This document shows, in pieces, positions 1 to 64,000 of a stretch of DNA of 64,000 nucleotides (positions within the stretch are counted from its first letter, which is position 1; the number at the start of each line of letters is the position of its first letter). Source of the stretch: Deltaproteobacteria bacterium (GTDB taxonomy: Bacteria; Desulfobacterota; Syntrophia; Syntrophales; UBA5619); assembly GCA_021372415.1 (NCBI GenBank), contig JAJFUM010000373.1, positions 902 through 64,901 on the forward strand, in the 5' to 3' direction. The notes beneath the pieces were generated by a model. That model was given only the letters and a program-made list of their open reading frames with translations. It was not told the origin of the DNA and did not search any database. Position numbers and translations under genes: made by a program.

Positions 1-151
1 ATGCTTCGGTAAGCAATCGCTGCGACTACGGGAAATGACCGGATGCGGCGTTGCGCTTCGGTCCTCGCGCGCCTTCCCTCCGGACCATTTTCCGTAGCCG
101 CCATTAGATGGGTGATGGCCAAGAAGGTTATACGATTTAAGAGGGGCTAGT

Positions 152-1387
152 ATGATGTTTCAATTCTTTCAGGAGATGGAACGGGGGATCGAGGCCTCGA
201 TCCGCGCCAGCGGAGGCCAGGCGAGCCCTCGGAAGCGCTACACCCTGGAAGTGGCCCGCCTGGGCCGCCGCCTCTACTCCGGCCGGGACAAGATGGCCTG
301 GTGCGGCGTCGTCACCCCTTTCGACCTCTTGAACGCCATGGGCGTCACCTCCTGTTTTGTGGAATTCGTCGGAGCCATGCTCGCATCGACGGGGATGGTG
401 GGGGGGTTCATCGAGGCCGCCGACCATCTCGGCTACTCCTCCGACGCCTGCAGTTTCCACCGCTCGGTTCTGGGGGCCGCCATGAAGAATACCATGCCTG
501 TCCCTGACGTCCTCATTGGGACAACGAACCCCTGCAGCGGGGGATTGGCCGTCATTGAGAACCTGGCGCGCCACTTTGCCAAGCCCCTCTTCATCCTTCA
601 CATCCCCCAGGACGAATCGGGCGGTAACGTCCCCTACCTGGCCGATCAGATCCGCCGCATGACCCGGTTCGTCACCGACCATACGGGGCTCCCCCTGGAT
701 CGGGAACGGCTCCGGCGGGCCATTGAGAACACGAACCGCGTCCATGCCGTCGGCTCGGAGGTGTACGAGCTGGCCCGGCATGTCCCCTCCCCCGCCACGA
801 GCCGGGACCTGAGCAACTTCGGGATCGTCATGTCTCTCTTCCTGGGGGCCGAGGGGGCCGTCGAAGTGGCCGAGGCCTACCGGGACGCTTTCCGGCAGCG
901 GATCGCCTCCGGCAAAGGTGGGGTTCCCGGGGAGAAGGTCCGTCTCCTCTGGATCCAGAACCGGATACAGTTCCGCCATCCCCTGGAGAAGATGCTGGAG
1001 GACGAGTACCAGGCCTCCATCGTCATCGACGAGCTCAACGACTTCAACTGGGTCCCCATCGATCCGGACGAGCCCTTCGAGGGGCTGGCCAGGCGTTCGA
1101 TTGCCATTCCCTTCAACGGGACGATGGAAACTCGGGTGGCGCATCTCCAGAAACTGGCCCGGGATTACAAGGTCCACGGCGCCGTCAACCCGTGCAACTG
1201 GGGCTGCCGCCAGGGGACCGGCGCCCGGGGCCTGATCGAGGCGGGGCTCAAGGAGATCGGGGTCCCGGTCCTCAACCTTGAGGTGGACTGCGTGGACGAT
1301 CGGAAATTCACCGAGGGGCAGGTCCGCACCCGTCTGGAGGCTTTCCTGGAGATGCTGGACGGAAGGCCGCAGTCCCTGCAGGGGTGA
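152..1387 (+). CDS. 2-hydroxyacyl-CoA dehydratase family subunit (HgdB/BcrB/BadE-like)
   Basis: 411-aa ORF with AAGAGGGG RBS before ATG 152. Family-typical conserved cysteines (DACSFH, NPCSGG, NPCNWGC). Directly followed by the cognate activator ATPase. Confidence 0.8.
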   Translation: MMFQFFQEMERGIEASIRASGGQASPRKRYTLEVARLGRRLYSGRDKMAWCGVVTPFDLLNAMGVTSCFVEFVGAMLASTGMVGGFIEAADHLGYSSDACSFHRSVLGAAMKNTMPVPDVLIGTTNPCSGGLAVIENLARHFAKPLFILHIPQDESGGNVPYLADQIRRMTRFVTDHTGLPLDRERLRRAIENTNRVHAVGSEVYELARHVPSPATSRDLSNFGIVMSLFLGAEGAVEVAEAYRDAFRQRIASGKGGVPGEKVRLLWIQNRIQFRHPLEKMLEDEYQASIVIDELNDFNWVPIDPDEPFEGLARRSIAIPFNGTMETRVAHLQKLARDYKVHGAVNPCNWGCRQGTGARGLIEAGLKEIGVPVLNLEVDCVDDRKFTEGQVRTRLEAFLEMLDGRPQSLQG

Positions 1388-1516
1388 TCCGTCGGTCAAT
1401 CTCCCGAGCCGTGATGACGGCGGGGGCGCGGGCATGTCTCCTTCATGAGGGACAGCCAGGCGGAAGACGGGTCCCAAGGTTTCTTGAAACCGCCGGAATG
1501 ACGGCAAAGGGGATTC

Positions 1517-2350
1517 ATGCGTTATTATTTGGGAATCGACATCGGGAGTCTCTCCTGCGATGCCGTCCTGATCGACGGAAGCGGGAAGGTCGCGGCAAGC
1601 GCCGTTGTGCCGACAGGGGCAAAGAACCGGGAGGCGATTGCCCGGGTGACCGACGAGGTCCTCCTGAGGGCGGGGATCGACAGAGCAGTCCTTCGGGGCG
1701 TCGTCTCGACGGGCTATGGCCGGGACCGGGTGGAGGGCCGCCTTGTGGCGGTGACAGAGATCACCTGTCACGCCAGGGGGATGCGGTTCTTGAACCCCGC
1801 GACGCGGGTCCTCATCGACATCGGCGGCCAGGACAGCAAATGCATCAGCCTGTCCGCCGAGGGGGCCGTCGTCAACTTCGCCATGAACGACAAGTGCGCC
1901 GCCGGGACGGGCCGCTTCCTGGAGGCAATGGCCAGGGCCCTGGGCGTCGACATTGACGATCTGGGCTCCCTCGACGACGGGGCGCTGGGGACTCACGCCA
2001 TCAGCAGCATGTGCAGCAGCATGTGCACCGTCTTTGCCGAGAGCGAGGTTGTCTCGCTCATCGCCGACGGGGTCCCGGTAAACGAGATCGTCCTGGGGCT
2101 CCACCGGGCGATTGCCGCCCGGACCGTCTCTCTCCTGAAACGGACGATCCCCGACGCCGACGGTCAGGCCCTGTCCATGTCCGGCGGGGTGGCCAGGAAT
2201 CGGGGGGTCGTCCGGGCCATGGCCGAGGCCCTTGGCCGTCCGATCTTCGTCCCCGAGCTGCCCGATACGGTAGGCGCCCTGGGGGCGGCGATCATCGCCC
2301 GGGAGCGCTGCGAGAGGGCCCCTGCCGTCCCGGAGGCTAGCCTCGCCTGA
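1517..2350 (+). CDS. BadF/BadG/BcrA/BcrD-type ATPase, dehydratase activator (HgdC-like)
   Basis: Actin-fold phosphate motifs YLGIDIGS and IDIGGQDSK. Cluster-ligand cysteines in NDKCAAGTGRFLE and CTVFAESE. AAAGGGGA RBS. Confidence 0.85.
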   Translation: MRYYLGIDIGSLSCDAVLIDGSGKVAASAVVPTGAKNREAIARVTDEVLLRAGIDRAVLRGVVSTGYGRDRVEGRLVAVTEITCHARGMRFLNPATRVLIDIGGQDSKCISLSAEGAVVNFAMNDKCAAGTGRFLEAMARALGVDIDDLGSLDDGALGTHAISSMCSSMCTVFAESEVVSLIADGVPVNEIVLGLHRAIAARTVSLLKRTIPDADGQALSMSGGVARNRGVVRAMAEALGRPIFVPELPDTVGALGAAIIARERCERAPAVPEASLA

Positions 2351-3374
2351 AGCGCCACTTCAGGACCGGTGGGATCGCCAGCAGGATGGAGAAAAGTCTG
2401 AAAAGCTGAAAGCCGAGAACGAAGGCCACATCGGCGCCGAGGGCCAGGGCGGTGACGCCCATCTCGGCGATCCCTCCGGGTGCTGTCCCCAGAAAGGCGG
2501 AAAGCAGATCGACGGGGGTCAGAACCGTCAAGCCAAAGGCGATCAGATAGGTGAAGGCCACCAGGAGGACTGCGCCGACAACGGCGTAGGGCAGGACCCT
2601 GCCGAGGCGCCTGAGGCTCTCCAGGTCGACGATGATCCCCATGTAGACCCCGAAGAAAAGCTGGGCCGTATGTATGACCGTGCCCGGGACCGGTGGGGCC
2701 GGGTTTCCGGCCAGGACCACCGCTGCTGTGGCGAAGATGGGGCCCAGGAGAAAGGGGATCGGCAATTTGATCAGCCATGCCAGCCAGGCGCCAAGAGGTG
2801 CGGCCAGGACCGCCGGCAGGGCGGCAAGGGTCCAGGGGGCGGCCGTCCGGATCAACGGGGACAGGCCGCCGTGCGGATGGGCCATTCCATAGGTGGCCAC
2901 GAAGGGGACGATGAAGATCACCGCCAGGACCCGGATCATCTGCATGAAGGTCACGGCGGTGATGTCCGCGTCCCCGATCTCCTCGCTCAGGATGATCATC
3001 TGCGCCAGCCCGCCGGGCATGCTGCCCAGGACGCCGCTCGCCAGGCTGATCCCGGTCCGCTGGTGGGTGACGTAGCCGGTCGCCAGACAGAACAGGACAG
3101 TCAGCAGCATCGCAATGGCCATCCCCGGGAGGTTGTCCAGGATCTGATGGGTCGTCTCAACGGTGAGGGTTCTGCCCATGGAATAGCCGATCACGACGAG
3201 GGCCGCGTTCCGGAGGTGGATCGGCCAAAGGGCCCGCCGGCCGCTGAGGGCATTGTAAACCAGGGTCGCCGTCAGGGGACCCAGCATCCAGGGCAGGGGG
3301 ATGTGCAGGAGGTCGAAGAGCAGGCCGCCTGGGATCGCGACCAGCCCAGTGGTGATTATCCTTAACTTTTTCAT
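2337..3374 (-). CDS. AbrB-family (AbrB-duplication) integral membrane protein
   Basis: 345 aa, hydrophobic throughout with two similar halves. N-terminus MKKLRIITTGLVAIPGGLLFDLLHIPLPWMLGP is typical of this family. Its 3' end overlaps the activator gene by 14 nt. Confidence 0.7.
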   Translation of the reverse strand: MKKLRIITTGLVAIPGGLLFDLLHIPLPWMLGPLTATLVYNALSGRRALWPIHLRNAALVVIGYSMGRTLTVETTHQILDNLPGMAIAMLLTVLFCLATGYVTHQRTGISLASGVLGSMPGGLAQMIILSEEIGDADITAVTFMQMIRVLAVIFIVPFVATYGMAHPHGGLSPLIRTAAPWTLAALPAVLAAPLGAWLAWLIKLPIPFLLGPIFATAAVVLAGNPAPPVPGTVIHTAQLFFGVYMGIIVDLESLRRLGRVLPYAVVGAVLLVAFTYLIAFGLTVLTPVDLLSAFLGTAPGGIAEMGVTALALGADVAFVLGFQLFRLFSILLAIPPVLKWRFRRG

Positions 3375-3738
3375 TCTTCAAGACGCTTCCCGGGGTCGCC
3401 GGCGTTTCCTTCCTGTCTCTCCGGAAACTTCCGGAGCCCCTCGGTCGCCCGGCCGCCTGATGGGGATGCGAAGGGCGCAGGCTGTTCCATACACCACCGG
3501 GCGGTGCGAAATCAAGACGCCCTTCCCGGTATCTTGATCCTTCGTGGCCGCAACGCGGCGGCCTGTTCCCGGTGACGGGTCCCTCTGGGCCTCGGCGGCG
3601 CCATGGCCCCCACCCCTTGTCGATCCCCCGGATCAGGGTTTCTCATTATTATAAGGGAAGCGACCGGTAAGGATAATGAGGATAATAAGGCGAAGAAGGT
3701 GTATACTGTCCCTCAAGAAACCCGGTGGAGCTTCGCCC

Positions 3739-4500
3739 ATGGACAAGGCGCTCATGCAGCAGTACAGATCCTTCCTCAAGGACACGATCCGCAAGCGGAT
3801 CGATTTCTCGAGGACCGACCAGAGCCGGGGGATTGCTCCGCCGCCCATCGAGAAGCCCGCCCCGGCCGGCGGGGCCCGGATCGACCTGGCGGCGGTCGGC
3901 GCCTGGAAAGGCATCGCCGACATCGGCCTGGCCGCTGCGATCGGAAATCGCGTGAGCCATCGGACCTACCGCAAAGGGGCCCTCAGCCTGGACGAGCTCT
4001 CCTTTCTCCTCTGGGCGACTCAGGGGGTGCGCCAGCGGATTGACAGCGGCCACGCCTACCGGACCGTCCCCTCGGCGGGCTGCCGTCACGCCTTGGAGAC
4101 CTACCTGTGCGTCCTGTCTGTAGACGGCCTGGAGAGGGGGGTCTACCGCTACCTCCCCCTGGAGCACCAACTCCTCTACGAGTTCACCGAGGAGGACCTG
4201 GCCGGGCGGATCGTCCGGGCCGCTTTCGGCCAGCCCTATCCTGGCCAGGCCGCCGTGACCTTTGTTTGGACGGCGATTCCTTACCGGATGGAGTGGCGCT
4301 ACGGTTTGACGGCGCACAAGGTGATCGCCATCGACGCCGGCCATGTGGGCCAGAACCTCTACCTGGCCTGTCAGGCGATCGGCGCCGGGACCTGCGCCAT
4401 CGCTGCCTACGATCAGGAGGCAATGGACGGGCTCCTGAGGCTGGACGGCCAGGAGGAGTTCACGATCTACCTTGCGCCTGTGGGCAAGGTCGGACCCTGA
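3739..4500 (+). CDS. SagB/ThcOx-type nitroreductase-family dehydrogenase
   Basis: Motifs LSFLLWATQGV, RTVPSAGCRHALETY and GAGTCAIAAYD. The ORF opens at 3676, but ATG 3739 has a GGTGGAG RBS and removes an Arg-rich unlikely leader. Confidence 0.75.
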   Translation: MDKALMQQYRSFLKDTIRKRIDFSRTDQSRGIAPPPIEKPAPAGGARIDLAAVGAWKGIADIGLAAAIGNRVSHRTYRKGALSLDELSFLLWATQGVRQRIDSGHAYRTVPSAGCRHALETYLCVLSVDGLERGVYRYLPLEHQLLYEFTEEDLAGRIVRAAFGQPYPGQAAVTFVWTAIPYRMEWRYGLTAHKVIAIDAGHVGQNLYLACQAIGAGTCAIAAYDQEAMDGLLRLDGQEEFTIYLAPVGKVGP

Positions 4501-4545
4501 AAGGGGCCGTTCGGCCGCTCCAATCACAGGAAAGCTGTCTGGGTC

Positions 4546-5394
4546 ATGGGGCCGCGTCGAGCCGTCATGAATCTTGGATCCCTCATAGGGAACGTTGTCC
4601 CGATCGTTTTGGCCATGTCGCTTTTCGGCTGCAACCTACAGGACAGGATGCTTTACTATCCCGAACCGTCGGTCCCCTCCAAGGAGGCACTGGCTGCAAA
4701 CCACCTCCAGTTCTGGCCCTCCGGGCCGGAGGGTTACCGGGGGTTCATCGGGACGGAAGGGCCAGCCGCGCCCAGGGGCACGATCGTCGTTTTCCACGGC
4801 AATGCCGGGACAGCGGCCGACCGGTTCTATTACTTGAAGGCTTTGGAGCCGCTGGGGTACCGCGTCATCCTGGCCGAATATCCCCGGTACGGGAGGCGGG
4901 GCGGGGAACTGGGCGAGGGGTCTTTTGTGGCCGACGCCAGGGAATCGATCCGCAGGGCCTCGCAATACGGACGGCCCCTATACCTCTTGGGTGAATCCCT
5001 GGGGTGCGCCGTGGCGGCGGGCGTGGCCTCCAACCCGTCGCCACGGATCGATGGGGTCCTGCTGATCACGCCCTGGGACACCCTGAAGGCGGTGGCCAAA
5101 TCCCATTTCCCCTTTCTGCCCGTGGGCCTCTTTCTCAGGGACCGCTACGACAGCGGGGAGAATCTCAAGACCTTCCCCGGAAGGATTGCCGTCGTGGGGG
5201 CCGAACGCGACGAGATCGTTCCCGTGCGCCATGCCGAGGCCCTCTACCGATCCCTCCCCGGCTCCAACAAAAGGATGTGGACCCTCAGGGGGGTCGGTCA
5301 CAACGACTGGCTGATGGCCGCCGGTCCCGAGATCTGGAGGGAGTTCATGGCCTTCCTCGAGGAAGATGCTGAGGCATCACACCCTCCCCCGTGA
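4546..5394 (+). CDS. alpha/beta hydrolase, probable lipoprotein
   Basis: Lipobox SLFGC after a hydrophobic N-terminus. Oxyanion VVFHGNAG, nucleophile elbow GESLG, C-terminal GVGHND. Alternative start at 4567. Confidence 0.8.
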
Positions 5395-6821
5395 ATGACC
5401 CGGACCAACTCGTCCACGTATTGCTTCATGTTCCGCGCCTGGGCGTTCATCTCCTCGGCGGCACTGGCCGATTCTTCGGAATTGGTGGCATTTTCCTGGA
5501 CCACCGTGTCCATCTCATGGATGGCTTGGTTGATCTGTTCGATTCCCTGAGCCTGCTCCCCCGAGGCGGTCGCGATTTCGTTGACGAAGTCCGTCACCTT
5601 CTTCGCGATATCCCGGTTGTTGGACAGTTCGCCATTGACCGCCACGAAGAGGGAGGAAGCCAGCTGAATCTTCTGCATGGAATCCGCGATCAGGGCTGCG
5701 GTGTTCTTGGCCGCCTCCGCCGAGCGCATGGCCAAGTTCCTCACTTCCTGGGCCACGACGGCGAACCCTGCTCCTGTATCGCCGGCCCGGGCCGCCTCGA
5801 CGGCGGCATTGAGTGCCAGGAGGTTGGTCTGGAAGGCGATTTCATCAATAGTCTTGATGATTTTGGATGTTTCCTCGCTGGCCTTGACGCTGTCACCAAT
5901 AACCGCCTCCATATCGGCCATCTTCTCGGTAATCGTCTGGTAGCTCTGCCCAGCGTCTCTGGACATCATGCCGCTGGCCTCGCCGGCGCTTTCGGCGTTG
6001 CGCTTGGTCATAGAGGACATCTCCTCGATGGACGATGAGGTTTCCTCCATCACCGCGGCCTGTCTCGATGCCCCGTCGGCGAGGCTCTGGCTGGCCGAGG
6101 CCACTTGGGCCGAGGCCGCGACCACTTGATCGGCACTTTCGTCGAGGCCGGCAATGACGCGGTTGATCGGTCGGGTGATCATGAGGGGGAAGAAGATTCC
6201 GAATCCTACGGTCAGCAAGACGCCGAACATGGTACCAACCGTGGCCAGGAGTTTGATCCGGTCCGCAGCCCGGACAGCGGTGATCTCCTGCTCCCGGGCC
6301 TCCTTCAAGTTCAGGGTGATCAACTCGTCAATGTTATTGGTCACCGCAACGGAGCTTTCCCGGAGCCTTCCGTCCGTGAGGACCATGGCCTCCTCGCGTC
6401 GGTTGGCTTTCATCAGTTCGAGGTACTGTCGGTAGTCCCGTTTCCATGCCTCCCCGTAACGCGTCACGCTGCTCCAGCGTTCCGCCTGCTCCCGGCCCTT
6501 GGGCAGGGCCTCGTAGACCGCCGAGGCCTCTTCCATCTGCTTCCAGGCGCTTTCGGCGTTGGCGAATTGGCGGTTCTTGATCTCCCCATTGCTGGCGAAT
6601 TCAGGGACCAGGAGGGAACGTTCCACCACGCGCAGTAAGGTCTGAGCCTCCTTCAGGGCTGCCAACGATTTGACGCTCGGCAGGGTGACATTGTTGGTTG
6701 CTTTGAGAGCCTCTTCGGTCCGATAGATGCCGTAGGATCCGACCGCCCCGCCGACGATGATGATCAAGGCAATGCAGATGAAACCGGCAATCAATTTGGT
6801 GCTTAACTTCATATTTTTCAT
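5298..6821 (-). CDS. methyl-accepting chemotaxis protein
   Basis: N-terminal TM, periplasmic 4-helix region, second TM and HAMP. Highly conserved signalling hairpin [38 protein letters not shown]. Confidence 0.9.
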
Positions 6822-7066
6822 GGTTTACCCCCAATATCTTCCTGAGTGTTGGAGAACAGCGCAGCTTAAAGATCCCTGACTATGTGTACGATAGCGGACT
6901 CCCGGGCTGAGGAATCCTAATCGATGCGGCCGATCCTTACCTGGTGATGTTTTCAAAGATCAGGTGGGGCCTATCCGGAACTAATCTGGCTGTCTATCAA
7001 AATCCGTGCCATTTTTGGCTTCGATGGCGGGCTGGTCCTTCGGGACGCGCAGGAAGGGGTTCCGGC

Positions 7067-9256
7067 TCAGGACCGCAGCCGGTCGCCCAGGAGCGTGTAG
7101 CGTTTCTCGGTCCTGTTGTTTTTGACGGCGATCGCCAGGGCCTTCTTCGTCCCGACGATGACGACGAGCCTCTTCCCCCGCGTGACCCCGGTGTAGAGAA
7201 GGTTCCGCTGGAGGAGGATGTAGTGCTGGGTCAGGATCGGGATGACCACCGCGGGGTACTCGGAACCCTGGGACTTGTGGATCGAAACGGCATAGGCATG
7301 GGTGAGCTCGTCGAGCTCAGAGAAGTCGTAGGGGACTTCCCGGCCGTCGATGGACACCAGGACCTCCTGCCCCTCCGTATCGATACCGGTGATCCGGCCG
7401 ATGTCCCCGTTGTAGACCTCTTTGTCGTAGTTGTTGGCGACCTGCATGACTTTGTCGCCCGTCCGGTAGAGCCTCCCCATCCGGGCGATCCCCTCCTCGC
7501 CGGGATTGAGGGCCTTCTGGAGTTCGGCGTTGAGGTTCAGCCCCCCGACAATCCCCCGGTGCATCGGGGTAAGGACCTGGATGTCGTCGATCGGGTCAAG
7601 GCCGAAGCGCTTCGGAATCCGCTCCCTCACCAGGGTGATGATCATCTCCAGGACCTTCTGGGGGTCCTCCTGCTCGACGAAGTAGAAATCGTCGAGCCGC
7701 TCCTGGCTGCTGACGAGGTTCGGCATCAAACCCTCGTTGATCCGGTGGGCATTGACGATGATCGAGCTCTCCCGGGCCTGGCGGAAGATCTCGGAGAGCT
7801 CCACGACCGGGACCGCCCCGGAGTCGATGACGTCCCTCAGGACGTTCCCCGCCCCGACGGAGGGCAACTGGTTCACGTCCCCCACCATCACGAAGGTCGC
7901 CCGGGGAGGGACCGCCTTCATCAGGTGGTGCATCAGAAGGGTGTCGATCATCGAGGCCTCATCCACGATCAGAAGGTCACAGTCCAAAGGCGAGTTCTCG
8001 TTCTTCTGGAATCCCCCCTTCTGGAAGCTGTACTCCAACAGGCGGTGGATCGTCTTGGCCTCCTGGCCCGTCGCTTCGGTCATCCTCTTGGCGGCCCGGC
8101 CCGTCGGAGCCGCCAGAAGGACCTTGGTCCGGATTCCTGAGAAGATGCGGATGAGGGCGTTGATGATCGTGGTCTTACCCGTCCCGGGTCCCCCGGTGAT
8201 CACCATCACCTTGTGGTCGGCGGCGGAGCGGATCGCCTCGAACTGCTTTTCGGCCAGGGTGATCGCGAGCTTCTCCTGGATCCAGGGGATCACCTTTTCG
8301 GCGTCGATCCGCCGGCCGGTCCGGGGGGCCCCGATCAGGGACTTCAGGCGGGCGGCGAGCTGGGTCTCGGCCAGGTGATAGCCCGCCAGGTAGACGGCTT
8401 TGTGGTTCTCCCGGAAGGTCCCGGCATCCCGGTTTAGATCCTCAATGACGATCCGGCCGTCGACGGTGATCGTCGCGACGGCCTTGGCGATGATCTCTCT
8501 GTCGATCGCCAGGATCTCCCGGCACCTCTCGATCAGGGGGTCGTAGGGGTAGTAGACGTGCCCTTCGTCGGTCAGCTCATGCAGGACGTAGAGGATCCCG
8601 GCCTCGGCGCGGAGCTCCGAATCGCGGGCGAATCCGAGCTTCTCGGCGATCCTGTCGGCGCTGACGAAGCCGATCCCGAAGACGTCCGTGGCCAGCCGGT
8701 AGGGGTTCTCCCGGACGACGGCGATCGCCTGGTCCCCGTAGTGTTTGTAGATGCGGGCGGCATAACCCGCGCCGACGCCGTGGGACTGCAGGAAGATCAT
8801 GATGGCGCGGATCTCCCTCTGCTCCTCCCAGGCCTTGCGGATCATGGCGATCCTCTTGGGGCCGATCCCCTCGATCTCGGAGAGCCGCTCGGTGGCATGC
8901 TCGATGACGTCGAGGGTCTGCTCCTTGAATTTTTTGACGATCCGCTTGGCCATGACCGGGCCGATCCCCTTGACCAGGCCCGAGCCCAGGTATTTCTCGA
9001 TGCCGATTACGGTAGCGGGGACGGCGCTTTGGCAGAAGGCGATCTTGAACTGCTCGCCGTATTTGGGATGGCGGCCCCATTCGCCCTTCATGGAGAGGAT
9101 CTCGCCGGGGGTGGGATTGACGATGTGGCCGACGACGGTGACCAACTCCTTGCGACCGGCAACCTTCACCCGGGCGATGGTGAAGCCGTTCTCTTCGCTG
9201 ACATAGGTGATCCGCTCGATCTGGCCGCGGAGCTCCACGAGATTGTCGTTCGCCAT
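7067..9256 (-). CDS. recD2: RecD2-like SF1 ATP-dependent DNA helicase
   Basis: 729 aa. Walker A VITGGPGTGKTT, Walker B LIVDEASM, VGDVNQLPSVGAGNV, SIHKSQGSEYP. N-terminal HhH region (GIGPKRIA). Confidence 0.9.
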   Translation of the reverse strand: MANDNLVELRGQIERITYVSEENGFTIARVKVAGRKELVTVVGHIVNPTPGEILSMKGEWGRHPKYGEQFKIAFCQSAVPATVIGIEKYLGSGLVKGIGPVMAKRIVKKFKEQTLDVIEHATERLSEIEGIGPKRIAMIRKAWEEQREIRAIMIFLQSHGVGAGYAARIYKHYGDQAIAVVRENPYRLATDVFGIGFVSADRIAEKLGFARDSELRAEAGILYVLHELTDEGHVYYPYDPLIERCREILAIDREIIAKAVATITVDGRIVIEDLNRDAGTFRENHKAVYLAGYHLAETQLAARLKSLIGAPRTGRRIDAEKVIPWIQEKLAITLAEKQFEAIRSAADHKVMVITGGPGTGKTTIINALIRIFSGIRTKVLLAAPTGRAAKRMTEATGQEAKTIHRLLEYSFQKGGFQKNENSPLDCDLLIVDEASMIDTLLMHHLMKAVPPRATFVMVGDVNQLPSVGAGNVLRDVIDSGAVPVVELSEIFRQARESSIIVNAHRINEGLMPNLVSSQERLDDFYFVEQEDPQKVLEMIITLVRERIPKRFGLDPIDDIQVLTPMHRGIVGGLNLNAELQKALNPGEEGIARMGRLYRTGDKVMQVANNYDKEVYNGDIGRITGIDTEGQEVLVSIDGREVPYDFSELDELTHAYAVSIHKSQGSEYPAVVIPILTQHYILLQRNLLYTGVTRGKRLVVIVGTKKALAIAVKNNRTEKRYTLLGDRLRS

Positions 9257-9415
9257 GGGCGGTCCGTTCCGGTTGTGGCCTTCGACGGCATCCGTGCCGC
9301 TTTCCGGCTGTGCCGGGGGACACTCTAGGGCACTTGGGGCCGGATTGCAAACATTTCATGGCGATGGCAAAACAGTTCCGTGACACCCTTGACCGGGCCG
9401 GAGCTCTCTGGGATA

Positions 9416-9462
9416 ATGACCGTGTCGGCAAGCGTTGGTGTGCGGCTTGCCGACACGGTCAT
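9416..9462. repeat. perfect 16-bp (18 bp with flanking AT pairs) inverted repeat with 11-nt spacer
   Basis: GACCGTGTCGGCAAGC gttggtgtgcg GCTTGCCGACACGGTC, ending 32 nt upstream of the ACT-like gene start. Confidence 0.8.
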
Positions 9463-9493
9463 GTCATAATTAGGATGGAAAAAGGGAGGTGTT

Positions 9494-9751
9494 ATGTCCA
9501 AACGAATCGTTTTTGGGGTTCAGATCACCAAGAGGGTCCAGAATGTGCCGGCTGTCCAGGCCGTCCTGACGGAATACGGCTGCAACATCCGGACCCGCCT
9601 GGGACTGCACGAGGTGACCGAGTCCATCTGTTCGACCGTCGGCCTGCTCCTCTTGGACACCTACGGGGACGAGAAGCAGATCCTCGAGATGGAGTCCAAG
9701 CTCAAGGACGTCAAGGGTGTGGTTGTCCAAAAGATGGTCTTTGAACAATAA
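9494..9751 (+). CDS. small ACT/ferredoxin-like-fold protein, resembles the TM1266 family (putative iron-only hydrogenase system regulator family)
   Basis: 85 aa with strong RBS AAAGGGAGG. Pattern RIVFGVQI..VQAVLTEYGCNIRTRLGLHEV..GLLLLD..LESKLKDVKGVVVQK matches this family from memory. No hydrogenase maturation genes are nearby. Confidence 0.5.
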   Translation: MSKRIVFGVQITKRVQNVPAVQAVLTEYGCNIRTRLGLHEVTESICSTVGLLLLDTYGDEKQILEMESKLKDVKGVVVQKMVFEQ

Positions 9752-9878
9752 CTCGGACATGGCGTCGGGACGGGGTGATCGGAAGGCGATGTGGAAGCTG
9801 CCTGCGCGGGGCTATCCAGAGGGTCTTCGATCCCCGGCCCGGCGCATGTACCGCCCCTCATTCCTAATCAAGGGGGGG

Positions 9879-9924
9879 TCGTCAAAAACATGACAACCTT
9901 CTTTTTTCGTCAAGTTCGTGACGA
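9879..9924. promoter_or_regulatory. two TCGTCA-N6-TGAC(G/A)A palindromes, candidate enhancer (UAS) sites
   Basis: Site 1 at 9879..9896 (TCGTCAAAAACATGACAA) and site 2 at 9907..9924 (TCGTCAAGTTCGTGACGA). Centres are 28 bp apart and lie about 120-150 bp upstream of the sigma54-like promoter at 10036. Confidence 0.4.
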
Positions 9925-10035
9925 CTTTCCCGATTTTTCCTGGCGCTGAAACAGCGGCCCTTCCTGATCCGGCGATCATGTAACTGTCCGATCCATCTCT
10001 GTTTTTTGCCTTTCCCCATCAGCCGGGAACACATA

Positions 10036-10051
10036 CGGCATATTCCTTGCA
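10036..10051 (+). promoter_or_regulatory. sigma54-type promoter CGGCAT-N5-TTGCA upstream of the PAS hybrid kinase
   Basis: GG/GC at the canonical spacing with a consensus -12 TTGCA, about 120 nt upstream of ATG 10171. Confidence 0.5.
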
Positions 10052-10170
10052 AAAATTAAGGACTTTCAGGAGACTCACGCGGAATGCCCCCGGATTTCCA
10101 CTGTTGAAGAACGGGCCCCGGCAGTCAAAGCCGGAATCCCGGCGACCATTGAATCGACAAGGGTACAGGT

Positions 10171-13053
10171 ATGGTGGAGAACTCCCCGATGTTCCCGTCA
10201 GGACAGGGCCGACAGAAGAGCATTCAAATCCCCAACGAACAATCTGCAGGTGTCGAAGAGCAGGCCAGGACCAGCCAGGTCCTGCGGGCCAGCGAGGAAC
10301 GTTTCCGCAGCCTTGTGGAGACGATCAGCGACTGTGTCTGGGAAGTGGACATGAGCTGCCGGTTCACCTACATCAGTCCGAAGGTCAAGGAACTGCTGGG
10401 TTATGAACCCTGGGAGGTCCTCGGCAGGACGCCCTTCGATTTCATGCCGACGCAGGAGGCTGTCAGGGTGAAGGATTCTTTCACCGATGTGGTCCGTGTC
10501 CGAAGGCCCTTCAAGGCGCTGGAACATGTGTGCCTCCACAGGGACGGCCGGCAGGTGATCATCGAAACCAGCGGGGCCCCCGTCCTGGATGGGGAGGGCA
10601 GGCCCTTGATGTACCGGGGGATCGACCGCGACATCACCGAGCGCAAGAAGATGGAGGAGGCCCTGGTCAACAGCGAGAAGCGGTTCCGCCAGTTGGCCGA
10701 TTCCACCCTGGAAGGGCTCTTCATCTACGACGAGAAAGGGATCATGCTGGATGCGAACCTGTCGCTTCTGAAGATGTCCGGCTACCGCTACGAAGAGGTG
10801 ATCGGGAAGGACGTCATGGGCTTCGTCAGCCCGGAATCCCTGGAACAGGTGCGGAGATTCATGCGGTCGGACTATGAAGGGCCCCGGGAGGTTCTCATGA
10901 GGAGGAAAGACAGGACGTCTCTTATGATCGAGGTCCATGGGAGGCCCATCCTCCACGAGGGGAGGCAGGCCAGGGTGGTGGCCGTCCGGGACATCACCGA
11001 GCGCAGGCGGATGGAGGAGGCTCTCAAGAAGAGCGAGGCGATGTATCACATGATCACCCAGAACATGTCCGACACCCTCTGGCTCATGGACATGAACCTC
11101 AAGACGATTTGGATCAGCCCATCGGTGGAGAAGAAGCGCGGATTCAACTTGGCCGAGATCGAATCGATGCCGCTGGAAAGGCAACTCACCCCGGAATCCT
11201 TCCGGAGCGTTTTGGCGGCTGTCTTGGAGGAACTGACGCCGGAAAGGCTCCATCGGCGCGATCTGGAAATCTCCCGGAACATGGATCTGGAATTCTGCAG
11301 GAAGGACGGCACCTGCTATTGGAGCGAGGCGAGGTTCACCGTGATCCGGGATCGGGAGGGGGTCCCCATCGGCGTGCTCGGCGTCGGGCGCGACATCGAG
11401 GAACGCAAACAGGCCGAAAGAGCCCTCCGCCATTCCGAGGAGCGCTTTTCCAAGGCCTTTCACATGAGCCCCGCCCCCACGACCATCAACACCTTCGACG
11501 AGGGCCGTTATGTGGACATGAACGACAGTTTCCTCCGTCTGCTCGGCTACGGCCGCGAGGAGTTGGTCGGCCTCCGGCTGTCCGATCTGCCAACCTGGGC
11601 GGACCGGGAGGAACGTCGCGCGCTCTTCAAAGAGCTGAAGGCCGCGGGTTTTGTCCGCGGCCGGATGCTCCATCTGCTGACGAAGACCGGAGAGATCAGA
11701 GAAGTCCTGACCTCCTGCGAGACCATCACGCTCAACGACCGCCGGTTCGTCCTCTCGATCTGCTATGACGTCACCGAGCAGAGGCGGCTCGAAAGCCAGC
11801 TCCGCCGCTCCCAAAAGATGGAGGCCGTCGGGACGCTGGCAGGCGGAATCGCCCATGATTTCAACAATATCCTTGGTGCCGTGATCGGCTACACGGAGAT
11901 CGCCCAGAGGGAATCCGGGTTGAGCCCGCGGCTCAAGCGGCATCTGGGACAGATCCACAAGGCGGGGGAACGGGCGACGCAGTTGGTCCAGCAGATCCTC
12001 ACCTTCAGCCGCCAGGTCGAGGAAAGGCCGCAGCCCATTCGGATCCGGCCCATCATCAAGGAGGCGCTCCATCTGCTCAGGGCCTCCCTTCCCTCGACGA
12101 TCCTGATCCGCCAGGACATCCGGGCCGAGCATGACATGATCCTCGCCGATCCCACGCAGATCCACCAGATCATGATGAACCTCTGCACGAACGCCGCCCA
12201 CGCCATGCGGGAGGGCAAGGGCGAATTGACCATCCGGCTGGCCCCTGCGGAGGTCGGGGATCGCGACGCCCCGTCTGACCTGCACGGCCTGAACGCCGGC
12301 CGGTACCTGGTCCTGACGGTGGGCGATACGGGAGTCGGGATCGAACCGGGGGTCATCGACCGAATCTTCGATCCCTTTTTCACGACCAAGAAGCCGGGCG
12401 AGGGGACGGGGATGGGCCTCGCCGTTGTTCACGGGATCGTCAAGAACTGCGGCGGGGCGGTCACGGTGAAAAGCGAGCCGGGAAAGGGGGCGGAGTTCAA
12501 CGTCTACTTCCCGCTTCTGCCGGAGGAGACAGAGGGGGGGGCTGCCTCCGACGCCATGGCCGATATCGCAGGAGGGATCGAGACCCTCCTGTTGATCGAC
12601 GACGAGGAGGCCCTCGTCCAGGTCGGCTCGGAGATGCTGGCGGGCCTTGGCTACAAGGTCATCGGCCGGACGAGCAGCCTGGAGGGCCTCGAGCTTTTCC
12701 GCGCCCGGCCGGACCGGTTCGACTTGGTGATCACCGATCTGACGATGCCGATCCTGACCGGGATCGACCTGGTCCGGGAGATCAAGCGGATCCGGCCCGG
12801 GATGCCGGTGATCCTCTGTTCGGGATTCAATGAGGCGATGACGCGCGAGAAGGCCATGGAGCTGGGTGTGGACGAATTCATCCTCAAGCCCATCGTGTTC
12901 AAGCATATCGCCCCGACCATCCGGCGCGTCCTGGACGGGGGAATCGGCCCGCGTGCCGGTATCCCCGGGAATGAAGCCGGTGGGGGTAATGAGTCCTTGA
13001 CACTCGGAAGGACCCCGCCTATACTCGCGCCCCCTGAAAGAAGCTCCGCATGA
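10171..13053 (+). CDS. hybrid sensor histidine kinase with about 4 PAS domains, HisKA, HATPase and C-terminal receiver
   Basis: Repeated PAS modules, each ending DITERK/DITERR/DIEERK/DVTEQR. H-box [12 protein letters not shown]1 DTGVGI, G2 [11 protein letters not shown]. Receiver LLIDDEE...[10 protein letters not shown]. Confidence 0.9.
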
Positions 13054-13075
13054 CGGGGCGCATTGGAACCCGGTG

Positions 13076-14248
13076 ATGACTCTTTTGGATGCACGCACGA
13101 TTATGGCCGTGATGGCGATCAGCTGCCTGATCGTCTCGGCGGGGCTCTTCATCACCCATGCGGGGCGCTTCCGCCGCGACGGGATGCGGCTCTGGGCAGC
13201 TGGCTTTGCCTTCCTGTTCGCGGCCTGGGCCCTGATCGGCGCCCGTTCGCTCATCCCGGACATCTTCTCGATCGTTGTGGCCAACGCCTTCCAGGCGGTG
13301 AGCTACGCCCTCTTCTATGCCGCCGTGCGGGAATTTCAGGGCAAAGCATCCCGGCATGACGTCCTGATCTTGCCGGCCCTGGCCGCTGTCATCTTCTTCT
13401 GGGTCTATATCGACAACCTGGCCTATCGGGTGATCTTCAGCGGGTTCCTCTTCGGCCTCCAGTGCGCCCTGATCGCCTGGACTCTGTTCAGCGGTGCGCC
13501 CATCCGGCTTCGGCGCACCCACTGGCTCACCGGCTGTGCCTTTCTGGTGGCCTCCCTGCTCTGGGTCTTCCGGATGCTGGATGCCTTGGTCGGTCCGCCG
13601 GAAAACCTGCCCCTTATGACCTCTTCCCTGGCCCGTTGCGGGAGCCTGATGATCGGCTTCGGCTTCTTTCTTTTGAGCAGCTACGGTTTTCTCCTGATGA
13701 CGCGGGAGCGGGCCGATCAGGAGAACGAACGGCTGGCCACCCTGGATTCGCTGACGGAGATCTTCAACCGCCGCACCTTCCTGGACCTGGCCGAGAAGGA
13801 GATCGCCAGGAGCCGCCGGAACGGCTTCCCCCTGGCCCTTCTGATGGTGGACTTCGACCACTTCAAGAAGATCAACGACACCTACGGCCACCTGACCGGC
13901 GATGTCATCCTGAAGGCCTTTACGGCCCTGACCCTGACCTGCCTGAGGCGGAACGACATCTTCGGGCGGTACGGGGGGGAGGAATTCGCCATCCTCCTGC
14001 CAGAAACGGACAGCCGCGGCGCGCAGTTCTTTGCGGAACGGCTCCGCTCCCGGATCGCCGCCGCGGCCATGCCGGCCGGCGGGGACGCTGTGAACTGGAC
14101 GGTCAGCATCGGCATCACCTCCCTGAGCGGCGCCGATACGACCGATCTGGACGGGATCCTCCGGGTTGCCGATGAAGCCCTCTATGCGGCCAAGAACAGG
14201 GGGCGGGATCGTATCGTCCAGCTCGCCACCGCAGTGGCCCTCAAATAG
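13076..14248 (+). CDS. membrane-bound diguanylate cyclase (GGDEF), paralog 1
   Basis: About 6 N-terminal TM helices, then the GGDEF domain. Active site RYGGEEF with I-site RRND five residues upstream. The ORF track start 13073 is GTG; ATG is at 13076. Confidence 0.9.
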   Translation: MTLLDARTIMAVMAISCLIVSAGLFITHAGRFRRDGMRLWAAGFAFLFAAWALIGARSLIPDIFSIVVANAFQAVSYALFYAAVREFQGKASRHDVLILPALAAVIFFWVYIDNLAYRVIFSGFLFGLQCALIAWTLFSGAPIRLRRTHWLTGCAFLVASLLWVFRMLDALVGPPENLPLMTSSLARCGSLMIGFGFFLLSSYGFLLMTRERADQENERLATLDSLTEIFNRRTFLDLAEKEIARSRRNGFPLALLMVDFDHFKKINDTYGHLTGDVILKAFTALTLTCLRRNDIFGRYGGEEFAILLPETDSRGAQFFAERLRSRIAAAAMPAGGDAVNWTVSIGITSLSGADTTDLDGILRVADEALYAAKNRGRDRIVQLATAVALK

Positions 14249-14358
14249 GGATCGACATCCCCCAGAAAGATGGATAGCATCGCTCCGGCCGTTGCCGCCC
14301 GGAGGCGTTCGCTTCCGGGACCTCTGGGATGTGGAGTTCCCAGCGCGGGGAGTGGATC

Positions 14359-15534
14359 ATGTTCATCACCTTTGACACCCAGACCGTTCTGATCTTCACA
14401 TCTATGGGCTGTTTCATCGTTTCGGCAGCCCTGTTTTTTGCCCATGCCGGGCGTTTTCGCCGTGACGGGATGCGCCTCTGGACATTGGGTTACGCCGTCA
14501 AGGGCGTCGCCTTCGGACTCTTCGGGGGCCGATGGTTCCTCCCGGACTTCCTTTCGATCGATATCGGCTGCACCCTCCTTGCGGGGAGTTATTCCCTCCT
14601 CTACGCCGCGGTGCGGGAGTTCCAGGGGAAGCCCAGCCCGCGAAAAACCCTGCTTGTGCCGGTCATCGCCACCTTCATCCTTGCCCTGGTCTTTACGGAG
14701 AATATGCCCGTTCGGGTCGCCCTGACCGGCGCGATCTTGAGCCTCCAGGCCATCGTCATCGCCCGCATCCTCTTTCACGACGCCCCCAACCGCCAGCAGC
14801 GCTCCTATTGGCTGACGGGCGTATCGTTTTCGATGATGGCCGTGGTTTGGATTTTGTGGGGCCTGGAGGTGTTCTACGGTTCGCGCGAAGAGCTTTCCCT
14901 CGTGGCGTCGACGCTCTACCGTTCGGCCAGCCTGACCGTCGGCCTTCACGGCCTCATCCTGGGCAACATCGGGTTCCTGCTCATGACCCGGGAGCAGGCT
15001 GCCCAGGAGAACGAGCGGCTGGCCACGCTGGATCCGCTGACGGAGACCTTCAACCGCCGGACATTTCTCGATCTGGTCAGGAGGGAGATCGCCCGGAGCC
15101 GCCGGAGCGGCCGTCCCCTGGTCCTGATGATGATGGACATCGACGACTTCAAGAGGATCAACGACACCTATGGGCACCTGGCCGGCGACAATGTCTTGAG
15201 GCGCCTGGCTGCAGTGACCTTGAGCTGCCTGCGCCGCAATGATTTCTTCGGCCGGTACGGCGGAGAGGAATTCATCGTTCTGCTGCCGGAGACGGATGGG
15301 GCCGGTGCGTCTCTCTTGGCCGAGCGTTTGCGCAGCCGGATTGCAGAGGCCTCCGTTCAGGAGGGCCCGGCCACGGTGCGTTGGACGGTCAGCATCGGCC
15401 TGACGGTCCTGCATGCCGCGGATGCAGCGGAGCTGGACCTCCTGCTGCGGACCGCCGATGAGGCGCTTTACAGCGCCAAGGCCCAGGGGAAGAATCGCGT
15501 CGTCCAGATGGCCCTCCCATCCCCGCCCAAATAG
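14359..15534 (+). CDS. membrane-bound diguanylate cyclase (GGDEF), paralog 2
   Basis: Collinear with the previous gene along the whole length (HAGRFRRDGMRLW, AAVREFQGK, ENERLATLD, RYGGEEF, I-site RRND). ATG 14359 aligns with the paralog 1 start. The ORF opens at 14329. Confidence 0.9.
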   Translation: MFITFDTQTVLIFTSMGCFIVSAALFFAHAGRFRRDGMRLWTLGYAVKGVAFGLFGGRWFLPDFLSIDIGCTLLAGSYSLLYAAVREFQGKPSPRKTLLVPVIATFILALVFTENMPVRVALTGAILSLQAIVIARILFHDAPNRQQRSYWLTGVSFSMMAVVWILWGLEVFYGSREELSLVASTLYRSASLTVGLHGLILGNIGFLLMTREQAAQENERLATLDPLTETFNRRTFLDLVRREIARSRRSGRPLVLMMMDIDDFKRINDTYGHLAGDNVLRRLAAVTLSCLRRNDFFGRYGGEEFIVLLPETDGAGASLLAERLRSRIAEASVQEGPATVRWTVSIGLTVLHAADAAELDLLLRTADEALYSAKAQGKNRVVQMALPSPPK

Positions 15535-15638
15535 GGATCGACATCTCCGGTGAAGCTTGGTAGCATTCCCCGCGGTTGGAACTCCTTCCGGCGGCTCTGA
15601 TCTCCGGGACGGAGATCCGGGTTTTCTGCGAGGCATCC

Positions 15639-16457
15639 ATGGCCGAACTGCCTGAGGGCGAGATTCATCTTTGGCTGGCCTTTACCGGCGCGGGAGAGGC
15701 CTCGGTCTCGATGGACGCGGTCCGCAGGCTCCTCGATGCCGACGAGTCCGCCCGGATGGAGCGAATCCGCCTTCCCGGGGACCGCGAGCTTTTCGGGACG
15801 AGCCGTTTTCTGCTCCGGTCGGCCCTTGCCCATTACACGGGCATCAGTCCGGAGACCTGGCGGTTCCTCCGGGACGGCCGCGGCAAGCCGAGGATCGATC
15901 CCCGGAGCGGTCCCGCCTCGCTTCGATTCAGCATTGCCCACACCTCGGGACTGGCGGTGGTGGCCCTGGCCGCTGGCCGGGAGATCGGCGTGGATGTAGA
16001 GAGGGCGGACCGATCCCTGGATGCCGGGAGGCTGGCCCGGCGGTTCTTCTCGGCAGGCGAGCGCGCCGAACTGGAGGCCCTGCCGCCGGAGGGGCGGCGC
16101 GAGGGCTTCGTCCGCACCTGGACCCTGAAGGAGGCCTACCTCAAAGCCGTCGGCCGCGGCCTCACCCTCTGCCTGGACACCTTCGCCTTTCGCCTGACCG
16201 GCGAGCGGCCCTGGTCGATTGTCTTTTCCGGGGAGGGAGAAGGGGCGGACGAAGGGTGGCGCTTCGCTCTGGCCGAACCCCGGCCGCCCTACATGGTCGC
16301 CCTGGCTGCGGTCCCCGGCGGGCCTGGGGTCCTGAGGGTGCGGTGCCGGCGTCTCCTGCCGGATGGGGGCACGGGCCCTGTCCCCTGCGAACCCCTGGGC
16401 TGGTCCGAGGGGGTGGCGTTTCGGTTCGATGGTCCAGAAGACGACAGGCATGGATAG
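15639..16457 (+). CDS. Sfp-type 4'-phosphopantetheinyl transferase
   Basis: Motifs GRGKPRI, FSIAHTSG, GVDVE, WTLKEAYLKAVG. Start ATG 15639 (MAELPEGEIHLW) inside the longer ORF 15576. Confidence 0.85.
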   Translation: MAELPEGEIHLWLAFTGAGEASVSMDAVRRLLDADESARMERIRLPGDRELFGTSRFLLRSALAHYTGISPETWRFLRDGRGKPRIDPRSGPASLRFSIAHTSGLAVVALAAGREIGVDVERADRSLDAGRLARRFFSAGERAELEALPPEGRREGFVRTWTLKEAYLKAVGRGLTLCLDTFAFRLTGERPWSIVFSGEGEGADEGWRFALAEPRPPYMVALAAVPGGPGVLRVRCRRLLPDGGTGPVPCEPLGWSEGVAFRFDGPEDDRHG

Positions 16458-16513
16458 GATCAGGCAGGCGGCCCGGCGGCGGGCCGGGGCGGGCAAGGAG
16501 GACTAAGCGGACC

Positions 16514-17311
16514 ATGAGGAAGACGATCGTCCAGTTGTACGAAATCCAGGACCCGCGGGAAGCGGAGCGGCTCGTCGAGATGGGGGTGGACCATATCGGG
16601 AGCGTGCTTCTCTCCCTGGAAGGGTGGAAGGTCCCCGCCATCCGGGACGTCTGCCGCCTGGTCGGGTCCTCGCCCGCCAAGAGCAGCCTGATCCCACTTT
16701 TCACAGGGGCTGACGACATCCTGCGCGCCCTGGACTACTACCAGCCCGCCCTCGTCCATTTCTGCGAACTCATCCCTCTGGCGGCCTCCGATCAGGCCCG
16801 CCGGGAGGCCTGCCTGGCCGACCTGGTCCGGACCCAGGAGCGGGTCAAAAGGGAGTTTCCGCCGGTCGGGATCGTCCGGTCGATCCCTGTGCCGGCGGCG
16901 GCCCCGGCCGATCCGGCCCCTGCCCGGGAGGCGATCCTCCAGATCGTCCGGAGCCTGGGGCCGCACAGCGACTTCTTCATGACCGACACCCTCCGCGGTT
17001 CCGTGGAGGGCGGGGATACCCAGCCGGTCGAGGGGTATGTCGGGATCACGGGGGAGACTTGCGACTGGGAACTGGCTGCGGCACTCATCGAGGCGAGCCC
17101 GATCCCCCTGATCCTCGCCGGAGGGATCGGCCCCGAAAACGCCTTCGAGGCGGTCAGCCGGCTCCGTCCCGCCGGGATCGACAGCTGCACCCGAACCAAC
17201 GCCCGCGATCCTCTGGGGAGGCCCGTCCGGTTTCGGAAGGACCTGGAACGTGTCCGTCGGCTCCTGGACGAGGTCGAAAGGGCGGAGGAGGGGCTCCGGG
17301 CAGCGCGGTAG
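16514..17311 (+). CDS. divergent phosphoribosylanthranilate isomerase (TrpF)-family TIM-barrel protein
   Basis: AAGGAGG RBS before ATG 16514. C-terminal GITGETCDWELAAALIEASPIPLILAGGIGPENAFEAV...GIDSCT mirrors the TrpF GGTG..FDW...P.ILAGGL.PENV...GVDVSSG pattern. The N-terminal half is divergent and no trp genes are adjacent. Confidence 0.55.
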   Translation: MRKTIVQLYEIQDPREAERLVEMGVDHIGSVLLSLEGWKVPAIRDVCRLVGSSPAKSSLIPLFTGADDILRALDYYQPALVHFCELIPLAASDQARREACLADLVRTQERVKREFPPVGIVRSIPVPAAAPADPAPAREAILQIVRSLGPHSDFFMTDTLRGSVEGGDTQPVEGYVGITGETCDWELAAALIEASPIPLILAGGIGPENAFEAVSRLRPAGIDSCTRTNARDPLGRPVRFRKDLERVRRLLDEVERAEEGLRAAR

Positions 17312-17345
17312 GCCTTTTCGTTTCAGACAAAGGAGGATTCAGACG

Positions 17346-17804
17346 ATGCGGAGAGCCGATCGGGAAATCAAGGACCCGGAAGAGATCCGGGCGATCATGG
17401 AGGCCGCCCAGGTCTGCAGGATCGGGATGTGCGACGAAGGGGGCCCCTATGTCGTGCCGATGAATTTCGGCCTGGGGGAGAACTGCCTCTATTTCCACTG
17501 CGCACGGGAGGGAAGGAAGATCGACATCCTCCGGAAAAACGGCCGGGTCTGTTTCGAGATGGACATCCTCCACGAGGTCCGGCGGGAGGCCCTCCGCTGC
17601 GGCTGCACCGCCCGCTTCGACAGCATCATCGGCTTCGGCCGGGCGGTGATCCTGGAGGATTCCGGAGAGAGGAAGACCGCCCTGGACCGGATCATGACGC
17701 ACTATGGCTCCGAGGGGCCCTTTGATTATGCCGGGGAGTACTTCGCCAAGACGGCGATCATCCGGATCGACATCGAGCAGATGACCGGCAAGCACCACGA
17801 CTAG
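17346..17804 (+). CDS. pyridoxamine 5'-phosphate oxidase-like (Pyridox_ox_2) flavin-binding protein
   Basis: AAAGGAGG RBS. MRRADREIKDPEEIRAIMEAAQVCRIGMCDEGGPYVVPMNF...LYFHCAREGRKIDIL is typical of this family. Confidence 0.75.
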   Translation: MRRADREIKDPEEIRAIMEAAQVCRIGMCDEGGPYVVPMNFGLGENCLYFHCAREGRKIDILRKNGRVCFEMDILHEVRREALRCGCTARFDSIIGFGRAVILEDSGERKTALDRIMTHYGSEGPFDYAGEYFAKTAIIRIDIEQMTGKHHD

Positions 17805-17879
17805 CGGCGCAGGCGGCCGGCTCCCCGGACCAGACCCGCCGGGAAGGTCCAACGGCCATCCGGGGCTGTCATTCCTCCA

Positions 17880-17908
17880 TTGACGGAAGCCCCCTTATTG
17901 GATATAAA
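17880..17908 (+). promoter_or_regulatory. sigma70-like promoter TTGACG-N17-TATAAA upstream of the ABC operon
   Basis: TTGACG at 17880..17885, exactly 17 nt, then TATAAA at 17903..17908. A CCATTC-GTGG-GAATGG inverted repeat follows in the leader. Confidence 0.5.
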
Positions 17909-17995
17909 AAGCAGACGACCCGTCGGTTTTCCATTCGTGGGAATGGTCCGGGATTTCTTCCCGGTTCTCTGAAAGATTCGGAAGGAGGTTCTGCA

Positions 17996-19009
17996 ATGAG
18001 AAGATGGGGACTGTGCTTCGTTCCGTTTTTTTTGTTGGCCCTCTTTTTGACCGCCGGCGCCGCGCCGGCCCAGGAGACCCTGAACGCCTACTCGATCTGG
18101 CCGGAGAACTGGGCCCGGCCGATGTTTCAGGAGTTCGAGAAAGCGACCGGCGTCAAAGTCAACTTCATCCGATTCTCCTCCGGTGAAGCCCTCGCCCGGA
18201 TCATCGCCGAGAAGAACAACCCGCGCGTCGATGTCCTCTTCGGCGGTCCCGTGGAGACCCACATCGCCGGCATCAAGGAGGGCGTCTTCGAACCCTACAA
18301 GCCGCCGGCCTTCGCCGAGCTCGCGCCCCGCTTCAAGGACCCCCAGGCCTACTGGGTGGGGATCGCCGACGATCCCCTGGTCTTCATGAGCAACAACAAG
18401 TTCCTCAAGGAGAAGGGGCTCACGCCGCCCGTTTCCTGGAACGACCTTCTGAACCCCGCCTACAAGGGAATGATCCAGATGGCCGACGCCCGGACCTCCG
18501 GGACGGCCGTCACCCGGATTTTCTCGATCCTCGAGGTCAACGGCCGCGACGAGAACAAGGCCTTCGACTACATGAAGAAACTCCGCCAGAATGTCCAGGT
18601 CTACACCAAGAGCGGCGGCGGCGGGACGATCCCGGTGGGGCTGGCCCAGGCGGGAGGGGGGATCTTCTTCATCGTGGATGCCCTCAAGACCCGCCAGGAG
18701 GGCTACGACGTGGCGATCTCCTTCCCGAAGGAGGGGATCGGAACCTCCGTCGAGGCGATTGCCCTGCTCAAGGGCGCCAAGAACCCCAGCGTCGGCAAGA
18801 AGTTGATCGACTGGGCCGCGAGCCCCGCCATGCAGAACTTCTACGCCCCCTACAAGATCAATTTCATCCCGGCCCATCCGAAGGTGAAGACCGAGGCGTC
18901 TCTCGCCGAGATCATCAAGGGCGCCAGGATTTTCCCGATCAACGAGGAATGGGCGGGCCAGAACCGAAAGCGGATTGTGGACCGCTGGATCAAGGAGGTC
19001 CTGCCGTAA
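17996..19009 (+). CDS. ABC transporter periplasmic substrate-binding protein, Fe(III)/FbpA-like family 1
   Basis: Signal peptide ending AGAAPAQE with GGAAGGAGG RBS. Family-1 SBP pattern (VDVLFGGP, GIADDPLVF). Followed by a permease and an ATPase. Confidence 0.8.
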   Translation: MRRWGLCFVPFFLLALFLTAGAAPAQETLNAYSIWPENWARPMFQEFEKATGVKVNFIRFSSGEALARIIAEKNNPRVDVLFGGPVETHIAGIKEGVFEPYKPPAFAELAPRFKDPQAYWVGIADDPLVFMSNNKFLKEKGLTPPVSWNDLLNPAYKGMIQMADARTSGTAVTRIFSILEVNGRDENKAFDYMKKLRQNVQVYTKSGGGGTIPVGLAQAGGGIFFIVDALKTRQEGYDVAISFPKEGIGTSVEAIALLKGAKNPSVGKKLIDWAASPAMQNFYAPYKINFIPAHPKVKTEASLAEIIKGARIFPINEEWAGQNRKRIVDRWIKEVLP

Positions 19010-19021
19010 GGGAAGAAATCC

Positions 19022-20740
19022 ATGCCTGACGCGACTGCCGTTGCCGCGCTGAACCCCTCGGACCGCCTCCGGCGGATGCTCCGGGATCCGCTTCTACTGT
19101 CGATCCTGATCATCCTCTGGGCGCTCCTTTTGTTGTTCATCGTCTATCCGCTGGTCAGTCTCCTGGTCCGGACGTTCACCGACGACGGAAAGCTCTCCCT
19201 CGCCGGTGTCCTTTCGATCCTCGGCGATCCGCTCCAGCGCCAGGCCCTTTGGAACAGCCTGCTCCTGGGGGGCCTTGTTGGCCTCTGCGGGACGGTCCTG
19301 GGATTCCTCTTCGCCTTCACGGCCGTCCGGACGAACCTCACCAAAGGCTGGGTCCTCTTCCTCGACGCGGCGATCATCCTCCCCCTGATTTCGCCCCCCT
19401 TCACCACGGCCATCGCCATGATCTTCTCCTTCGGCCCCCGGGGATTGATCACCTACGACCTTTTGGGGATCTCGGGTTTTTCGATCTACGGCCTGCACAG
19501 CACGCTCTTTTCCGAGACGATCACTTTCTTCCCCATCGCCTACCTGACCCTCAAGGCGATCATCGCGGGGATCGACCCCACGGTCGAGGACATGGCCTTC
19601 AGCCTGGGGAGCTCCCGGTGGCGGGTCTTCAGGACGGTGACGCTCCCGCTCACGGTCCCGGGGATCGCGAATGCCTTTTTGCTCCTGTTCGCGGCCTCCC
19701 TCGCCGACTTCGCGACGCCGCTGATCCTCGCGGGGAACAGCTTCCCGGTCCTTCCGACCCAGGCCTACCTCCAGATCACGGGGCTCTTCGACCTCAAGGG
19801 CGGGGCGGTCCTCTCCTTCGTCCTTCTGGTCCCGGCTTTCGCGGTCTTTTTGCTCCAGCGCTTCTGGGTGGGCCGCAAGTACTACGTGACGATCACCGGC
19901 AAGGTGGGTGCCAAGACCGAGATCAAGAGCGTTCCGCCTTGGATGCGCCGAGTCCTGCTGGTTGTCTGCCTCCTGATCTCGGCCTCGATCCTCTACTTCT
20001 ACGTTCTTCTTTTCTACGCCTCGATCGTCAAGGCCTTCGGTGCCGACTTCACCATCACCTGGCGACACTACCACGTCGTCTTCTCCGAGGGGCTCCAGGC
20101 GATCCGCGACACGCTTATCATCGCGGGGATCGGGATGCCCCTTGGCGGGATCTACAGCGTCGTGGTGGGGTACCTGGTCTGCAAGAAGGAGTTCATCTCC
20201 CGCCAGACGATGGAGATCGTCTCAATGATCAACTACTCCCTGCCCGGGACCATCGTCGGGATCGCCTACCTTCTGGTCTTCAACGACCCGCCGATCTTGC
20301 TGACCGGGACGGCGATCATCATCATCGCCTGCTACGTCTTCCGCTACGGCCCGACGGGGATCCGTACGACCGTGGCAATCCTTCAGCAGATCGACCCTTC
20401 GATCGAGGAGGCCTCCTTCAGCCTGGGGGCGAGCTCCGGGACGACCTTCCGCAGAATCACGCTCCCGCTGATCCTCCCGGCCTTCTTCGCGGGGCTCGGC
20501 GTCGTCTTCATCCGGTCGATGACGGCGATCAGCGCCACGATCTTCCTCATCTCGATCAACTGGACCCTGATCACCGTCCGGATCCTGGAGAAGATGACCG
20601 AGCTCGAGCTCGGCGTGGCCGCGGCCTTCTCGATCCTCGTGGTGGTCATCGTCTTTGTCGTCATCGGGGCGATCAGCCTCTTTTTGCGGCTCTTCCGGCA
20701 GCCGGGGGCGCCGGAGATGTCCAACATCCTCGGAGGGTAA
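19022..20740 (+). CDS. ABC transporter permease, fused double-TMD (FbpB-like)
   Basis: 572 aa with two repeated 6-TM halves, each carrying an EAA-like loop (DMAFSLGSSRWRVFRTVTLP and EEASFSLGASSGTTFRRITLP). Confidence 0.85.
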   Translation: MPDATAVAALNPSDRLRRMLRDPLLLSILIILWALLLLFIVYPLVSLLVRTFTDDGKLSLAGVLSILGDPLQRQALWNSLLLGGLVGLCGTVLGFLFAFTAVRTNLTKGWVLFLDAAIILPLISPPFTTAIAMIFSFGPRGLITYDLLGISGFSIYGLHSTLFSETITFFPIAYLTLKAIIAGIDPTVEDMAFSLGSSRWRVFRTVTLPLTVPGIANAFLLLFAASLADFATPLILAGNSFPVLPTQAYLQITGLFDLKGGAVLSFVLLVPAFAVFLLQRFWVGRKYYVTITGKVGAKTEIKSVPPWMRRVLLVVCLLISASILYFYVLLFYASIVKAFGADFTITWRHYHVVFSEGLQAIRDTLIIAGIGMPLGGIYSVVVGYLVCKKEFISRQTMEIVSMINYSLPGTIVGIAYLLVFNDPPILLTGTAIIIIACYVFRYGPTGIRTTVAILQQIDPSIEEASFSLGASSGTTFRRITLPLILPAFFAGLGVVFIRSMTAISATIFLISINWTLITVRILEKMTELELGVAAAFSILVVVIVFVVIGAISLFLRLFRQPGAPEMSNILGG

Positions 20741-20746
20741 TCATCC

Positions 20747-21841
20747 ATGGAAGCAGTCCGCATCCGTTTAGAGAAGATCCAGAAGACCTTCATCCACCGG
20801 ATCAAGGGGGAGGTCACCGCGGTCGACAACGTGAGCCTCGATGTGGAGCCCGGTGAGTTCCTCACGCTCCTGGGCCCCTCGGGCTGCGGGAAGACGACGA
20901 CGCTCCGGATGATCGCGGGCTTCGAGCGCCCGGACCGGGGGCGGATCTTCATCGGCAGCGAGGATGTGACGGACCTGATGGCGAATCAGCGGAACATCGG
21001 CTTCGTCTTCCAGAACTACGCCCTTTTTCCGCACCTGTCCGTCTTCGAGAACGTGGCCTACGGCCTTAAGGTCCAGGGGAAGGAGGCAGCGGAGATCGAC
21101 CGTGAGGTCGCCCGCGTCCTGGAGCTCGTTGGCCTGGCCGGTTACGAGCGGCAGTTCCCCCACCAGCTCTCGGGCGGGGAGCAGCAGCGGGTGGCCCTGG
21201 CCCGGGCCGTGGTCATCGAGCCCCGGGTTCTGCTCTTCGACGAGCCCCTCTCCAACCTCGATGCCAAGCTCCGGGTCTACATGCGCAGTGAGATCCGCCG
21301 CCTCCAGAAGGCCCTGGCGATCACGGCGGTCTACGTGACCCACGATCAGGAGGAGGCGATGGCGATCTCGGACCATATCGCCGTTATGAACGAGGGGCGG
21401 ATCGTCCAGATCGGGACGGCCGAGGAGCTCTACATGAAGCCCCGGGAGGCCTTCGTGGCCCAGTTCATCGGACGGATCAACACCCTTCCGGCCGAGGTGC
21501 GCGAGTTCACGGACGGAACGGTGACGCTGGCCCTTCTGGGCCGGAGCTTCACGCTTTCCGCCCCTCCCGACGGCCTTGTCGCCGGGCAGAAGATCCAGGT
21601 CTTCATCCGTCCCGAGGCGGTGACGCTGACCCGCGAGATCGGCAGGGATCTCATCACCGGGGTCGTGGCCGAGCGGACCTTCCTGGGCGAGAAGGCGGAC
21701 TACCTCCTGGAAATGGGGGAAGGCCGACTTTCGGCGACGGCCTACGATCCCCTGCGCCACGGGACCTTTTCCGTCGGGGAGAAGGTGGGCGTCGGGATCG
21801 ACCCCGGCGTCATCCATATCCTGAAAGAAGGGGGAAGGTAA
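20747..21841 (+). CDS. ABC transporter ATP-binding protein (FbpC/PotA-like)
   Basis: Walker [10 protein letters not shown], signature [14 protein letters not shown], Walker [13 protein letters not shown]-terminal TOBE-like domain. Confidence 0.9.
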
Positions 21842-22089
21842 AGGGATCGGAAACGTAAACCTCTGCGGCCTGGATATTTTTCGACCCAGCATCCCCTCGC
21901 TACGCTGCCGGGAAAAAACTCGCGCCTTCGGCGCTCAGACAGTTTTCGCGGCGGCCGCTCCGTTCAAGGGGGCAGGGGGCCCCGAAAAATCTCCAATGCG
22001 CGCTTCCGGGTTACGATCCGATCCTTGGAAGAGAGGGCATTTAGAGCCGGCGCCTTACTGTTCGGCGAAGGAAGGATTTTAGGAGAAGA

Positions 22090-22614
22090 ATGGTCATGAG
22101 GAGGCGATTCGGGGTATTTGGGGAAGGGATGGCATGGACCGCGGCGGGGCTGGTCCTGCTCCTGGTCCTGATGGCGGTAAGGCCGTCCTTCGCGGCGCAG
22201 GAGATCCACGGGGCCGATTCGTCCTTCCGGGCCCAGGGGATCACGATTCTCTGGGCGATCCTGAAGGGACCCACCGAGGAGGATTCCTTTGTCTACATCC
22301 GGATCCTCCACGACCAGACAGCGGCACCGAAGCTCAACTTTTTGGGCGTCGAGGCGGTCGATCCCTTCTCGAAGGAACGGGAGTGGGTGGTCAAGGCGCC
22401 CCTCTGGGGGAAGCAGACCCTGAAGATCGTCCGGACCGATTTCCGGGACAAGACGGAGCGGTGGCTCCACTTCTACACGGACCAGGCGGCCCTTGAGAGG
22501 CACCAGCCGGCGCTGACGATCTTCTACCACGGTGTCCCGGACACCGCCCCCGAGCTCCTGACCGAGGCGGATCTGGAGGCCTACCTGGCCGAAGCCCCTG
22601 CGCGGATCCGGTAG
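22090..22614 (+). CDS. exported hypothetical protein
   Basis: AGGAGAAG RBS and signal peptide (LVLLLVLMAVRPSFAAQE). No motif I recognise. Sits 46 nt upstream of the MTHFR fusion gene. Confidence 0.6.
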   Translation: MVMRRRFGVFGEGMAWTAAGLVLLLVLMAVRPSFAAQEIHGADSSFRAQGITILWAILKGPTEEDSFVYIRILHDQTAAPKLNFLGVEAVDPFSKEREWVVKAPLWGKQTLKIVRTDFRDKTERWLHFYTDQAALERHQPALTIFYHGVPDTAPELLTEADLEAYLAEAPARIR

Positions 22615-22663
22615 CGCGGATTGATGGGGGGAAGGACCCGGGAACCATGGGGAGGGTGTCTTG

Positions 22664-24508
22664 ATGACTGAAAGATTGTCCCAACTGGGCAAACAGATTC
22701 TCGTCGGGAGCGGCGCAATGGGGACCGTCCTGCGCCGGGGCGAGGAGCTCGCGGGCATGCCGGTGGAGCTCCTGAACATCCGGCGGCCCGAGGCGGTCCT
22801 GGCCCTCCACGAGGCCTACCGCAACGCCGGTTCCCGGGTCCTCGTTACGAACACCTTCGCCGCCAACCGGCTCCTCCTGGAGGAGGCCGGGGCAGCCGAC
22901 CGGTGCCGGGAGATCAACGAGGCGGGGGTCGCCCTCGCCCGCCGGGCCGCCGGCGAGGCCTGTTTCGTCTGGGCCTCTGTCGGGCCCCTCTCCTTGGGTC
23001 TTCGCCACGAAGACTACCCCGAGGCTGAGCTCGCCGCGATCTACAGCGAGCAGTGCAGGGCCCTGGCCGGGGCCGACGCCCTGGTCCTGGAGACCTTCTT
23101 CGACCCCCGGGAGGCCCGGGTCGCCCTCAAGGCCGCCACGGCCACGGGGCTCCCAGTCGTCTTCCAGGTCGGCCATACGGGGCGCGGCAGGAACCGCTGG
23201 GTCACGATCGACGTCCTTCTGGCCGAGGCCGAGGCGGCCGGTGCGACGGCGGTGGGGACCAACTGCCAGCATCCCAATGACATCGTGGACGTGGCCGCCT
23301 ACCTCCTCTCGCGGACGCGCCTTCCGGTGACGGCCTCGCCCAACGCCGGGAACCCCACGATCGACCGCGGTCTGGTCCGTTACGAATTCACGCCCGAGGC
23401 CTTTGCTGCCGTCGCGGCCCGCCTGGCAGACCTGGGCGTGTCGGTCATCGGCGGCTGCTGCGGGACGGACCCGGGCCACATCCGGGAGATCACCCCGCTC
23501 CTGGCCGGACGCCCCGTCGGGACCTCGGCCCGGATCGAGGTCCGTGAGGCCGCCGAGGAGGCCCGGCCCGAGCGCGCCGCTGTGCGGAACCCTGTCCGGG
23601 AGATGATGCGCTCCGACTGGTTCCTGATCAGTGTGGAAATCCGCGCCGACCGGAACGCCTCCCTGGATACCCTCTGCCTGAACGCCGAGAAGATAGCCCG
23701 CGCGGGCGTGGATCTCTTCGACGTCCCGGACAACCCCGGGGCGACCGTCGGACGGGACGCCACGGTCACGGCGGCCCGGCTCCAGGAGGTCCTCCGGGTC
23801 CCCTCGATCGCCCACAAGGCCGTGACCCAGTCCAACCTCCTCCAGCTCCACTCGGGCTTGCTGGGGGCCTGGGACCTGGGCCTCAAGGGGATCCTGGCGG
23901 TGACGGGCGATCCGCCCTCCATGGGGCCCCTGGGGACCCTGGCCCAGCGCGTCACGGACCTCAAGAGCTCCGTGGAGCTCCTGCGCCTCCTCCGCAAACT
24001 CCGGGAGGGGGAGATGATCAACGGCGATCGGATCGCCGACCCGCCGGACTTCTGCGCCGGGACCACGATCGGCTGGCCCGCCCCGGCCCAGATCGCCTGG
24101 CTCCAAAAAAAGGTCGAGGCCGGGGCCGAGTTCGTATTCTCCCAGCCGGTCTTTGCGGCCGAGGACTTCCGGCGCCTCCAGGACGGGGCCGGCTCCCTGG
24201 GCGTCCGGCTCTTTCCGGGGCTCCTGCCGCTGACGAGCCGCCGGAACGCCGAGTTTTTCGCCAGCGGCCGGATCCCAGGAATCCGGGTCCCCGAGACAGT
24301 TGTGGCGGCCTTTGCCCGCTTCGAGTCCGCCGAGGACCAGCGGCAGGCCGGCCTGGAGATGGCCATGAAGCTGGCGGAGGCCATGGCCGCCGAGGCCCGG
24401 GGGGTCTACCTGATCATGCCCTTCGGCCGAGCCTCCCACGAGGACACGACCCGGATCGTCCGCCACTTCCGCACGATCCGTCAGGCCCCGAACGGGAAGG
24501 CATCGTGA
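22664..24508 (+). CDS. bifunctional homocysteine S-methyltransferase-domain / 5,10-methylenetetrahydrofolate reductase (YitJ-type fusion)
   Basis: N-terminal Hcy-binding domain (zinc-site GGCCGT, NTFAAN). C-terminal MTHFR domain (ISVEIRAD, DLFDVPDN, GILAVTGDPP). GGGGAGGG RBS. The ORF track start 22661 is TTG; ATG is at 22664. Confidence 0.85.
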   Translation: MTERLSQLGKQILVGSGAMGTVLRRGEELAGMPVELLNIRRPEAVLALHEAYRNAGSRVLVTNTFAANRLLLEEAGAADRCREINEAGVALARRAAGEACFVWASVGPLSLGLRHEDYPEAELAAIYSEQCRALAGADALVLETFFDPREARVALKAATATGLPVVFQVGHTGRGRNRWVTIDVLLAEAEAAGATAVGTNCQHPNDIVDVAAYLLSRTRLPVTASPNAGNPTIDRGLVRYEFTPEAFAAVAARLADLGVSVIGGCCGTDPGHIREITPLLAGRPVGTSARIEVREAAEEARPERAAVRNPVREMMRSDWFLISVEIRADRNASLDTLCLNAEKIARAGVDLFDVPDNPGATVGRDATVTAARLQEVLRVPSIAHKAVTQSNLLQLHSGLLGAWDLGLKGILAVTGDPPSMGPLGTLAQRVTDLKSSVELLRLLRKLREGEMINGDRIADPPDFCAGTTIGWPAPAQIAWLQKKVEAGAEFVFSQPVFAAEDFRRLQDGAGSLGVRLFPGLLPLTSRRNAEFFASGRIPGIRVPETVVAAFARFESAEDQRQAGLEMAMKLAEAMAAEARGVYLIMPFGRASHEDTTRIVRHFRTIRQAPNGKAS

Positions 24509-24580
24509 TCCTGCCATCGGGACGGGGCACAGGATGTAAGGTTTTGATATGAAGATGTTTATGCTCGGAAGGAGGTCCCT

Positions 24581-25249
24581 ATGAAGATCACGAGGGAACA
24601 GCTTGCGGGGATGATCGACCACTCCCTGCTCAGGCCCCAGTCCACGCGGGCGGAGCTGAAGAGTCTCTGCATGGAGGCCATCGCCTACGGATTCAAGGCG
24701 GTCTGCGTCAATCCCGTCCACGTGCCCGAGGCCGCGAAGATGCTCAAGGACGAGGCGCCCCTGGTCTGTTCCGTGGTGGGCTTTCCCTTCGGGACCCACA
24801 CCCCGGCAGCCAAGGCCGCCGAGACGGCCGAGGTGGTCCGCCTGGGAGCGGCCGAGCTGGACATGGTCCTGCGCATCGGCGCCTTGAAGGACGGACGCGA
24901 GGCCGAGGTGGAGGAGGACGTCGCCGCGGTGGTCAAGGCCGCCGGGGGCCGGCCCGTCAAGGTGATCATCGAGGCCTGCTACCTGACCGACCAGGAGAAG
25001 GCCCGGGCCTGCATTCTGGCCGTCAAGGCCGGAGCGGCCTTCGTGAAGACTTCCACGGGCTACGGGAGCGCCGGGGCCACTTCCGCCGACGTCCGGCTCA
25101 TGCGCGGGACCGTGGGCGAGGGAATCGGCGTCAAGGCAGCGGGCGGCATCCGGACCCTGGCCGACGCCCTGGCCATGATCGAGGCCGGGGCGAGCCGGAT
25201 CGGCGCCAGCGCCTCGGTGGCGATCCTGAACCAGCTCGACGAGCAGTGA
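24581..25249 (+). CDS. deoC: deoxyribose-phosphate aldolase
   Basis: GGAGG RBS. IDHSLLRP, VCVNP, Schiff-base lysine in FVKTSTGY, GVKAAGGIR. Confidence 0.9.
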   Translation: MKITREQLAGMIDHSLLRPQSTRAELKSLCMEAIAYGFKAVCVNPVHVPEAAKMLKDEAPLVCSVVGFPFGTHTPAAKAAETAEVVRLGAAELDMVLRIGALKDGREAEVEEDVAAVVKAAGGRPVKVIIEACYLTDQEKARACILAVKAGAAFVKTSTGYGSAGATSADVRLMRGTVGEGIGVKAAGGIRTLADALAMIEAGASRIGASASVAILNQLDEQ

Positions 25250-25251
25250 GC

Positions 25252-25272
25252 GCCTGAATCGATCAGGCTTTT
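25252..25272 (+). terminator. short hairpin plus T-run after deoC
   Basis: GCCTGA-ATCGA-TCAGGC followed by TTTTCT. The stem is only 6 bp. Confidence 0.4.
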
Positions 25273-25352
25273 CTCAGATATTTCTGCCCATCATGGCGCA
25301 AAATGGGCCATGAATTGACTGCGGGTTCCGCAGGGGTTCATCAAGGAGCGCC

Positions 25353-26978
25353 ATGTTGACAGCCTTCTACCGCTGGATAGACGATAACGTCCTCGAACTG
25401 GGGCGGGAGATGCGGCTCTCCTTCCTTCCCCCGCTCATGGTCTACATGGCCGCCGGGGTCTCGGGACTGACCGGCATCGTCGGCACCTTCTTCGTCAAGG
25501 AATACCTGGGCCTGCCTGCCTCGTTTCTGGCCGCCCTCGGTTTTTGGGCCGGGATCCCCTGGGCGCTGAAGATGCCGCTCGGCCACCTGGTGGATCTCCT
25601 CTGGCGCTGGAAGAATGGATTGATCTACCTGGGTGCCGGCCTGATTGCCGCGAGTCTGCTCATCATGGTCGGGCTCTTGAGCGATCGTGCCGCCATGGCC
25701 GCGATCATGCCGGCCGAGGCCTGGTTCGTGCTTTCGACGCTGCTGGCTCCGGTCGGTTACGTGACCCAGGATGCGGTCGCCGACGCGATGACCGTCGAGG
25801 CGGTGCCGCGCGTCGACGAGACAGGGGCCCCCATAAACCCAGCGACCCGCAAGCTCATGAACACGACCATGCAGACCCTCGGCCGCGTCGCGATCATCGG
25901 CGGCAGCGTCCTGGTCGCGGTCATCAACCTCTACCTCTTTGCCGGCTTGCACCGGCTGCCGCCGGTTGAGATCGCGCTCATCTACCGCAACGTCTACCTC
26001 ATGGCGCTTGCGATCCCGCTGATCTCGGTGCTGGGCGTTCTGAGCGCCATACTCATCAGGCAGCGGGACGCCCGCCGCCTGCTGCGCCGGGGCTACACCC
26101 GCGGTCAGGTCGAGGCGATGCTCAGCCGCCGCGACGAGCCCACGCCGGTCAATTGGTGGATCCTGGGAGGCAGCCTCCTGTTCGTGGCCTTTACGTTGTC
26201 GGTCGGCCTCGGGGGGATGCGCTACAGCGAGGAGATCGTCTTTGTCGGGTCGATGGCGATCGTCGCCTTTTTGATCGTCAAACTCACACGTGCCCTGGAG
26301 CCCGAGGCGCGCGCGACCCTGGTCGGCACGGCGATCGTGATTTTCCTGTTCCGCGCCACCCCCGGGCCTGGCGCGGGCCTGACCTGGTGGATGATCGACG
26401 AGCTCGGCTTCGACCAGCAGTTCCTCTCGGTGCTCTCGCTCATCGGCAGCGTGCTGACGCTGGCCGGCATGTTCCTGTTCCGCCGTTTCATGGGGGAGCG
26501 GTCGATCGCCTATGTCGTCGGCTTCCTCACCCTGGCGGGCTTCGTCCTTGCCCTGCCGATCGTCGGCCTATACTACGGTCTCCACCACTGGACCGCGGCG
26601 ATGACCGGCGGGTGGGTGGATGCGCGCACCATCGTGATCGTGGATACCACGCTCGAGTCGCCGCTCGGCCAGATCGCGATGATCCCGATGCTGGCCTGGA
26701 TCGCCAACTCCGCGCCCGCCAACCTCAAGGCGACTTATTTCGCGGTGATGGCGTCGTTCGTCAATCTGGCGCTGTCGGCTAGCCAGCTCGGCACCAAGTA
26801 CCTGAACGAGGTCTTCATCGTTACCCGCGAAGTCAAGGACATGGCGACCGGCCTGCTCAAGGTCCCGGCCGACTACAGCCAGCTCGGCGACCTGCTCGTC
26901 GTTCAGGTTGCGCTCGGCCTCGCACTCCCTTTCGCGGCGATTCTTTTGGTCCGCTGGGTCCGCTTGCGCAGCGCTTGA
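25353..26978 (+). CDS. BT1 (folate-biopterin transporter)-like MFS-type membrane transporter
   Basis: 541 aa with about 12 TM helices. The N-terminal pattern FLPPLMVYMAAGVSGL...FFVKEYLGL...WALKMPLGHLVD resembles the BT1 family from memory. Confidence 0.6.
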   Translation: MLTAFYRWIDDNVLELGREMRLSFLPPLMVYMAAGVSGLTGIVGTFFVKEYLGLPASFLAALGFWAGIPWALKMPLGHLVDLLWRWKNGLIYLGAGLIAASLLIMVGLLSDRAAMAAIMPAEAWFVLSTLLAPVGYVTQDAVADAMTVEAVPRVDETGAPINPATRKLMNTTMQTLGRVAIIGGSVLVAVINLYLFAGLHRLPPVEIALIYRNVYLMALAIPLISVLGVLSAILIRQRDARRLLRRGYTRGQVEAMLSRRDEPTPVNWWILGGSLLFVAFTLSVGLGGMRYSEEIVFVGSMAIVAFLIVKLTRALEPEARATLVGTAIVIFLFRATPGPGAGLTWWMIDELGFDQQFLSVLSLIGSVLTLAGMFLFRRFMGERSIAYVVGFLTLAGFVLALPIVGLYYGLHHWTAAMTGGWVDARTIVIVDTTLESPLGQIAMIPMLAWIANSAPANLKATYFAVMASFVNLALSASQLGTKYLNEVFIVTREVKDMATGLLKVPADYSQLGDLLVVQVALGLALPFAAILLVRWVRLRSA

Positions 26979-27172
26979 TAAGGGGAAGTTGTGGTCGTTT
27001 ACTGATGCTGCCGGGCGAAGGGTATCGACTCAATCCAGTTGTCACACATGATCGCCCGGGATCTCGGGAATTGCGGATCATGCCAACAAAGTTGGCAGTC
27101 CTGCGTATGGTGTTGGCGGGAGGGAGAAGAAGAAAAGGCTTGAAAGCGGCTAGAAATCTCGATATCTGCACC

Positions 27173-27188
27173 TGGCATCCGTCATGCA
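27173..27188 (+). promoter_or_regulatory. sigma54-type promoter TGGCAT-N5-ATGCA
   Basis: GG and GC dinucleotides at the canonical -24/-12 spacing, 39 nt upstream of ATG 27227. Confidence 0.5.
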
Positions 27189-27226
27189 AACAATAAGTCT
27201 AAAAAGCCCTTAAGGAGAAAGACCAC

Positions 27227-27652
27227 ATGAACCGTCTTCAGAAAGCCGCCGCCGTGACCGCTGGATCTCTTATCCTGATGGCCCTCAGCGCCCTCCCCTC
27301 GATGGCCTGGCAGGTCAAGATCGAGAACAGCACGGAATGGGACTTGAGCCCCACCTTTTTTGCCCGCACGACCGATTACACGAATCAGCAGTATTTCAAA
27401 ATGACCAAGATCGCGTCAGGGGGTACCGGGCAGGCCGAAACCGGCGCTCTTTGTCCCTGCTTTGCCTACGGAAAGGTGGAAGAGTGGTACCGATCCGGCA
27501 TGAGGAGGTGCATGAGGGAGGTGGATGTCAAAAGTGCCTGCGCGGACCCCGCCCAGGGCAGCCAATGCAGCCCCGTCTGTGCGAATATCACGTGGAAAGC
27601 CGAAAAACGCAGCGACGGGAAATTCTACTACGTCGTGGTTCCTTCGAATTAG
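27227..27652 (+). CDS. secreted cysteine-rich hypothetical protein
   Basis: AAGGAGAAAG RBS and signal peptide (LILMALSALPSMAWQ). Six Cys in the mature part (LCPCF, RRCM, SACAD, SQCSPVCAN). No recognisable family. Confidence 0.6.
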   Translation: MNRLQKAAAVTAGSLILMALSALPSMAWQVKIENSTEWDLSPTFFARTTDYTNQQYFKMTKIASGGTGQAETGALCPCFAYGKVEEWYRSGMRRCMREVDVKSACADPAQGSQCSPVCANITWKAEKRSDGKFYYVVVPSN

Positions 27653-27796
27653 CTCCCCGCAGGATGGCCGCGGTATTTAAACGACGCCACAAGGGTGGAC
27701 ACAGCGCCGTTCTCATGGGATACGTGCTCGGCGGGGTTGGAAAGGCGGGGCGTCGAGAGGGAACCGGGGGTACGGCTGCGTGGTGCCAGAATCGCA

Positions 27797-27825
27797 TTGA
27801 CAGGGAGCATCGTTTTTCCTATCCT
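27797..27825 (+). promoter_or_regulatory. sigma70-like promoter TTGACA-N17-TATCCT
   Basis: Consensus -35 box with exact 17-nt spacer, about 55 nt upstream of the small ORF start. Confidence 0.45.
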
Positions 27826-27879
27826 GTAATCCATCAATGAGGACGCCGATGGATCGGGTCGGCTGAAGGAATGGGAAAG

Positions 27880-28104
27880 ATGGATGAAAAGGGTATGATT
27901 GCAAAAGCAAAGGTCTACCTCAAACAGGAGTACGGAGAGGATACCGTCTCCATGGATGTGACAGGCAACACGGTCGGGGAGACGGGAACCGGCGTCCTGT
28001 CGGTGGACTGCACAGTCAGCGTGGGGGGGAGCCGCTCCGACTGGAGCAAGAAGTTCCACTTCAGAAACGGGGACATCACCCGGATGGACTGGAAGAGCCG
28101 CTAG
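27880..28104 (+). CDS. small hypothetical protein (74 aa)
   Basis: ORF has its own promoter-like element and a GAAGGA RBS 10 nt before ATG 27880 (the ORF opens at 27871). Composition is protein-like, with no recognisable motif. Confidence 0.4.
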   Translation: MDEKGMIAKAKVYLKQEYGEDTVSMDVTGNTVGETGTGVLSVDCTVSVGGSRSDWSKKFHFRNGDITRMDWKSR

Positions 28105-28188
28105 GCGCCGCCGCGGGCAGGATGGATCCACATTCCTCCGGGAAGGGGCTTCCCGGGGGAATATTTTTTTGGAGAAAGCCGGGGGTCG

Positions 28189-29613
28189 ATGGAACCGAAC
28201 CGTTTGGACAGACAGGGCCGTGCCGACCTTTCGATGCGGGCGCCGGCCCTCATCGTGGCAACCCTGGCGAACTTCCTGACGCCCTTCATGGGCTCGTCGG
28301 TCAACATCGCCCTTCCGGCGATCGGGGCCGAGTTCGGAGCCGACGCTATCGTTCTGAGCTGGATCCCGACAGCCTTTCTCCTGGCCGCCGCGATGGTCGC
28401 CATCCCTTTCGGCCGGATCGCTGACATTCACGGGATGAAGCGGGTCTTCTTATACGGCGTCCTTCTCTTTACGGCCTCGTCGTTACTGTCGGCCCTGGCC
28501 CCTGCGGCCTCCTGGCTCATCGTCTTTCGCGTCCTCCAGGGGATTGCCGGCGGGATGATCTTCGTCACGGGTCTGGCCATCATCACCTCGGTCTTCCCGC
28601 CCTATGAGCGGGGCCGGGCCATCGGCATCAACATCGGCACCGTCTACATTTCCCTCTCCCTGGGGCCGGTCCTGGGGGGAACCATGACCCACTACCTGGG
28701 GTGGCGGAGCCTTTTTTTCGCCATGGTTCCCCTGGGCGTGACGATCCTGGCCGTCGCCGGCTGGCGGCTCAAGGGCGAATGGGCGGCCAGCCGCGGGGAG
28801 GCCTTCGACTGGAGGGGCTCCCTCATCTACAGCACCGTTCTTCTTACCCTCATGTCCGGGTTTTCGCGGCTCCCCGGCCCGGCGGGGATCGTCCTGATCC
28901 TCCTGGGGCTTGCCGGGTTTGCGGGCTTCATCTGGTTCGAGCTTCGGGCCGAGAGCCCCCTGCTCAACCTCCGGCTCTTCCGCAACCGGACCTTTGCCTT
29001 TTCAAACTTGGCGGCCCTGATCAATTACAGCGCGAACTTTGCCGTGGGTTTTCTGCTGAGCCTTTACCTGCAGTATATCAAGGGGTTCGACGCCCAGTCC
29101 GCCGGGCTGGTCCTGGTCGTCCAACCGGTCGTCCAGGCCTTCTTCGCCCCTGTCGCGGGGCGGCTCTCGGACCGGATCCAGGCCCAGAGGCTCTCCTCGT
29201 TCGGGATGGCCCTCTGCACGGCGGGCCTTTTCATCCTCACCTTCATTACGGCTCAAACGGGGATCGCCATGGTCGGCGGCGCCCTGGTCTTCCTGGGCCT
29301 GGGGTTCGCCTTCTTTTCGCCCCCCAACACGAACGCCATCATGGGGTCCGTGGAGCGGCGCTTCTACGGGGTGGCCTCGGCGATGGTGAGCACGATGCGG
29401 CTCGTCGGCCAGATGCTCAGCATGGGTCTGGCCCTCGTGGTCTTCGCCCTCTTCATCGGGAACGTCCGGATCACGCCGGAGCGCTACCCGGCGCTCCTCG
29501 CGAGCATCCACACGGTCTTCCTCGTCTGCACAGGCCTGTGCTTCCTCGGGATCTTCATCTCCCTGGCCCGTGGGAAGAACCAGAAAACGGAGACCCTCAA
29601 GGGATCTTCATAG
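28189..29613 (+). CDS. MFS transporter, DHA2/EmrB-like (14-TMS drug:H+ antiporter type)
   Basis: 474 aa with about 14 hydrophobic helices. MFS motif GRIADIHGMKRV. GGAGAAAG RBS. Confidence 0.85.
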   Translation: MEPNRLDRQGRADLSMRAPALIVATLANFLTPFMGSSVNIALPAIGAEFGADAIVLSWIPTAFLLAAAMVAIPFGRIADIHGMKRVFLYGVLLFTASSLLSALAPAASWLIVFRVLQGIAGGMIFVTGLAIITSVFPPYERGRAIGINIGTVYISLSLGPVLGGTMTHYLGWRSLFFAMVPLGVTILAVAGWRLKGEWAASRGEAFDWRGSLIYSTVLLTLMSGFSRLPGPAGIVLILLGLAGFAGFIWFELRAESPLLNLRLFRNRTFAFSNLAALINYSANFAVGFLLSLYLQYIKGFDAQSAGLVLVVQPVVQAFFAPVAGRLSDRIQAQRLSSFGMALCTAGLFILTFITAQTGIAMVGGALVFLGLGFAFFSPPNTNAIMGSVERRFYGVASAMVSTMRLVGQMLSMGLALVVFALFIGNVRITPERYPALLASIHTVFLVCTGLCFLGIFISLARGKNQKTETLKGSS

Positions 29614-29660
29614 GGTATTGGATACGGAAGAAATTAAGAGGGGGATTCCGGAGAAGGTCC

Positions 29661-30377
29661 ATGGATATCACGACGAAAAGCGGCCAGCGGATCCGCCAGG
29701 TGATCGGCGGCAGGAGCAACGTCTATCTGCTCACCGCGGGGACACGGGCCCTCCTGATCGACACCGGCAGGACCAGCCGGTTCGGCCGGCTCGTGTCCCG
29801 CCTGGACCGGTTGAAGATCGACCGGATCGATGCGATCCTTTTGACCCACACCCATTTCGACCATGCCGAGAACACGGCCGCCCTGTCAGAGCGCTATGGG
29901 GCGAAGATTGTCGTCCAGGAACAGGAGGCCGGGGCCTTGAAGACCGGTGACAGCCGCCTGCCCAGGGGCTCGATCCTTGTGACCCGATGGCTTATGCCCC
30001 GGATTTCCCCATGGCTCCAGCCCCGGGTCGCCTACCGGCCGGCCAGCCCGTATCTCCTCGTCAGGGAGACCATGGGTCTGCGGGCCCTCGGCTTCGAGGC
30101 GACGGTCCTCCACGCCCCCGGCCATTCCCCAGGGTCAGTGAGCCTGATCGTGGATGATCAGATCGCCCTTGTGGGGGACACCCTCCTGGGCACCCTCCCC
30201 CGTTCGGTCTTCCCGCCCTTTGCGGATGATCCCGTGGAGATGGTCCGCAGCTGGGGGAGGCTCCTCAGGACCGGCTGCACCCTCTTCCTGCCGGGCCACG
30301 GTTGGCCCATCACCCGGGACCGCCTGGAGCGCCAGTACGCAAAGCACCGCCGCGCCATTCCTCTGACGGAACCTTAG
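29661..30377 (+). CDS. MBL-fold metallo-hydrolase
   Basis: THTHFDH (HxHxDH), downstream HAPGHSPG and LPGHG. Start ATG 29661 lies inside a long GC shadow frame. Confidence 0.85.
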   Translation: MDITTKSGQRIRQVIGGRSNVYLLTAGTRALLIDTGRTSRFGRLVSRLDRLKIDRIDAILLTHTHFDHAENTAALSERYGAKIVVQEQEAGALKTGDSRLPRGSILVTRWLMPRISPWLQPRVAYRPASPYLLVRETMGLRALGFEATVLHAPGHSPGSVSLIVDDQIALVGDTLLGTLPRSVFPPFADDPVEMVRSWGRLLRTGCTLFLPGHGWPITRDRLERQYAKHRRAIPLTEP

Positions 30378-30771
30378 CGGTTCCGATCATTTTTGTTTAT
30401 CCGCACAGACCAGCGACACCGCCGCATCCGGAATGTCGTCGAGGTTTTTCCAGTAGTAACTGCGGATTGTACAATCCGTTCCACCGCATTCCCGCAATAG
30501 GCCGGGGTACGGATGATATGACGATACATCGAATTTCGTTGTTCTAGCATGGCAGAGGGGCGCTGGGTGCGGCTCAAAAAAGAAATAGATATAATATCGA
30601 TTGGTTATATGTTTTCCGCCCTGGCCGCTGCCAACCCCGTTGGCAGTTGCTGCCCACCCTCCCGGCAGGCTACGAACAGCGGATGGAGTGGATTTAATAG
30701 TCAAATGGTGGTAGAGAAGCCGCATATTCGTCGTCATGGAACTGGTTCCATCCCACCTTCAGGGGGCAGGC

Positions 30772-31440
30772 ATGACCGATCTTTCCGAAAAGTCCATCCG
30801 GGCCAACTGTCCACATTGCAATCATCACTCCTTTGCACTGAACCATGTGCTGAAAACGACGGAGAACTTTCTGGTGGTCTGTGACGGCCATCCCCTTACC
30901 CAGGGACACATCCTGATCATTCCCAAGGCGCACCTCTCCTGTATCGGTGAATACGCTCCTAACCTGCTCGGCGAATTCGTCGGTCTCTACCAGCGGACGA
31001 AACGGTTCATTGAGTCTGTTTACGGTTCCGTGAGCACCTTTGAACACGGGATCGTCGGCCAGACGGTCTTTCATTCCCACATCCAGATGTTCCCCTATGC
31101 CGGACCGCCTGAGGCGATCATCCCTGAGGGGGATCGGTGCTTCGAACCGATTCCGGATATCTCCGCGCTGAGGGGGATTTATAAAAGAGACGGCCGATAC
31201 CTGTTTTTCTCCATCGGTCGGGCTCTTTGGATCGCGGACCCTTCGATCGGTGTCCCGGGGTTCTTTCGGGAACGGTTCGGAAAGGCGCTTGGGAACGAAG
31301 TCCGGTCCGACTGGAAACGGATGCACGATAACGAGGCATTGATGGAAGAGGGGCGGGCGGACATCGGGCGCCTGGTCCGGGCGTGGCAAGCCTATCACCG
31401 GAATCCCCATCTGCCACAGGAAGACCGGCTTCGTTCTTGA
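30772..31440 (+). CDS. HIT-family nucleotide hydrolase/transferase with about 100-aa C-terminal extension
   Basis: CPHC near the N-terminus, GHILIIPKAH, histidine triad HSHIQMFPY. Confidence 0.8.
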   Translation: MTDLSEKSIRANCPHCNHHSFALNHVLKTTENFLVVCDGHPLTQGHILIIPKAHLSCIGEYAPNLLGEFVGLYQRTKRFIESVYGSVSTFEHGIVGQTVFHSHIQMFPYAGPPEAIIPEGDRCFEPIPDISALRGIYKRDGRYLFFSIGRALWIADPSIGVPGFFRERFGKALGNEVRSDWKRMHDNEALMEEGRADIGRLVRAWQAYHRNPHLPQEDRLRS

Positions 31441-31468
31441 TTGTGATAGGGCTGTCGGAAGGGGAAAG

Positions 31469-32425
31469 ATGAGTCCAACAGGAAGTAGGATACCGATCCG
31501 GAGGCCGAAATCGTGGGGGACCCGGATATCGGCCAGCGGCCAGCGGCTGTCGGGTGCCCGGAATGCAGTCGGGACAAGAAAGGCACCGACCGGGCGAAGG
31601 CCGAACCCTGCCCGGATCGGCGAGGCCGCCGGGAAGAAGGCCGCCCGCTCCCGGTGGCTGTGGGCCGCCGGCGGGCTCGCCCTGGCCCTGGTGATCGCCG
31701 GGCTGGTGTTCCTGCCGGTCCAAAAGGACGGGACTCCGACGACGCCTGTCTCTGTCCCCGGGGTTGCGGGAAGCGCGGGGGCTCCGGGTCCCCTGCCCCG
31801 GTCTCCGGCGGCCCCTGGCCCTTCGCCGGGCGTTGCAGCGCCGGAGGCACCGCTCGCCTTCATCGAGGCCGTTCGCCTGGTGCCCCAGCAGCCCACCCGG
31901 AAGGACAACCTGAGGGTGGAGGTAATCCTTGCTCCGGGGGCACCGCAGAAACTCGCCTTCACCTATCGGTGGAGGGTCAATGACCGGATCGTCGATGCGG
32001 CCAAGGGGGATACCCTGAGCCTTTCGGGGCTCAAGAAGCAGGACCGCATCAGCGTCGCCGTGACGCCCCGTGAAGGAGAAAACGCCGGATTCACGGTCGA
32101 AAGCGCCCTGGTTGCCATCCACAGCATCGCCCCGTCCCTGGAGATGGAGATCATCAGCCCGTCGAGCAAGGTCGGAGCGCCCATCGAGCTGCAGCTTCTC
32201 AGCGCAGCGCCGGACAGCGTAGCGGTCACCTTCGCCCTGGAGCCTCCCCTTCTTCCGGGCATGGTCCTCGATCGCCCCTCCGGGAAGATTTCCTGGAACC
32301 GCCCGCCGGACGTGAAGGGTCCCTTCCGATTCGGTGCTTCCGTGACGGATGACAGCGGAACCAGGGTCGCCAGAGTTTTCGAGATCGACGTCAAAGAACC
32401 CGTCTCCGAAAATACAATCCCCTGA
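31469..32425 (+). CDS. membrane-anchored protein with basic N-terminus, Pro-rich linker and beta-rich (Ig-like) extracytoplasmic domains
   Basis: GGAAGGGGAAAG RBS. One TM helix (WLWAAGGLALALVIAGLVFL), a PGxxG/P-rich linker, then two beta-strand-like repeats. No catalytic motif. Confidence 0.55.
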   Translation: MSPTGSRIPIRRPKSWGTRISASGQRLSGARNAVGTRKAPTGRRPNPARIGEAAGKKAARSRWLWAAGGLALALVIAGLVFLPVQKDGTPTTPVSVPGVAGSAGAPGPLPRSPAAPGPSPGVAAPEAPLAFIEAVRLVPQQPTRKDNLRVEVILAPGAPQKLAFTYRWRVNDRIVDAAKGDTLSLSGLKKQDRISVAVTPREGENAGFTVESALVAIHSIAPSLEMEIISPSSKVGAPIELQLLSAAPDSVAVTFALEPPLLPGMVLDRPSGKISWNRPPDVKGPFRFGASVTDDSGTRVARVFEIDVKEPVSENTIP

Positions 32426-32458
32426 AAAGGGTTTCGCCGTCGGTGGCCGCAGCCGGGT

Positions 32459-33250
32459 CTAGCCCAGGAGTTCGCCCCGGGTGGAAACCGTCGCGACCTT
32501 GAAGGGGATCTGCTTTCCCGAGAGGGCCATTGCGTTCTTCACGATGACCGGCATTCCCTGGCAGCAGGGGACCTCCATCACGGCAACCGTGACGCTCTGG
32601 ATTTCCGCCTGGGCGAAGATGGCGGCCAGCTTCTGGACGTAGGCCTCGGCGTCGTCGAATTTAGGGCAGCCCATGAGGAGGATCTTTCCCCTCAAGAGGT
32701 CGTCGTGGAATCGGTGGTAGGCCCCTGGAACACAGTCCGAGGCGACCAGGAGGTCCGCCCCCTTCAGGAAGGGCGCTGTCGGCGGGACCAGGTGGATCTG
32801 GATCGGCCAGTGGGTCAGGGCCGAGACGCCCGAGGCGGGCCGGGAGACGGGGGTGTTGGCCCGATCGCAGGCCGTCTGGGGCTTGAAGGTCTGGATCACC
32901 GAAGAAGGACAGCCGCAGGGGAGGGCCTTTCCGGCATGGGTCGCGGCCCCGGTCTCCGGTGCCGAGGCATGGCCGGCGTGGCCTTTTCCCGTATGGACGT
33001 GGCCGGTCGCCCGGACGTGCGCCATGGCGGCCACCTCGTCGAAGGCCTCGGCCTCGGCGTCCACGACCAGGAGAGCCCCCTCCGGGCATTCGCCCAGGCA
33101 GGCCCCCAGGCCGTCACAGTATTTCTCCGCCACGAGCCGCGCCTTGTCGTCAATGACCTGGATTGCTCCCTCGGCGCATGAGGGGACGCACAGGCCGCAG
33201 CCGTTGCACTTCTCCTCGTCTATTTTGATGATCTTCCGGGTGGTCTTCAT
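32459..33250 (-). CDS. 4Fe-4S dicluster protein with C-terminal Cys-rich domain (FrdX-like)
   Basis: AGGAGG RBS. CNGCGLCVPSC and CDGLGACLGEC ferredoxin motifs, with further Cys (MGCPKF, VPCCQG). Confidence 0.85.
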   Translation of the reverse strand: MKTTRKIIKIDEEKCNGCGLCVPSCAEGAIQVIDDKARLVAEKYCDGLGACLGECPEGALLVVDAEAEAFDEVAAMAHVRATGHVHTGKGHAGHASAPETGAATHAGKALPCGCPSSVIQTFKPQTACDRANTPVSRPASGVSALTHWPIQIHLVPPTAPFLKGADLLVASDCVPGAYHRFHDDLLRGKILLMGCPKFDDAEAYVQKLAAIFAQAEIQSVTVAVMEVPCCQGMPVIVKNAMALSGKQIPFKVATVSTRGELLG

Positions 33251-33352
33251 ATCTGCCTCCTTTTTTTATCTGGTCCTCATTTCTGTTGCCGCCCAGGGGC
33301 GGCCTCTTCGTTCCTTACAGCCCCCTTATCCCACGGTCCGATAAAAACCGCT

Positions 33353-33366
33353 TTGACATAAGTCAA
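33353..33366. promoter_or_regulatory. CRP/FNR-family type palindrome TTGAC-ATAA-GTCAA
   Basis: Perfect 5+4+5 inverted repeat in the divergent intergenic region between the 4Fe-4S gene and the Crp/Fnr gene. One mismatch per half-site to the FNR consensus TTGAT-N4-ATCAA. Confidence 0.55.
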
Positions 33367-33403
33367 CCAAATGTGTAGTTTATTACATACTTGGGAGGGC
33401 ACG

Positions 33404-34081
33404 ATGATCGATGTGGCCGGACAACTCGCCGGGATCCCCCTTTTCGCCGGTCTTTCGAAGGAACAGGTCGCGGCCCTGGCCCGGATCGGCGTGAGGCGGG
33501 CCTGCAAGAAGGGGGAGCAGCTCTTCGCCGAGGGGGACGAGGGGAGTGGCTTCTATGTGGTCCTGACGGGCCGCGTGAAGATCTCCAAGGTCTCCCCTGA
33601 GGGGAAAGAGCAGATCCTTCACATGGTCGGTCCCGGGGAGCCCTTTGGGGAGGTCCCGGTCTTCACCGGCCAGGGATTCCCGGCGGACGCTACCGCCGCT
33701 GCCCAGTCGACCGTCCTCTTCTTCCCGCGGGTCGCCTTTGTCAGCCTGATCAAGCGGGACCCGACCCTCGCCCTCAACATGCTGGCCCAGCTCTCGCGGC
33801 GCCTGCGTCAGTTCACGGGTCTCGTCGAGGACCTCTCACTCAAGGAGGTGCCCGGGAGGCTCGCCAAGTACCTCCTCTACCTGGTGGACCGCGACGGCCA
33901 AGGCGCGGTGGAGCTGGACATCTCCAAGGGTCAGCTCGCTTCGCTCCTGGGGACGATCCCCGAGACCCTTTCGCGGATACTCGCCAGGCTCGACCGGGAG
34001 GGGCTGATCCGTTCGAAGGGAAAGCAGATCCGGATCGTGGACCGGGAGGGCCTTCAACGGATCGCCCAGGAGGGACGATAA
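33404..34081 (+). CDS. Crp/Fnr-family transcriptional regulator
   Basis: cNMP-binding fold (GEQLFAEGDEGSGFYVVLTGRVKI) and C-terminal HTH (GQLASLLGTIPETLSRILARL). GGGAGGG RBS before ATG 33404. Confidence 0.9.
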   Translation: MIDVAGQLAGIPLFAGLSKEQVAALARIGVRRACKKGEQLFAEGDEGSGFYVVLTGRVKISKVSPEGKEQILHMVGPGEPFGEVPVFTGQGFPADATAAAQSTVLFFPRVAFVSLIKRDPTLALNMLAQLSRRLRQFTGLVEDLSLKEVPGRLAKYLLYLVDRDGQGAVELDISKGQLASLLGTIPETLSRILARLDREGLIRSKGKQIRIVDREGLQRIAQEGR

Positions 34082-34133
34082 CGGTACCGGACGGGGTCGT
34101 TCCCCGTTAATTCCTATAGAGGTTCTGAAGGCT

Positions 34134-34790
34134 ATGGAAATCGTGGATTTGAAGAGCAGGGAAGTTTCCGGTCAGGGGGGACGGGGCATCTCGGTTATCG
34201 CCGAGGAACCCCACCTCACGATCCGGCAACTCCGCCTGGACTCCGGCAGCGAGGTGCCAGAACACGTCACAGACGCCCCGGTGACGATCCAGGTCCTTCG
34301 CGGCGAGGGGGTCTTTACCGAGAACGGCCAGAGCTTCCGGGTCGGGCCGGGCAAACTGCTGCGCATCGCCCGGGGCGTGTCGATGGGCATTGCGAACGCA
34401 TCGGCGGAACCGCTGGTCCTCCTGGCCATCCGGACGCCGCTCCCCGAGAAGGCCGTGCCGGAATCCTCCTTGGACGGCTGGGAAGGGTGCTTCGTCAACC
34501 TCATCGAATTCGCCCCGGTGAAACCGGGGAAGGAGGACGTCTTTGTGGAGTGGTTCAGCCGTTCCAGCGAGGTCTTCGCCCGTCACCGCGGGTTCATTTC
34601 CCGGAGCCTCCTCGAGCCGATCGAGGGCGGGAGCCGCTACGCCGCGATCGTCGAGCACGAGTCCAAGGAGACCTTCACGGACATGCACCTGAGCGACGAC
34701 CGCCAGCGTCTCTTCCGGGAGGCGGAGCCTCTGGTCATGGGGACGTCCAAACCCCACTTCTACCGGCTGCGCCTCGCCTTCCGCAAATAG
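34134..34790 (+). CDS. cupin domain fused to ABM (antibiotic-biosynthesis-monooxygenase-like) domain
   Basis: N-terminal cupin pattern (GSEVPEHVTDAPVTIQVLRGEGVF...G). C-terminal ferredoxin-like ABM pattern (FVNLIEFAPVKPGKEDVFVEWF...AAIVEHESKETF). Confidence 0.65.
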   Translation: MEIVDLKSREVSGQGGRGISVIAEEPHLTIRQLRLDSGSEVPEHVTDAPVTIQVLRGEGVFTENGQSFRVGPGKLLRIARGVSMGIANASAEPLVLLAIRTPLPEKAVPESSLDGWEGCFVNLIEFAPVKPGKEDVFVEWFSRSSEVFARHRGFISRSLLEPIEGGSRYAAIVEHESKETFTDMHLSDDRQRLFREAEPLVMGTSKPHFYRLRLAFRK

Positions 34791-34867
34791 CGGGGCCAGT
34801 CCTGGAGGCCCGGCGGACCGAAGGGCGGGTGAAGCACGGTCAGGTTGAGTGCAGAAAGGAGAAGGCC

Positions 34868-35422
34868 ATGAAACCGATCGGTCCGTTGATGCGGGAACAC
34901 CGTTTGATCGAGAAGATGCTGGCCCTGGTCGGTAAGGAGGTGGAGCGGGCCCACAGGCTCCAGAAGGTCGATCCCGTCTTCGTCGACACGGCCGTCGATT
35001 TCATCCGGACTTACGCCGACCGGACGCACCACGGCAAGGAAGAGGACATCCTCTTTCGGGACTTGGCGAAAAAGCCAATGAGCGCCGAGCATGCGAGGAT
35101 CGTCGCGGAGCTTGTCGAGGAGCACCGGTACGCCCGAAAGACGGTCGGCCGCCTGGTGGACGCCAAGGAACGGTACCTGAAAGGTGAGCCGACGCTGACC
35201 GAGGTCGTGGGCGCCCTGGAGGAGTTGACCGTCTTCTATCCCCGCCACATCGAGAAGGAGGACAAGCACTTCTTCTACCCGATTCTGGAGTATTTCAGCC
35301 CTGCGGAGCAGGACGCCATGATGCAGGAATTCTGGGAGTTCGACCGGAGGATGATCCACGAGAAGTACGGCAAGCTTGTCGAGAAATTGGCTGGGACGGA
35401 GCGCCATCGGGAGCCCCTATGA
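34868..35422 (+). CDS. hemerythrin (HHE cation-binding) domain protein
   Basis: MREHRLIEKM, RTHHGKEEDILF, VEEHRY, HIEKEDKHFF iron-ligand motifs. Start lies inside a longer shadow frame. Confidence 0.85.
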   Translation: MKPIGPLMREHRLIEKMLALVGKEVERAHRLQKVDPVFVDTAVDFIRTYADRTHHGKEEDILFRDLAKKPMSAEHARIVAELVEEHRYARKTVGRLVDAKERYLKGEPTLTEVVGALEELTVFYPRHIEKEDKHFFYPILEYFSPAEQDAMMQEFWEFDRRMIHEKYGKLVEKLAGTERHREPL

Positions 35423-35455
35423 CTGTGGCGGGGCGTAGCAGCTAAGTTATTAACC

Positions 35456-35484
35456 TTGACATGCAAGGGCTCTCACTTTATATT
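35456..35484 (+). promoter_or_regulatory. sigma70 consensus-like promoter TTGACA-N17-TATATT
   Basis: Exact -35 hexamer, 17-nt spacer and near-consensus -10, at the left edge of the low-GC island. About 165-nt leader to ATG 35648. Confidence 0.5.
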
Positions 35485-35647
35485 TCACTCGCATTTCGTC
35501 CCTTTCCAAACGCGTTCCTTCCCCTTAATACAGGTATGGGAAAGAATCGTCCTCCATAGTAAAAGTATCGGCAAACCCCGTGGAGTGTTTCGTAAAGTAA
35601 AATGCCCCGGCGCCTGATGTTCAAAGCCGGTCGAACGAAATTCAATC

Positions 35648-36526
35648 ATGAATGATGAAACTGAAGAGTTGAATAAGAGACAGTGGCAGGATTTTTTTCA
35701 GGGATATTCCGCTGATTGGAACCATCTGTATGAAGGGACGAGTTACGATTCTTATGGAAAACGATTTCGTGCAAAATATGCCATGGATTTTGTGGACAAA
35801 TATATTTCATCCGGCAAAAGAGTTCTCGATATCGGATGCGGAACCGGATGGGTATCCTGTGCCCTTGCCCGTAAAGGGTATGAGGTGACGGGGGTTGATT
35901 TTTCGGCAAAGATGCTTGAGGTTGCCGATAAGAATGCCCATCAGATGGGGGTTGATTCACGATGCTCTTTCATATTGGGAGAAATTGATAAGCTAAAAAT
36001 AAAAGAAAACCAGTTTGATGCAATCATAGCCCTGGGGTATTTGGAGTATATTTTAGACCCCCAACCCGTTGTCAGCGAAATGTACAGATTGCTGGCCCCG
36101 TCAGGAATTGTGGTGGCTCAGATATGGAATCGCATCCGGATGGTTCAGCTGTTTAATTTCAAAGAAGGCCCGGGACGGATAGCGAATCCCCATGGGGTAT
36201 ACTTAAAAATACTTAAATGGATTCAGATGGTTCGTAAATCTGATGTCGGCCATCCGGTTTCTTCTGGACTTAAGCAGCCAGGGTTAATGAGAAAGTGGTA
36301 CACCCCATCGATGCTTGACAGAACGATGCACCAAGCCGGTTTTTTGAAACATGAGCATAGGGGGCATCTTTTTAGCGGGTTCAAGTATGGGGATCGACTT
36401 ATTTTTTCAGATAAAACCACCATACTTTTAGAGAATGGGCTGGTTCGGTTGAGTCAACTCATTTTATTTAAAAAAATGCAATTGCTGGGCGAAAATTATA
36501 TTGCCGTATACCATCGTCCCAAGTGA
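35648..36526 (+). CDS. class I SAM-dependent methyltransferase
   Basis: Motif I VLDIGCGTGWVS with acidic post-I GVDFS. Lies in low-GC DNA. Confidence 0.85.
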   Translation: MNDETEELNKRQWQDFFQGYSADWNHLYEGTSYDSYGKRFRAKYAMDFVDKYISSGKRVLDIGCGTGWVSCALARKGYEVTGVDFSAKMLEVADKNAHQMGVDSRCSFILGEIDKLKIKENQFDAIIALGYLEYILDPQPVVSEMYRLLAPSGIVVAQIWNRIRMVQLFNFKEGPGRIANPHGVYLKILKWIQMVRKSDVGHPVSSGLKQPGLMRKWYTPSMLDRTMHQAGFLKHEHRGHLFSGFKYGDRLIFSDKTTILLENGLVRLSQLILFKKMQLLGENYIAVYHRPK

Positions 36527-36692
36527 AAGTTATGGATTGACCATTAAGGTTGGTAGGTATAAGAAGCATAAATCAGCAACTCCTTTTTTGTAAATCCAAT
36601 ATCGAGAACCCCTACAAAGCAGATAGCGTAGCCCCTGGGAATATTGGCAATCTTCATTCTGAAGCGACCTGTTCAGGTTTATGGGGGACAAG

Positions 36693-37733
36693 ATGAAAAA
36701 GGTAAGAACGACCATCAAATCTGCATTAAAGAGGACTCAGCTGTTTAAGCTTCTTGCTCCTTGGTATTCTGGCAGCGGAAGCATTTTAATGTTCCACCGG
36801 ATTTGTAGAAAAGAAGAAAAATCTTTTTTCTTGAACAATTCTGCCCTTGAAATCACTCCGGAATATCTCGAGGCGATCATTCTCTCTTTTAAAAAGAGGG
36901 GGTATGTTTTTGTGCCTATAGGGGATGTTCCGCGGATTTTAAATATCCACCAAAAGCAGAAGTTTGTTGTTTTCACTTTTGATGACGGATACTTGGATAC
37001 TTATGCTTTGGCATATCCCATTTTTCGCAAGTATAAGGTTCCATTCACCATCTATGTCACGACGTCCTTTCCAGATGGTGATGCCGTGTTATGGTGGTAT
37101 ATGCTGGATGCGCTTGTGATACAAAATAGAACGGTCGAATTTGATCTTGATGGAACGCATTATGGCTTTAATTGCTGCGACAATCAAAGCAAAGAGATGA
37201 CATTTATGGCAATTCAAAAAATTATTCAAAGCAGTAATCCTTCCCATTTTTCGAACGTCGTAGAGGCTGTGTTTGCAAAAAATGGAATCGATCGGCGGGC
37301 GACATCCGACAGGTTTGCAATCGGTTGGGAGAGTCTCATCGCAATGTCGAAAGACAAACTAGTAACGATCGGCGCACATACGGTGAACCATTTCTCGCTG
37401 AAAAATCTTTCAGAAGAAGAATTGAATAGCGAATTGCTGCTTTCGAAAAACAGAATAGAATCTAAAATCGATTTGCCGGTAAAGGCATTTTCGTATCCCT
37501 TTGGCGGAATAAACGAGGCGGGTTTAAGAGAGTTTGATGCTGTAAAAAGGGCGGGTTTTGAAACAGGGGTCACAACGAGACAGACAAATGTATTCAAGCA
37601 GCATAAATCCTATCTCACGTCGTTACCCAGAATAAATATTGATGGAAATATTGAGAGTTTTGCGAAGATTGAGTATGAATCAGGGTTTCTTCCGTTCTAC
37701 CGGGCGGGGTGTAAGGGGTTTGTGGCGGACTGA
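36693..37733 (+). CDS. polysaccharide deacetylase (NodB/CE4) family protein
   Basis: FTFDDGYLDTY, HTVNH, YPFG motifs. GGGGGA RBS before ATG 36693. Lies in low-GC DNA. Confidence 0.85.
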   Translation: MKKVRTTIKSALKRTQLFKLLAPWYSGSGSILMFHRICRKEEKSFFLNNSALEITPEYLEAIILSFKKRGYVFVPIGDVPRILNIHQKQKFVVFTFDDGYLDTYALAYPIFRKYKVPFTIYVTTSFPDGDAVLWWYMLDALVIQNRTVEFDLDGTHYGFNCCDNQSKEMTFMAIQKIIQSSNPSHFSNVVEAVFAKNGIDRRATSDRFAIGWESLIAMSKDKLVTIGAHTVNHFSLKNLSEEELNSELLLSKNRIESKIDLPVKAFSYPFGGINEAGLREFDAVKRAGFETGVTTRQTNVFKQHKSYLTSLPRINIDGNIESFAKIEYESGFLPFYRAGCKGFVAD

Positions 37734-37921
37734 TGGCTTGTCCTTCCCATCCTGTCCATGCTGGGTGCCGCGATTCAACGCCCCATTGGTCGGCCGCAAA
37801 GCCTGCCCAGCCATTACGTCTGACTTGTCTGCTTTTCTATGTGTTTAAGATAAAAATATAAAAGGAACTCTCTCGTGGATTTGTCCGAGCGTTCAGGAAG
37901 AGGAGTCGTTCTCCCTGTGTC

Positions 37922-39034
37922 CTAGAGGCGGCAGGCCGGCTGAGGCGTTCCCACAGGGGTCAGGACGATCTGCCAGATCTGGATGCTCCGGGCGCGGAAG
38001 GCGCCGGCGCAGGAAAGCAGGTAGTACTCCCACATCCTCTTGAAACGGCTGTCGTAGGCCCCCTTCAGGCCGTTCCAGGCCCGCTGGAAGTTAGCGTTCC
38101 AGGCCATCAGCGTCTTATCGTAATGGGGGCCCATGTTGTGCCAGTCCTCCACAACGAAGAGCCCCTCCACGGCCCGGCTGATCTGAGCAATCGAGGGCAG
38201 CATCCCGTTGGGGAAGATGTAGCGGTTGATCCAGGGGTCACAACCGATCGTGGAGCAGTTGCCGCCGATCGTGTGGAGCAGGAAAGTTCCTCCGGACCGG
38301 AGGCACCTGTGGACGACCTCCATAAACTGCCGGTAATTGCGGCTCCCCACATGTTCGAACATGCCGATGGAGACGACCTTGTCGAAGCAACCCTGGATGT
38401 CCCGGTAGTCGCAGTCCAGGATCGTCACGGGCAGCCCCTTGCACCAGTCGCGGGCGTAGCGGATCTGCTCCGCCGAGATGTTCACGGCCGCCACGGCGCT
38501 GCCGTATCGCTCCGCCGCGTATTTTGCAAGCCCCCCCCAGCCGCAACCGATGTCCAGGAGCTTCTCCCCTGCGGCCAGGCCGAGTTTCCGGCAGATGAGC
38601 TCAAGCTTTTTGATCTGGGCCTCGGCCAGATCGCCGGTCCCATCGAAATAGGCGCAGCTGTACTGCAAAAGGGGATCGAGGAAGGCCCGGAAAAGTTCGT
38701 TCCCGAGGTTGTAATGCCGTTCGGCGACCACCGGCGAGCGGGACCGGCTCTGGCGGTTCATGAGGAGGGACGCGAGGTATATCGGCAGGAGACTGAGCGC
38801 TCCGCGGAGCTTCTCGTCGAGGCGGGCGCCGAGGAGACGGCAGATGAACTCGTCGATCCGTGGGCAGTCCCACCAGCCGTCCATATAGGCCTCGCCGAGG
38901 CCCAGGCTCTGCTGGCGCAGGACCCGGCCGTAGAAGGTGTCGTTGTGGACCTGGATGTCCCAGGGTTCGGGGCCGTTGACGGTGATGTCCGCCTTGCTCA
39001 GCAGCCCCTCGACAAAAGGCTTTGCCTTGAGCAT
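37922..39034 (-). CDS. cfa: cyclopropane-fatty-acyl-phospholipid synthase
   Basis: GLGEAYMDGWWDC, SAM motif LLDIGCGWGGLA, GMFEHVG. GGAGGAA RBS favours ATG 39034 over the ORF start 39049. Confidence 0.9.
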   Translation of the reverse strand: MLKAKPFVEGLLSKADITVNGPEPWDIQVHNDTFYGRVLRQQSLGLGEAYMDGWWDCPRIDEFICRLLGARLDEKLRGALSLLPIYLASLLMNRQSRSRSPVVAERHYNLGNELFRAFLDPLLQYSCAYFDGTGDLAEAQIKKLELICRKLGLAAGEKLLDIGCGWGGLAKYAAERYGSAVAAVNISAEQIRYARDWCKGLPVTILDCDYRDIQGCFDKVVSIGMFEHVGSRNYRQFMEVVHRCLRSGGTFLLHTIGGNCSTIGCDPWINRYIFPNGMLPSIAQISRAVEGLFVVEDWHNMGPHYDKTLMAWNANFQRAWNGLKGAYDSRFKRMWEYYLLSCAGAFRARSIQIWQIVLTPVGTPQPACRL

Positions 39035-39346
39035 AGTCGATTCCTCCATGAACGGTCTCGGCGATGACTGGAAACGGATCCCCTCCGCCGGACACGGTGC
39101 ATTGAAGTCGACTCCCTCCTTTGCTGGACAGACTAACGCTTCCAGGAATAAATGTCAATGGGGTGCCGCAAAGAGGCCCCGCTTGCGGCCGCCACCGCAA
39201 GATCGGCGGGCTCCGGCCTGTGCCGATGCCGGGGCCTTCTGCCGGTTTGACGGGTCGTTGCACTCTCGTGGGCCTTATGGTAAAATCCATCATCAGAACA
39301 CCCCTGCCCTTCAGAAGAAACCGAACCACATCATAGAGGAGATGCC

Positions 39347-41530
39347 ATGGATGCTGCGGAGCTGATCCGAAAGGCCAAATCAGAGGGCCGGACCGCCCTG
39401 TCCGAAGCCGAATCCAAAGAGGTCCTGAGATCCTGCGGCGTGCCGGTCGTAGAGGAGGCCCAGGCCTCGACCCCGCAGGAGGCCGCCCAGAGGGCGGCCG
39501 GGATCGGCTTTCCCGTCGTCCTCAAGGGGCTCGGCGCCAGGCTGACCCACAAGACGGAGCGGGGCCTCGTCCATCTGAACCTGAAGGATGCCGAAGAGGT
39601 CCTCCGGGCGGCCGAATCGGTGGCCGCCTCGGCGGGCGCCGACCTGGAGGGCTTCCTCATCCAGCCGATGCTCCCGGGACGCCGCGAATTCGTGGCGGGC
39701 CTCTTTCACGACGCCCAGTTCGGCCCGGTCGTCATGTTCGGCCTTGGAGGCGTCTTCACCGAGGCACTCGACGACGTCGTCTTTAGACTCGCACCCTTTG
39801 ACGGGGACTGCGCCGGCCGGATGATCGACGAGCTTCGCGCGTCCAAGCTCCTGGGGCCATTCCGCGGCGAGAAGGCTGCGGACCGGGAGGCGCTGGCCAG
39901 CGCCCTGGTCGGCCTTTCGCGTCTGGCGACGGACCGGCCGGAGGTGACCGAGGCGGACATCAATCCACTCCTCGTCGGGCCGGACGGCCGGGTGACGGCT
40001 GTCGACGCCCTGATCATCCTGGGCGAGCGGCCCGCGGCAAAAGCGACCCTGCCGCCGGTCGATCCGGTTGCGATCGGGAAGCTCTTCTATCCCCGGTCCA
40101 TCGCCTTCATCGGGGCCTCGGCGACCTTCGGCAAATGGGGATACATGCTCTTCTGCAATGTGGCCGCAGGGGGATTCCAGGGGCCGATCTATCTGGTCAA
40201 CGCCAAGGGCGGCCAGATCACCGGACGGCCGACCTTCAAGACCGTGGGGGAGATCCCGGGGCCCGTCGACCTGGCCGTGGTCACGATCCCGGCTGCGAAG
40301 GTCCTGGACCTGTTCCCCCAGCTCAAGGCCAAGAAGGTCCGGAGCATGCTCCTGATCACCTCTGGTTTTGCCGAGACGGGTGCCGAGGGACGGCGCCTGG
40401 AGGAGGAACTGGTAAAGGCGGCCCGGGAAGCGGGGATCCTGATCCTCGGCCCAAACACCATGGGGATCTGCAACCCCCACGGGGCCCTCTTCTGCTGCGG
40501 ATCGGCCGTCCGGCCCGCACCCGGCACGACGACCCTCGTGTCCCAGTCGGGGAACCTTGGGGTCCAGCTTCTGGGTTTTGCCGAGCACGAGGGGATCGGC
40601 ATCCGCGCCTTCGGCGGCTCGGGAAACGAGGCGATGATCACGATCGAGGACTACATGGAGTGCTTTGAGGTCGACGAGTTGACCCGGACGGTGGTCCTCT
40701 ATCTGGAGAGCATCAAAAATGGCCGGCGCTTCTTCGAGGCGGCCCGGCGTGTGGGGAGGACCAAACCGGTGGTCATGCTCAAGGGCGGGCGCACCCAGGC
40801 GGGAAACCGCGCCGCAGCCAGCCACACCGGGGCCCTTGCCTCGAACCTCCGGATACTGGATGCCGCAGTGCGTCAGGCGGGCGTGGTCGTGGCCGACCAG
40901 CCGATGGACCTGCTGGATCTGTCGGCCGCCTTCTCGTCCCTGCCGCTGCCGCGTGGCAACCGGGTTGCCGTGATGACCCTGGGCGGGGGATGGGGGGTCG
41001 TGGCCTCGGACCTATGCGTTGAGAACGGCCTGGCGATTCCGGATCTCTCCGAGGATCTGATCGCCCGGATCGACAAGATCCTCCCGCCCTACTGGAGCCG
41101 CTCCAACCCCATCGACCTGGTGGGGGAGTTCGCCCCCCAGATCCCGATGGACGTGATCAGGGAACTGATCGAGTGGGACGGCTGCGACGCGATCATCCAC
41201 CTGGGGATCGTCGGCCGCCTCGGCTTCCTCAAGCAGATGATCGCCGCGATCGAGGCGGTCGATCCGGTGATGGACCGCAAGTTCCTCGGTGCGGTCCCCA
41301 CGGCCCTGGTCGATTTCGAGAAGCACTACATCGGCCACACGGTCCGCCTCATGGAACAGCACGGCAAACCCATCCTCGGGGTCAATCTCCTGCCCGAAGA
41401 GAACGCCCGGACGGTCATGGAGGTCGCGGGGTGCCCCTACAAGGGGGTCTGCTTCCTCACGCCCGAGCGGGCGGTCAAGGCCCTGGCGCGGATGCACACC
41501 TACAGGCTCTGGCGGGACGGCGAAGGTTGA
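39347..41530 (+). CDS. ADP-forming acetyl/acyl-CoA synthetase (NDP-forming, ACD family), beta-alpha fused
   Basis: N-terminal ATP-grasp part (aa 1-220), then CoA-binding domain (YPRSIAFIGAS), ligase-CoA domain with phosphohistidine loop AASHTGALAS, then a C-terminal domain. Confidence 0.85.
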   Translation: MDAAELIRKAKSEGRTALSEAESKEVLRSCGVPVVEEAQASTPQEAAQRAAGIGFPVVLKGLGARLTHKTERGLVHLNLKDAEEVLRAAESVAASAGADLEGFLIQPMLPGRREFVAGLFHDAQFGPVVMFGLGGVFTEALDDVVFRLAPFDGDCAGRMIDELRASKLLGPFRGEKAADREALASALVGLSRLATDRPEVTEADINPLLVGPDGRVTAVDALIILGERPAAKATLPPVDPVAIGKLFYPRSIAFIGASATFGKWGYMLFCNVAAGGFQGPIYLVNAKGGQITGRPTFKTVGEIPGPVDLAVVTIPAAKVLDLFPQLKAKKVRSMLLITSGFAETGAEGRRLEEELVKAAREAGILILGPNTMGICNPHGALFCCGSAVRPAPGTTTLVSQSGNLGVQLLGFAEHEGIGIRAFGGSGNEAMITIEDYMECFEVDELTRTVVLYLESIKNGRRFFEAARRVGRTKPVVMLKGGRTQAGNRAAASHTGALASNLRILDAAVRQAGVVVADQPMDLLDLSAAFSSLPLPRGNRVAVMTLGGGWGVVASDLCVENGLAIPDLSEDLIARIDKILPPYWSRSNPIDLVGEFAPQIPMDVIRELIEWDGCDAIIHLGIVGRLGFLKQMIAAIEAVDPVMDRKFLGAVPTALVDFEKHYIGHTVRLMEQHGKPILGVNLLPEENARTVMEVAGCPYKGVCFLTPERAVKALARMHTYRLWRDGEG

Positions 41531-43344
41531 TCGTAGAGGCTGTCGAGGATCTCCTGGTAGGACCGGGTGATCTCCCGGCGGCGGATCTTGAGCGTCGGGG
41601 TCACCTCGCCGGAAGCCTCGGTGAAGTCCCGGGGAAGGATGGCGAAGCGGCGGACCGCCTCATGGGGGGACAGGCGCGCGTTCACCGACTCGATGTGCGC
41701 CTCGATAAGGGAGCGGATGCGGGGATGCAAGGCGAGATCCTTCGGGTCCGTCGGGATCCCCTCTTTTTCAGCAAAGCCGCGGATCTCCGCCGCATCAAGG
41801 GTGATCAGGGCGCTCAGGTAGGGGCGCCGGTCTCCGTGGACCATCACGTGGCTCACGAAGGGATGGGCCTTGATCAGGTTCTCGATGTTCTGCGGGGCGA
41901 TATTCTTCCCGCCCGCCGTGATGAGGATGTCCTTTTTGCGGTCGGTGATCCGGATAAATCCCTCCGCGTCGATCTCGGCGATGTCCCCGGTGTGGAACCA
42001 GCCGTCGGCGTCGATCGCCTGGGCGGTCGCCTCGGGGTCCCGGTAGTAGCCCTTGAAGAGCCCCTGGCCGCGGAGCAACAGTTCTCCCCCTTCGCCGAGT
42101 CTGGCCTCGATCCCGTCGATCAACTTCCCTACGGTCCCGAACTTGAAGCACTCCGGCCTGTTGACCGAAACCGGGGCGACGGTTTCCGTCAGGCCGTAGC
42201 CCTCGAGGATCAGCAAGCCCGCGGCGTAGAAGAACTCCAGAAGCTTGATCGACATCGGCGCGCCGCCCGAGAGCAGGTGCTTCACGCGGCCGCCGAAGAT
42301 GGACCGGAGCTTCCGGAAGACGAGGCGGTCCGCCAGGGCGTGCTCAATGGACAGGGCAAAGGGCAGAGGCCGGCCGGCCATTCGGTAGGGCGAGGCGCGG
42401 TGTCCCACCGACATGGCCCAGGCGAAGATGCGCCGTTGCATGGGCGATGCCTGGGCGATCCCCTGTATGATCCGGGCATGGATCTTTTCGAAGACCCGCG
42501 GGACGCCCACGAAGTGGGTGGGGCGCAGCTCGCGGCAGTTGTCGATCAGCTTCTCGACGCCCTCGGCGAAGATCCCCCGCATCCCCACGTGAAAGATCGC
42601 GTACACGGTCAGCCGCTGGAGCATGTGGGTGAGCGGCAGGTAGGCGATCCCGAAGTCCTCGGTCGTGATGTGCTGCGTCTGGACGGCATGGATCGCCGTG
42701 TAATAGAGATTCGCGTGGGTGATCAGCGCCCCCTTCGGAGGCCCGGTGGTCCCGGAGGTGTAGGCGATCGTGGCCAGGTCCTCGGGGGAGACGGCGCGCC
42801 AGGCGGCTTCGAAGCGTTCCGGGGCCTCCCGGTCCCTTTGATCGCCCAGTTTCTTGAGATCCGCGAAGAGGCTCACACCGGCAGGAAGGGTCCGATGTTT
42901 GGTTTCGAAGAGGATCACCTGCTCGGGGAGGCCCGTGGCGTCGCGGATCGGGAGTATCCGGTCGAGGGCTTCGTCGTTCTCGCAGAAGATCAGGCGGCAC
43001 GCGCTGTGGCGGACGATGTGTTCCATCTCCCAGGCGCCAGCCGTGGGATAGATCCCCACCACGACCGCCCCGGCGGTGAGGGCCGCCATGTCCGCGTCGG
43101 ACCATTCGCTGCGGGTTCTGCTCATGATTGCGATGCGGTCCCCCTTCCGGATACCGCGGTCCAGGAGCCCCATCGTCGCCCGGCGGAGGTTGGCGTAGGC
43201 CTCGCACCAGGTCGTCGGCGTCCAGATGCCGTTGATCTTGCTCGTCTTGAGGACATGGTCGCCGAAATGCGCGGCCTGTTGGATGAACATGCTTGGGACG
43301 GTCGGCGGATCGTAAGGCTCCTGCGGAGCGGGGTTCCTGGCCAT
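41500..43344 (-). CDS. AMP-forming long-chain acyl-CoA ligase (FadD-like)
   Basis: AMP-binding motifs YTSGTTGPPKGA, GYGLTET, TGDIAEIDAEGFIRITDRKKD. Its 3' end overlaps the convergent gene by 31 nt. Confidence 0.9.
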   Translation of the reverse strand: MARNPAPQEPYDPPTVPSMFIQQAAHFGDHVLKTSKINGIWTPTTWCEAYANLRRATMGLLDRGIRKGDRIAIMSRTRSEWSDADMAALTAGAVVVGIYPTAGAWEMEHIVRHSACRLIFCENDEALDRILPIRDATGLPEQVILFETKHRTLPAGVSLFADLKKLGDQRDREAPERFEAAWRAVSPEDLATIAYTSGTTGPPKGALITHANLYYTAIHAVQTQHITTEDFGIAYLPLTHMLQRLTVYAIFHVGMRGIFAEGVEKLIDNCRELRPTHFVGVPRVFEKIHARIIQGIAQASPMQRRIFAWAMSVGHRASPYRMAGRPLPFALSIEHALADRLVFRKLRSIFGGRVKHLLSGGAPMSIKLLEFFYAAGLLILEGYGLTETVAPVSVNRPECFKFGTVGKLIDGIEARLGEGGELLLRGQGLFKGYYRDPEATAQAIDADGWFHTGDIAEIDAEGFIRITDRKKDILITAGGKNIAPQNIENLIKAHPFVSHVMVHGDRRPYLSALITLDAAEIRGFAEKEGIPTDPKDLALHPRIRSLIEAHIESVNARLSPHEAVRRFAILPRDFTEASGEVTPTLKIRRREITRSYQEILDSLYDQPSPSRQSL

Positions 43345-43739
43345 GGCTTTCTGCCCTGATCCCTTCTGAAGTATGGATGCCTGCCGGAGATGACTTGAAA
43401 CCGTGACCTTTGATGGGATTGGAGCGGCTGTCCCAAAGGTCTTGAAGCCAGACCTTTATAAAGCCAAATGCCGGTAATGGCAAGAGAAAAAAGAAAGCCT
43501 GGATTAATAACGAGCGCTCGCTCTATTTTCTTGACGCGCCCTTCCCGCCGCTGTAGAATGCTGAGAAATCAAAGGCCATGAGGCCCTCCAGAGGTGATCC
43601 GGGCGGGCTTCAGCGCCATCGACCGTTTTGCCCTCAGGAAGGAACCGGCCCCGGCCGGTCCCGTACCGCCAAACCAACCATTGTCTTTCCCCGGCGTTGC
43701 GGAGGGTCCCGCTGGACTGGAGAAAATAAGGAGGTCGCC

Positions 43740-44948
43740 ATGGATTTCACCCTGTCGGACAAGATGCAGGCTATCATCGGGATGATGCGGGAGTTCGTGG
43801 ACAAGGAGCTCATCCCCCTGGAGCCGGAATTCCTCGATCGGGATTTCGGGGAGATGGTCCCTTTCCTGGAAGAGAAACGGGCGATCGTCCGGCAGATGGA
43901 GCTCTGGGCGCCGAACCACCCGAAGGAGTACGGCGGGATGGGGCTCGATCTGATGGAGCACGCCCTTGTCTCGGAGGTCCTCGGACGGACGCCGATCGGC
44001 CACTACGTCTTCGGCTGCCAGGCCCCGGACGCTGGGAACATTGAGATCCTCCATAGATACGGCACCGAGGCCCAGAAAGGGCAGTGGCTCGCTCCCCTGG
44101 TTGCAGGCAGGATCCGGAGCTGCTTCTCCATGACGGAGGTGGATCTGCCCGGTTCGAACCCCGTGATGATGGACACGACAGCCGTCTGCGAGGGGGACCA
44201 GTACGTGATCAACGGCCAGAAGTGGTACTCCACAGCTGCAGACGGCGCGGCCTTGGCCATCGTCATGGCCGTGACCAACCCCGAGGCACCGCCCCATCTG
44301 CGGGCGAGCATGATCATCGTCCCAACGGACACCCCCGGCTTCAACCTGGTCCGGAACATCTCCATCATGGGTCACGCCGGGAGCGGTTACTTCAGCCACG
44401 GAGAGATCCTCTACCAGTCCTGCCGGGTCCCGGTCGCGAACCTCCTGGGGCCCGAGGGATGGGGGTTCGTGATCGCCCAGGAGAGGCTCGGCCCGGGCCG
44501 GATTCACCACTGCATGCGGTGGCTGGGGATCTGCAGCCGGGCCTTCGATCTGATGTGCAAGAGGGCACAGGAGCGGGTCATCACCCCGGACGGAAAGACC
44601 CTCGCGACCCGGCAGATCATCCAGGCCTGGATCGCCGAATCCGCGGCAGAGATCCAGGCGGCCCGGCTGATGACGCTCCACGCGGCCTGGAAGATCGAGA
44701 CCCTGGGGGCCAAGGAGGCCCGGGAGGAGATCTCGCTGATCAAGTTCTATGTGGCGGACGTTCTCCAGCGGGTCGTCGACCGGGCCCTCCAGGTCCACGG
44801 GGGCCTCGGGATGACGGACGATACGATCCTCGCCTTCTTCTACCGCCATGAACGGGCGGCGAGGATCTACGACGGCGCCGACGAGGTCCACAAGGTGGCC
44901 GTGGCCCGGCGGATTCTTAAGGAATATGCCGGACGGACGGTCCGGTAA
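43740..44948 (+). CDS. acyl-CoA dehydrogenase family protein, FadE2/ACAD10-11-like subtype
   Basis: AGGAGG RBS. CFSMTE, YVINGQKWYST, RLGPGRIHHCMR, and YDGADEVH in place of the canonical YEGT catalytic-base motif. Confidence 0.9.
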   Translation: MDFTLSDKMQAIIGMMREFVDKELIPLEPEFLDRDFGEMVPFLEEKRAIVRQMELWAPNHPKEYGGMGLDLMEHALVSEVLGRTPIGHYVFGCQAPDAGNIEILHRYGTEAQKGQWLAPLVAGRIRSCFSMTEVDLPGSNPVMMDTTAVCEGDQYVINGQKWYSTAADGAALAIVMAVTNPEAPPHLRASMIIVPTDTPGFNLVRNISIMGHAGSGYFSHGEILYQSCRVPVANLLGPEGWGFVIAQERLGPGRIHHCMRWLGICSRAFDLMCKRAQERVITPDGKTLATRQIIQAWIAESAAEIQAARLMTLHAAWKIETLGAKEAREEISLIKFYVADVLQRVVDRALQVHGGLGMTDDTILAFFYRHERAARIYDGADEVHKVAVARRILKEYAGRTVR

Positions 44949-44963
44949 GCCGGGAGGGCGGTC

Positions 44964-45656
44964 ATGGCGACTTTTCAGGAATTCCGGGACCGGGTCCCCC
45001 TCTCCAGGGAGGAGATCTGCAGGGATTTTTTAGCCGAAAACCGGGAACGGATTCCCGTCAAGAAGGACGAGAAGGCCGTCAGGAACCTCGTTAAGATCTT
45101 CGATGCGACGCTGGCGATCAGCAGCCGAAAGGGATTTCAGGCGATGAGCGTCCGCGATCTGGCCCGGGAGACGGGGCTTTCCATGGGGGCCCTGTACACC
45201 TACATCGCCAGCAAGGAGACCCTCCTCGGCATGATCCAGCACCACGGGCGACGGATCCTGATGAAGGTCCTCACGGCCGAGATCGAAGGGGGCGCTGACC
45301 CCCGGGAAAAACTGATCCGGGCGATCGAAACCCACCTGTACTTGAGCGAGGCCATGCGTCCCTGGTTCTATTTCGCCTACATGGAGGCCAAGCACCTCGC
45401 ACGGGAGGCCCAGAGACGGGCCATCGAGATGGAGCTCATGACCGAAGGGCTCCTCAGCGACATCCTCACCCAGGGGCTTGAAACAGGGGCCTTCCGCACG
45501 GTCGATCCCCATCTGACGGCCGCGGTCTTGAAGGCGATGCTCCAAGACTGGTATCTCAAACCTTGGAAGTATCACCAGCGCGGCGTCTCGGTGGACGAGT
45601 ATGCTGGCTTTGTCATCGACCTGACAGGGACGTTTCTCTGGAGTGATAGAGAATAA
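44964..45656 (+). CDS. TetR/AcrR-family transcriptional regulator
   Basis: N-terminal HTH MSVRDLARETGLSMGALYTYIASKE. GGGAGGG RBS. Confidence 0.85.
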   Translation: MATFQEFRDRVPLSREEICRDFLAENRERIPVKKDEKAVRNLVKIFDATLAISSRKGFQAMSVRDLARETGLSMGALYTYIASKETLLGMIQHHGRRILMKVLTAEIEGGADPREKLIRAIETHLYLSEAMRPWFYFAYMEAKHLAREAQRRAIEMELMTEGLLSDILTQGLETGAFRTVDPHLTAAVLKAMLQDWYLKPWKYHQRGVSVDEYAGFVIDLTGTFLWSDRE

Positions 45657-45668
45657 GAGGAGGGGATC

Positions 45669-46736
45669 ATGGATCTTACGGATGCGACCCGGCCGGTCCG
45701 CGAGGGCGAACAGTTCGATGCCGCAAAGGTAGAGGCTTTCCTCAAGGAGAGGATCCCCGGCCTTTCCGGAGAACTAACGGTCAGGCAGTTTCCGGGCGGC
45801 CATTCGAACCTGACCTACTTGGTCCGGGTGGGTGGACGGGAGCTGGTCTTCCGGCGCCCCCCTCTGGGCCGCAAGGCCAAGACGGCCCACGACATGGGCC
45901 GGGAGTTCCGGATCCTCCAGGCCCTCCGGCCGGCCTTCCCCTACTGTCCGGAGCCTCTGGCCTACACGGATGACGAGACGATCATCGGCTCCCCCTTCTA
46001 CGTGATGGAGCCGATCCGGGGGATCATCCTGAGAAAGGACCTCCCGGCTGGGCTGAACTTCACGCCCGTGGAGGCGCGGCGCCTCTGCGAGCGACTGATC
46101 GACGTCTTCGTCGAGCTCCACCGCGTGGATTACAGGAGGATCGGCCTGGGGGACTTCGGCAGGCCGGAAGGGTATGTGAAGAGGCAGGTGGAGGGGTGGT
46201 CCGAACGCTACCGGGCCGCCAGGACCCCGGACGCACCGGACTGCGAGGCGGTCATGGCCTGGCTCCAGGAGAGGATCCCCCCCGAGAGCCCGCTCGTCTC
46301 GGTGATCCACAACGATTACCGCTTCGACAATGTGGTCCTCGACCCGAAAGACCCCTTCCGGATCGTCGGCGTCCTCGACTGGGAGATGGCGACGATCGGC
46401 GATCCTCTGATGGATCTGGGCGGGGCACTCGCCTACTGGGTGGACCGGGCGGACCCGCCCTCTATGCAGGCGATCCGGATGGTCCCGACGCATCTCGAGG
46501 GGATGTTCACCCGTGTCGAGCTGGTCCGCCGGTATGCGGAACAGATGGGGACGGCCGTCGAGAACGTGGATTTCTACTACTGCTTCGGCCTCTTCCGCCT
46601 GGCTGTGATCGCCCAGCAGATCTACTGGCGGTTCTACCACGGGCAGACCAAAGACGAGCGCTTCAAATGGATGATCGTCGCCATTCAGGTCCTTGAGCAG
46701 AGGGCCATGCAGGTGATCGGCCGTTCGGACCTCTGA
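45669..46736 (+). CDS. APH-fold phosphotransferase (ACAD10/11 N-terminal kinase-domain / LvaA-like)
   Basis: Catalytic loop VIHNDYRFDNVV (HxDxxxxN), VLDWEMATIGDPLMD metal-binding loop, N-terminal GGHSNLTY nucleotide loop. Confidence 0.85.
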   Translation: MDLTDATRPVREGEQFDAAKVEAFLKERIPGLSGELTVRQFPGGHSNLTYLVRVGGRELVFRRPPLGRKAKTAHDMGREFRILQALRPAFPYCPEPLAYTDDETIIGSPFYVMEPIRGIILRKDLPAGLNFTPVEARRLCERLIDVFVELHRVDYRRIGLGDFGRPEGYVKRQVEGWSERYRAARTPDAPDCEAVMAWLQERIPPESPLVSVIHNDYRFDNVVLDPKDPFRIVGVLDWEMATIGDPLMDLGGALAYWVDRADPPSMQAIRMVPTHLEGMFTRVELVRRYAEQMGTAVENVDFYYCFGLFRLAVIAQQIYWRFYHGQTKDERFKWMIVAIQVLEQRAMQVIGRSDL

Positions 46737-46930
46737 GCGTCTTTGGCTCCAGCCAGGCCAGTCGTGAGGCGGATTGTTTCACGTGAAACAATCTTGAGGA
46801 TGCGGCCTCCCAAGAAGGGGGGAGAAGCTCCAGCGCCCGTTCCGAAATCTCCTCCATCTGGAGTACACCGGAATTGGACTGGATGTGAACGAGGTTTGGA
46901 GAGGACTTAAGAAACAGACAAGGAGGAGGT

Positions 46931-47689
46931 ATGGACTGCTTCAGTCTGAAAGGGAAGACCGCCCTGGTCACCGGGGCGAGCCGGGGGATCGGCGAGGCGA
47001 TCGCCCGGATGCTGGCCAGCCGTGGCGCAAGGATGATCCTGATCAGCCGCAAGATCGAAGGGCTCCGGTGCGTGGAGGAGGAAATCCGCCGGACGGGGGG
47101 CGAAGCGGAGTCCTTGGCCTGTCACGCCGGCGATGTGGCGCAGATCGACGCCCTATTCGAGGAGATCGGGAAACGGGGCCACCGTCTCGACATCCTCGTG
47201 AACAACGCCGGAACAAATCCCTTCTTCGGGGATGTCCTCAGCGCCGACGAAAGGGCCTGGGACAAGACCTTCGATGTGAACCTGAAAGGCTACTTCTTCA
47301 TGAGCCAGCACGCGGCCAAGCTCATGCAGAAAGGGGGAGGCGGGGCCATCGTGAACGTGGCCTCGGTCAACGGCGTCCGGCCTGCCCCATTCCAGGGAAT
47401 CTATTCGATCACCAAGGCGGGGATCATTGCCATGACCAAATCCTATGCAAAGGAACTGGCCCCCTACCATATCCGGGTGAACGCGCTCCTGCCGGGCCTG
47501 ACGGATACCAAGTTCACCGCAGTCCTGACCCAGAATCCGGAAATCATGAAGATGGTCCTTCCCACGATCCCCATGGGGCGGTTCGCCAAGCCCCAGGAGA
47601 TGGCCGGCGCCGTCCTCTATCTGGTCTCGGAGGCCGCCTCTTACACGACGGGGATCTGCCTGACCGTGGACGGCGGGATGCTGGCGTAG
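46931..47689 (+). CDS. SDR-family oxidoreductase
   Basis: TGASRGIGEAIA, NNAG, catalytic YSITK. AGGAGGAGG RBS. Confidence 0.9.
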   Translation: MDCFSLKGKTALVTGASRGIGEAIARMLASRGARMILISRKIEGLRCVEEEIRRTGGEAESLACHAGDVAQIDALFEEIGKRGHRLDILVNNAGTNPFFGDVLSADERAWDKTFDVNLKGYFFMSQHAAKLMQKGGGGAIVNVASVNGVRPAPFQGIYSITKAGIIAMTKSYAKELAPYHIRVNALLPGLTDTKFTAVLTQNPEIMKMVLPTIPMGRFAKPQEMAGAVLYLVSEAASYTTGICLTVDGGMLA

Positions 47690-47806
47690 CGCAGATCCCG
47701 CCTTTGCGGCGGGGAAAAGTCTCCCAGGGAAGCTTGGTTTCCGAGGGAGGAGAAATGGCCTTGGCCAGTGGCGGCTGGTCGGGAAAGGATTCAGCAAGGG
47801 CTGATT

Positions 47807-48493
47807 TCAGAAGAGAGACTCCCGCCAGCCGCACTGCCGGTCGGTTTCGTCCTGGAGATCCAGCATCGCCTTCTCGACCTCCTTCCGGACTGCCTCGAAG
47901 GCATCGCCATCCAGCACCGCAGGGACCGGGATCGGCGTTCCCCAGTGCACGAGGATCCTGCTGAAAGGCTTCGGGATCAGGAAGCGGTCCCAACTCTTTA
48001 GGATCCAGGCCCGGTTGACGGAGATGGCAAAGGGGATGATCGGGACGCCGGAGAGTTGGGCCATGCTGATGAGCCCTCCTTTGATGATGCCCCGGGGGCC
48101 TTGGGGGCCATCCACGACGTGGACGGCAAAGGAATGTTCGGCCAGGTCCTCGACCAGCGCGGTCAGGGCCCTTCGGCCGCCCCGGGAGGAGGACCCGCGG
48201 ACCGGTCGGAAGTTGAGACGCCGGTAGAGGTCCGCGGCCAGGTCGCCGTCGCGGCTCTGGCTGATCATGACCGACGGGGTGTAGCGGCCGAATCTGTGGG
48301 CATAGCCCAATACGGTGAGTATCCGCTGGTGCCAGATGGCCGCGATCAGTTTGCCGCCCCCGTCCAAATACCCCCGGATCCTTTCCTCTCCAAAGGCCTG
48401 AACGCGGATCGTGCTGAAATAGAGACGCAGGACGGCGTATACGGCGGGGATCAGGCCGTGTTTCAAGGCGAATCTGGAAATCCCCTTGATCAT
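47807..48493 (-). CDS. DUF374-type lysophospholipid acyltransferase-family protein
   Basis: Pattern AAIWHQR...MISQSRDGDLAA...RGSSSRGG...VDGPQGPRG is typical of DUF374. Confidence 0.75.
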   Translation of the reverse strand: MIKGISRFALKHGLIPAVYAVLRLYFSTIRVQAFGEERIRGYLDGGGKLIAAIWHQRILTVLGYAHRFGRYTPSVMISQSRDGDLAADLYRRLNFRPVRGSSSRGGRRALTALVEDLAEHSFAVHVVDGPQGPRGIIKGGLISMAQLSGVPIIPFAISVNRAWILKSWDRFLIPKPFSRILVHWGTPIPVPAVLDGDAFEAVRKEVEKAMLDLQDETDRQCGWRESLF

Positions 48494-48534
48494 GACCCTT
48501 AAATCCGGGTTTGGCGACTGAAGGCAAGGCCTTC

Positions 48535-48573
48535 AAAAACTTGGGCGTACCTTGATGAAAGTACGCCCAAGTT
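48535..48573 (-). terminator. rho-independent terminator of the carboxyltransferase gene
   Basis: Perfect 13-bp stem AACTTGGGCGTAC / GTACGCCCAAGTT with a 10-nt loop. On the minus strand it runs straight into TTTTTG. Confidence 0.8.
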
Positions 48574-48614
48574 CGTTGGAGGATTGTGAGGCAGAAGCCT
48601 CGATGCTTTGGAAC

Positions 48615-50069
48615 TTACTTCGCCTTGGCCTCAGGTGCCGCTGGCGGCTTCACGCTCTCCGGCATCGGCTCGATGCCATATTTCCACTTGAGGTACTGCT
48701 CGCCCGTTGCCGGGTAGAGACTGTAGACCAGCAGGTCTTCCTCGGTCTTGGCCAGATCGCCGATCTTCTGCTTGTTCGCTTCCATTTCCGGCTCCAGATA
48801 ATCGGCGGGACGGCCGGTTACGGGGGTCTGGCCTCTCTTGTGCCGTTTCAGGACCACCTTGGAGATCTCCGGATCGATTGGGGTCGGGGTCTTTCCATAG
48901 AGGCCGTAGACGAGGTCGGCGAACTGGTTGTTCACCATCTTGTAGCGACCGGCGACCACGTTCATGACGGCCTGGACGCCGACGATCTGGGATGTCGGGG
49001 TGACCAGGGGCGGCGTACCGGCATCCTTCCTGGTCCTCGGGATCTCGGCGTAAACCTCGTTCAGACGATCCAGAGCGTTCATTTCCTTGAGCTGGCTGAC
49101 CAGGTTGGAGATCATCCCGCCAGGGATCTGGTGGGCCAGAACGCCCGCGTCGATCAGGGAGAGCTTGTTCGTGGCCAGGTGTTTCTGATACTTGGGGGCG
49201 ATCTTCTCGAGGTGCGCCCCAAGGGCGATGAGCTTGCGTACGTCAAGACCGGTATCACGCTTGGTCCCCTGCAGGGTGACAACGAGCGGCTCGATGGCGG
49301 GCATCGAGGTCCTCAGGGCATAGGGAGCCAGACAGGTGTCCACGATGTCGATCCCAGCTTCGATGGCCTTGATGTAGGTCATCGAAGCCATGCCGCTGGT
49401 GTAGTGGGTGTGGAGATGCAGGGGGACCTTGGTGATCTTCTTGAGTTCGGTGACCAGGGTGTAGATGTCGTAGGGTGACACGATCCCGGCCATGTCCTTG
49501 ATGCAGATGCTGTCAACGCCCATCGCCTCGAGCGACTTGGCCATCTTGATGTAGTAATCCAGGTTGAAGACGTCGCCGCCCATCCGGGGCTCCGTCAGGG
49601 AGTAGCAGATCACGCCCTCGAAGTGTTTCTTGTTGGCCTTGATCCGCTCCACGCAGGTCTCGAAGTTCCGGATGTCGTTCAGGGCGTCGAAGACCCGGAA
49701 GATGTCGATTCCCACCTCGCAGGACTTGTCCACGAAGGCCCGCACCACGTCATCGGCATAGTTCCGGTAACCGACCAGGTTCTGCCCCCTCAAGAGCATC
49801 GTAAAAGGGGTCTTCTTGATATACTTCTTCAGGACTTTTGGCCTTTCCCATGGGTCCTCACCGAGGAAGCGGTGCATCGTGTCGAAAGTCGCCCCGCCCC
49901 AAACCTCCATCGCCCAGAAACCCATTTCATCCATCTGTTCGGCGATGGGAAGCATGTCCTCTGTACGCATGCGGGTCGCGTAGATGGACTGATGACCGTC
50001 GCGGAAAGTGTTGTCCTGAATTTTTACGGGATTGACAGGTCCATCCTTCATGATATCCGCCATCTTCAT
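48615..50069 (-). CDS. carboxyltransferase (transcarboxylase 5S / oxaloacetate decarboxylase alpha / pyruvate carboxylase B type) without biotinyl domain
   Basis: NTFRDGHQS, MEVWGGATFD, KDMAG motifs. The protein ends ...PAAPEAKAK with no AMKM biotin-attachment domain. The start may be the third codon (ATG 50063), given the AAGGAG position. Confidence 0.9.
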   Translation of the reverse strand: MKMADIMKDGPVNPVKIQDNTFRDGHQSIYATRMRTEDMLPIAEQMDEMGFWAMEVWGGATFDTMHRFLGEDPWERPKVLKKYIKKTPFTMLLRGQNLVGYRNYADDVVRAFVDKSCEVGIDIFRVFDALNDIRNFETCVERIKANKKHFEGVICYSLTEPRMGGDVFNLDYYIKMAKSLEAMGVDSICIKDMAGIVSPYDIYTLVTELKKITKVPLHLHTHYTSGMASMTYIKAIEAGIDIVDTCLAPYALRTSMPAIEPLVVTLQGTKRDTGLDVRKLIALGAHLEKIAPKYQKHLATNKLSLIDAGVLAHQIPGGMISNLVSQLKEMNALDRLNEVYAEIPRTRKDAGTPPLVTPTSQIVGVQAVMNVVAGRYKMVNNQFADLVYGLYGKTPTPIDPEISKVVLKRHKRGQTPVTGRPADYLEPEMEANKQKIGDLAKTEEDLLVYSLYPATGEQYLKWKYGIEPMPESVKPPAAPEAKAK

Positions 50070-50186
50070 TCTCCTTCCTAGGGCATGTAAAAGGTGGTGA
50101 TTTTTTACTTTCTTTCCAAACTGCTAACGCTTCGCGCCTTTATATCGTATCCCAAACAGGGGTGTCAAGCCCATTCTGTGAAACTG

Positions 50187-50202
50187 AGCAATAATGGTGC
50201 CA
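50187..50202 (-). promoter_or_regulatory. sigma54 promoter TGGCAC-N5-TTGCT
   Basis: Reverse complement of 50187..50202 reads TGGCACCATTATTGCT, a full consensus match. Lies about 120 nt upstream of the carboxyltransferase start. Confidence 0.65.
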
Positions 50203-50495
50203 AGGGAGCGGCCAGCGTCCATCCCGGTGGCGCAATCCGACGAAAAAAGATAAAATCATTGAGGGGTTGAACGGTTGCGCGACCGCTGGGGAATGGTCCG
50301 GGTAGGCTGGAGATCGACCGGGGAGGACTATTGCATGCAGACGGCACCGTGAAAGGGTGCATGAAACGCACAGCCAGAGGAGGAAGAAATCTGGAAACCC
50401 TTTAAGATGTTCATCTGCACGAAAACGTGCTTAAAGTACACGCTGTGCCTTTGAAGCACGCCGTAATCAGGAAAAAAGTCGATTATCGGAACGGG

Positions 50496-51587
50496 TCATG
50501 ATGGACGCTTTAAAGACCTGGAGACATAGATTGGATTGGAAAAGATCCAGGGGCGGTAACGGCCAAAAAACATGAGGTCGGCCTCGATCCTGTAGGTTCC
50601 TGGTTCGCGGATCACTTCGGAGAGCGTCGTTCCCTGTCTCTGATGCAAGAGGGTTCCGTTGCGGATGATCCGGATTCGGGCGTTAGCCGGAAAAGAGACG
50701 GCAAGCTCTGCAAAATCGGAAAGAGAGAATTCATCCCCCATCGTTGCGGTTTGTGTTCCCTCTGTCAGGGTAAAGCGGAATCCCCTGGCGTCGTGCTTGC
50801 TGTCGAGGGAGACATAGGCGTGGCCGCTCCTGAGGGCCTGTAGGAGGGAGGCGATGTCCGCTGGGCTATCCCCGGTGAAGGGGGCTTCAGTCAGGACGTG
50901 GGTTCTGATCAGACGGAAGACCCTTCGGAAGGGAAAAACAGGGAGCTTGAAGCCGAGGATGCGATAAAGGGTATCGTGATTGTCCAATTCGCCGATCCCC
51001 ACGACGCGGCGCTCCCGGGTCAAGCGGTCCCAGCGGGTCAGCGTGACCGGCGAGGGGCCCCTGAGCAAAGAAGATGGGAAGGCGTAGCCGATCAAGGCGC
51101 GGCCGTAACCGGTCAGCCCCCTCTGCCAGTCCGTCATGAAGTCCCAGATGCCCAGGCCCGTGTAGCCGGTGACCGACCAGTCGGTCCAGGGGTAGTGTTT
51201 CACGTGAAACCGTTCGGTCCCCCCGTGGTCCGGATGGGCGATGAAGCCGATCCCGCCCCCGTCAGCTATGCGGTCGATGCAGGTCTGGGGGGACATCTCT
51301 TCCTGACCCGGCGAGGTTGAAATCGGATCGGACAGTCCGAAGGCGAGATAATGGTTGAAACGGGGGCTGATCTCCTCGCCGACCACCAGGAGCGTTCGTC
51401 CTTGCCACCCCTCAAGACCCTCTGCCCTTGCCTGAAGCGATGCATGGTCTGTGAGCATCAGAAAATCGATCCCGCTGTTGTTGGCTGCAGCGAGGATCTC
51501 CTGAACCGTCCTGCGTCCGTCGAAAGAATGGATAGAGTGCAGATGGATGACGCCTGCATGGTCGGTCCAGGATCCACGCGTCGTCAT
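50496..51587 (-). CDS. PHP-domain (CehA/McbA-like) metallohydrolase
   Basis: N-terminal HLHSIHSFDG and LMLTDH motifs of the PHP fold, with a C-terminal beta-rich domain. Confidence 0.7.
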   Translation of the reverse strand: MTTRGSWTDHAGVIHLHSIHSFDGRRTVQEILAAANNSGIDFLMLTDHASLQARAEGLEGWQGRTLLVVGEEISPRFNHYLAFGLSDPISTSPGQEEMSPQTCIDRIADGGGIGFIAHPDHGGTERFHVKHYPWTDWSVTGYTGLGIWDFMTDWQRGLTGYGRALIGYAFPSSLLRGPSPVTLTRWDRLTRERRVVGIGELDNHDTLYRILGFKLPVFPFRRVFRLIRTHVLTEAPFTGDSPADIASLLQALRSGHAYVSLDSKHDARGFRFTLTEGTQTATMGDEFSLSDFAELAVSFPANARIRIIRNGTLLHQRQGTTLSEVIREPGTYRIEADLMFFGRYRPWIFSNPIYVSRSLKRPS

Positions 51588-51599
51588 GGGACGGGCGCC

Positions 51600-52289
51600 T
51601 CACTGCGCCTCGACCCTGTGGGGCAGGATCCCCAGAGGGCACTCGCCGCATTTCGGCCTCTTCCGGCAGAAGGCTTTTCCCGTAGCCACCAGAAGGGCAT
51701 GGAACTGGTTGAAGAGGAACACATCATGGGGAAGGTTCTCCATGAAGAGGGCCCGGACCTCATTGACGCCCGCGTCTCGAGCGATCAGGCGGTGACGATG
51801 GAGGATCCGCTGGGTGTAGGCGTCGCTGACGAAGACCGGTTTTCCACAGGCGTATAGCAGGATGCTGTCGGCCGTTTCCGGTCCGATGCCTGAAACGGCC
51901 AGAAGCCTTTCCCGCAGTGACTCAACAGGCTCGGCCGCCATGGCCTCGACTCGCGCCGCATAACCATGGCGGAAAAAACGGAGAAAGTCCTTAATGCGTC
52001 TGGCCTTGACCCGAAAATATCCCGAGGGTCTGATGATCTCGGCCAAATCTGTTTCGTCGATCCTCTCAAGGGCATCGGGAGAGAGCAGTCCTCTCTCCCG
52101 GAGACCTTCGATCGCCTTTTCCACGTTGGTCCAGGCCGTGTTCTGGGTCAGAATCGCCCCGAGCATGACCTCGAAGGGCCCCTCGGCCGGCCACCAATGA
52201 AGATCGCCGAAATGGTCGTTCAGGAGCCCGTATATCCTCAGCAGTTCTCCCCGGAGGCTCCTCATGCCCTTGATCCGCGCCACGGCCAC
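51600..52289 (-). CDS. endonuclease III-like HhH-GPD base-excision glycosylase
   Basis: HhH motif VSGIGPETADSILLYA. C-terminal Fe-S loop CRKRPKCGECPL. Confidence 0.85.
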   Translation of the reverse strand: MAVARIKGMRSLRGELLRIYGLLNDHFGDLHWWPAEGPFEVMLGAILTQNTAWTNVEKAIEGLRERGLLSPDALERIDETDLAEIIRPSGYFRVKARRIKDFLRFFRHGYAARVEAMAAEPVESLRERLLAVSGIGPETADSILLYACGKPVFVSDAYTQRILHRHRLIARDAGVNEVRALFMENLPHDVFLFNQFHALLVATGKAFCRKRPKCGECPLGILPHRVEAQ

Positions 52290-52299
52290 GGCCGGTCCC

Positions 52300-53790
52300 T
52301 TATCGGGTCGGCAGGGTCACGAAGAAGGCGGACTTTCCGCGTTTAATCCTCATGAGGATACCGTTCTTATCGTTGCTCTTCCGGATCTCCCGCACGTATT
52401 CCTTGAGGGTCGTCACGGAGACTTTGTTGACCTGCAGGATGATGTCCTGAGGCTGAATTCCCGCCTCATCGGCCACGCTCCCGTCCTGGACGTCCACGAC
52501 GATGATCCCCTTCTTCTGGGTCAGCCCCAGGTGCTTGGCGATCTCGGGAGTGATCTCCTGGACGGTCATCCCGAAGGCCTCTCCACCTTCCCGCGTGGCG
52601 GCGACCTCGGCCTGCTCCTTGCGTTCGGCCACGGTGATGCTGAGTTCCTTTTCCTGCCCGTCGCGGAGGATCTTCATCTTGATCGTCTCCCCGACGCGGA
52701 ATCCTGCGATCATCATGAGCAGTTCATGGGTGGTCTTGATCTTCTTGCCGTTGACCTCCGTGACGACGTCGCCTGACTTGAGGCCCGCCTTATCCGCCGG
52801 GTCCCCCTTGAACACGTCTGCGACAAGGGCGCCGCTGCGGTCCTTGAGCTTCATGCTTTTGGCGATCTCCTCGGTGATATCCTGGACCGAGACGCCAAGC
52901 CAACCGCGGGTCACCTTGCCTTTCGACTTCAGGTCGGGGAGGATCGTCTTGGCCATATTGATGGGGATGGCAAATCCGATCCCCTGGCCCTGGGCGACGA
53001 TTGCCGTGTTGATGCCGATCACCTTGCCGTCCATGCTGAACAGGGGACCGCCGCTGTTTCCCGGGTTGATCGAGGCATCGGTCTGGATGAAGTTGTCGTA
53101 AGGTCCGGCCCCGATGACGCGCCCCTTGGCACTGACAATCCCGACGGTCACCGTCTGTTCCAGGCCGAAGGGATTGCCGATGGCCATGACCCACTCTCCG
53201 ACCCGAAGTTTCTCCGAGTCTCCCGTCTCCGCGACGGGAAGACTGTTGTTGGTCTTAATCTTGATCAGGGCGATGTCCGTCTTGGCGTCCCGTCCAATGA
53301 CCTTGGCTTCGAATTCATTCCCATCGGAGAGCTTGACGATAATCTTGTCCGCCTGCTCCACCACGTGGTTATTGGTGAAAATGTAGCCATCGTGGCTGAT
53401 GATGAACCCGGAACCGAGGCTCCGCTGCTTGAATTCGCGCTGCGGGATGTCCCCGAAGAAGCGGTCGAAGAAGTCGTCCCCGCCGAAGTAGCGGTCAAAT
53501 GGGCTCCCCTGTCCAAAGGGGGAACGCATGCCTCCACTGCGGATCGTCTTGGTCGTGCTGATGTTGACCACGGCGGGTTTGAGCTTTTCCGCGAGGTCCG
53601 CGAACGATAGAGGGGTCTTGGTGGATACGTCGGCCGGCGAGACGGCCGAGGCCACCTGGACATCGGGGCCGGGTCCGGCCGGTATGAAGGAGGAGCGTAG
53701 GACCTCGACCACCGACACGACGAAAAACCCGATCAAGAAGGCCAGAAGGAACATCACAAAAGTCTTTCGGCCTCTATTTTCTGCATTCAT
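52300..53790 (-). CDS. Do/DegQ/HtrA-family periplasmic serine protease with two PDZ domains
   Basis: Catalytic triad contexts TNNHVV, DIALIK, GNSGGPL. Two PDZ repeats. N-terminal signal anchor. Confidence 0.9.
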   Translation of the reverse strand: MNAENRGRKTFVMFLLAFLIGFFVVSVVEVLRSSFIPAGPGPDVQVASAVSPADVSTKTPLSFADLAEKLKPAVVNISTTKTIRSGGMRSPFGQGSPFDRYFGGDDFFDRFFGDIPQREFKQRSLGSGFIISHDGYIFTNNHVVEQADKIIVKLSDGNEFEAKVIGRDAKTDIALIKIKTNNSLPVAETGDSEKLRVGEWVMAIGNPFGLEQTVTVGIVSAKGRVIGAGPYDNFIQTDASINPGNSGGPLFSMDGKVIGINTAIVAQGQGIGFAIPINMAKTILPDLKSKGKVTRGWLGVSVQDITEEIAKSMKLKDRSGALVADVFKGDPADKAGLKSGDVVTEVNGKKIKTTHELLMMIAGFRVGETIKMKILRDGQEKELSITVAERKEQAEVAATREGGEAFGMTVQEITPEIAKHLGLTQKKGIIVVDVQDGSVADEAGIQPQDIILQVNKVSVTTLKEYVREIRKSNDKNGILMRIKRGKSAFFVTLPTR

Positions 53791-54238
53791 ATCTTCCTCT
53801 CCCCCTTTAGCTACCTTTATGGATAATAATGGATAATACGATTATAAAAAGCCCGTCCTCTGCACGACGTAATATAAACTCCAATATAATTTTGTCAATA
53901 GATCTCATCAAGTTTGTTTCCTTTTCGTCGCTTCCCTTTCCCCATGAGCAGAGTTCCGATGAATGGCCCCCGCGTCATCGGGCGATGTCATGGCGGGCCG
54001 ATGACCGGGTCCGCCTCCGACTGTCGTTCCGATCCCCGCAACCAAGCGAAGTCTCAAAAGGAACGGCGTTCGCCGGCAAATAGTTATTGACAAAAGGCCC
54101 CGGCTTCCGTAATGCTCTTCTAAAGTGGTCTGATGAGCTCACAAGGGGTCATCGCTGATCCGCCTTCCTACCCTCTTCCGACCCTTCCCCGCTCCGGACT
54201 GACGATCGAATCCGTCATAAACCTGAGAGGAGATCTGT

Positions 54239-55483
54239 ATGGCCCAGGAAACCAACGCGACCTGCACGCCGTGGAAAACCGCCGACTGGTTTGTGAGCCC
54301 ATGGAATTATGCGGATGAGATCACAAAGGACTTCAAACCGCCGAAGAAGGTCAAGATCCACGACGTCACCCTGCGGGATGGGGAGCAGCAGGCCGGGATC
54401 ATCTTCACCAAGGACGACAAGATCCGGATCGCCGAGAAACTGGCCGAGGCGGGCGTCCACCGCATCGAGGCAGGCATGCCGGCCGTCTCCCCCATGGACG
54501 AGGCTGCGATCAAGGAGATCGTCAAACACAAGCTGGGCCCTGAGATCTTCTGCTTCAGCCGTTGCATGGTGGACGACGTAAAGCGGGCCGCAGACTGCGG
54601 CGCCGACGGGATTGTCATCGAGATCCCCGCCAGCAAGGAACTGGTGGAGCAGGCATACAAATGGCCCATGGAGAGGGCGATCGACCTGTCGATCCAGGCC
54701 ACCGCCTGCGCCAGGGAAAACAACCTCTACACCGTCTTCTTCACGATCGACGGGACCCGGGCAGGGATGGACTTCCTGCTCAACCTCGTGGACAAGGTCG
54801 CCAAGGAGGGACATATGGACGCCTTTACCCTGGTCGACACCTTCGGCGTTCTTTCGCCCCACGGGGCCAGGTACTTTACGCGCAAGGTAAGGGAGCGCGT
54901 CAAGACCCCCCTGGAGATCCACTTCCATTCTGATTTCGCCCTGGGTGTCGCCAACACGATCATGGCCGTCCTGGAGGGGGCCGAGGTGATCCACTCGACG
55001 GTCGGCGGCATCGGCGAGCGTTGCGGCAACGCCCCCCTGGAGGAGACGGCCCTGGCCCTCCTGACGCTCTACGGGATCAACACGGGCCTCCATTTCGGCA
55101 AGCTCAACGAACTGTCCCGCCTCGTGGCCGATCTGGCCGGGATCCAGGTCCCGCAAAACCGTCCCTTCGTGGGCGAGAAGGCATACAGCATCGAATCGGG
55201 GATCGTGACGAACTGGTTCCGGAACGCCTACCAGGAGAATCCGACCACGGTCTTCCCGGTCCACCCTTCCTTCGTCGGACACGAAACGCCCCAGATTGTC
55301 CTGGGCAAGAAGAGCGGCATCGACAATCTCCTGATCTGGGCCGAGAAGCACGGCCTTTCCATCGCCGAGGAAAAGCAACTCGAGGTGGTCGCCCGGGTCA
55401 AGAAGGCCTCACACGATCTCAAGCGCAACCTGACTCCCGCGGAATTCAAGAGGATCGTGGAGGATGTCCAGGCAGGCCGATAA
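54239..55483 (+). CDS. HMGL-like DRE-TIM metallolyase: homocitrate / 2-isopropylmalate / citramalate / Re-citrate synthase family
   Basis: VTLRDGEQ, HFHSDFALG, STVGGIGERCGNAPLEE. GAGAGGAG RBS. The substrate cannot be told from the sequence alone. Confidence 0.8.
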   Translation: MAQETNATCTPWKTADWFVSPWNYADEITKDFKPPKKVKIHDVTLRDGEQQAGIIFTKDDKIRIAEKLAEAGVHRIEAGMPAVSPMDEAAIKEIVKHKLGPEIFCFSRCMVDDVKRAADCGADGIVIEIPASKELVEQAYKWPMERAIDLSIQATACARENNLYTVFFTIDGTRAGMDFLLNLVDKVAKEGHMDAFTLVDTFGVLSPHGARYFTRKVRERVKTPLEIHFHSDFALGVANTIMAVLEGAEVIHSTVGGIGERCGNAPLEETALALLTLYGINTGLHFGKLNELSRLVADLAGIQVPQNRPFVGEKAYSIESGIVTNWFRNAYQENPTTVFPVHPSFVGHETPQIVLGKKSGIDNLLIWAEKHGLSIAEEKQLEVVARVKKASHDLKRNLTPAEFKRIVEDVQAGR

Positions 55484-55517
55484 GCCCGCGGGGGCCCGGT
55501 TCCCATCATCTTAATTG

Positions 55518-55691
55518 CGGAACAAGGCCATCTCCAAGATCCGCTGCGTCGTGGAACAGTATTTCGGCATTAGCCATCTTCATCATCACGCTCATCGTGC
55601 CAGGTTCACCAGATTGATCAAGAATGCCACGGACGCTCTGTTCAGACAGTTGGCCTTCAACCTCTTCAGAGAGACGAAGGTATTGGCATAA
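55518..55691 (+). pseudogene. C-terminal remnant (57 codons) of an IS5/IS4-superfamily DDE transposase
   Basis: Frame reads RNKAISKIRCVVEQYFGISHLHHHAHRARFTRLIKNATDALFRQLAFNLFRETKVLA*. This is the classic R..VE..FG.LK....R.RYRGL.KN.......A.NL.R transposase tail. An in-frame TAA lies immediately upstream, so more than 80% of the gene is missing. Confidence 0.6.
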
Positions 55692-56103
55692 GAAAGGCGG
55701 TGGCGTCTCATATGAGCCCAAAATGACATAAACGGCGCCCAGGTCGTACGTTGCATGGAGGTAAATATGAACTCATCTTAACGATTACGGGATCCAACGG
55801 GTCACTTTGAAACCCCTCTCAGCATGGCTCTTCAAAATTTTTTGGTGAAAATCCATCCCCTACCAAAACCAACTGTTGTTTAAAGGTCTCATATCTTTGA
55901 AAATGGAAATGCATTAGAGGTCAAACTCGAAAAGTGCGTAAGAACCTGCCTTTCTACAAAGAATTGGCCTATGAATATTTTACACAAAAGATTGACAGTA
56001 CCCTCGCACCTTTCCAGTGGATATCCCTTCTGCGCAATAACGGGCTTCGACCATTGCAGGCTGGCGCATTGGCATCGGTGCATCTGTGGCGTACAGCCGG
56101 GCA

Positions 56104-58665
56104 TCAGAACGTCCGAAACACCTCATAGAGGATCAGAACCGTCATACCAAGCCCGATTAGCACACTGGCGATCCCGAACACACCCGCGAAGAACTGGATC
56201 CCGGTACCCGGGCCATTGCACTTGATCTCTTCGAGCCGGTTTTCCAGCAGGATGCGTTGGAACTCCAGGGGCCGCTCTTTCTTCAGGGCCTCCAGGGTGT
56301 AGGTCCCGGTGAAGATGTTCCTCTCCAGGGGGAACTTGTCCGGAACGAGGTGGTTATTGAAGAAATGGATCGTAAAAATGAACACCGCCGCCAGGAAGGC
56401 CTCTTCGGAATGGGCTAGGTGCACGATATTGATCATCCAGCCCGGCATGACATGGGAGAAAAGCTCGGGCAGCCACATGATCAGACCGGAGCCCCCGATG
56501 ACGAACATGCCCCAGAAGACGGCCAGAAAATCGAATTTTTCCCAGTAGGTCCAGCGGTCGAACCGGGGTTTTTCCCCCCGGTTGAGGAACCATTTGAACA
56601 TGCCGATGCAGTCCTCGATATCCTTGGGCCGCGGGAACAGCGAATCGGGGCCTAAGAGCCTTCCCAGCCACCCCTTGAACCTGAATCCCGGGAAGAGGAA
56701 CTTGACCGACAGCCAGCAGGTATAGAGGAACAGGGCGATCATGGCCGCGGCACTGATGCGGTGAATGAGGGCCGCGCCTTCGATGCCCCCCATCAGCCTG
56801 ATGAATGATTGCGCCCAGGGGGCGTCCGTATATTTGACCGGGAAACCCGAGAGCACCAAGCCGAAGAAGGACACGATGAGGATCACGTGCATGATCCTCT
56901 CCTTCACGCCGAACCGCCGGACATACTGGCTGCGTTTGGTTTCGGACAGATCGGTCTTTTCCGCAACGCCCATCCGGATGAGGCGGCTGCTTTCCGCGTA
57001 GGACTTTCGCCACCAGAGAAGCGAGTGGGTCCAGAAGAACATGAAAACCCCGGCCAGCAGCGCGATCATGAATTTCTTGGTCAGGTACAGCGAGAAGAAT
57101 CCCTTGGGGTTGTCCGGATCCGGGTGGGGCACGTAGGAGACAAAACGCGGGTGGAAATTGTGATGACAGTTCCCGCAGGTCTTCACGAGGGCCTCGGGAT
57201 TCAATCCCGATGACGGGTTGTCCGCGGGCAGGATGTTGTGGCCGAGATGACAGTCCGTGCAGCCGGCAACCTTGTCGAGATACCCCAGATTCTTGGCTTT
57301 GCCGTGATACGTTTCGCCGTAATCCCTGGTAATCCCTTGGAAGGTGCCGTAGTTTCCGGCGACGCCGCCTTCCCGGTGGCAGGAGATGCAAATACCCGTG
57401 TAAAATTCCCTTTTTTTCGCCTTTTCATCTCGATCCCGGGGGAAGAACGGCATGGCGTGCGTCTTGTGGCAGTCGTTGCATGCCGCGGCATCCCTGTTCC
57501 CTGCCAGGACTTTGGCACCGTGCCCCTTGTTGACGAACCGGTCGGTGTCCTTGTGGCACTTGAGGCAGGAGGTGATCACGGCGACCTTGTCCCCCTTGCC
57601 CTTGACGGCTTTTTCCGGGTGAATGTCGTCGTGGCAAGCCAGACAGGAGAGCTTTGCCGCAATGGCGTGGTAACTCTTTTCATACGTCTTGGCCGTATCC
57701 TTGTGACAGACCGCGCAAGAGACGGGTTCCGGCTTCTTACCCTCCTTTTTCATGTGCATCCTGAGGTCCTTGATGCCCTGGTGACAGGTGGCACAGTCCA
57801 AGGTCCCGTGGGCTGTTTGGGAAAAGTGCTTCCGGTATTTGGGTGCCGAATGGCAGGTCGTGCAATCCGGCGTCCCGAGGGAAACGGACGGCGTGGCCGC
57901 CTTTGCCGGCTCTGTCTTGGCCGGTGACGGCGACCGGGATTCGCGGGGATGGATGCCGCCATGGCACTGGTTGCAGGAGAACTTCTGCAGGTCCTTGTGA
58001 AGCCCCTTTTCCAGGATTCTGCTGTGGCAGTTGAGGCAGGGTGCCGTTACGGAAGGCTGTTTGCCCTGCATGTGCTTGGGAATCTCGTTCACGCCCGTGT
58101 GGCAGGCGGTACACCCCAGCGCCCCGTGCTTGGTCGCTGAAAAGTATTGATTGTATTCCGGCTTGGCGTGGCAGGCTGTGCATTTGGGGGCCGGGGCAGT
58201 TGTCTTGAGGGCGTCGGATTTGCCGGGGAGTCGGGCGTCCCCATCGGTTTTTTTGTCAGCTCCGGCGGGTGAGACGGCGGCGGGAACATTGGAGGGCTTC
58301 TCCGAGCCGCCGGGGCCCTGAACGGGATCGGCTACAGGGGGTTCCGAGAGCATGCGGACATGGTTCACAGGAATCCTGTCTTTGAGGGGGCCCTTGTCGT
58401 TCTTGTGGCACATGAGGCATTGCTGCCATTTCATGGTCCCTGTGTCGATGTGGCTCTCCGGAAGGACGGGCTTGCCGGAATGGCAGGCCTTGCACTGGCC
58501 CGGCTTTGCATCGTCAGGCGCCGCCGCCCATGCCAGGCCGCTCCAGGCGATCAGAACGATGCACAGGATCAGCGTAGAGGTGAAGAATCGCGAAAAAAGA
58601 CCCCGCCGATTATTGCCATTCAAATGCACTGATTTTTCTCCCTGATTCAGATCATATTTTGTCAA
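56104..58665 (-). CDS. fusion of a 15-haem c-type cytochrome domain and a HydC/FdnI-type dihaem cytochrome b membrane domain (CbcL-like)
   Basis: Signal anchor and 15 CxxCH motifs, then about 6 TM helices with His in RIMHV, LIHRIS, VHLAHSEE, IHFFNNH. The ORF opens with TTG at 58665. GTG 58629 has a GGGAGA RBS and may be the true start. Confidence 0.85.
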   Translation of the reverse strand: MTKYDLNQGEKSVHLNGNNRRGLFSRFFTSTLILCIVLIAWSGLAWAAAPDDAKPGQCKACHSGKPVLPESHIDTGTMKWQQCLMCHKNDKGPLKDRIPVNHVRMLSEPPVADPVQGPGGSEKPSNVPAAVSPAGADKKTDGDARLPGKSDALKTTAPAPKCTACHAKPEYNQYFSATKHGALGCTACHTGVNEIPKHMQGKQPSVTAPCLNCHSRILEKGLHKDLQKFSCNQCHGGIHPRESRSPSPAKTEPAKAATPSVSLGTPDCTTCHSAPKYRKHFSQTAHGTLDCATCHQGIKDLRMHMKKEGKKPEPVSCAVCHKDTAKTYEKSYHAIAAKLSCLACHDDIHPEKAVKGKGDKVAVITSCLKCHKDTDRFVNKGHGAKVLAGNRDAAACNDCHKTHAMPFFPRDRDEKAKKREFYTGICISCHREGGVAGNYGTFQGITRDYGETYHGKAKNLGYLDKVAGCTDCHLGHNILPADNPSSGLNPEALVKTCGNCHHNFHPRFVSYVPHPDPDNPKGFFSLYLTKKFMIALLAGVFMFFWTHSLLWWRKSYAESSRLIRMGVAEKTDLSETKRSQYVRRFGVKERIMHVILIVSFFGLVLSGFPVKYTDAPWAQSFIRLMGGIEGAALIHRISAAAMIALFLYTCWLSVKFLFPGFRFKGWLGRLLGPDSLFPRPKDIEDCIGMFKWFLNRGEKPRFDRWTYWEKFDFLAVFWGMFVIGGSGLIMWLPELFSHVMPGWMINIVHLAHSEEAFLAAVFIFTIHFFNNHLVPDKFPLERNIFTGTYTLEALKKERPLEFQRILLENRLEEIKCNGPGTGIQFFAGVFGIASVLIGLGMTVLILYEVFRTF

Positions 58666-58869
58666 TATTCCGTATGGGGCTATTTCGGATCAACCCTCAA
58701 CCCGTGCCTCGCCAGCTTTGCGGCGCGGGAATATACGACGAAATGCCGGGTGGCGCAAGCCCGGACCTCGCGACAGTCAAGAATATTCACTTGACAATTT
58801 TTAAAAACAAAGATAGCGCAGCTAAGTTTTTTGAAATCCAAACGGAGACAGTACCAGAAAGTGAGACCC

Positions 58870-59256
58870 ATGAAGAACCGTTGTTGTAAGAAGCATGCGT
58901 GTTGGTTTGTCGTCTTGGCATTGTTCTTGGTGGTCGGCGCCATGGTGCCCCGGATGCAGGATCGGGCCTGGGCCCAGGGGCAGGACAAATTTCTTGCTGA
59001 CCGTCACCAGGCCAGAGGAGCAAATTGTGCAGCCTGTCACAGGGAAAACCCGCCCAAGGATGTCGCTTCCTCCGAGGCCTGCATAACGTGTCACGGTAAC
59101 ATGGGGAAGGTGGCCGCGAAGACCGTCGACGCCAAACCCATCAATCCCCATGACTCCCATCTGGGGGAGATCGCCTGCGACCAGTGCCACAAGGGCCACA
59201 AGGCCTCGGTGAACGCTTGTGCCCAGTGCCATCCGTTCGAATTGAAGGTTCCGTAA
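58870..59256 (+). CDS. periplasmic tetrahaem cytochrome c (flavocytochrome c3 N-terminal-domain type)
   Basis: Signal peptide and 4 CxxCH motifs (CAACH, CITCH, CDQCH, CAQCH). Spacing and flanks match the Shewanella Fcc3 haem domain by eye. Confidence 0.85.
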   Translation: MKNRCCKKHACWFVVLALFLVVGAMVPRMQDRAWAQGQDKFLADRHQARGANCAACHRENPPKDVASSEACITCHGNMGKVAAKTVDAKPINPHDSHLGEIACDQCHKGHKASVNACAQCHPFELKVP

Positions 59257-59285
59257 ACATTTTAAGGAAAGGGAGAAGATGAAAA

Positions 59286-60911
59286 ATGAGTGAACAGAAA
59301 AAAATTACGCGTCGAGGATTCATGGTCGGCGCCGTGGCAACCGGAGGGGCCATAGCCGGTGCGGCAGTGCTGAGCGGTGAGGCTTTGGCGAAAGGAACTC
59401 CCCCGGCCATGCCGAAGAAATGGGACAAGGAAGCGGATGTGGTCTGTATCGGTTACGGCGGGGCGGGGGCGGCGGCGGCCATCTCGGCGCATGACGCCGG
59501 CGCGAAGGTCCTCATCCTGGAAAAAATGCCCCAGGGAGGCGGGAACACAGCCGTCTCAGCCGGCGGGTTCCTTTGTCCGAAGAACGTTCCCGATACCCTG
59601 ACATATATCAAGGCCCTGTTCTCCTTTTCCAAGTCCGAAATGGACGAGGAATTGGTGAAGGTCTACGCCGAGGAGTCGGTCAAGAACGTGGATTGGGTCA
59701 AGAGCCTCCGGGAGGGAACGGAGGTGATCGTTTATGGCGGCGCCGGTTTCGGCCATGTCCCGGGGGCCAAGGCGATGAACAAGTACTCCGTTGTGGGCAA
59801 GGGCAAGGGGATGGGCGGCGGCTCCGACAACCTTTGGGAACTGCTCAGCTACGCCGTGGAACAGAAACGGAAGATCCCGGTCATGCTTGAGACGCCCGCC
59901 AAGCGGCTCGTGACCAACGCCAAAGGCGAGGTGGTCGGCGTCATCGCCCTCTCAAAGGGCAAGGAAATCGCGATCAAGGCGAAAAAGGGCGTCGTCCTGA
60001 CGACGGGCGGGTACGAATTCGACACCAAGACCCTCCAGAGTTCCGTCAAGGGCTTCCCGATCTACGCTTTGGGAAACCCGGGCAACACCGGGGACGGGAT
60101 CCGGATGGCCCAGAAGGTCGGGGCGGGGCTCTGGCACATGAACGGCGTCTCCTGTCCCCTGGGGATCAAGGTCCCCGGGTTCGAGGCGGCCTTCTTCATG
60201 AACATCAGCGTGCCGGGTTTCATCTATGTGGACCGGCACGGCAAACGCTTTGTCAATGAGAAATCCATCGAAGTCCACGCCGGCCTACTGGCCATGGATT
60301 TCTTTGACGGCCACGCCCTCGAGTATCCCCGTATCCCTTGCTACGCCATCTTCGACGAGACGACCCGGCTTAAGGGCCCCATCACCGCGTCCGGAGGCCA
60401 AGGCTACAACCTCAAGCGGCTCCACAAGTGGAGCAAGGACAATGCCGACGAGATCCAGAAGGGGTGGATCATCAAGGGCGACACAATCGAGGATTTGGCC
60501 AAGAAACTGAAGATGGAACCTGAAGTCCTGGCGGGAACTCTGAACCGCTGGAACGAGGACATAAAGAAGGGCGAGGACAGCCAGTTCCACCGGCCTATCA
60601 ATGCCCCGAAATCGGACAACCCGGCCTACAAGGAACTCGTGACGGCGGCCTGGTCCGAACCGATCGAAAAGGGGCCCTTCTACGCCCTGGAGCTCTATCC
60701 GAGCCTACTCAACACGCAGGGGGGGCCGCGGCGTAACACCAAGGCGCAAATTCTGGATGCCTTCGGCGAGCCGATTCCCAGGCTCTACAGTGCCGGCGAG
60801 CTGGGCTCCATGTGGGGCATCATTTACCAGGGGGCGGGCAACATCGGCGAGTGTTTCGTGTACGGGCGCATAGCCGGAAAGAACGCCGCGGCGGACAAGG
60901 CCTGGAAGTAG
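59286..60911 (+). CDS. Tat-exported FAD-dependent oxidoreductase (FAD_binding_2 superfamily, KstD-like rather than fumarate reductase-like)
   Basis: Twin-arginine signal KKITRRGFMVGA...ALA. Dinucleotide fold DVVCIGYGGAGAAAAISAHDAGAKVLILEK. C-terminal LYSAGELGS...YQGAGNIGECFVYGRIAG. AAGGGAGAAG RBS. Confidence 0.85.
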   Translation: MSEQKKITRRGFMVGAVATGGAIAGAAVLSGEALAKGTPPAMPKKWDKEADVVCIGYGGAGAAAAISAHDAGAKVLILEKMPQGGGNTAVSAGGFLCPKNVPDTLTYIKALFSFSKSEMDEELVKVYAEESVKNVDWVKSLREGTEVIVYGGAGFGHVPGAKAMNKYSVVGKGKGMGGGSDNLWELLSYAVEQKRKIPVMLETPAKRLVTNAKGEVVGVIALSKGKEIAIKAKKGVVLTTGGYEFDTKTLQSSVKGFPIYALGNPGNTGDGIRMAQKVGAGLWHMNGVSCPLGIKVPGFEAAFFMNISVPGFIYVDRHGKRFVNEKSIEVHAGLLAMDFFDGHALEYPRIPCYAIFDETTRLKGPITASGGQGYNLKRLHKWSKDNADEIQKGWIIKGDTIEDLAKKLKMEPEVLAGTLNRWNEDIKKGEDSQFHRPINAPKSDNPAYKELVTAAWSEPIEKGPFYALELYPSLLNTQGGPRRNTKAQILDAFGEPIPRLYSAGELGSMWGIIYQGAGNIGECFVYGRIAGKNAAADKAWK

Positions 60912-60965
60912 GCCAAGGTGGGACCGCCCTTCAGCGGCCTGCTCTGCGGACGTAAAAAAAGGAAA

Positions 60966-60999
60966 GGCCGCAGCGTCGAAAAGGCGCTGCGGCCTTTTT
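60966..60999 (+). terminator. rho-independent terminator of the cytochrome/flavoprotein operon
   Basis: GGCCGCAGCG-(9 nt)-CGCTGCGGCC perfect 10-bp GC stem followed by TTTTT. Confidence 0.85.
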
Positions 61000-61680
61000 C
61001 GGCGCCAGCCCCGGTGTATATGGCCTTCGCCCGGAGTGTGGCCAGGTGGCCCAGGACAGCCAAACCTTGGTGGGGAGCCCCCCGTGCATGATGCGCAGAG
61101 GCCATTTCCCCTCACTAATCTGACCGTTCAGACCGTCAGTCATTGATCGAAGGCGAATCCCTCTAAGGAAAGAATATTGAAAATTTTCTAACAGATCTGT
61201 CTTGACCGCCTCTCCCGCCACCTGTGTTACCAGATATTTGACCCCGCCCCGGTCTCTGCCCCCTTTGACGCGGCGATGAGATCCTGCACCGCGAGCGTGA
61301 TGGAGCCAGCGCGGCCGGCCTGCACGAGAGGACTGCGGGCCGGAAGATGCTGATCAATGTTTCTTGAGGACCACAGAACGTGCAGGTGAAAAACGCATGA
61401 CCAACGGTGCCCCGGTGTCGACCTCGGCGAGACGATCAACTTCTGTCACGGCACAAACCCCGCCAGGGTGCCCCAGGTTGATTTCGAGGTATATCCTTTG
61501 CTCCATTAAGAAGGGATCGTCCAACCTACCTGGCAAAGAATAAGAACCTTGCCTATCTCCGTTCATGGCCCCATCGTCATGTCGGACAGCGTAATGGATG
61601 GGTTGGATTTCGAGCTGTTTGCTTATCGGGGAGGGGAGGGGATTTTGAAGACCACAGTGGCGAGGGTACTCTCAAAACGA

Positions 61681-61830
61681 CCCTATATACGCGAGAAAAG
61701 TTTCAGGGATGTTCTTTTTTGAGAAATAAATGATTACTTGATTACTTCATTACTCTATTCAATAAACGTGTGACGCGAGATTCCTTCCTAAGTTTTTAAT
61801 TTCTTGAAAAGTTTTCTCGTGTATAGGGGG
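61681..61830. repeat. imperfect about 22-bp inverted repeat enclosing an AT-rich about 100-nt core with tandem 8-mers
   Basis: CCCTATATACGCGAGAAAAGTTT (61681..61703) against the reverse complement of 61807..61830, CCCCCTATACACGAGAAAACTTTT. The core contains GATTACTT GATTACTT CATTACTC. Confidence 0.6.
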
Positions 61831-62329
61831 AAGATTTAGGGGTGGGTCGGAGCGAGACGCGCCGTCCTGTGGTTACCCGGAGGCGGTTTTTCATTACCGG
61901 GATTTTTCAAGTGTTGAATTTTTTTCAAAAAATTTGTTACCCATATGTCGACCCTCCCCCTCTCTACTACACTCAGCCGGATATTTGACCGCCCCCCGGG
62001 GTCATCGAACTCTCAAGGAGCGCGCCCGGTGAAGGGCGCGGCGCGACCCCGCGCTCAGTTCGTGTCGTCCCGTGCTTGTGTCAATGCACCACGGTTCGCC
62101 AGGGGCTCGCATATGTGGGGCATAGTGTGCGCACCCTGTTGCCTTGAGAAGGCTAAAGGCGCGACTTATTGTGAGGGGCAGGGTGTTGCGTTCGCTAAGA
62201 AGCGGCTACTGATTTTCTATCTGTAAAATTTGCGATACTCTTCCGCATTGTCTTTTACACACCTTCCGCTATCCTTTACCTAAGTAAAGTCCGACTTATT
62301 TCAAACCCCCAAACGAAAGGAGACAGAAC

Positions 62330-63271
62330 ATGGCCGTCATCGAGATTGAAAAACCAAAGACGTACAATTATGTGTTCAGCTCGTACCTGAAACCCGTCGC
62401 CCGAGTGAAACCCGGCGACACCGTGATCATGAACACGGAAGACGCATGCGAAGGAAGAATCCAGACCGCCGCTGACCTGCCCAAGAAGGCGTTGTCCAGT
62501 GTCGCCTTCCTCAATCCACAGACGGGGCCGATCTATGTGGAGGGAGCCGAGCCGGGCGACACCATTGCCATAAAAATCGTGAAGATCGAGCCGACTACGA
62601 ACCAGGCCTTCAGCGCATTCGCTGAGTTTTTCGGAGGCCTCTCTTCCGGGCCTTTTACCCGCACGCTCCAGGAGCCTCTGAAGGAAAAAGTTTGGATTTG
62701 GAAGCTTAAAGATGGAAAGGATGGAAAATACTACATCAACGATGAAATCCGGGTCAAGGTTCCCTTCGAACCGTTTGTCGGCACGCTTGCCACGGCCCCG
62801 AAGCTGGAGGCAATCTCCTCCTTAACCCCGGGCCCCTTCGGCGGCAACCAAGACGTTCCGGACGTTAGACCTGGCAACACAGTCTATCTGCCCGTCTTCA
62901 ACCCTGGTGCGCTGGTCTTCACCGGCGACTGTCATGCCCATCAGGGTCAAGGGGAACTCTGCGGCTTCGCACTGGAGATCCCGGCAAGGGTTACCCTCAC
63001 TTTCGACCTCATCAAGAAGAAGGCGATTGCCTGGCCACGGATCCTCTCCCCGGACAAGATCATGACGATCGCAAGTGCCAGACCTATGGAAGATGCCGCC
63101 CGCATTGCTAATGTGGAGCTCTGTCTGTGGATGGAAGAAGAGTTCGGCTTCACGAGATGGGAGGCTTACGAACTCCTCACGCAGGTCGGCGGCCTCTACG
63201 TGGGGAATATGGTCGATACGTTCTACTCTCTCGTGGCGAGTATCGAAAAGAAGTACCTCGTTCGCGAATAA
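62330..63271 (+). CDS. acetamidase/formamidase (FmdA/AmdA) family protein
   Basis: AAAGGAGAC RBS. Family pattern GPIYVEGAEPGDTIAIKI, GGNQDV, VYLPVFNPGALVFTGDCHAHQGQGELCG. Confidence 0.85.
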   Translation: MAVIEIEKPKTYNYVFSSYLKPVARVKPGDTVIMNTEDACEGRIQTAADLPKKALSSVAFLNPQTGPIYVEGAEPGDTIAIKIVKIEPTTNQAFSAFAEFFGGLSSGPFTRTLQEPLKEKVWIWKLKDGKDGKYYINDEIRVKVPFEPFVGTLATAPKLEAISSLTPGPFGGNQDVPDVRPGNTVYLPVFNPGALVFTGDCHAHQGQGELCGFALEIPARVTLTFDLIKKKAIAWPRILSPDKIMTIASARPMEDAARIANVELCLWMEEEFGFTRWEAYELLTQVGGLYVGNMVDTFYSLVASIEKKYLVRE

Positions 63272-63309
63272 TCCCAGCGCCCCGGAGCAATCTCCGGGAC
63301 GTTTTAATT

Positions 63310-63347
63310 CTTTTGTTGGGCGGTGCCGTGGCGCCGTCCAACAAAAG
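63310..63347 (+). other. 14-bp stem hairpin between the formamidase and MFS genes (no T-run)
   Basis: CTTTTGTTGGGCGG-(10 nt)-CCGTCCAACAAAAG with one G-U wobble. Possible attenuator, processing site or weak terminator. Confidence 0.4.
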
Positions 63348-63369
63348 TCATAAATAGGAGGTGACCCAT

Positions 63370-64000
63370 ATGAATGATACCAGAAGTCCAAATTTATCAC
63401 TCATGTTGATCGTAAACTTCTTGTTTCTGGCCTTTGCCTATGCGGGCCTTTCCACCTGGAGCGTAGCAATTCCAAACCTCCAGAAGACTTTCAACCTTTC
63501 CGCAACGATGATCCAGTTGGGTGGCTCGATGCTGATGCTCGGTTACGGCGTCGGCAGTCTCGTCGAATCGATTATCTCGGCCAAGATCGGCCTCAAGAAG
63601 ACCGGGCTTTTGGCCGCCTTGATGCTTCTCGTGCCGCAGTTTCTCATCCCTTACATCCCCTCCTACGGTCTGATCTTGTTTCTTCGCTTCATCCAGGGAT
63701 GGGGAATCGTCTGGTTCATCACAGTGGCCATGGTCACCGGTTGGTTTCCGGTTGAAACCCGCGGTATCGCCTCCGGCGTGGTGGGCGGTAGTATCCCGTT
63801 CGGTGTCGGCATGGGCGGAATCATAGCCGGCTGGCTGATCGCCCAGGTCGGCAGCTGGCAGACGAGCTTCATGTACTTCGGCGCGATCGTCATCGTGATC
63901 GTGGCCATCTGGCTGGCCGTGGTCAAGGACCCCCCCAAACCTGCGGAGGGGTCTGCAGCGAAGACAAAATCCACGGTTAGCCCATACAGCTATGCGGCTG
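63370..64000 (+). CDS. MFS transporter (5' part only, runs off the window)
   Basis: AGGAGG RBS, ATG 63370, open to the end of the window. Consecutive TM helices. This ORF is not in the supplied track because it has no stop codon. Confidence 0.75.
   Translation, partial: MNDTRSPNLSLMLIVNFLFLAFAYAGLSTWSVAIPNLQKTFNLSATMIQLGGSMLMLGYGVGSLVESIISAKIGLKKTGLLAALMLLVPQFLIPYIPSYGLILFLRFIQGWGIVWFITVAMVTGWFPVETRGIASGVVGGSIPFGVGMGGIIAGWLIAQVGSWQTSFMYFGAIVIVIVAIWLAVVKDPPKPAEGSAAKTKSTVSPYSYAA

Follow-up and report, generated by a model that had tools for sequence, protein, structure and literature searches.

In mammals, ACAD10 and ACAD11 let 4-hydroxy fatty acids enter fat breakdown. The conversion of 4-hydroxyacyl-CoA to 2-enoyl-CoA via 4-phosphoacyl-CoA has been shown in mammals, Pseudomonas and Burkholderia (PMC12440821, PMC11342911). 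The second step, from 4-phosphoacyl-CoA to 2-enoyl-CoA, is carried out by ACAD10/11 without an external electron acceptor (PMC11342911). In Pseudomonas putida KT2440, the products of lvaABCDE (Rand et al. 2017, as described in PMC12440821, PMC11342911), namely a ligase, an SDR, a kinase and a phosphate-eliminating ACAD, act on a 4-oxo or 4-hydroxy acid via 4-phosphoacyl-CoA. A stand-alone kinase (Q63VL0) and an ACAD of Burkholderia pseudomallei were found to replace the ACAD10 domains in vitro, converting 4-hydroxyhexanoyl-CoA to hexenoyl-CoA (Paquay et al. 2024, PMC11342911), and this assay worked without the small LvaB partner (PMC11342911). A kinase of Caldalkalibacillus thermarum is described in a preprint as a 1-O-alkylglycerol kinase in vitro that is stimulated by acetyl-CoA as an activator; there, the relation between the alkylglycerol and 4-hydroxyacyl-CoA activities is called unclear (Ye et al., 2026 preprint, bioRxiv 10.1101/2025.09.10.675409).

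Here, a related locus was analyzed in the window, i.e. the whole stretch of 64,000 nt under study, which belongs to an uncultured, anaerobic Syntrophales-like bacterium. Both halves of the mammalian ACAD10/ACAD11 proteins (mouse ACAD11 8v3u/8v3v; PMC12440821, PMC11342911) are homologous to window proteins. Common to both are the kinase Asp, Asn and DWE, the Arg of the CoA site, the Asp in place of Glu in the ACAD and an Arg/His/Arg helix. Whereas kinase and ACAD are fused in human ACAD10 and ACAD11, they are encoded by two separate genes in the window, with a TetR gene between them. The Burkholderia pseudomallei pair is likewise a split bacterial kinase and ACAD of the ACAD10/11 type; its host is an aerobic betaproteobacterium, unlike the anaerobe studied here.

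The six genes of the initial annotation were located by Pfam scan and translation where they had been placed (Table 1), and the translations carry RLGPGRIHHCMR, YDGADEVH, HNDYRFDN and VLDWE exactly as quoted there. The start of the ACAD gene was confirmed, since homologues align from residue 1 and the sequence AAGGAGG lies just 5′ of it. The AMP-forming ligase gene and the ACAD operon point away from each other, and the former shares 31 bp with the end of the ADP-forming synthetase gene. The gene order was seen again in dozens of genomes, which places the arrangement far beyond chance.

Table 1. Features of the locus and the basis of their assignment (positions refer to the window).
Feature	Position	Strand	Basis
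ADP-forming (NDP-forming) acyl-CoA synthetase, 727 aa	39347..41530	+	Pfam ATP-grasp_5, CoA_binding_2, Succ_CoA_lig, Ligase_CoA_2
AMP-forming acyl-CoA ligase, long-chain type, 614 aa	41500..43344	-	Pfam AMP-binding and AMP-binding_C_3
Candidate operator palindrome AACGAGCGCTCGCT and sigma-70-like promoter	43509..43559	+	Promoter-like site scoring
Stub of deleted histidine-phosphatase gene, approximately the last 23 codons	43591..43660	+	blastn/tblastn against G004
ACAD10/11-type (FadE2-like) acyl-CoA dehydrogenase homologue, 402 aa	43740..44948	+	All three Pfam ACAD domains
TetR-family regulator, 230 aa	44964..45656	+	Pfam TetR_N and TetR_C_24
Stand-alone ACAD10/11-type APH-fold kinase, 355 aa	45669..46736	+	Pfam APH, E 5e-54
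Perfect 22-bp palindrome GATTGTTTCACGTGAAACAATC	46772..46793	no strand	Kinase-SDR gap
Classical SDR, 252 aa	46931..47689	+	Pfam adh_short

The operon is quite likely an auxiliary beta-oxidation module for fatty acids with a 4-hydroxyl or 4-keto group, which would convert 4-hydroxyacyl-CoA via 4-phosphoacyl-CoA to 2-enoyl-CoA in an ATP-dependent manner. The sequence analysis itself showed the families to which the proteins belong, the conservation of catalytic residues and of gene linkage, and the co-occurrence and fusion of the genes. The chemistry itself was taken from the literature (PMC12440821, PMC11342911), and we infer the chain length of the substrate, the role of the SDR, the ligand and operator of the TetR regulator and the physiological source of the substrate. 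No beta-oxidation genes were found flanking the operon, which is a point against such a module.

The best PDB matches of the window ACAD were ACAD11 structures (2wbi/8v3u, 287-290 bits), compared to 170 bits for the best ordinary ACAD. The catalytic Glu of the YEGT motif is replaced by an Asp: YDGADEVH aligns with LADGPDEVH of ACAD11, which yields the equivalent of D753 in mouse ACAD11. At the same position, the ordinary ACADs of the host genome show a YEGT-type Glu or other residues, not the Asp-type signature. Furthermore, ERLGPGRIHHCMR of the window ACAD matches GRLGPGRIHHCMR of ACAD11 residue for residue, and the equivalents of R626, H634 and R637 are kept. In the mouse ACAD11 work, these three residues lie on one helix facing the active site and were proposed to hold the 4-phosphate, and D753 is catalytic (PMC12440821, PMC11342911). 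The Arg/His/Arg plus Asp signature was found to be invariant or nearly so in ~70 cassette ACADs.

Two maximum likelihood trees were calculated for the ACAD, the first with nine ordinary Glu-base ACADs of the host genome for contrast, the second with nine named animal ACAD10/11 and four ordinary host ACADs as outgroup. The window ACAD was placed in a clade with the named animal ACAD10/11 (support 100/100 and 100), apart from the ordinary Glu-base ACADs of the host; clustering with ordinary Glu-base FadE enzymes had been named as refuting in the initial annotation. Its assignment to the ACAD10/11 (FadE2-like) type was borne out by diagnostic residues, PDB ranking and phylogeny alike, and the enzyme is predicted to eliminate phosphate from 4-phosphoacyl-CoA. 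Within the clade it belongs to a bacterial sister subclade rather than to that of the animal enzymes (41-48% identity); this window-type subclade is distinct from that of the animal, Pseudomonas and Marinobacter proteins. The host genome is rich in ACAD paralogues.

The kinase is present as a single copy in the host genome. It carries the motifs HNDYRFDN (Asp and Asn of HxDxxxxN) and VLDWE (metal-binding DWE). The catalytic Asp aligns with D220 of ACAD11, which is an Ala in the kinase-dead structure 8v3u, and with D214 of C. thermarum. VFRRPP and GREF align with R61 (the beta3 Arg in place of the canonical Lys) and E78 (the alphaC Glu) of PDB 9o56, and KRQVEGW with the position of R176 in ACAD11, an Arg of the CoA-binding region. 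The catalytic residues of the ACAD10/11 kinase domain are thus all kept, in agreement with the type assigned initially. The protein is predicted to be a 4-hydroxyacyl-CoA kinase, which for a member of this type would mean phosphorylation of the CoA ester rather than the free acid, and alkylglycerol kinase activity is also possible. Like the ACAD, it belongs to a bacterial subclade apart from the animal enzymes (30-35% identity), and the separate position of both proteins speaks against the proposed module.

Among solved structures, the closest relative of the window kinase is 9o56 (350 bits, E 1e-103), ahead of 3dxp (204 bits) and the mouse ACAD11 kinase domain (175 bits). This 'ACAD10 kinase domain' fits the C. 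thermarum kinase of Ye et al. by its residue numbering (R61, E78, D214, K216, N219, D234, E236). Both proteins are 355 aa in length, and all of these residues are conserved in the window kinase except K216, which is an Arg. The characterization of the C. thermarum enzyme as a 1-O-alkylglycerol kinase, as far as the available part of the preprint goes, differs from the 4-hydroxyacyl-CoA kinase activity predicted here; it counts against that prediction and makes for a live rival. According to this rival, which we regard as unlikely, the kinase would physiologically act on a glycerolipid, either 1-O-alkylglycerol or monoacylglycerol as in the salvage of ether lipids, with acyl-CoA as no more than an allosteric activator. 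The cassette would then be used by anaerobes that make ether lipids to salvage or remodel their membrane lipids. Ether-lipid producers occur among the former Deltaproteobacteria, Spirochaetes, Planctomycetota and Acidobacteriota, to which many of the hosts belong. In vitro, chimyl alcohol was phosphorylated by the C. thermarum kinase and several other prokaryotic homologues (bioRxiv 10.1101/2025.09.10.675409). However, this activity comes from a preprint only, and the alkylglycerol and 4-hydroxyacyl-CoA activities are not mutually exclusive.

The linkage of kinase and ACAD bears directly on this choice. Of 60 loci with sufficient flanks, drawn from many phyla, 46 have a gene for this type of ACAD immediately upstream of the kinase gene, and the ACAD-(TetR)-kinase-(SDR) arrangement extends across several phyla, mostly in anaerobes. 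Fourteen of the 15 kinase-bearing relatives carry both genes, the exception being a contig break, and neither was found in 26 of the 41 relatives. The pairing, whose conservation in related genomes had been set beforehand as a test, is therefore conserved. Natural fusions were detected as ACAD-kinase, kinase-SDR, ligase-kinase and kinase-CoA-transferase; in the bacterial fusions the ACAD precedes the kinase, opposite to the arrangement in animals. In the kinase-SDR fusions (P0027, P0039, P0047) the SDR part is 53-54% identical to the window SDR, and ligases with AMP-binding and AMP-binding_C_3 domains are fused to kinases of the ACAD10/11 kinase family in other organisms (P0067, P0068). Both the SDR and a ligase of the window type are thereby tied to the kinase. 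All fusion partners with an activating or CoA-handling role (ACAD, AMP-forming ligases, a CoA-transferase) are CoA-thioester enzymes. Among the other partners are SDRs, SGL-type domains, a GDSL esterase, a Zn-ADH and a histidine phosphatase. A glycerolipid substrate would not account for the kinase being almost perfectly linked to, co-occurring with and being fused to an ACAD of invariant Arg/His/Arg helix, nor for its fusions to acyl-CoA ligases and a CoA-transferase. In addition, the kinase is also present in Pseudomonas and Marinobacter, for which we know of no ether-lipid synthesis.

The window operon follows the same logic of ligase, SDR, kinase and phosphate-eliminating ACAD as lvaABCDE. 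In the latter, the small kinase partner LvaB is encoded beside the kinase and needed, whereas no ORF of its size was found in or beside the window operon, and the gaps between the ACAD, TetR, kinase and SDR genes (15, 12 and 194 nt) leave no room for one. In a Pseudomonas kinase-ACAD cluster, a small DUF6285 (PF19802) protein follows the kinase in the LvaB position, from which we infer that LvaB is DUF6285. The host genome, which is 97% complete, yielded no match to PF19802, in line with the earlier observation that no LvaB-like small subunit is visible. The regulator of the lva operon is LvaR, a sigma-54-type activator. The only regulator of the window cluster is a TetR protein and an LvaR-type one is absent, unlike in the lva operon. 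The ligase also differs: in the window it is of the long-chain type and does not belong to the core of the cassette, to which it was linked only in the host genome (G000), G004 and G032. The reported identity of LvaA to the ACAD10/11 kinase domains is just 29% (PMC11342911), and it therefore represents a divergent branch. Of the initial description as an 'ACAD10/11- or lva-like module', the first part holds; strictly speaking, the locus cannot be called an lva operon because LvaB and an LvaR-type regulator are missing.

For the AMP-forming ligase, the best NCBIfam match was FadD11 with 415 bits versus a cut-off of 950, and no orthology is claimed. Homologues of the ADP-forming synthetase (62-66% identity) were found upstream of the cassette in seven Syntrophales-type loci; it is a neighbour in Syntrophales only, and its functional tie to the cassette is uncertain. 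Its NCBIfam matches do not go beyond the family level and fall far short of the cut-offs. They include 4-hydroxybutyrate-CoA and 3-hydroxypropionate-CoA ligases, which would suit a module for another phosphorylatable acyl-CoA. This might be 4-hydroxybutyryl-CoA, whose conversion to crotonyl-CoA would offer an ATP-costly but oxygen-insensitive way around the radical dehydratase, or a hydroxylated intermediate from one of the pathways for aromatic, alicyclic or alkane compounds that are typical of Syntrophales. The many ACAD paralogues of the host and the distinct window-type subclade, whose substrate range may differ, point the same way. Nevertheless, these synthetase matches are equalled by acetate-CoA ligase, the linkage is confined to Syntrophales, the adjacent AMP-forming ligase is of the long-chain type, and no sequence feature favours a short or cyclic substrate, so that we consider this explanation very unlikely.

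The SDR matched NCBIfam NF005446 with 406 bits, above the cut-off of 373, a family without an attached function. Its top PDB match was DHRS4, hardly above FabG. In 29 of 60 loci, the kinase is followed by an orthologue of this SDR (58-76% identity). The enzyme is predicted to be a 4-oxoacyl-CoA/4-hydroxyacyl-CoA oxidoreductase with an LvaD-like role.

The TetR gene lies between ACAD and kinase in 30 of the 60 loci with enough flank. The NCBIfam match of its product to Bacillus FadR (E 9e-11) is below the cut-off, and its nearest named relatives, by weak similarity, are acyl-CoA-responsive FadR-type regulators. It is probably the repressor of the operon. The best promoter-like site between 39000 and 48600 was a sigma-70-like promoter (TTGACG-17-TAGAAT, 10 of 12 matches) at 43531-43559, with the palindrome AACGAGCGCTCGCT directly 5′ of it at 43509-43522 as a candidate operator. 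Both are conserved in the same-genus genome G004; no operator motif common to distant loci was found. The 22-bp palindrome GATTGTTTCACGTGAAACAATC is also conserved in G004 and, among the loci checked, occurs in this genus only. Its only other near-copy in the host genome lies inside a coding region, and it is possibly a regulator site or a hairpin.

ACAD10 carries a HAD phosphatase domain, whereas the bacterial cassette usually has a histidine-phosphatase gene, which is its usual first gene and accompanies the kinase in 44 of 60 loci. This association mirrors the ACAD10 domain, which is active on ether-lipid phosphate, and would fit the glycerolipid explanation. In the window the gene is deleted. 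At 43590/43595, ~686-690 bp of G004 sequence including the start of the phosphatase gene are absent. In blastn against L019, window positions 43253-43590 correspond to 12148-11810 and 43595-45000 to 11123-9725; in tblastn, residues 216-231 of the G004 phosphatase match window positions 43603-43650. A second copy was not found in the host genome with the G004 phosphatase as query. The phosphatase has no role in the proposed module, which counts against it, and the deletion means that this copy may work differently or be decaying.

That the copy is a decaying remnant, no longer functional after the loss of its first gene, appears highly improbable. Besides the missing ~690 bp, the patchiness of the cassette within the genus (3 of 14 other genomes) and the kinase of G015 from the same family, which has an in-frame TAG and is not linked to the ACAD of that genome, would fit decay. 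However, the other four genes are uninterrupted over their full length, their products have all catalytic residues and are 91-96% identical to those of G004, the promoter and palindrome are kept, and the phosphatase gene was likewise undetected in ~12 of 46 well-flanked ACAD-bearing loci.

A more speculative and quite unlikely reading is that the ancestral unit was a four-part set of histidine phosphatase, Asp-type ACAD, kinase and SDR, which animals re-created as HAD-kinase-ACAD in ACAD10. In anaerobes it may serve an undescribed lipid pathway beyond plain 4-hydroxy-acid catabolism. Such a pathway might be alkyl- or acyl-glycerol salvage or turnover, or a proofreading cycle of phosphorylation and dephosphorylation on hydroxyacyl-CoAs. 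If so, the natural deletion would offer a ready-made comparison with G004, which keeps the phosphatase.

The candidate 4-oxo/4-hydroxy-acid pathway of the initial annotation is supported by the type of ACAD and kinase, their conserved pairing and the fusions. In this pathway, the acid would be activated by a CoA ligase, for which the divergent enzyme of the long-chain type is a possible candidate, or 4-hydroxyacyl-CoA would be reached when a longer hydroxy fatty acid is shortened by beta-oxidation. The SDR would interconvert 4-oxoacyl-CoA and 4-hydroxyacyl-CoA, and the kinase would form 4-phosphoacyl-CoA with ATP. From this, the Asp-type ACAD would eliminate phosphate, using FAD transiently without net electron transfer, and the 2-enoyl-CoA would re-enter ordinary beta-oxidation. 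The TetR protein, probably acyl-CoA-sensing, would repress the operon at the palindrome and promoter (43509-43559). As a guess, the substrates may derive from hydroxy or oxo fatty acids such as 10-hydroxystearate, whose beta-oxidation would stall at 4-hydroxyacyl-CoA; gamma-lactones and levulinate-like acids are other candidates.

The cassette is real and widely conserved; its chemistry is already known, and the locus is an expected homologue. The earlier statement that this chemistry is uncharacterized stands for anaerobes but not for bacteria overall, as it was already shown with the stand-alone kinase and ACAD of Burkholderia (PMC11342911). The recently discovered removal of a 4-hydroxyl group by phosphorylation and subsequent flavin-assisted elimination of phosphate would be extended to syntrophs that degrade fatty acids under strictly anaerobic conditions. 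No electron acceptor is required for the reaction (PMC11342911), which suits a strict anaerobe, and such redox-neutral chemistry fits the energy-limited life of syntrophs. The cassette and its fusions bear on the dispute over the substrate of ACAD10/11-type kinases, either 4-hydroxyacyl-CoA or alkylglycerols, and they indicate that a phosphatase belongs to the set in bacteria as in animals. The module would explain how hydroxy and oxo fatty acids pass beyond the 4-hydroxy block in beta-oxidation.

All six genes recognised in the region by the initial annotation were recovered in Pfam and NCBIfam scans, and the motifs quoted for them were found in the translations of the window genes. The gaps from ACAD to TetR and from TetR to kinase are 15 and 12 nt in length, while kinase and SDR are separated by 194 nt. 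The true start of the ACAD is the ATG at 43740, since alignments with homologues begin at residue 1 and AAGGAGG is located just 5′ of it. The synthetase and ligase genes are convergent and their 3′ ends overlap by 31 bp (41500-41530). No beta-oxidation genes flank the cluster. A low-GC island (35600-37750; 44% GC vs. approximately 63%), with genes for methyltransferase (35648-36526) and polysaccharide deacetylase (36681-37733), looks like foreign DNA.

Genes of the kinase-ACAD cassette and the neighboring acyl-CoA-activating enzymes in the window
Gene	Position	Strand	Assignment
ADP-forming acyl-CoA synthetase	39347-41530	+	Pfam/NCBIfam
AMP-forming ligase	41500-43344	-	Pfam AMP-binding + AMP-binding_C_3; best NCBIfam match FadD11, sub-threshold
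ACAD	43740-44948	+	Pfam/NCBIfam
TetR	44964-45656	+	Pfam/NCBIfam
APH-fold kinase	45669-46736	+	Pfam/NCBIfam
SDR	46931-47689	+	Pfam/NCBIfam

The assignment of the ACAD to the ACAD10/11 (FadE2-like) subtype, in which Asp replaces the catalytic Glu, is supported by residues, PDB scores and maximum likelihood trees alike. Against the PDB, ACAD11 (2wbi, 8v3u/8v3v) and the mycobacterial homologue 4hr3 scored 283-290 bits, compared to 170 bits for the top ordinary ACAD. Three ACAD11 residues that share a helix (R626, H634 and R637) and the catalytic D753 (Rashan et al., PMC12440821) are all conserved in the window ACAD according to the PDB alignment, in which the ACAD11 numbering is shifted by one relative to that publication. 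The motifs RLGPGRIHHCMR and DGxDEVH were invariant or nearly so in about 70 ACADs encoded beside related kinases, whereas the ordinary ACADs of the window genome carry a YEGT-type Glu or other residues in place of this signature. ACAD and kinase trees were calculated without LvaA and LvaC. Asp-type and ordinary ACADs were split with full support, so that the window ACAD does not fall among the FadE enzymes with a Glu base. After addition of nine named animal ACAD10/11 sequences, the subclade of the window ACAD (YDGxDEVH) was sister to a subclade of animal, Pseudomonas and Marinobacter sequences with the motif ADGPDEVH.

For the kinase, the highest PDB score was obtained with 9o56 (350 bits), ahead of 3dxp (204 bits) and the kinase domain of ACAD11 (175 bits). 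Its catalytic Asp is aligned with the residue found as Ala in the kinase-dead structure 8v3u, and conservation extends to the Asn, the DWE motif, the Arg in beta3, the Glu in alphaC and the position of ACAD11 R176. In the kinase tree it was placed in a large bacterial clade apart from the kinase domains of the animal proteins, to which it is 30-35% identical.

The pairing of both genes is plainly kept in related genomes. In the species collection, 80 loci with kinases 53-75% identical to the window kinase were examined, 60 of which had sufficient flanking sequence. Their titles include Thermodesulfobacteriota, Bacillota, Spirochaetota, Planctomycetota, Acidobacteriota, SAR324, Bdellovibrionota and gammaproteobacteria. 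An Asp-type ACAD was found directly 5′ of the kinase in 46 of the 60 well-flanked loci, a TetR gene between the two in 30 and an SDR 3′ of the kinase in 29. Within the order of the host, the arrangement ACAD-(TetR)-kinase-SDR is present in several families. Among 41 related genomes, which are not independent and in which linked genes come and go jointly, the kinase was found in 15, the Asp-type ACAD in 14 of these and neither gene in 26; in the one kinase-bearing relative lacking the ACAD, the contig breaks just 5′ of its TetR gene.

Several other arrangements were observed. In Pseudomonas (loci L097-L103, L111), histidine phosphatase, kinase and SDR occur together and the Asp-type ACAD is unlinked, and in Marinobacter (L109-L113) two kinase/ACAD pairs are present that belong to different subclades. 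The kinase of a genome of the same family (G015, loci L025/L035; kinase at L035, 8001-9056) contains one in-frame TAG and has lost the ACAD, TetR and phosphatase genes next to it, the Asp-type ACAD (86% identical) being located on another contig; this copy may be in decay or rearranged. A genome of the same order (G026) carries three kinase paralogues (L031, L032, L033; 54-60% identical), none adjoining the Asp-type ACAD, which is on a fourth contig.

A search for longer proteins containing the kinase revealed numerous ACAD-kinase fusions in prokaryotes, in which the domain order is colinear with the window genes and the reverse of the animal order. In kinase-SDR fusions the SDR part was 53-54% identical to the window SDR, and the kinase was also found fused to SDR plus histidine phosphatase. 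Other partners were AMP-forming ligases sharing both Pfam domains of the window ligase, family III CoA-transferase, SGL/lactonase-like domains, GDSL esterase and Zn-ADH. The activating-enzyme partners are all CoA-thioester enzymes, which favors an acyl-CoA substrate for the kinase. The fusions to SGL/strictosidine-synthase-like (lactonase-type) domains, GDSL esterase or family III CoA-transferase (P0051, P0057-P0061, P0055, P0069; P0051 and P0057-P0061 from Blastococcus or Geodermatophilus where named) hint at lactone or ester substrates before the kinase step.

[quoted passage not shown] The separate kinase and ACAD of Burkholderia pseudomallei replace the ACAD10 domains in vitro (PMC11342911), and the lva operon of P. 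putida was described to perform the same chemistry on levulinate (PMC12440821; PMC11342911). According to a 2026 preprint (10.1101/2025.09.10.675409), ACAD10 kinase domains phosphorylate 1-O-alkylglycerols, the enzymes including a Caldalkalibacillus thermarum kinase with acetyl-CoA as activator; the ACAD10 phosphatase domain is active on an ether-lipid phosphate, and the authors of the preprint consider the link between alkylglycerol and 4-hydroxyacyl-CoA activity unclear. The residue numbering given there for the C. thermarum kinase exactly matches 9o56. The code 9o56 was not found in any relevant paper, and from its length and the exact match of seven residue numbers this structure would be the C. 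thermarum kinase. Alkylglycerol phosphorylation is a live but rather improbable rival or second activity of the window kinase. The 4-hydroxyacyl-CoA route is preferred because of the invariant phosphate-binding ACAD, the co-occurrence of both genes and the fusions to CoA enzymes, and it probably accounts best for the cassette-level evidence.

The window cluster is not a strict lva operon, since it has no LvaB, a TetR regulator and a ligase of the long-chain type. The Pseudomonas capeferrum cluster (L128, 3482-11417) was rejected as lva on gene content: it consists of APH kinase, DUF6285, histidine phosphatase, Asp-type ACAD (RLAPARLTHCMR and YDGPNEVH), Zn-ADH, TauD dioxygenase, BKACE and MFS transporter, with a divergent MalT/LuxR-type regulator. 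The PDB comparison of the window SDR was uninformative with respect to its substrate, as DHRS4 topped the list barely above FabG.

In most loci, a gene of the histidine phosphatase superfamily (approximately 236 aa, no specific family) is located directly 5′ of the ACAD; it accompanies the cassette in 44 of the 60 well-flanked loci and in every relative with enough contig. The same-genus genome G004 retains it (L019, 11053-11760, minus strand; region compared with the window 11053-11809), whereas in the window only a 3′ stub remains in the region 43590-43660. Compared to G004, 686 bp are absent, corresponding to a 49 nt leader and codons 1-212; the shared promoter and palindrome are kept before the missing segment and the last 20-odd codons after it. 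No second copy was found in the window genome with this histidine phosphatase query. The rest of the cassette is intact, its genes being 91-96% identical to those of G004. The gap may also stem from misassembly or strain variation. The window belongs to a metagenome-assembled genome of 3.95 Mb in 477 contigs (97% complete, 6% contamination).

About 180 nt 5′ of the ACAD start lies TTGACG-17-TAGAAT (43531-43559), which is the top-ranking sigma-70-like promoter in the region. The palindrome AACGAGCGCTCGCT adjoins its −35 box; the palindrome upstream of the ACAD is common only to the window and G004, and a palindrome and enriched 8-mer search of the ACAD upstream regions of about 60 loci revealed no common TetR operator. 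A perfect 22-bp palindrome, GATTGTTTCACGTGAAACAATC (46772-46793), lies between kinase and SDR and is kept in G004. Its sole other near-copy in the genome (core at 51195-51212) resembled a paired site at first sight, but it is inside a conserved coding region (FHVKH) of a conserved gene without Pfam match (50496-51587) and is probably coincidental. No riboswitch or leader was identified with Rfam between 39000 and 50500, the lone match being a sub-threshold chance hit to mir-302 (32 vs. 55 bits), and in the terminator scan the number of sites did not exceed that obtained with shuffled sequence.

Uncultured delta proteobacterium, Syntrophaceae and Syntrophus are the titles of the closest species-collection loci, which makes it reasonable to regard the host as an anaerobe. 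The initial annotation had considered the chemistry uncharacterised in an anaerobe. This stands for the anaerobic setting and not for the split bacterial form, which has already been characterised in aerobes (Burkholderia, P. putida). A literature search for the kinase-ACAD module in syntrophs found nothing. The window locus is an expected kind of module.

What the first reader, a model, noticed from the sequence alone, without database searches (positions are those of the whole stretch)
56104..60911. Respiratory island: 15-haem c / dihaem b fusion cytochrome divergent from a split flavocytochrome whose flavoprotein is not a fumarate reductase
Seen in the sequence:
(i) 56104..58665(-) is one polypeptide. 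It has a signal anchor and 15 CxxCH motifs (CKACH, CLMCH, CTACH x2, CLNCH, CNQCH, CTTCH, CATCH, CAVCH, CLACH, CLKCH, CNDCH, CISCH, CTDCH, CGNCH). A C-terminal domain of about 330 aa has about six helices with His in RIMHV, LIHRIS, VHLAHSEE and IHFFNNH. That is a HydC/FdnI-type dihaem cytochrome b.
(ii) Divergently, 58870..59256 encodes a 4-haem cytochrome that aligns by eye with the N-terminal haem domain of Shewanella flavocytochrome c3. 59286..60911 encodes a twin-arginine (TRRGFM) FAD protein of the same superfamily, closed by a strong terminator.
(iii) In my by-eye alignment, all four fumarate-binding or catalytic residues of Fcc3 (His365, Arg402, His504, Arg545) are replaced. AHPT becomes SCPL, EAVRGNGAIL becomes NISVPGFIYV, HHTMGG becomes LNTQGG, and GANRLGGN becomes IYQGAGNI. 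The C-terminus looks KstD-like.

Established knowledge: a b-type quinol-oxidising domain fused to a multihaem c domain is the CbcL architecture of Geobacter (nine haems there, from memory). Tat-exported flavoprotein plus cytochrome pairs serve as periplasmic reductases for organic acceptors such as fumarate, methacrylate, urocanate and cardiac glycosides.

Inference: this is a self-contained chain from quinol pool to 15-haem wire to tetrahaem c to periplasmic flavoenzyme. It acts on an unknown, non-fumarate substrate, and the direction could equally be oxidative. It was probably acquired horizontally, since IS debris lies on its left and degraded repeat-rich DNA on its right.
Basis: partly seen in the sequence, partly recalled or inferred. 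Interest (0 to 1): 0.75.

Follow-up and report, generated by a model that had tools for sequence, protein, structure and literature searches.

The report
Membrane cytochrome wired to periplasmic flavoenzyme
Three adjacent genes in an uncultured Syntrophales-like bacterium probably link the membrane quinone pool, through a 15-haem CbcL-type cytochrome and a small four-haem adaptor, to an exported flavoenzyme that is not a fumarate reductase and whose substrate is unknown; every part belongs to a known family, but this combination does not seem to have been described.

Summary
56104..58665(-) encodes a cytochrome with 15 CxxCH motifs fused to an FdnI-type dihaem-b membrane domain. 58870..59256(+) encodes an Fcc3-type tetrahaem cytochrome. 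59286..60911(+) encodes a Tat-exported FAD protein, followed by a strong terminator.

- **Fusion protein.** It is a CbcL/MtrH/MtoC-family member. It has the nine-haem, six-helix CbcL core plus six extra N-terminal haems, four of them from an internal duplication.
- **Flavoprotein.** It lacks every Fcc3 catalytic or binding residue and is structurally closest to KstD, AcmB and cyclohexanone dehydrogenase. It keeps their Tyr/Gly carbonyl-polarising pair but has Glu329/His331 at the catalytic acid/base position.
- **Functional link.** Ten of eleven contexts of close cytochrome homologues carry adjacent Tat flavoproteins. In relatives without a separate tetrahaem gene, that tetrahaem domain is fused into the bc cytochrome (a Rosetta-stone fusion).
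- **Scope of the cytochrome.** The neighbouring flavoproteins are diverse, and one homologue pairs with a molybdoenzyme, so the cytochrome looks like a general quinone-pool hub.
- **Horizontal transfer.** Not supported.
- **Open questions.** Substrate and direction are unknown; reduction of an unsaturated carbonyl or carboxyl compound is favoured.

Verdict: a new variant of known kinds, of moderate interest.

The parts
56104..58665 (-). Gene A: bc-type cytochrome of the CbcL/MtrH/MtoC family. It has 15 c-haem motifs plus an FdnI-type dihaem-b membrane domain. The ORF runs from TTG at 58665; the likely true start is GTG at 58629 (841 aa).
   Evidence: - ORF and 15 CxxCH.
- Homologue starts and the 841-aa P0121.
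- Pfam PF14522, PF14537 and PF01292.
- Motif spacing and helix layout are collinear with an annotated cbcL (PMC6295460 Table S2).
58366..58518 (-). N-terminal two-haem segment of A (residues ~50-100; CKACH at 58, CLMCH at 83), preceded by a Sec-type signal sequence ending ...AWA/AAP.
   Evidence: - Motif positions.
- The segment is conserved in 15- and 19-haem relatives and absent from 9-haem forms.
- The signal cleavage site is read from the sequence by inspection.
57937..58227 (-). Duplicated four-haem module of A (residues 147-243; haems 3-6).
   Evidence: Internal BLASTP aligns residues 147-243 with 253-353: 37% identity over 102 aa, E 6e-24.
57151..57909 (-). Nine-haem CbcL core of A (residues 253-505; CxxCH at 268, 291, 317, 341, 367, 396, 426, 469, 497).
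   Evidence: - All nine motifs are invariant in alignment A2.
- Motif spacing is 23-26-24-26-29-30-43-28, against 23-25-23-24-29-28-43-28 in Desulfuromonas cbcL.
56107..57108 (-). Membrane domain of A (residues 520-853): six helices with an FdnI/HydC-type dihaem cytochrome b core. Proposed haem ligands are His593 with His767 (cytoplasmic side) and His635 with His752 (periplasmic side). His547 and His772 are further invariant residues.
   Evidence: - Hydropathy.
- PF01292 and TIGR01583 matches.
- Invariant His residues.
- AlphaFold model with pLDDT 86.
- Foldseek gives FdnI 1kqf_C as the only significant match.
- The ligand pairing is inferred from topology by analogy with FdnI.
58630..58869 (.). 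Divergent intergenic region between A and B. It holds a palindrome, GTCAAGaatattcaCTTGAC, at 58776-58795 that overlaps a TTGACA hexamer and is a candidate operator.
   Evidence: - Sequence and pattern scan.
- No sigma54-type site lies in this region.
- Function is not tested.
58870..59256 (+). Gene B: Sec-exported tetrahaem cytochrome c of the Fcc3 N-terminal-domain type (128 aa). It is the proposed adaptor between A and C.
   Evidence: - 4 CxxCH and PF14537 at E 2e-18.
- Aligns with residues 5-96 of 1d4c at E 1e-11.
- Homologous to a domain fused into 15- and 19-haem relatives of A, E 1e-11 to 1e-19.
59286..60911 (+). Gene C: Tat-exported FAD flavoprotein (541 aa) of the FAD_binding_2 superfamily with a KstD/CDH-like fold. 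Its active-site signature is Cys290, Glu329, His331, Asn476, Gln478, Tyr514, Gly518. It starts 29 nt after the stop of B.
   Evidence: - PF00890; no NCBIfam equivalog reaches its cutoff.
- Alignments to Fcc3 and AcmB.
- Model with pLDDT 86.7 and Foldseek results.
- Signature conservation across relatives.
59286..59393 (+). Twin-arginine signal peptide of C (residues 1-36: ...KKITRRGFMVGAV...ALA/KG).
   Evidence: - Read from the sequence.
- pLDDT is below 50 for residues 1-38.
- RR motifs are present in periplasmic relatives and absent in signal-less ones.
- tatA lies inside the operon in L164, L165 and L167.
60961..60999 (+). Intrinsic terminator closing the B-C operon: a 17-bp stem flanked by an A-run and a U-run, so possibly bidirectional.
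   Evidence: - Fold of -32.3 kcal/mol, z -5.4, with 0 of 200 shuffles folding as well.
- Homology with relative L081 ends exactly here.

Best explanation
**What it is.** The three genes encode a quinone-pool-linked periplasmic redox chain.

**How it is proposed to work.**
1. Gene A is an expanded CbcL-type bc cytochrome. Its FdnI-like dihaem-b domain exchanges electrons with (methyl)menaquinol. The site is probably near the cytoplasmic-side haem (inferred by analogy with FdnI). Electrons cross the membrane through the two b haems.
2. A then passes the electrons along 15 c haems: the nine-haem CbcL core, a duplicated four-haem module and two N-terminal haems.
3. Gene B is a soluble Fcc3-type tetrahaem cytochrome. 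It acts as the adaptor that docks onto the flavoprotein, as the N-terminal haem domain does within Fcc3.
4. Gene C is exported already folded, with FAD bound, by the Tat pathway. It most likely reduces the C=C bond of an alpha,beta-unsaturated carbonyl or carboxyl compound other than fumarate.
5. In C, Tyr514 and the Gly518 backbone would polarise the carbonyl, and Glu329 (with His331) would act as proton donor in place of Fcc3 Arg402 or the KstD tyrosine.

**Scope.** The cytochrome is probably a shared hub for several periplasmic oxidoreductases, not a dedicated partner.

**Shown here:** the domain identities, the residue replacements, the gene co-occurrence and the fusion.

**Inferred:** the docking order, the quinone site, the direction of electron flow and the chemistry.
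For: - **Domain identities:**
- **CbcL core:** collinear with an annotated cbcL. A 19-haem Syntrophus relative is already listed in the family survey (PMC6295460 Table S2).
- **Co-occurrence:** close homologues of A (46-95% identity) have Tat flavoproteins directly adjacent in the window itself and in L081, L083, L164, L167, L168, L169, L170 and L171. L165 has a tetrahaem gene and tatA at a contig edge. Only L166 has a molybdoenzyme instead. By contrast, only 2 of 80 more distant 9- and 19-haem family members have a flavoprotein nearby.
- **Rosetta stone:** B aligns with residues ~94-182 of the fused 15- and 19-haem relatives at E 1e-11 to 1e-19 and has no match in window-type proteins. The four fused contexts have no separate tetrahaem gene beside the flavoprotein next to the bc cytochrome. 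Four of five non-redundant unfused contexts with a flavoprotein do have one.
- **Export and maturation:** tatA and resB/ccsA lie inside these clusters.
- **Flavoprotein residues:** the Fcc3 residues are replaced. Tyr514 and Gly518 align with AcmB Tyr536 and Gly540. Glu329 aligns with both Fcc3 Arg402 and AcmB Tyr363.
- **Flavoprotein fold:** closest to AcmB, CDH and KstD1, TM 0.74-0.77.
- **Precedent for reduction:** all characterised cytochrome-coupled, Tat-exported relatives are reductases, namely Mrd/Mcc (PMC4427408), ArdAB (bioRxiv 10.1101/2024.02.11.579808), and UrdA, Cgr2 and Cir/Crd (bioRxiv 10.1101/2022.12.26.521950). CirC needs a Glu and a Tyr for activity.
- **Regulation in relatives:** periplasmic-sensor kinases with sigma54 activators, plus a porin-like gene, flank the clusters. 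This fits induction by an external substrate.
- **Thermodynamics (established knowledge):** enoate and enone couples lie above the menaquinone couple, so reduction is the downhill direction.
Against: - There are no experimental data, and the substrate is unknown.
- The fold class (KstD, AcmB, CDH) consists of dehydrogenases that work oxidatively.
- Orthologous B/C pairs exist with no bc cytochrome within 10 kb (L001, L082). None of 80 genome loci with homologues of C had one.
- One unfused bc cytochrome has an adjacent flavoprotein but no tetrahaem gene (L170).
- The cytochrome also pairs with a molybdoenzyme (L166), so adjacency does not prove specificity.
- Many members of the flavoprotein clade have no signal peptide and are presumably cytoplasmic, so the chemistry is not intrinsically respiratory.
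- The window itself has no regulator, tatA or resB/ccsA next to the genes.
- Direct alignment with G. sulfurreducens CbcL (GSU0274) was not possible.
Confidence: 0.55

Rival explanations
1. Same chain run in reverse. C is a periplasmic KstD/CDH-like desaturase that oxidises a saturated ketone or acid. It sends electrons through B and the 15-haem cytochrome to reduce (methyl)menaquinone, as proposed for MtoC-type family members.
For: - The fold of C is closest to the oxidative enzymes AcmB, CDH and KstD1.
- C keeps their Tyr/Gly pair.
- The CbcL/MtrH/MtoC family is proposed to work in both directions (PMC6295460).
- A 61%-identical cytochrome follows a type-II-like molybdoenzyme with a NarJ-like chaperone. 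That class includes periplasmic hydroxylases, by established knowledge.
Against: - The catalytic-base tyrosine of the KstD class is replaced by Glu329.
- Oxidising a C-C bond next to a carbonyl (couple near 0 mV) with menaquinone (about -74 mV) is uphill.
- With an FdnI-type orientation it would also work against the membrane potential. Both thermodynamic points are inference from established knowledge.
- All characterised Tat flavoprotein plus cytochrome c pairs are reductases.
Confidence: 0.22
2. A is unrelated in function to B and C. It is an extracellular-electron-transfer quinol oxidase like Geobacter CbcL that happens to lie next to an independent flavocytochrome operon, which is served by another quinol dehydrogenase.
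For: - Most family members surveyed sit next to other multihaem cytochromes, not flavoproteins (78 of 80).
- B/C orthologues occur without A nearby.
- A and B-C are transcribed divergently, so they are not one operon.
Against: - The specific subfamily of A is next to Tat flavoproteins in 10 of 11 contexts, in four different gene orders.
- The tetrahaem adaptor domain is fused into the cytochrome in relatives.
- No outer-membrane conduit genes and no other cytochrome genes are present anywhere in the 64-kb window.
Confidence: 0.08
3. C is an ordinary periplasmic fumarate reductase (split Fcc3).
For: - Fcc3 is the best pairwise PDB hit by sequence, E 8e-42.
- B is Fcc3-like.
- JGI annotates relatives as succinate dehydrogenase/fumarate reductase flavoprotein.
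Against: - His365, Arg381, Arg402, His504 and Arg545 are all replaced, and the replacements are conserved across the clade.
- The score against TIGR01813 is 200.9, below the 285 cutoff.
- The fold is closer to KstD and CDH.
Confidence: 0.02

Closest known systems
CbcL (GSU0274) of Geobacter sulfurreducens and the CbcL/MtrH/MtoC family
   Same: - N-terminal periplasmic multihaem c domain fused to a six-helix HydC/FdnI-like dihaem-b domain.
- The nine-haem core and helix positions are collinear with an annotated cbcL.
- Close 19-haem Syntrophus relatives are listed as family members in PMC6295460 Table S2.
   Different: - Six extra N-terminal haems, four of them from an internal duplication.
- The genomic partners are Tat-exported flavoproteins and a tetrahaem adaptor, not extracellular-electron-transfer cytochromes.
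- No role in metal or electrode reduction is implied.
Two-subunit flavocytochromes c: Mrd/Mcc methacrylate reductase (G. sulfurreducens AM-1) and ArdAB acrylate reductase (Shewanella woodyi)
   Same: - A Tat-exported FAD_binding_2 subunit and a Sec-exported multihaem c subunit are encoded side by side.
- Both are periplasmic.
- The acceptor is not fumarate (PMC4427408; bioRxiv 10.1101/2024.02.11.579808).
   Different: - Those enzymes keep the Fcc3-type arginines for carboxylate binding and proton donation. The window protein has Glu329, Asn476 and Tyr514 at those positions.
- Their quinol dehydrogenase is not a CbcL-type protein encoded alongside.
Flavocytochrome c3 (Fcc3/FccA) of Shewanella
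   Same: - B aligns with its haem domain and C with its flavin domain.
- The wiring logic is the same: tetrahaem cytochrome to FAD.
   Different: - The window system is split into two polypeptides.
- All five fumarate-binding or catalytic residues are replaced.
- The capping domain is KstD-like.
- From my own knowledge, Fcc3 is fed by CymA (NapC/NirT type), not by a bc cytochrome.
3-Ketosteroid delta-1-dehydrogenases (KstD1 4c3x, AcmB 7p18) and cyclohexanone dehydrogenase (8am3)
   Same: - Best structural matches, TM 0.74-0.77.
- The profile search puts AcmB first, E 3e-54.
- The Tyr-x3-Gly pair that hydrogen-bonds the substrate carbonyl is conserved as Tyr514 and Gly518.
   Different: - The catalytic-base Tyr (AcmB 363, CDH 376) is Glu329.
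- The window protein is exported by Tat and paired with cytochromes.
- NCBIfam KstD equivalog scores fall far below cutoff, 217 against 789.
Gut-bacterial respiratory flavin reductases (Cir/Crd/Ird/UrdA; Cgr2 with Cgr1)
   Same: - The same superfamily.
- Clades without the Fcc3 arginines and with a conserved Tyr at the Arg545 position are documented.
- CirC needs Glu311 and Tyr511.
- Sutterellaceae and Coriobacteriia proteins 50-57% identical to C carry the same signature, with Tat signals and tetrahaem partners.
- B weakly matches the Cgr1 model.
   Different: - No characterised member was shown to be a close orthologue.
- The host is a Syntrophales-like environmental bacterium.
- The partner is a CbcL-type cytochrome.

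Membership tests
CbcL/MtrH/MtoC bc-cytochromes (as defined in PMC6295460) | N-terminal periplasmic domain with multiple CxxCH motifs (3-23 in the family) | tested here: met
   15 CxxCH between residues 58 and 501. Relatives have 9, 15 or 19.
CbcL/MtrH/MtoC bc-cytochromes (as defined in PMC6295460) | C-terminal half with six transmembrane helices | tested here: met
   Hydropathy peaks lie at 526-550, 587-609, 632-658, 714-732 and 828-846, plus the helix at 745-772. The AlphaFold model shows long helices throughout. After subtracting the 234-residue extension, the positions match Desulfuromonas cbcL.
CbcL/MtrH/MtoC bc-cytochromes (as defined in PMC6295460) | Membrane domain of the HydC/FdnI dihaem cytochrome b type with conserved His ligands | tested here: met
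   PF01292 scores 31.4 bits against a 30.1 cutoff. FdnI 1kqf_C is the only significant fold match, TM 0.79. His593, His635, His752 and His767 are invariant, and the His752-His767 spacing is 15, close to 14 in FdnI (the FdnI value is from my own knowledge).
CbcL/MtrH/MtoC bc-cytochromes (as defined in PMC6295460) | Sequence homology to CbcL, MtoC or MtrH templates | tested here: inconclusive
   GSU0274 was not available for direct alignment. The evidence is indirect but consistent. The nine-haem spacing and helix layout are collinear with annotated cbcL WP_066723557. The 57%-identical S. gentianae protein has the same layout as OPY82910.1, which the paper lists as a homologue. Nine-haem, ~620-aa homologues are 45-50% identical.
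CbcL/MtrH/MtoC bc-cytochromes (as defined in PMC6295460) | Menaquinol oxidation feeding periplasmic acceptors | not testable with these tools
   This needs genetics or biochemistry.
Two-subunit periplasmic flavocytochrome c (Mrd/Mcc, ArdAB, W. succinogenes Fcc type) | FAD_binding_2 flavin subunit with a twin-arginine signal peptide | tested here: met
   PF00890 at E 7e-48. TRRGFM motif in residues 8-13, with a disordered N-terminus in the model.
Two-subunit periplasmic flavocytochrome c (Mrd/Mcc, ArdAB, W. succinogenes Fcc type) | Adjacent Sec-exported multihaem cytochrome c homologous to the Fcc3 haem domain, in one operon | tested here: met
   B has 4 CxxCH and aligns with residues 5-96 of 1d4c at E 1e-11. 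There is a 29-nt gap between B and C and a single terminator after C. The pairing recurs in L001-L003, L082 and many Sutterellaceae loci.
Two-subunit periplasmic flavocytochrome c (Mrd/Mcc, ArdAB, W. succinogenes Fcc type) | Enoate-reductase catalytic set: Arg proton donor (Fcc3 Arg402) and an Arg/His carboxylate clamp (Arg545, His504) | tested here: not met
   Glu329, Tyr514 and Asn476 occupy these positions, and they are conserved across the clade.
Fumarate reductase (Fcc3/FccA) | His365, Arg381, Arg402, His504 and Arg545 | tested here: not met
   They are replaced by Cys290, Ser308, Glu329, Asn476 and Tyr514. TIGR01813 scores 200.9 against a 285.45 cutoff.
3-Ketosteroid delta-1-dehydrogenase / cyclohexanone dehydrogenase class | Two-domain KstD fold | tested here: met
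   The Foldseek top hits are 7p18, 8am3/6/8 and 4c3x with TM 0.74-0.77, against 0.59-0.68 for Fcc3.
3-Ketosteroid delta-1-dehydrogenase / cyclohexanone dehydrogenase class | Tyr and Gly pair that polarises the substrate carbonyl (KstD1 Tyr487/Gly491; AcmB Tyr536/Gly540; CDH Tyr570/Gly574) | tested here: met
   Tyr514 and Gly518 align with AcmB Tyr536 and Gly540. Both are at least 90% conserved.
3-Ketosteroid delta-1-dehydrogenase / cyclohexanone dehydrogenase class | Catalytic-base tyrosine (KstD1 Tyr318; AcmB Tyr363; CDH Tyr376) | tested here: not met
   AcmB Tyr363 aligns with Glu329, and His331 nearby is invariant.
3-Ketosteroid delta-1-dehydrogenase / cyclohexanone dehydrogenase class | Second tyrosine from the FAD domain (KstD1 Tyr119; CDH Tyr195) | tested here: inconclusive
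   That region (AcmB 104-221) was not aligned by HMMER. Tyr150 is nearly invariant in the clade, but its equivalence is unproven.

The most novel reading that the evidence does not exclude
Syntrophales-type bacteria use an enlarged CbcL-type bc cytochrome as a general periplasmic redox hub, with 15 to 19 haems and sometimes a built-in Fcc3-like adaptor domain. The hub would connect the (methyl)menaquinone pool to a varied set of Tat-exported flavoenzymes and molybdoenzymes. Organisms regarded as obligate syntrophs could then respire (or oxidise) a range of organic compounds. The window's flavoenzyme would represent an uncharacterised catalytic class found across phyla, with Glu-x-His in place of the catalytic Arg or Tyr, acting on a substrate type not yet assigned to this superfamily.
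Probability: 0.3. Interest if true: 0.65.

Novelty: new variant of a known kind. Interest (0 to 1): 0.5.

Why it matters
CbcL-family cytochromes are studied almost entirely as quinol oxidases for extracellular electron transfer to metals and electrodes. The evidence here suggests a different job for one subfamily. It appears to serve as the membrane module for soluble periplasmic reductases of organic compounds, the role CymA plays in Shewanella. The fusion of the adaptor domain supplies a testable docking order.

This also points to unrecognised respiratory flexibility in Syntrophales, a group central to methanogenic carbon turnover.

The flavoenzyme clade (Glu/His/Asn/Tyr signature) is widespread, including in the gut Sutterellaceae and Coriobacteriia. 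It has no assigned substrate, so one biochemical assignment would annotate thousands of genes.

Tried and rejected
- **IS debris and horizontal transfer.** Pfam found no transposase or integrase in the small ORFs of either flank. The flanks have no similarity to the rest of the window, to the fetched loci or to plasmids. GC3 is unremarkable. The left flank is syntenic with L081.
- **Structured RNA.** No Rfam family matched anywhere in the window.
- **Sigma54 promoter between A and B.** This was expected from the regulators in relatives, but none is there.
- **Paralogues or other cytochromes in the window.** None.
- **Exact look-up of the window's flavoprotein.** Not on record. The nearest record is an NCBI MAG labelled Deltaproteobacteria bacterium, with MCE5283514 and MCE5283516 on one 68-kb contig.
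- **Substrate clues from neighbours of signal-less homologues.** The neighbours are heterogeneous: acyl-CoA carboxylase, SDR, AOR.
- **Transfer of function from Sutterella homologues or CirC.** No reductase-to-gene mapping or sequence was available in the held text or supplement.
- **Terminator after gene A.** None is convincing.
- **Initial impression from the 80 genome loci.** These suggested that A is never near homologues of C. That impression was overturned once the contexts of A's own close subfamily were examined.

Full report
**1. What is in the sequence**

The three ORFs are at the stated coordinates.

Gene A (56104..58665, minus strand):
- It is 853 aa from a TTG start. Homologues and a 95%-identical 841-aa protein begin at the GTG at 58629.
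- It has exactly 15 CxxCH motifs.
- Its C-terminal ~335 residues form six helices.
- This domain matches PF01292 only marginally, 31.4 against 30.1 bits. An AlphaFold model built on 30 homologues (pLDDT 86) has E. coli FdnI as its only significant PDB match: 1kqf_C, TM 0.79 over FdnI, E 7e-5.
- His593, His635, His752 and His767 are invariant down to 36% identity. They sit where topology predicts the FdnI-type ligands of a cytoplasmic-side and a periplasmic-side haem (inference).
- His547 and His772 are also invariant and both lie at the predicted cytoplasmic face.

Gene B (58870..59256):
- It has a Sec-type signal and four CxxCH motifs.
- It aligns with the N-terminal haem domain of Fcc3 at E 1e-11.

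Gene C (59286..60911):
- It starts 29 nt after B and has a TRRGFM twin-arginine signal.
- It matches PF00890 at E 7e-48.
- It is followed by a 17-bp-stem terminator: -32.3 kcal/mol, z -5.4.

**2. The fusion cytochrome is a CbcL-family protein with an N-terminal extension**

A 2018 survey (PMC6295460) defines the CbcL/MtrH/MtoC family:
- an N-terminal multihaem c domain with 3-23 motifs;
- six C-terminal helices and a HydC/FdnI-like dihaem b;
- members in 15 phyla;
- proposed to act as either quinol oxidase or quinone reductase.

Evidence that A belongs there:
- In alignment A2 the last nine CxxCH motifs of A are invariant.
- Their spacing is 23-26-24-26-29-30-43-28. The Desulfuromonas cbcL in that paper's Table S2 has 23-25-23-24-29-28-43-28.
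- The helix positions match once the 234-residue extension is subtracted.
- The same table lists a 925-aa, 19-haem Syntrophus protein whose layout is that of S. gentianae P0141, which is 57% identical to A.

The extension:
- It consists of two haems followed by a four-haem block.
- The four-haem block is an internal duplicate of the first four core haems: 37% identity, E 6e-24.
- Among the 120 best homologues, haem counts cluster at 9, 15 and 19.

The 15-haem count is therefore a variant inside a known family, not a new architecture. I could not align GSU0274 directly, so that membership row stays formally inconclusive.

**3. The flavoprotein is not a fumarate reductase and is KstD-like**

Residue comparison with Fcc3, in pairwise and profile alignments:

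| Fcc3 residue | Window protein |
|---|---|
| His365 | Cys290 |
| Arg381 | Ser308 |
| Arg402 | Glu329 |
| His504 | Asn476 |
| Arg545 | Tyr514 |

"EAVRGNG" contains Arg381. The proton-donor Arg402 lies in "ITTRDKA", as shown by the Arg402 and Arg381 mutant entries.

Comparison with the KstD class:
- The position of Arg402 is also the position of the catalytic-base tyrosine (AcmB Tyr363). The window protein has Glu329 there, with invariant His331 two residues on.
- Tyr514 and Gly518 align with AcmB Tyr536 and Gly540. These correspond to CDH Tyr570 and Gly574, the pair that hydrogen-bonds the substrate carbonyl (PMC10966990).
- The AlphaFold model (pLDDT 86.7) is closest to AcmB, cyclohexanone dehydrogenase and KstD1 (TM 0.74-0.77). 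It is less close to UrdA and Fcc3 (TM 0.59-0.68).
- No NCBIfam equivalog reaches its cutoff.

Distribution of the signature [E/D]329, His331, Asn476, Gln478, Tyr514:
- It is conserved in relatives from Syntrophales, Nitrospirota, Coriobacteriia, Sutterellaceae, Chloroflexi, Actinobacteria and others.
- Some of these have a Tat signal and a neighbouring tetrahaem cytochrome.
- Many have neither and are presumably cytoplasmic.

Precedent in the literature:
- Clades of respiratory flavin reductases that lack the Fcc3 arginines and carry Tyr at the Arg545 position are already documented.
- One of them (CirC) needs a Glu and a Tyr for activity (bioRxiv 10.1101/2022.12.26.521950).
- The two-subunit layout (Tat flavin subunit plus Sec haem subunit) is characterised for methacrylate reductase (PMC4427408) and acrylate reductase.

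**4. Are the three genes functionally linked?**

Starting from C:
- None of 80 genome loci had a homologue of A within 10 kb, although many had a B-like tetrahaem gene adjacent.

Starting from distant members of A's family:
- Only 2 of 80 metagenome loci had a flavoprotein. Most sat beside other multihaem cytochromes.

The close subfamily of A tells a different story:

| Locus | Identity to A | Context |
|---|---|---|
| L081 | 95% | Same trio as the window |
| L164 | 70% | dCache sensor kinase, sigma54 activator, Tat flavoprotein, tetrahaem, porin-like gene, tatA, bc cytochrome |
| L165 | 70% | Tetrahaem, tatA, bc cytochrome, at a contig edge |
| L167 | 72% | Sigma54 activator, flavoprotein, tetrahaem, bc cytochrome, resB, ccsA, tatA |
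| L170 | 59% | Sigma54 system, flavoprotein, bc cytochrome |
| L083 | 45% | Flavoprotein 77-78% identical to C, bc cytochrome, resB-like gene |
| L168 | 46% | Three flavoproteins around the bc cytochrome |
| L169 (cultured S. gentianae) | 57% | Flavoprotein, then bc cytochrome |
| L171 | 48% | Flavoprotein, then bc cytochrome |
| L166 | 61% | Molybdopterin enzyme, FeS subunit and NarJ-like chaperone instead of a flavoprotein |

So 10 of 11 contexts, counting the window, couple this cytochrome subfamily to Tat flavoproteins, in at least four different gene orders.

**5. A Rosetta-stone fusion**

- B aligns with residues ~94-182 of the 19-haem forms and of the alternative 15-haem forms (P0129-P0159) at E 1e-11 to 1e-19.
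- B has no match in the window-type 15-haem proteins.
- The four fused-type contexts (L083, L168, L169, L171) have no separate tetrahaem gene beside the flavoprotein next to the bc cytochrome.
- Four of five non-redundant unfused contexts with a flavoprotein (window/L081, L164, L165, L167) do have one. L170 is the exception.

This argues that the B-type domain is the physical link between the bc cytochrome and the flavoprotein. The sample is small.

**6. The cytochrome looks like a hub, not a dedicated partner**

The flavoproteins next to these cytochromes fall into different active-site classes:
- the window type (Glu/His/Asn/Tyr);
- an Fcc3-like Arg/His/Arg type;
- a KstD-like Tyr/Tyr type.

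One homologue pairs with a molybdoenzyme. Orthologous B/C pairs also occur without the cytochrome nearby (L001, L082). The functional analogy is with CymA of Shewanella (from my own knowledge).

**7. Mechanism and direction**

Shown: the domain identities, the conserved residues, the co-occurrence and the fusion.

Inferred:
- electrons pass from the quinone site to the two b haems, then the nine core haems, the duplicated four, the N-terminal two, the B tetrahaem and finally FAD;
- Tyr514 and Gly518 polarise a substrate carbonyl or carboxyl group;
- Glu329 and His331 exchange the proton at the alpha carbon.

I favour reduction of an unsaturated, non-fumarate acceptor (confidence 0.55):
- every characterised Tat flavoprotein plus cytochrome pair is a reductase;
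- relatives are flanked by periplasmic-ligand sensor systems;
- enoate and enone couples lie above the menaquinone couple (established knowledge).

The oxidative reading (0.22) is kept alive by the dehydrogenase-type fold and by the proposed bidirectionality of the family. Coincidental adjacency (0.08) and ordinary fumarate reductase (0.02) are unlikely.

**8. Horizontal transfer**

- The left neighbour is an HMGL-family (isopropylmalate/citramalate/homocitrate synthase-like) gene, syntenic in L081.
- No transposase domains or repeats shared with other DNA were found in either flank.
- GC3 of A, B and C (0.78, 0.72, 0.81) lies within the local range.
- The right flank is a real breakpoint relative to L081, exactly after the terminator. 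It contains an unexplained 23-nt direct repeat. That shows local variability, not acquisition of the trio.

**9. Novelty**

- Each component belongs to a described family, and neither the haem count nor the Arg-less active site is unprecedented.
- Three things were not described in the papers I could search: the systematic pairing of a CbcL-type subfamily with Tat-exported flavoenzymes, the fused and separate forms of the tetrahaem adaptor, and the Glu/His/Asn/Tyr clade as such. That library is incomplete.
- I rate this a new variant of known kinds, interest about 0.5.

Noticed in passing
window 35648-37733: Two genes, a SAM-dependent methyltransferase and a polysaccharide deacetylase, have GC 0.42-0.43 and GC3 0.45. 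Elsewhere in the window GC3 is 0.70-0.88. This is a small, compositionally foreign islet.
   Followed up: partly
window 50187-50202 (-): The only perfect sigma54-type -24/-12 match in the window (TGGCACCATTATTGCT). It lies just upstream of the oxaloacetate-decarboxylase-alpha/pyruvate-carboxylase-B-like gene at 48615..50069(-).
   Followed up: no
window 61230-61252 and 61977-61999: A 23-nt direct repeat, CCRGATATTTGACCSCSCCCCGG, with copies 747 bp apart, in the 1.4-kb non-coding stretch right of the terminator. None is expected by chance. The 95%-identical relative L081 diverges from the window exactly at 60999 and carries a 494-aa gene with no Pfam hit there instead.
   Followed up: partly
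window 58776-58795: Palindrome GTCAAGaatattcaCTTGAC in the divergent A/B intergenic region, overlapping a TTGACA hexamer. It is a candidate operator for an unidentified regulator.
   Followed up: no
L166 5779-12493: A 61%-identical 15-haem bc cytochrome directly follows a molybdopterin oxidoreductase, a four-cluster FeS subunit and a NarJ-like chaperone, next to a sigma54 two-component system. The cytochrome may replace the usual membrane anchor of a periplasmic molybdoenzyme.
   Followed up: no
L164 1493-12502: One co-directional cluster holds a dCache_1 sensor kinase, a sigma54 activator, a Tat flavoprotein, a tetrahaem cytochrome, a Porin_2-like 416-aa protein (marginal score), tatA and a 15-haem bc cytochrome. 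The porin suggests uptake of an external substrate.
   Followed up: partly
L005 and L006 (Nitrospirota), around 9950-15250: Signal-less homologues of the flavoprotein (65-67% identical, same active-site signature) lie next to a biotin-dependent acyl-CoA carboxylase pair in both loci. This is a possible but unconfirmed substrate hint.
   Followed up: partly
L169 (Syntrophus gentianae) 14307-16657: A second Tat flavoprotein with Fcc3-type Arg/His/Arg residues is paired with a seven-haem, 239-aa cytochrome resembling Mcc of the methacrylate reductase system, 2 kb from the flavoprotein-bc pair.
   Followed up: no
window 62330-63271: An acetamidase/formamidase-family gene (PF03069, E 2e-34) lies to the right of the locus. 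It scores far below the FmdA equivalog cutoff and is absent from the syntenic relative L081.
   Followed up: no
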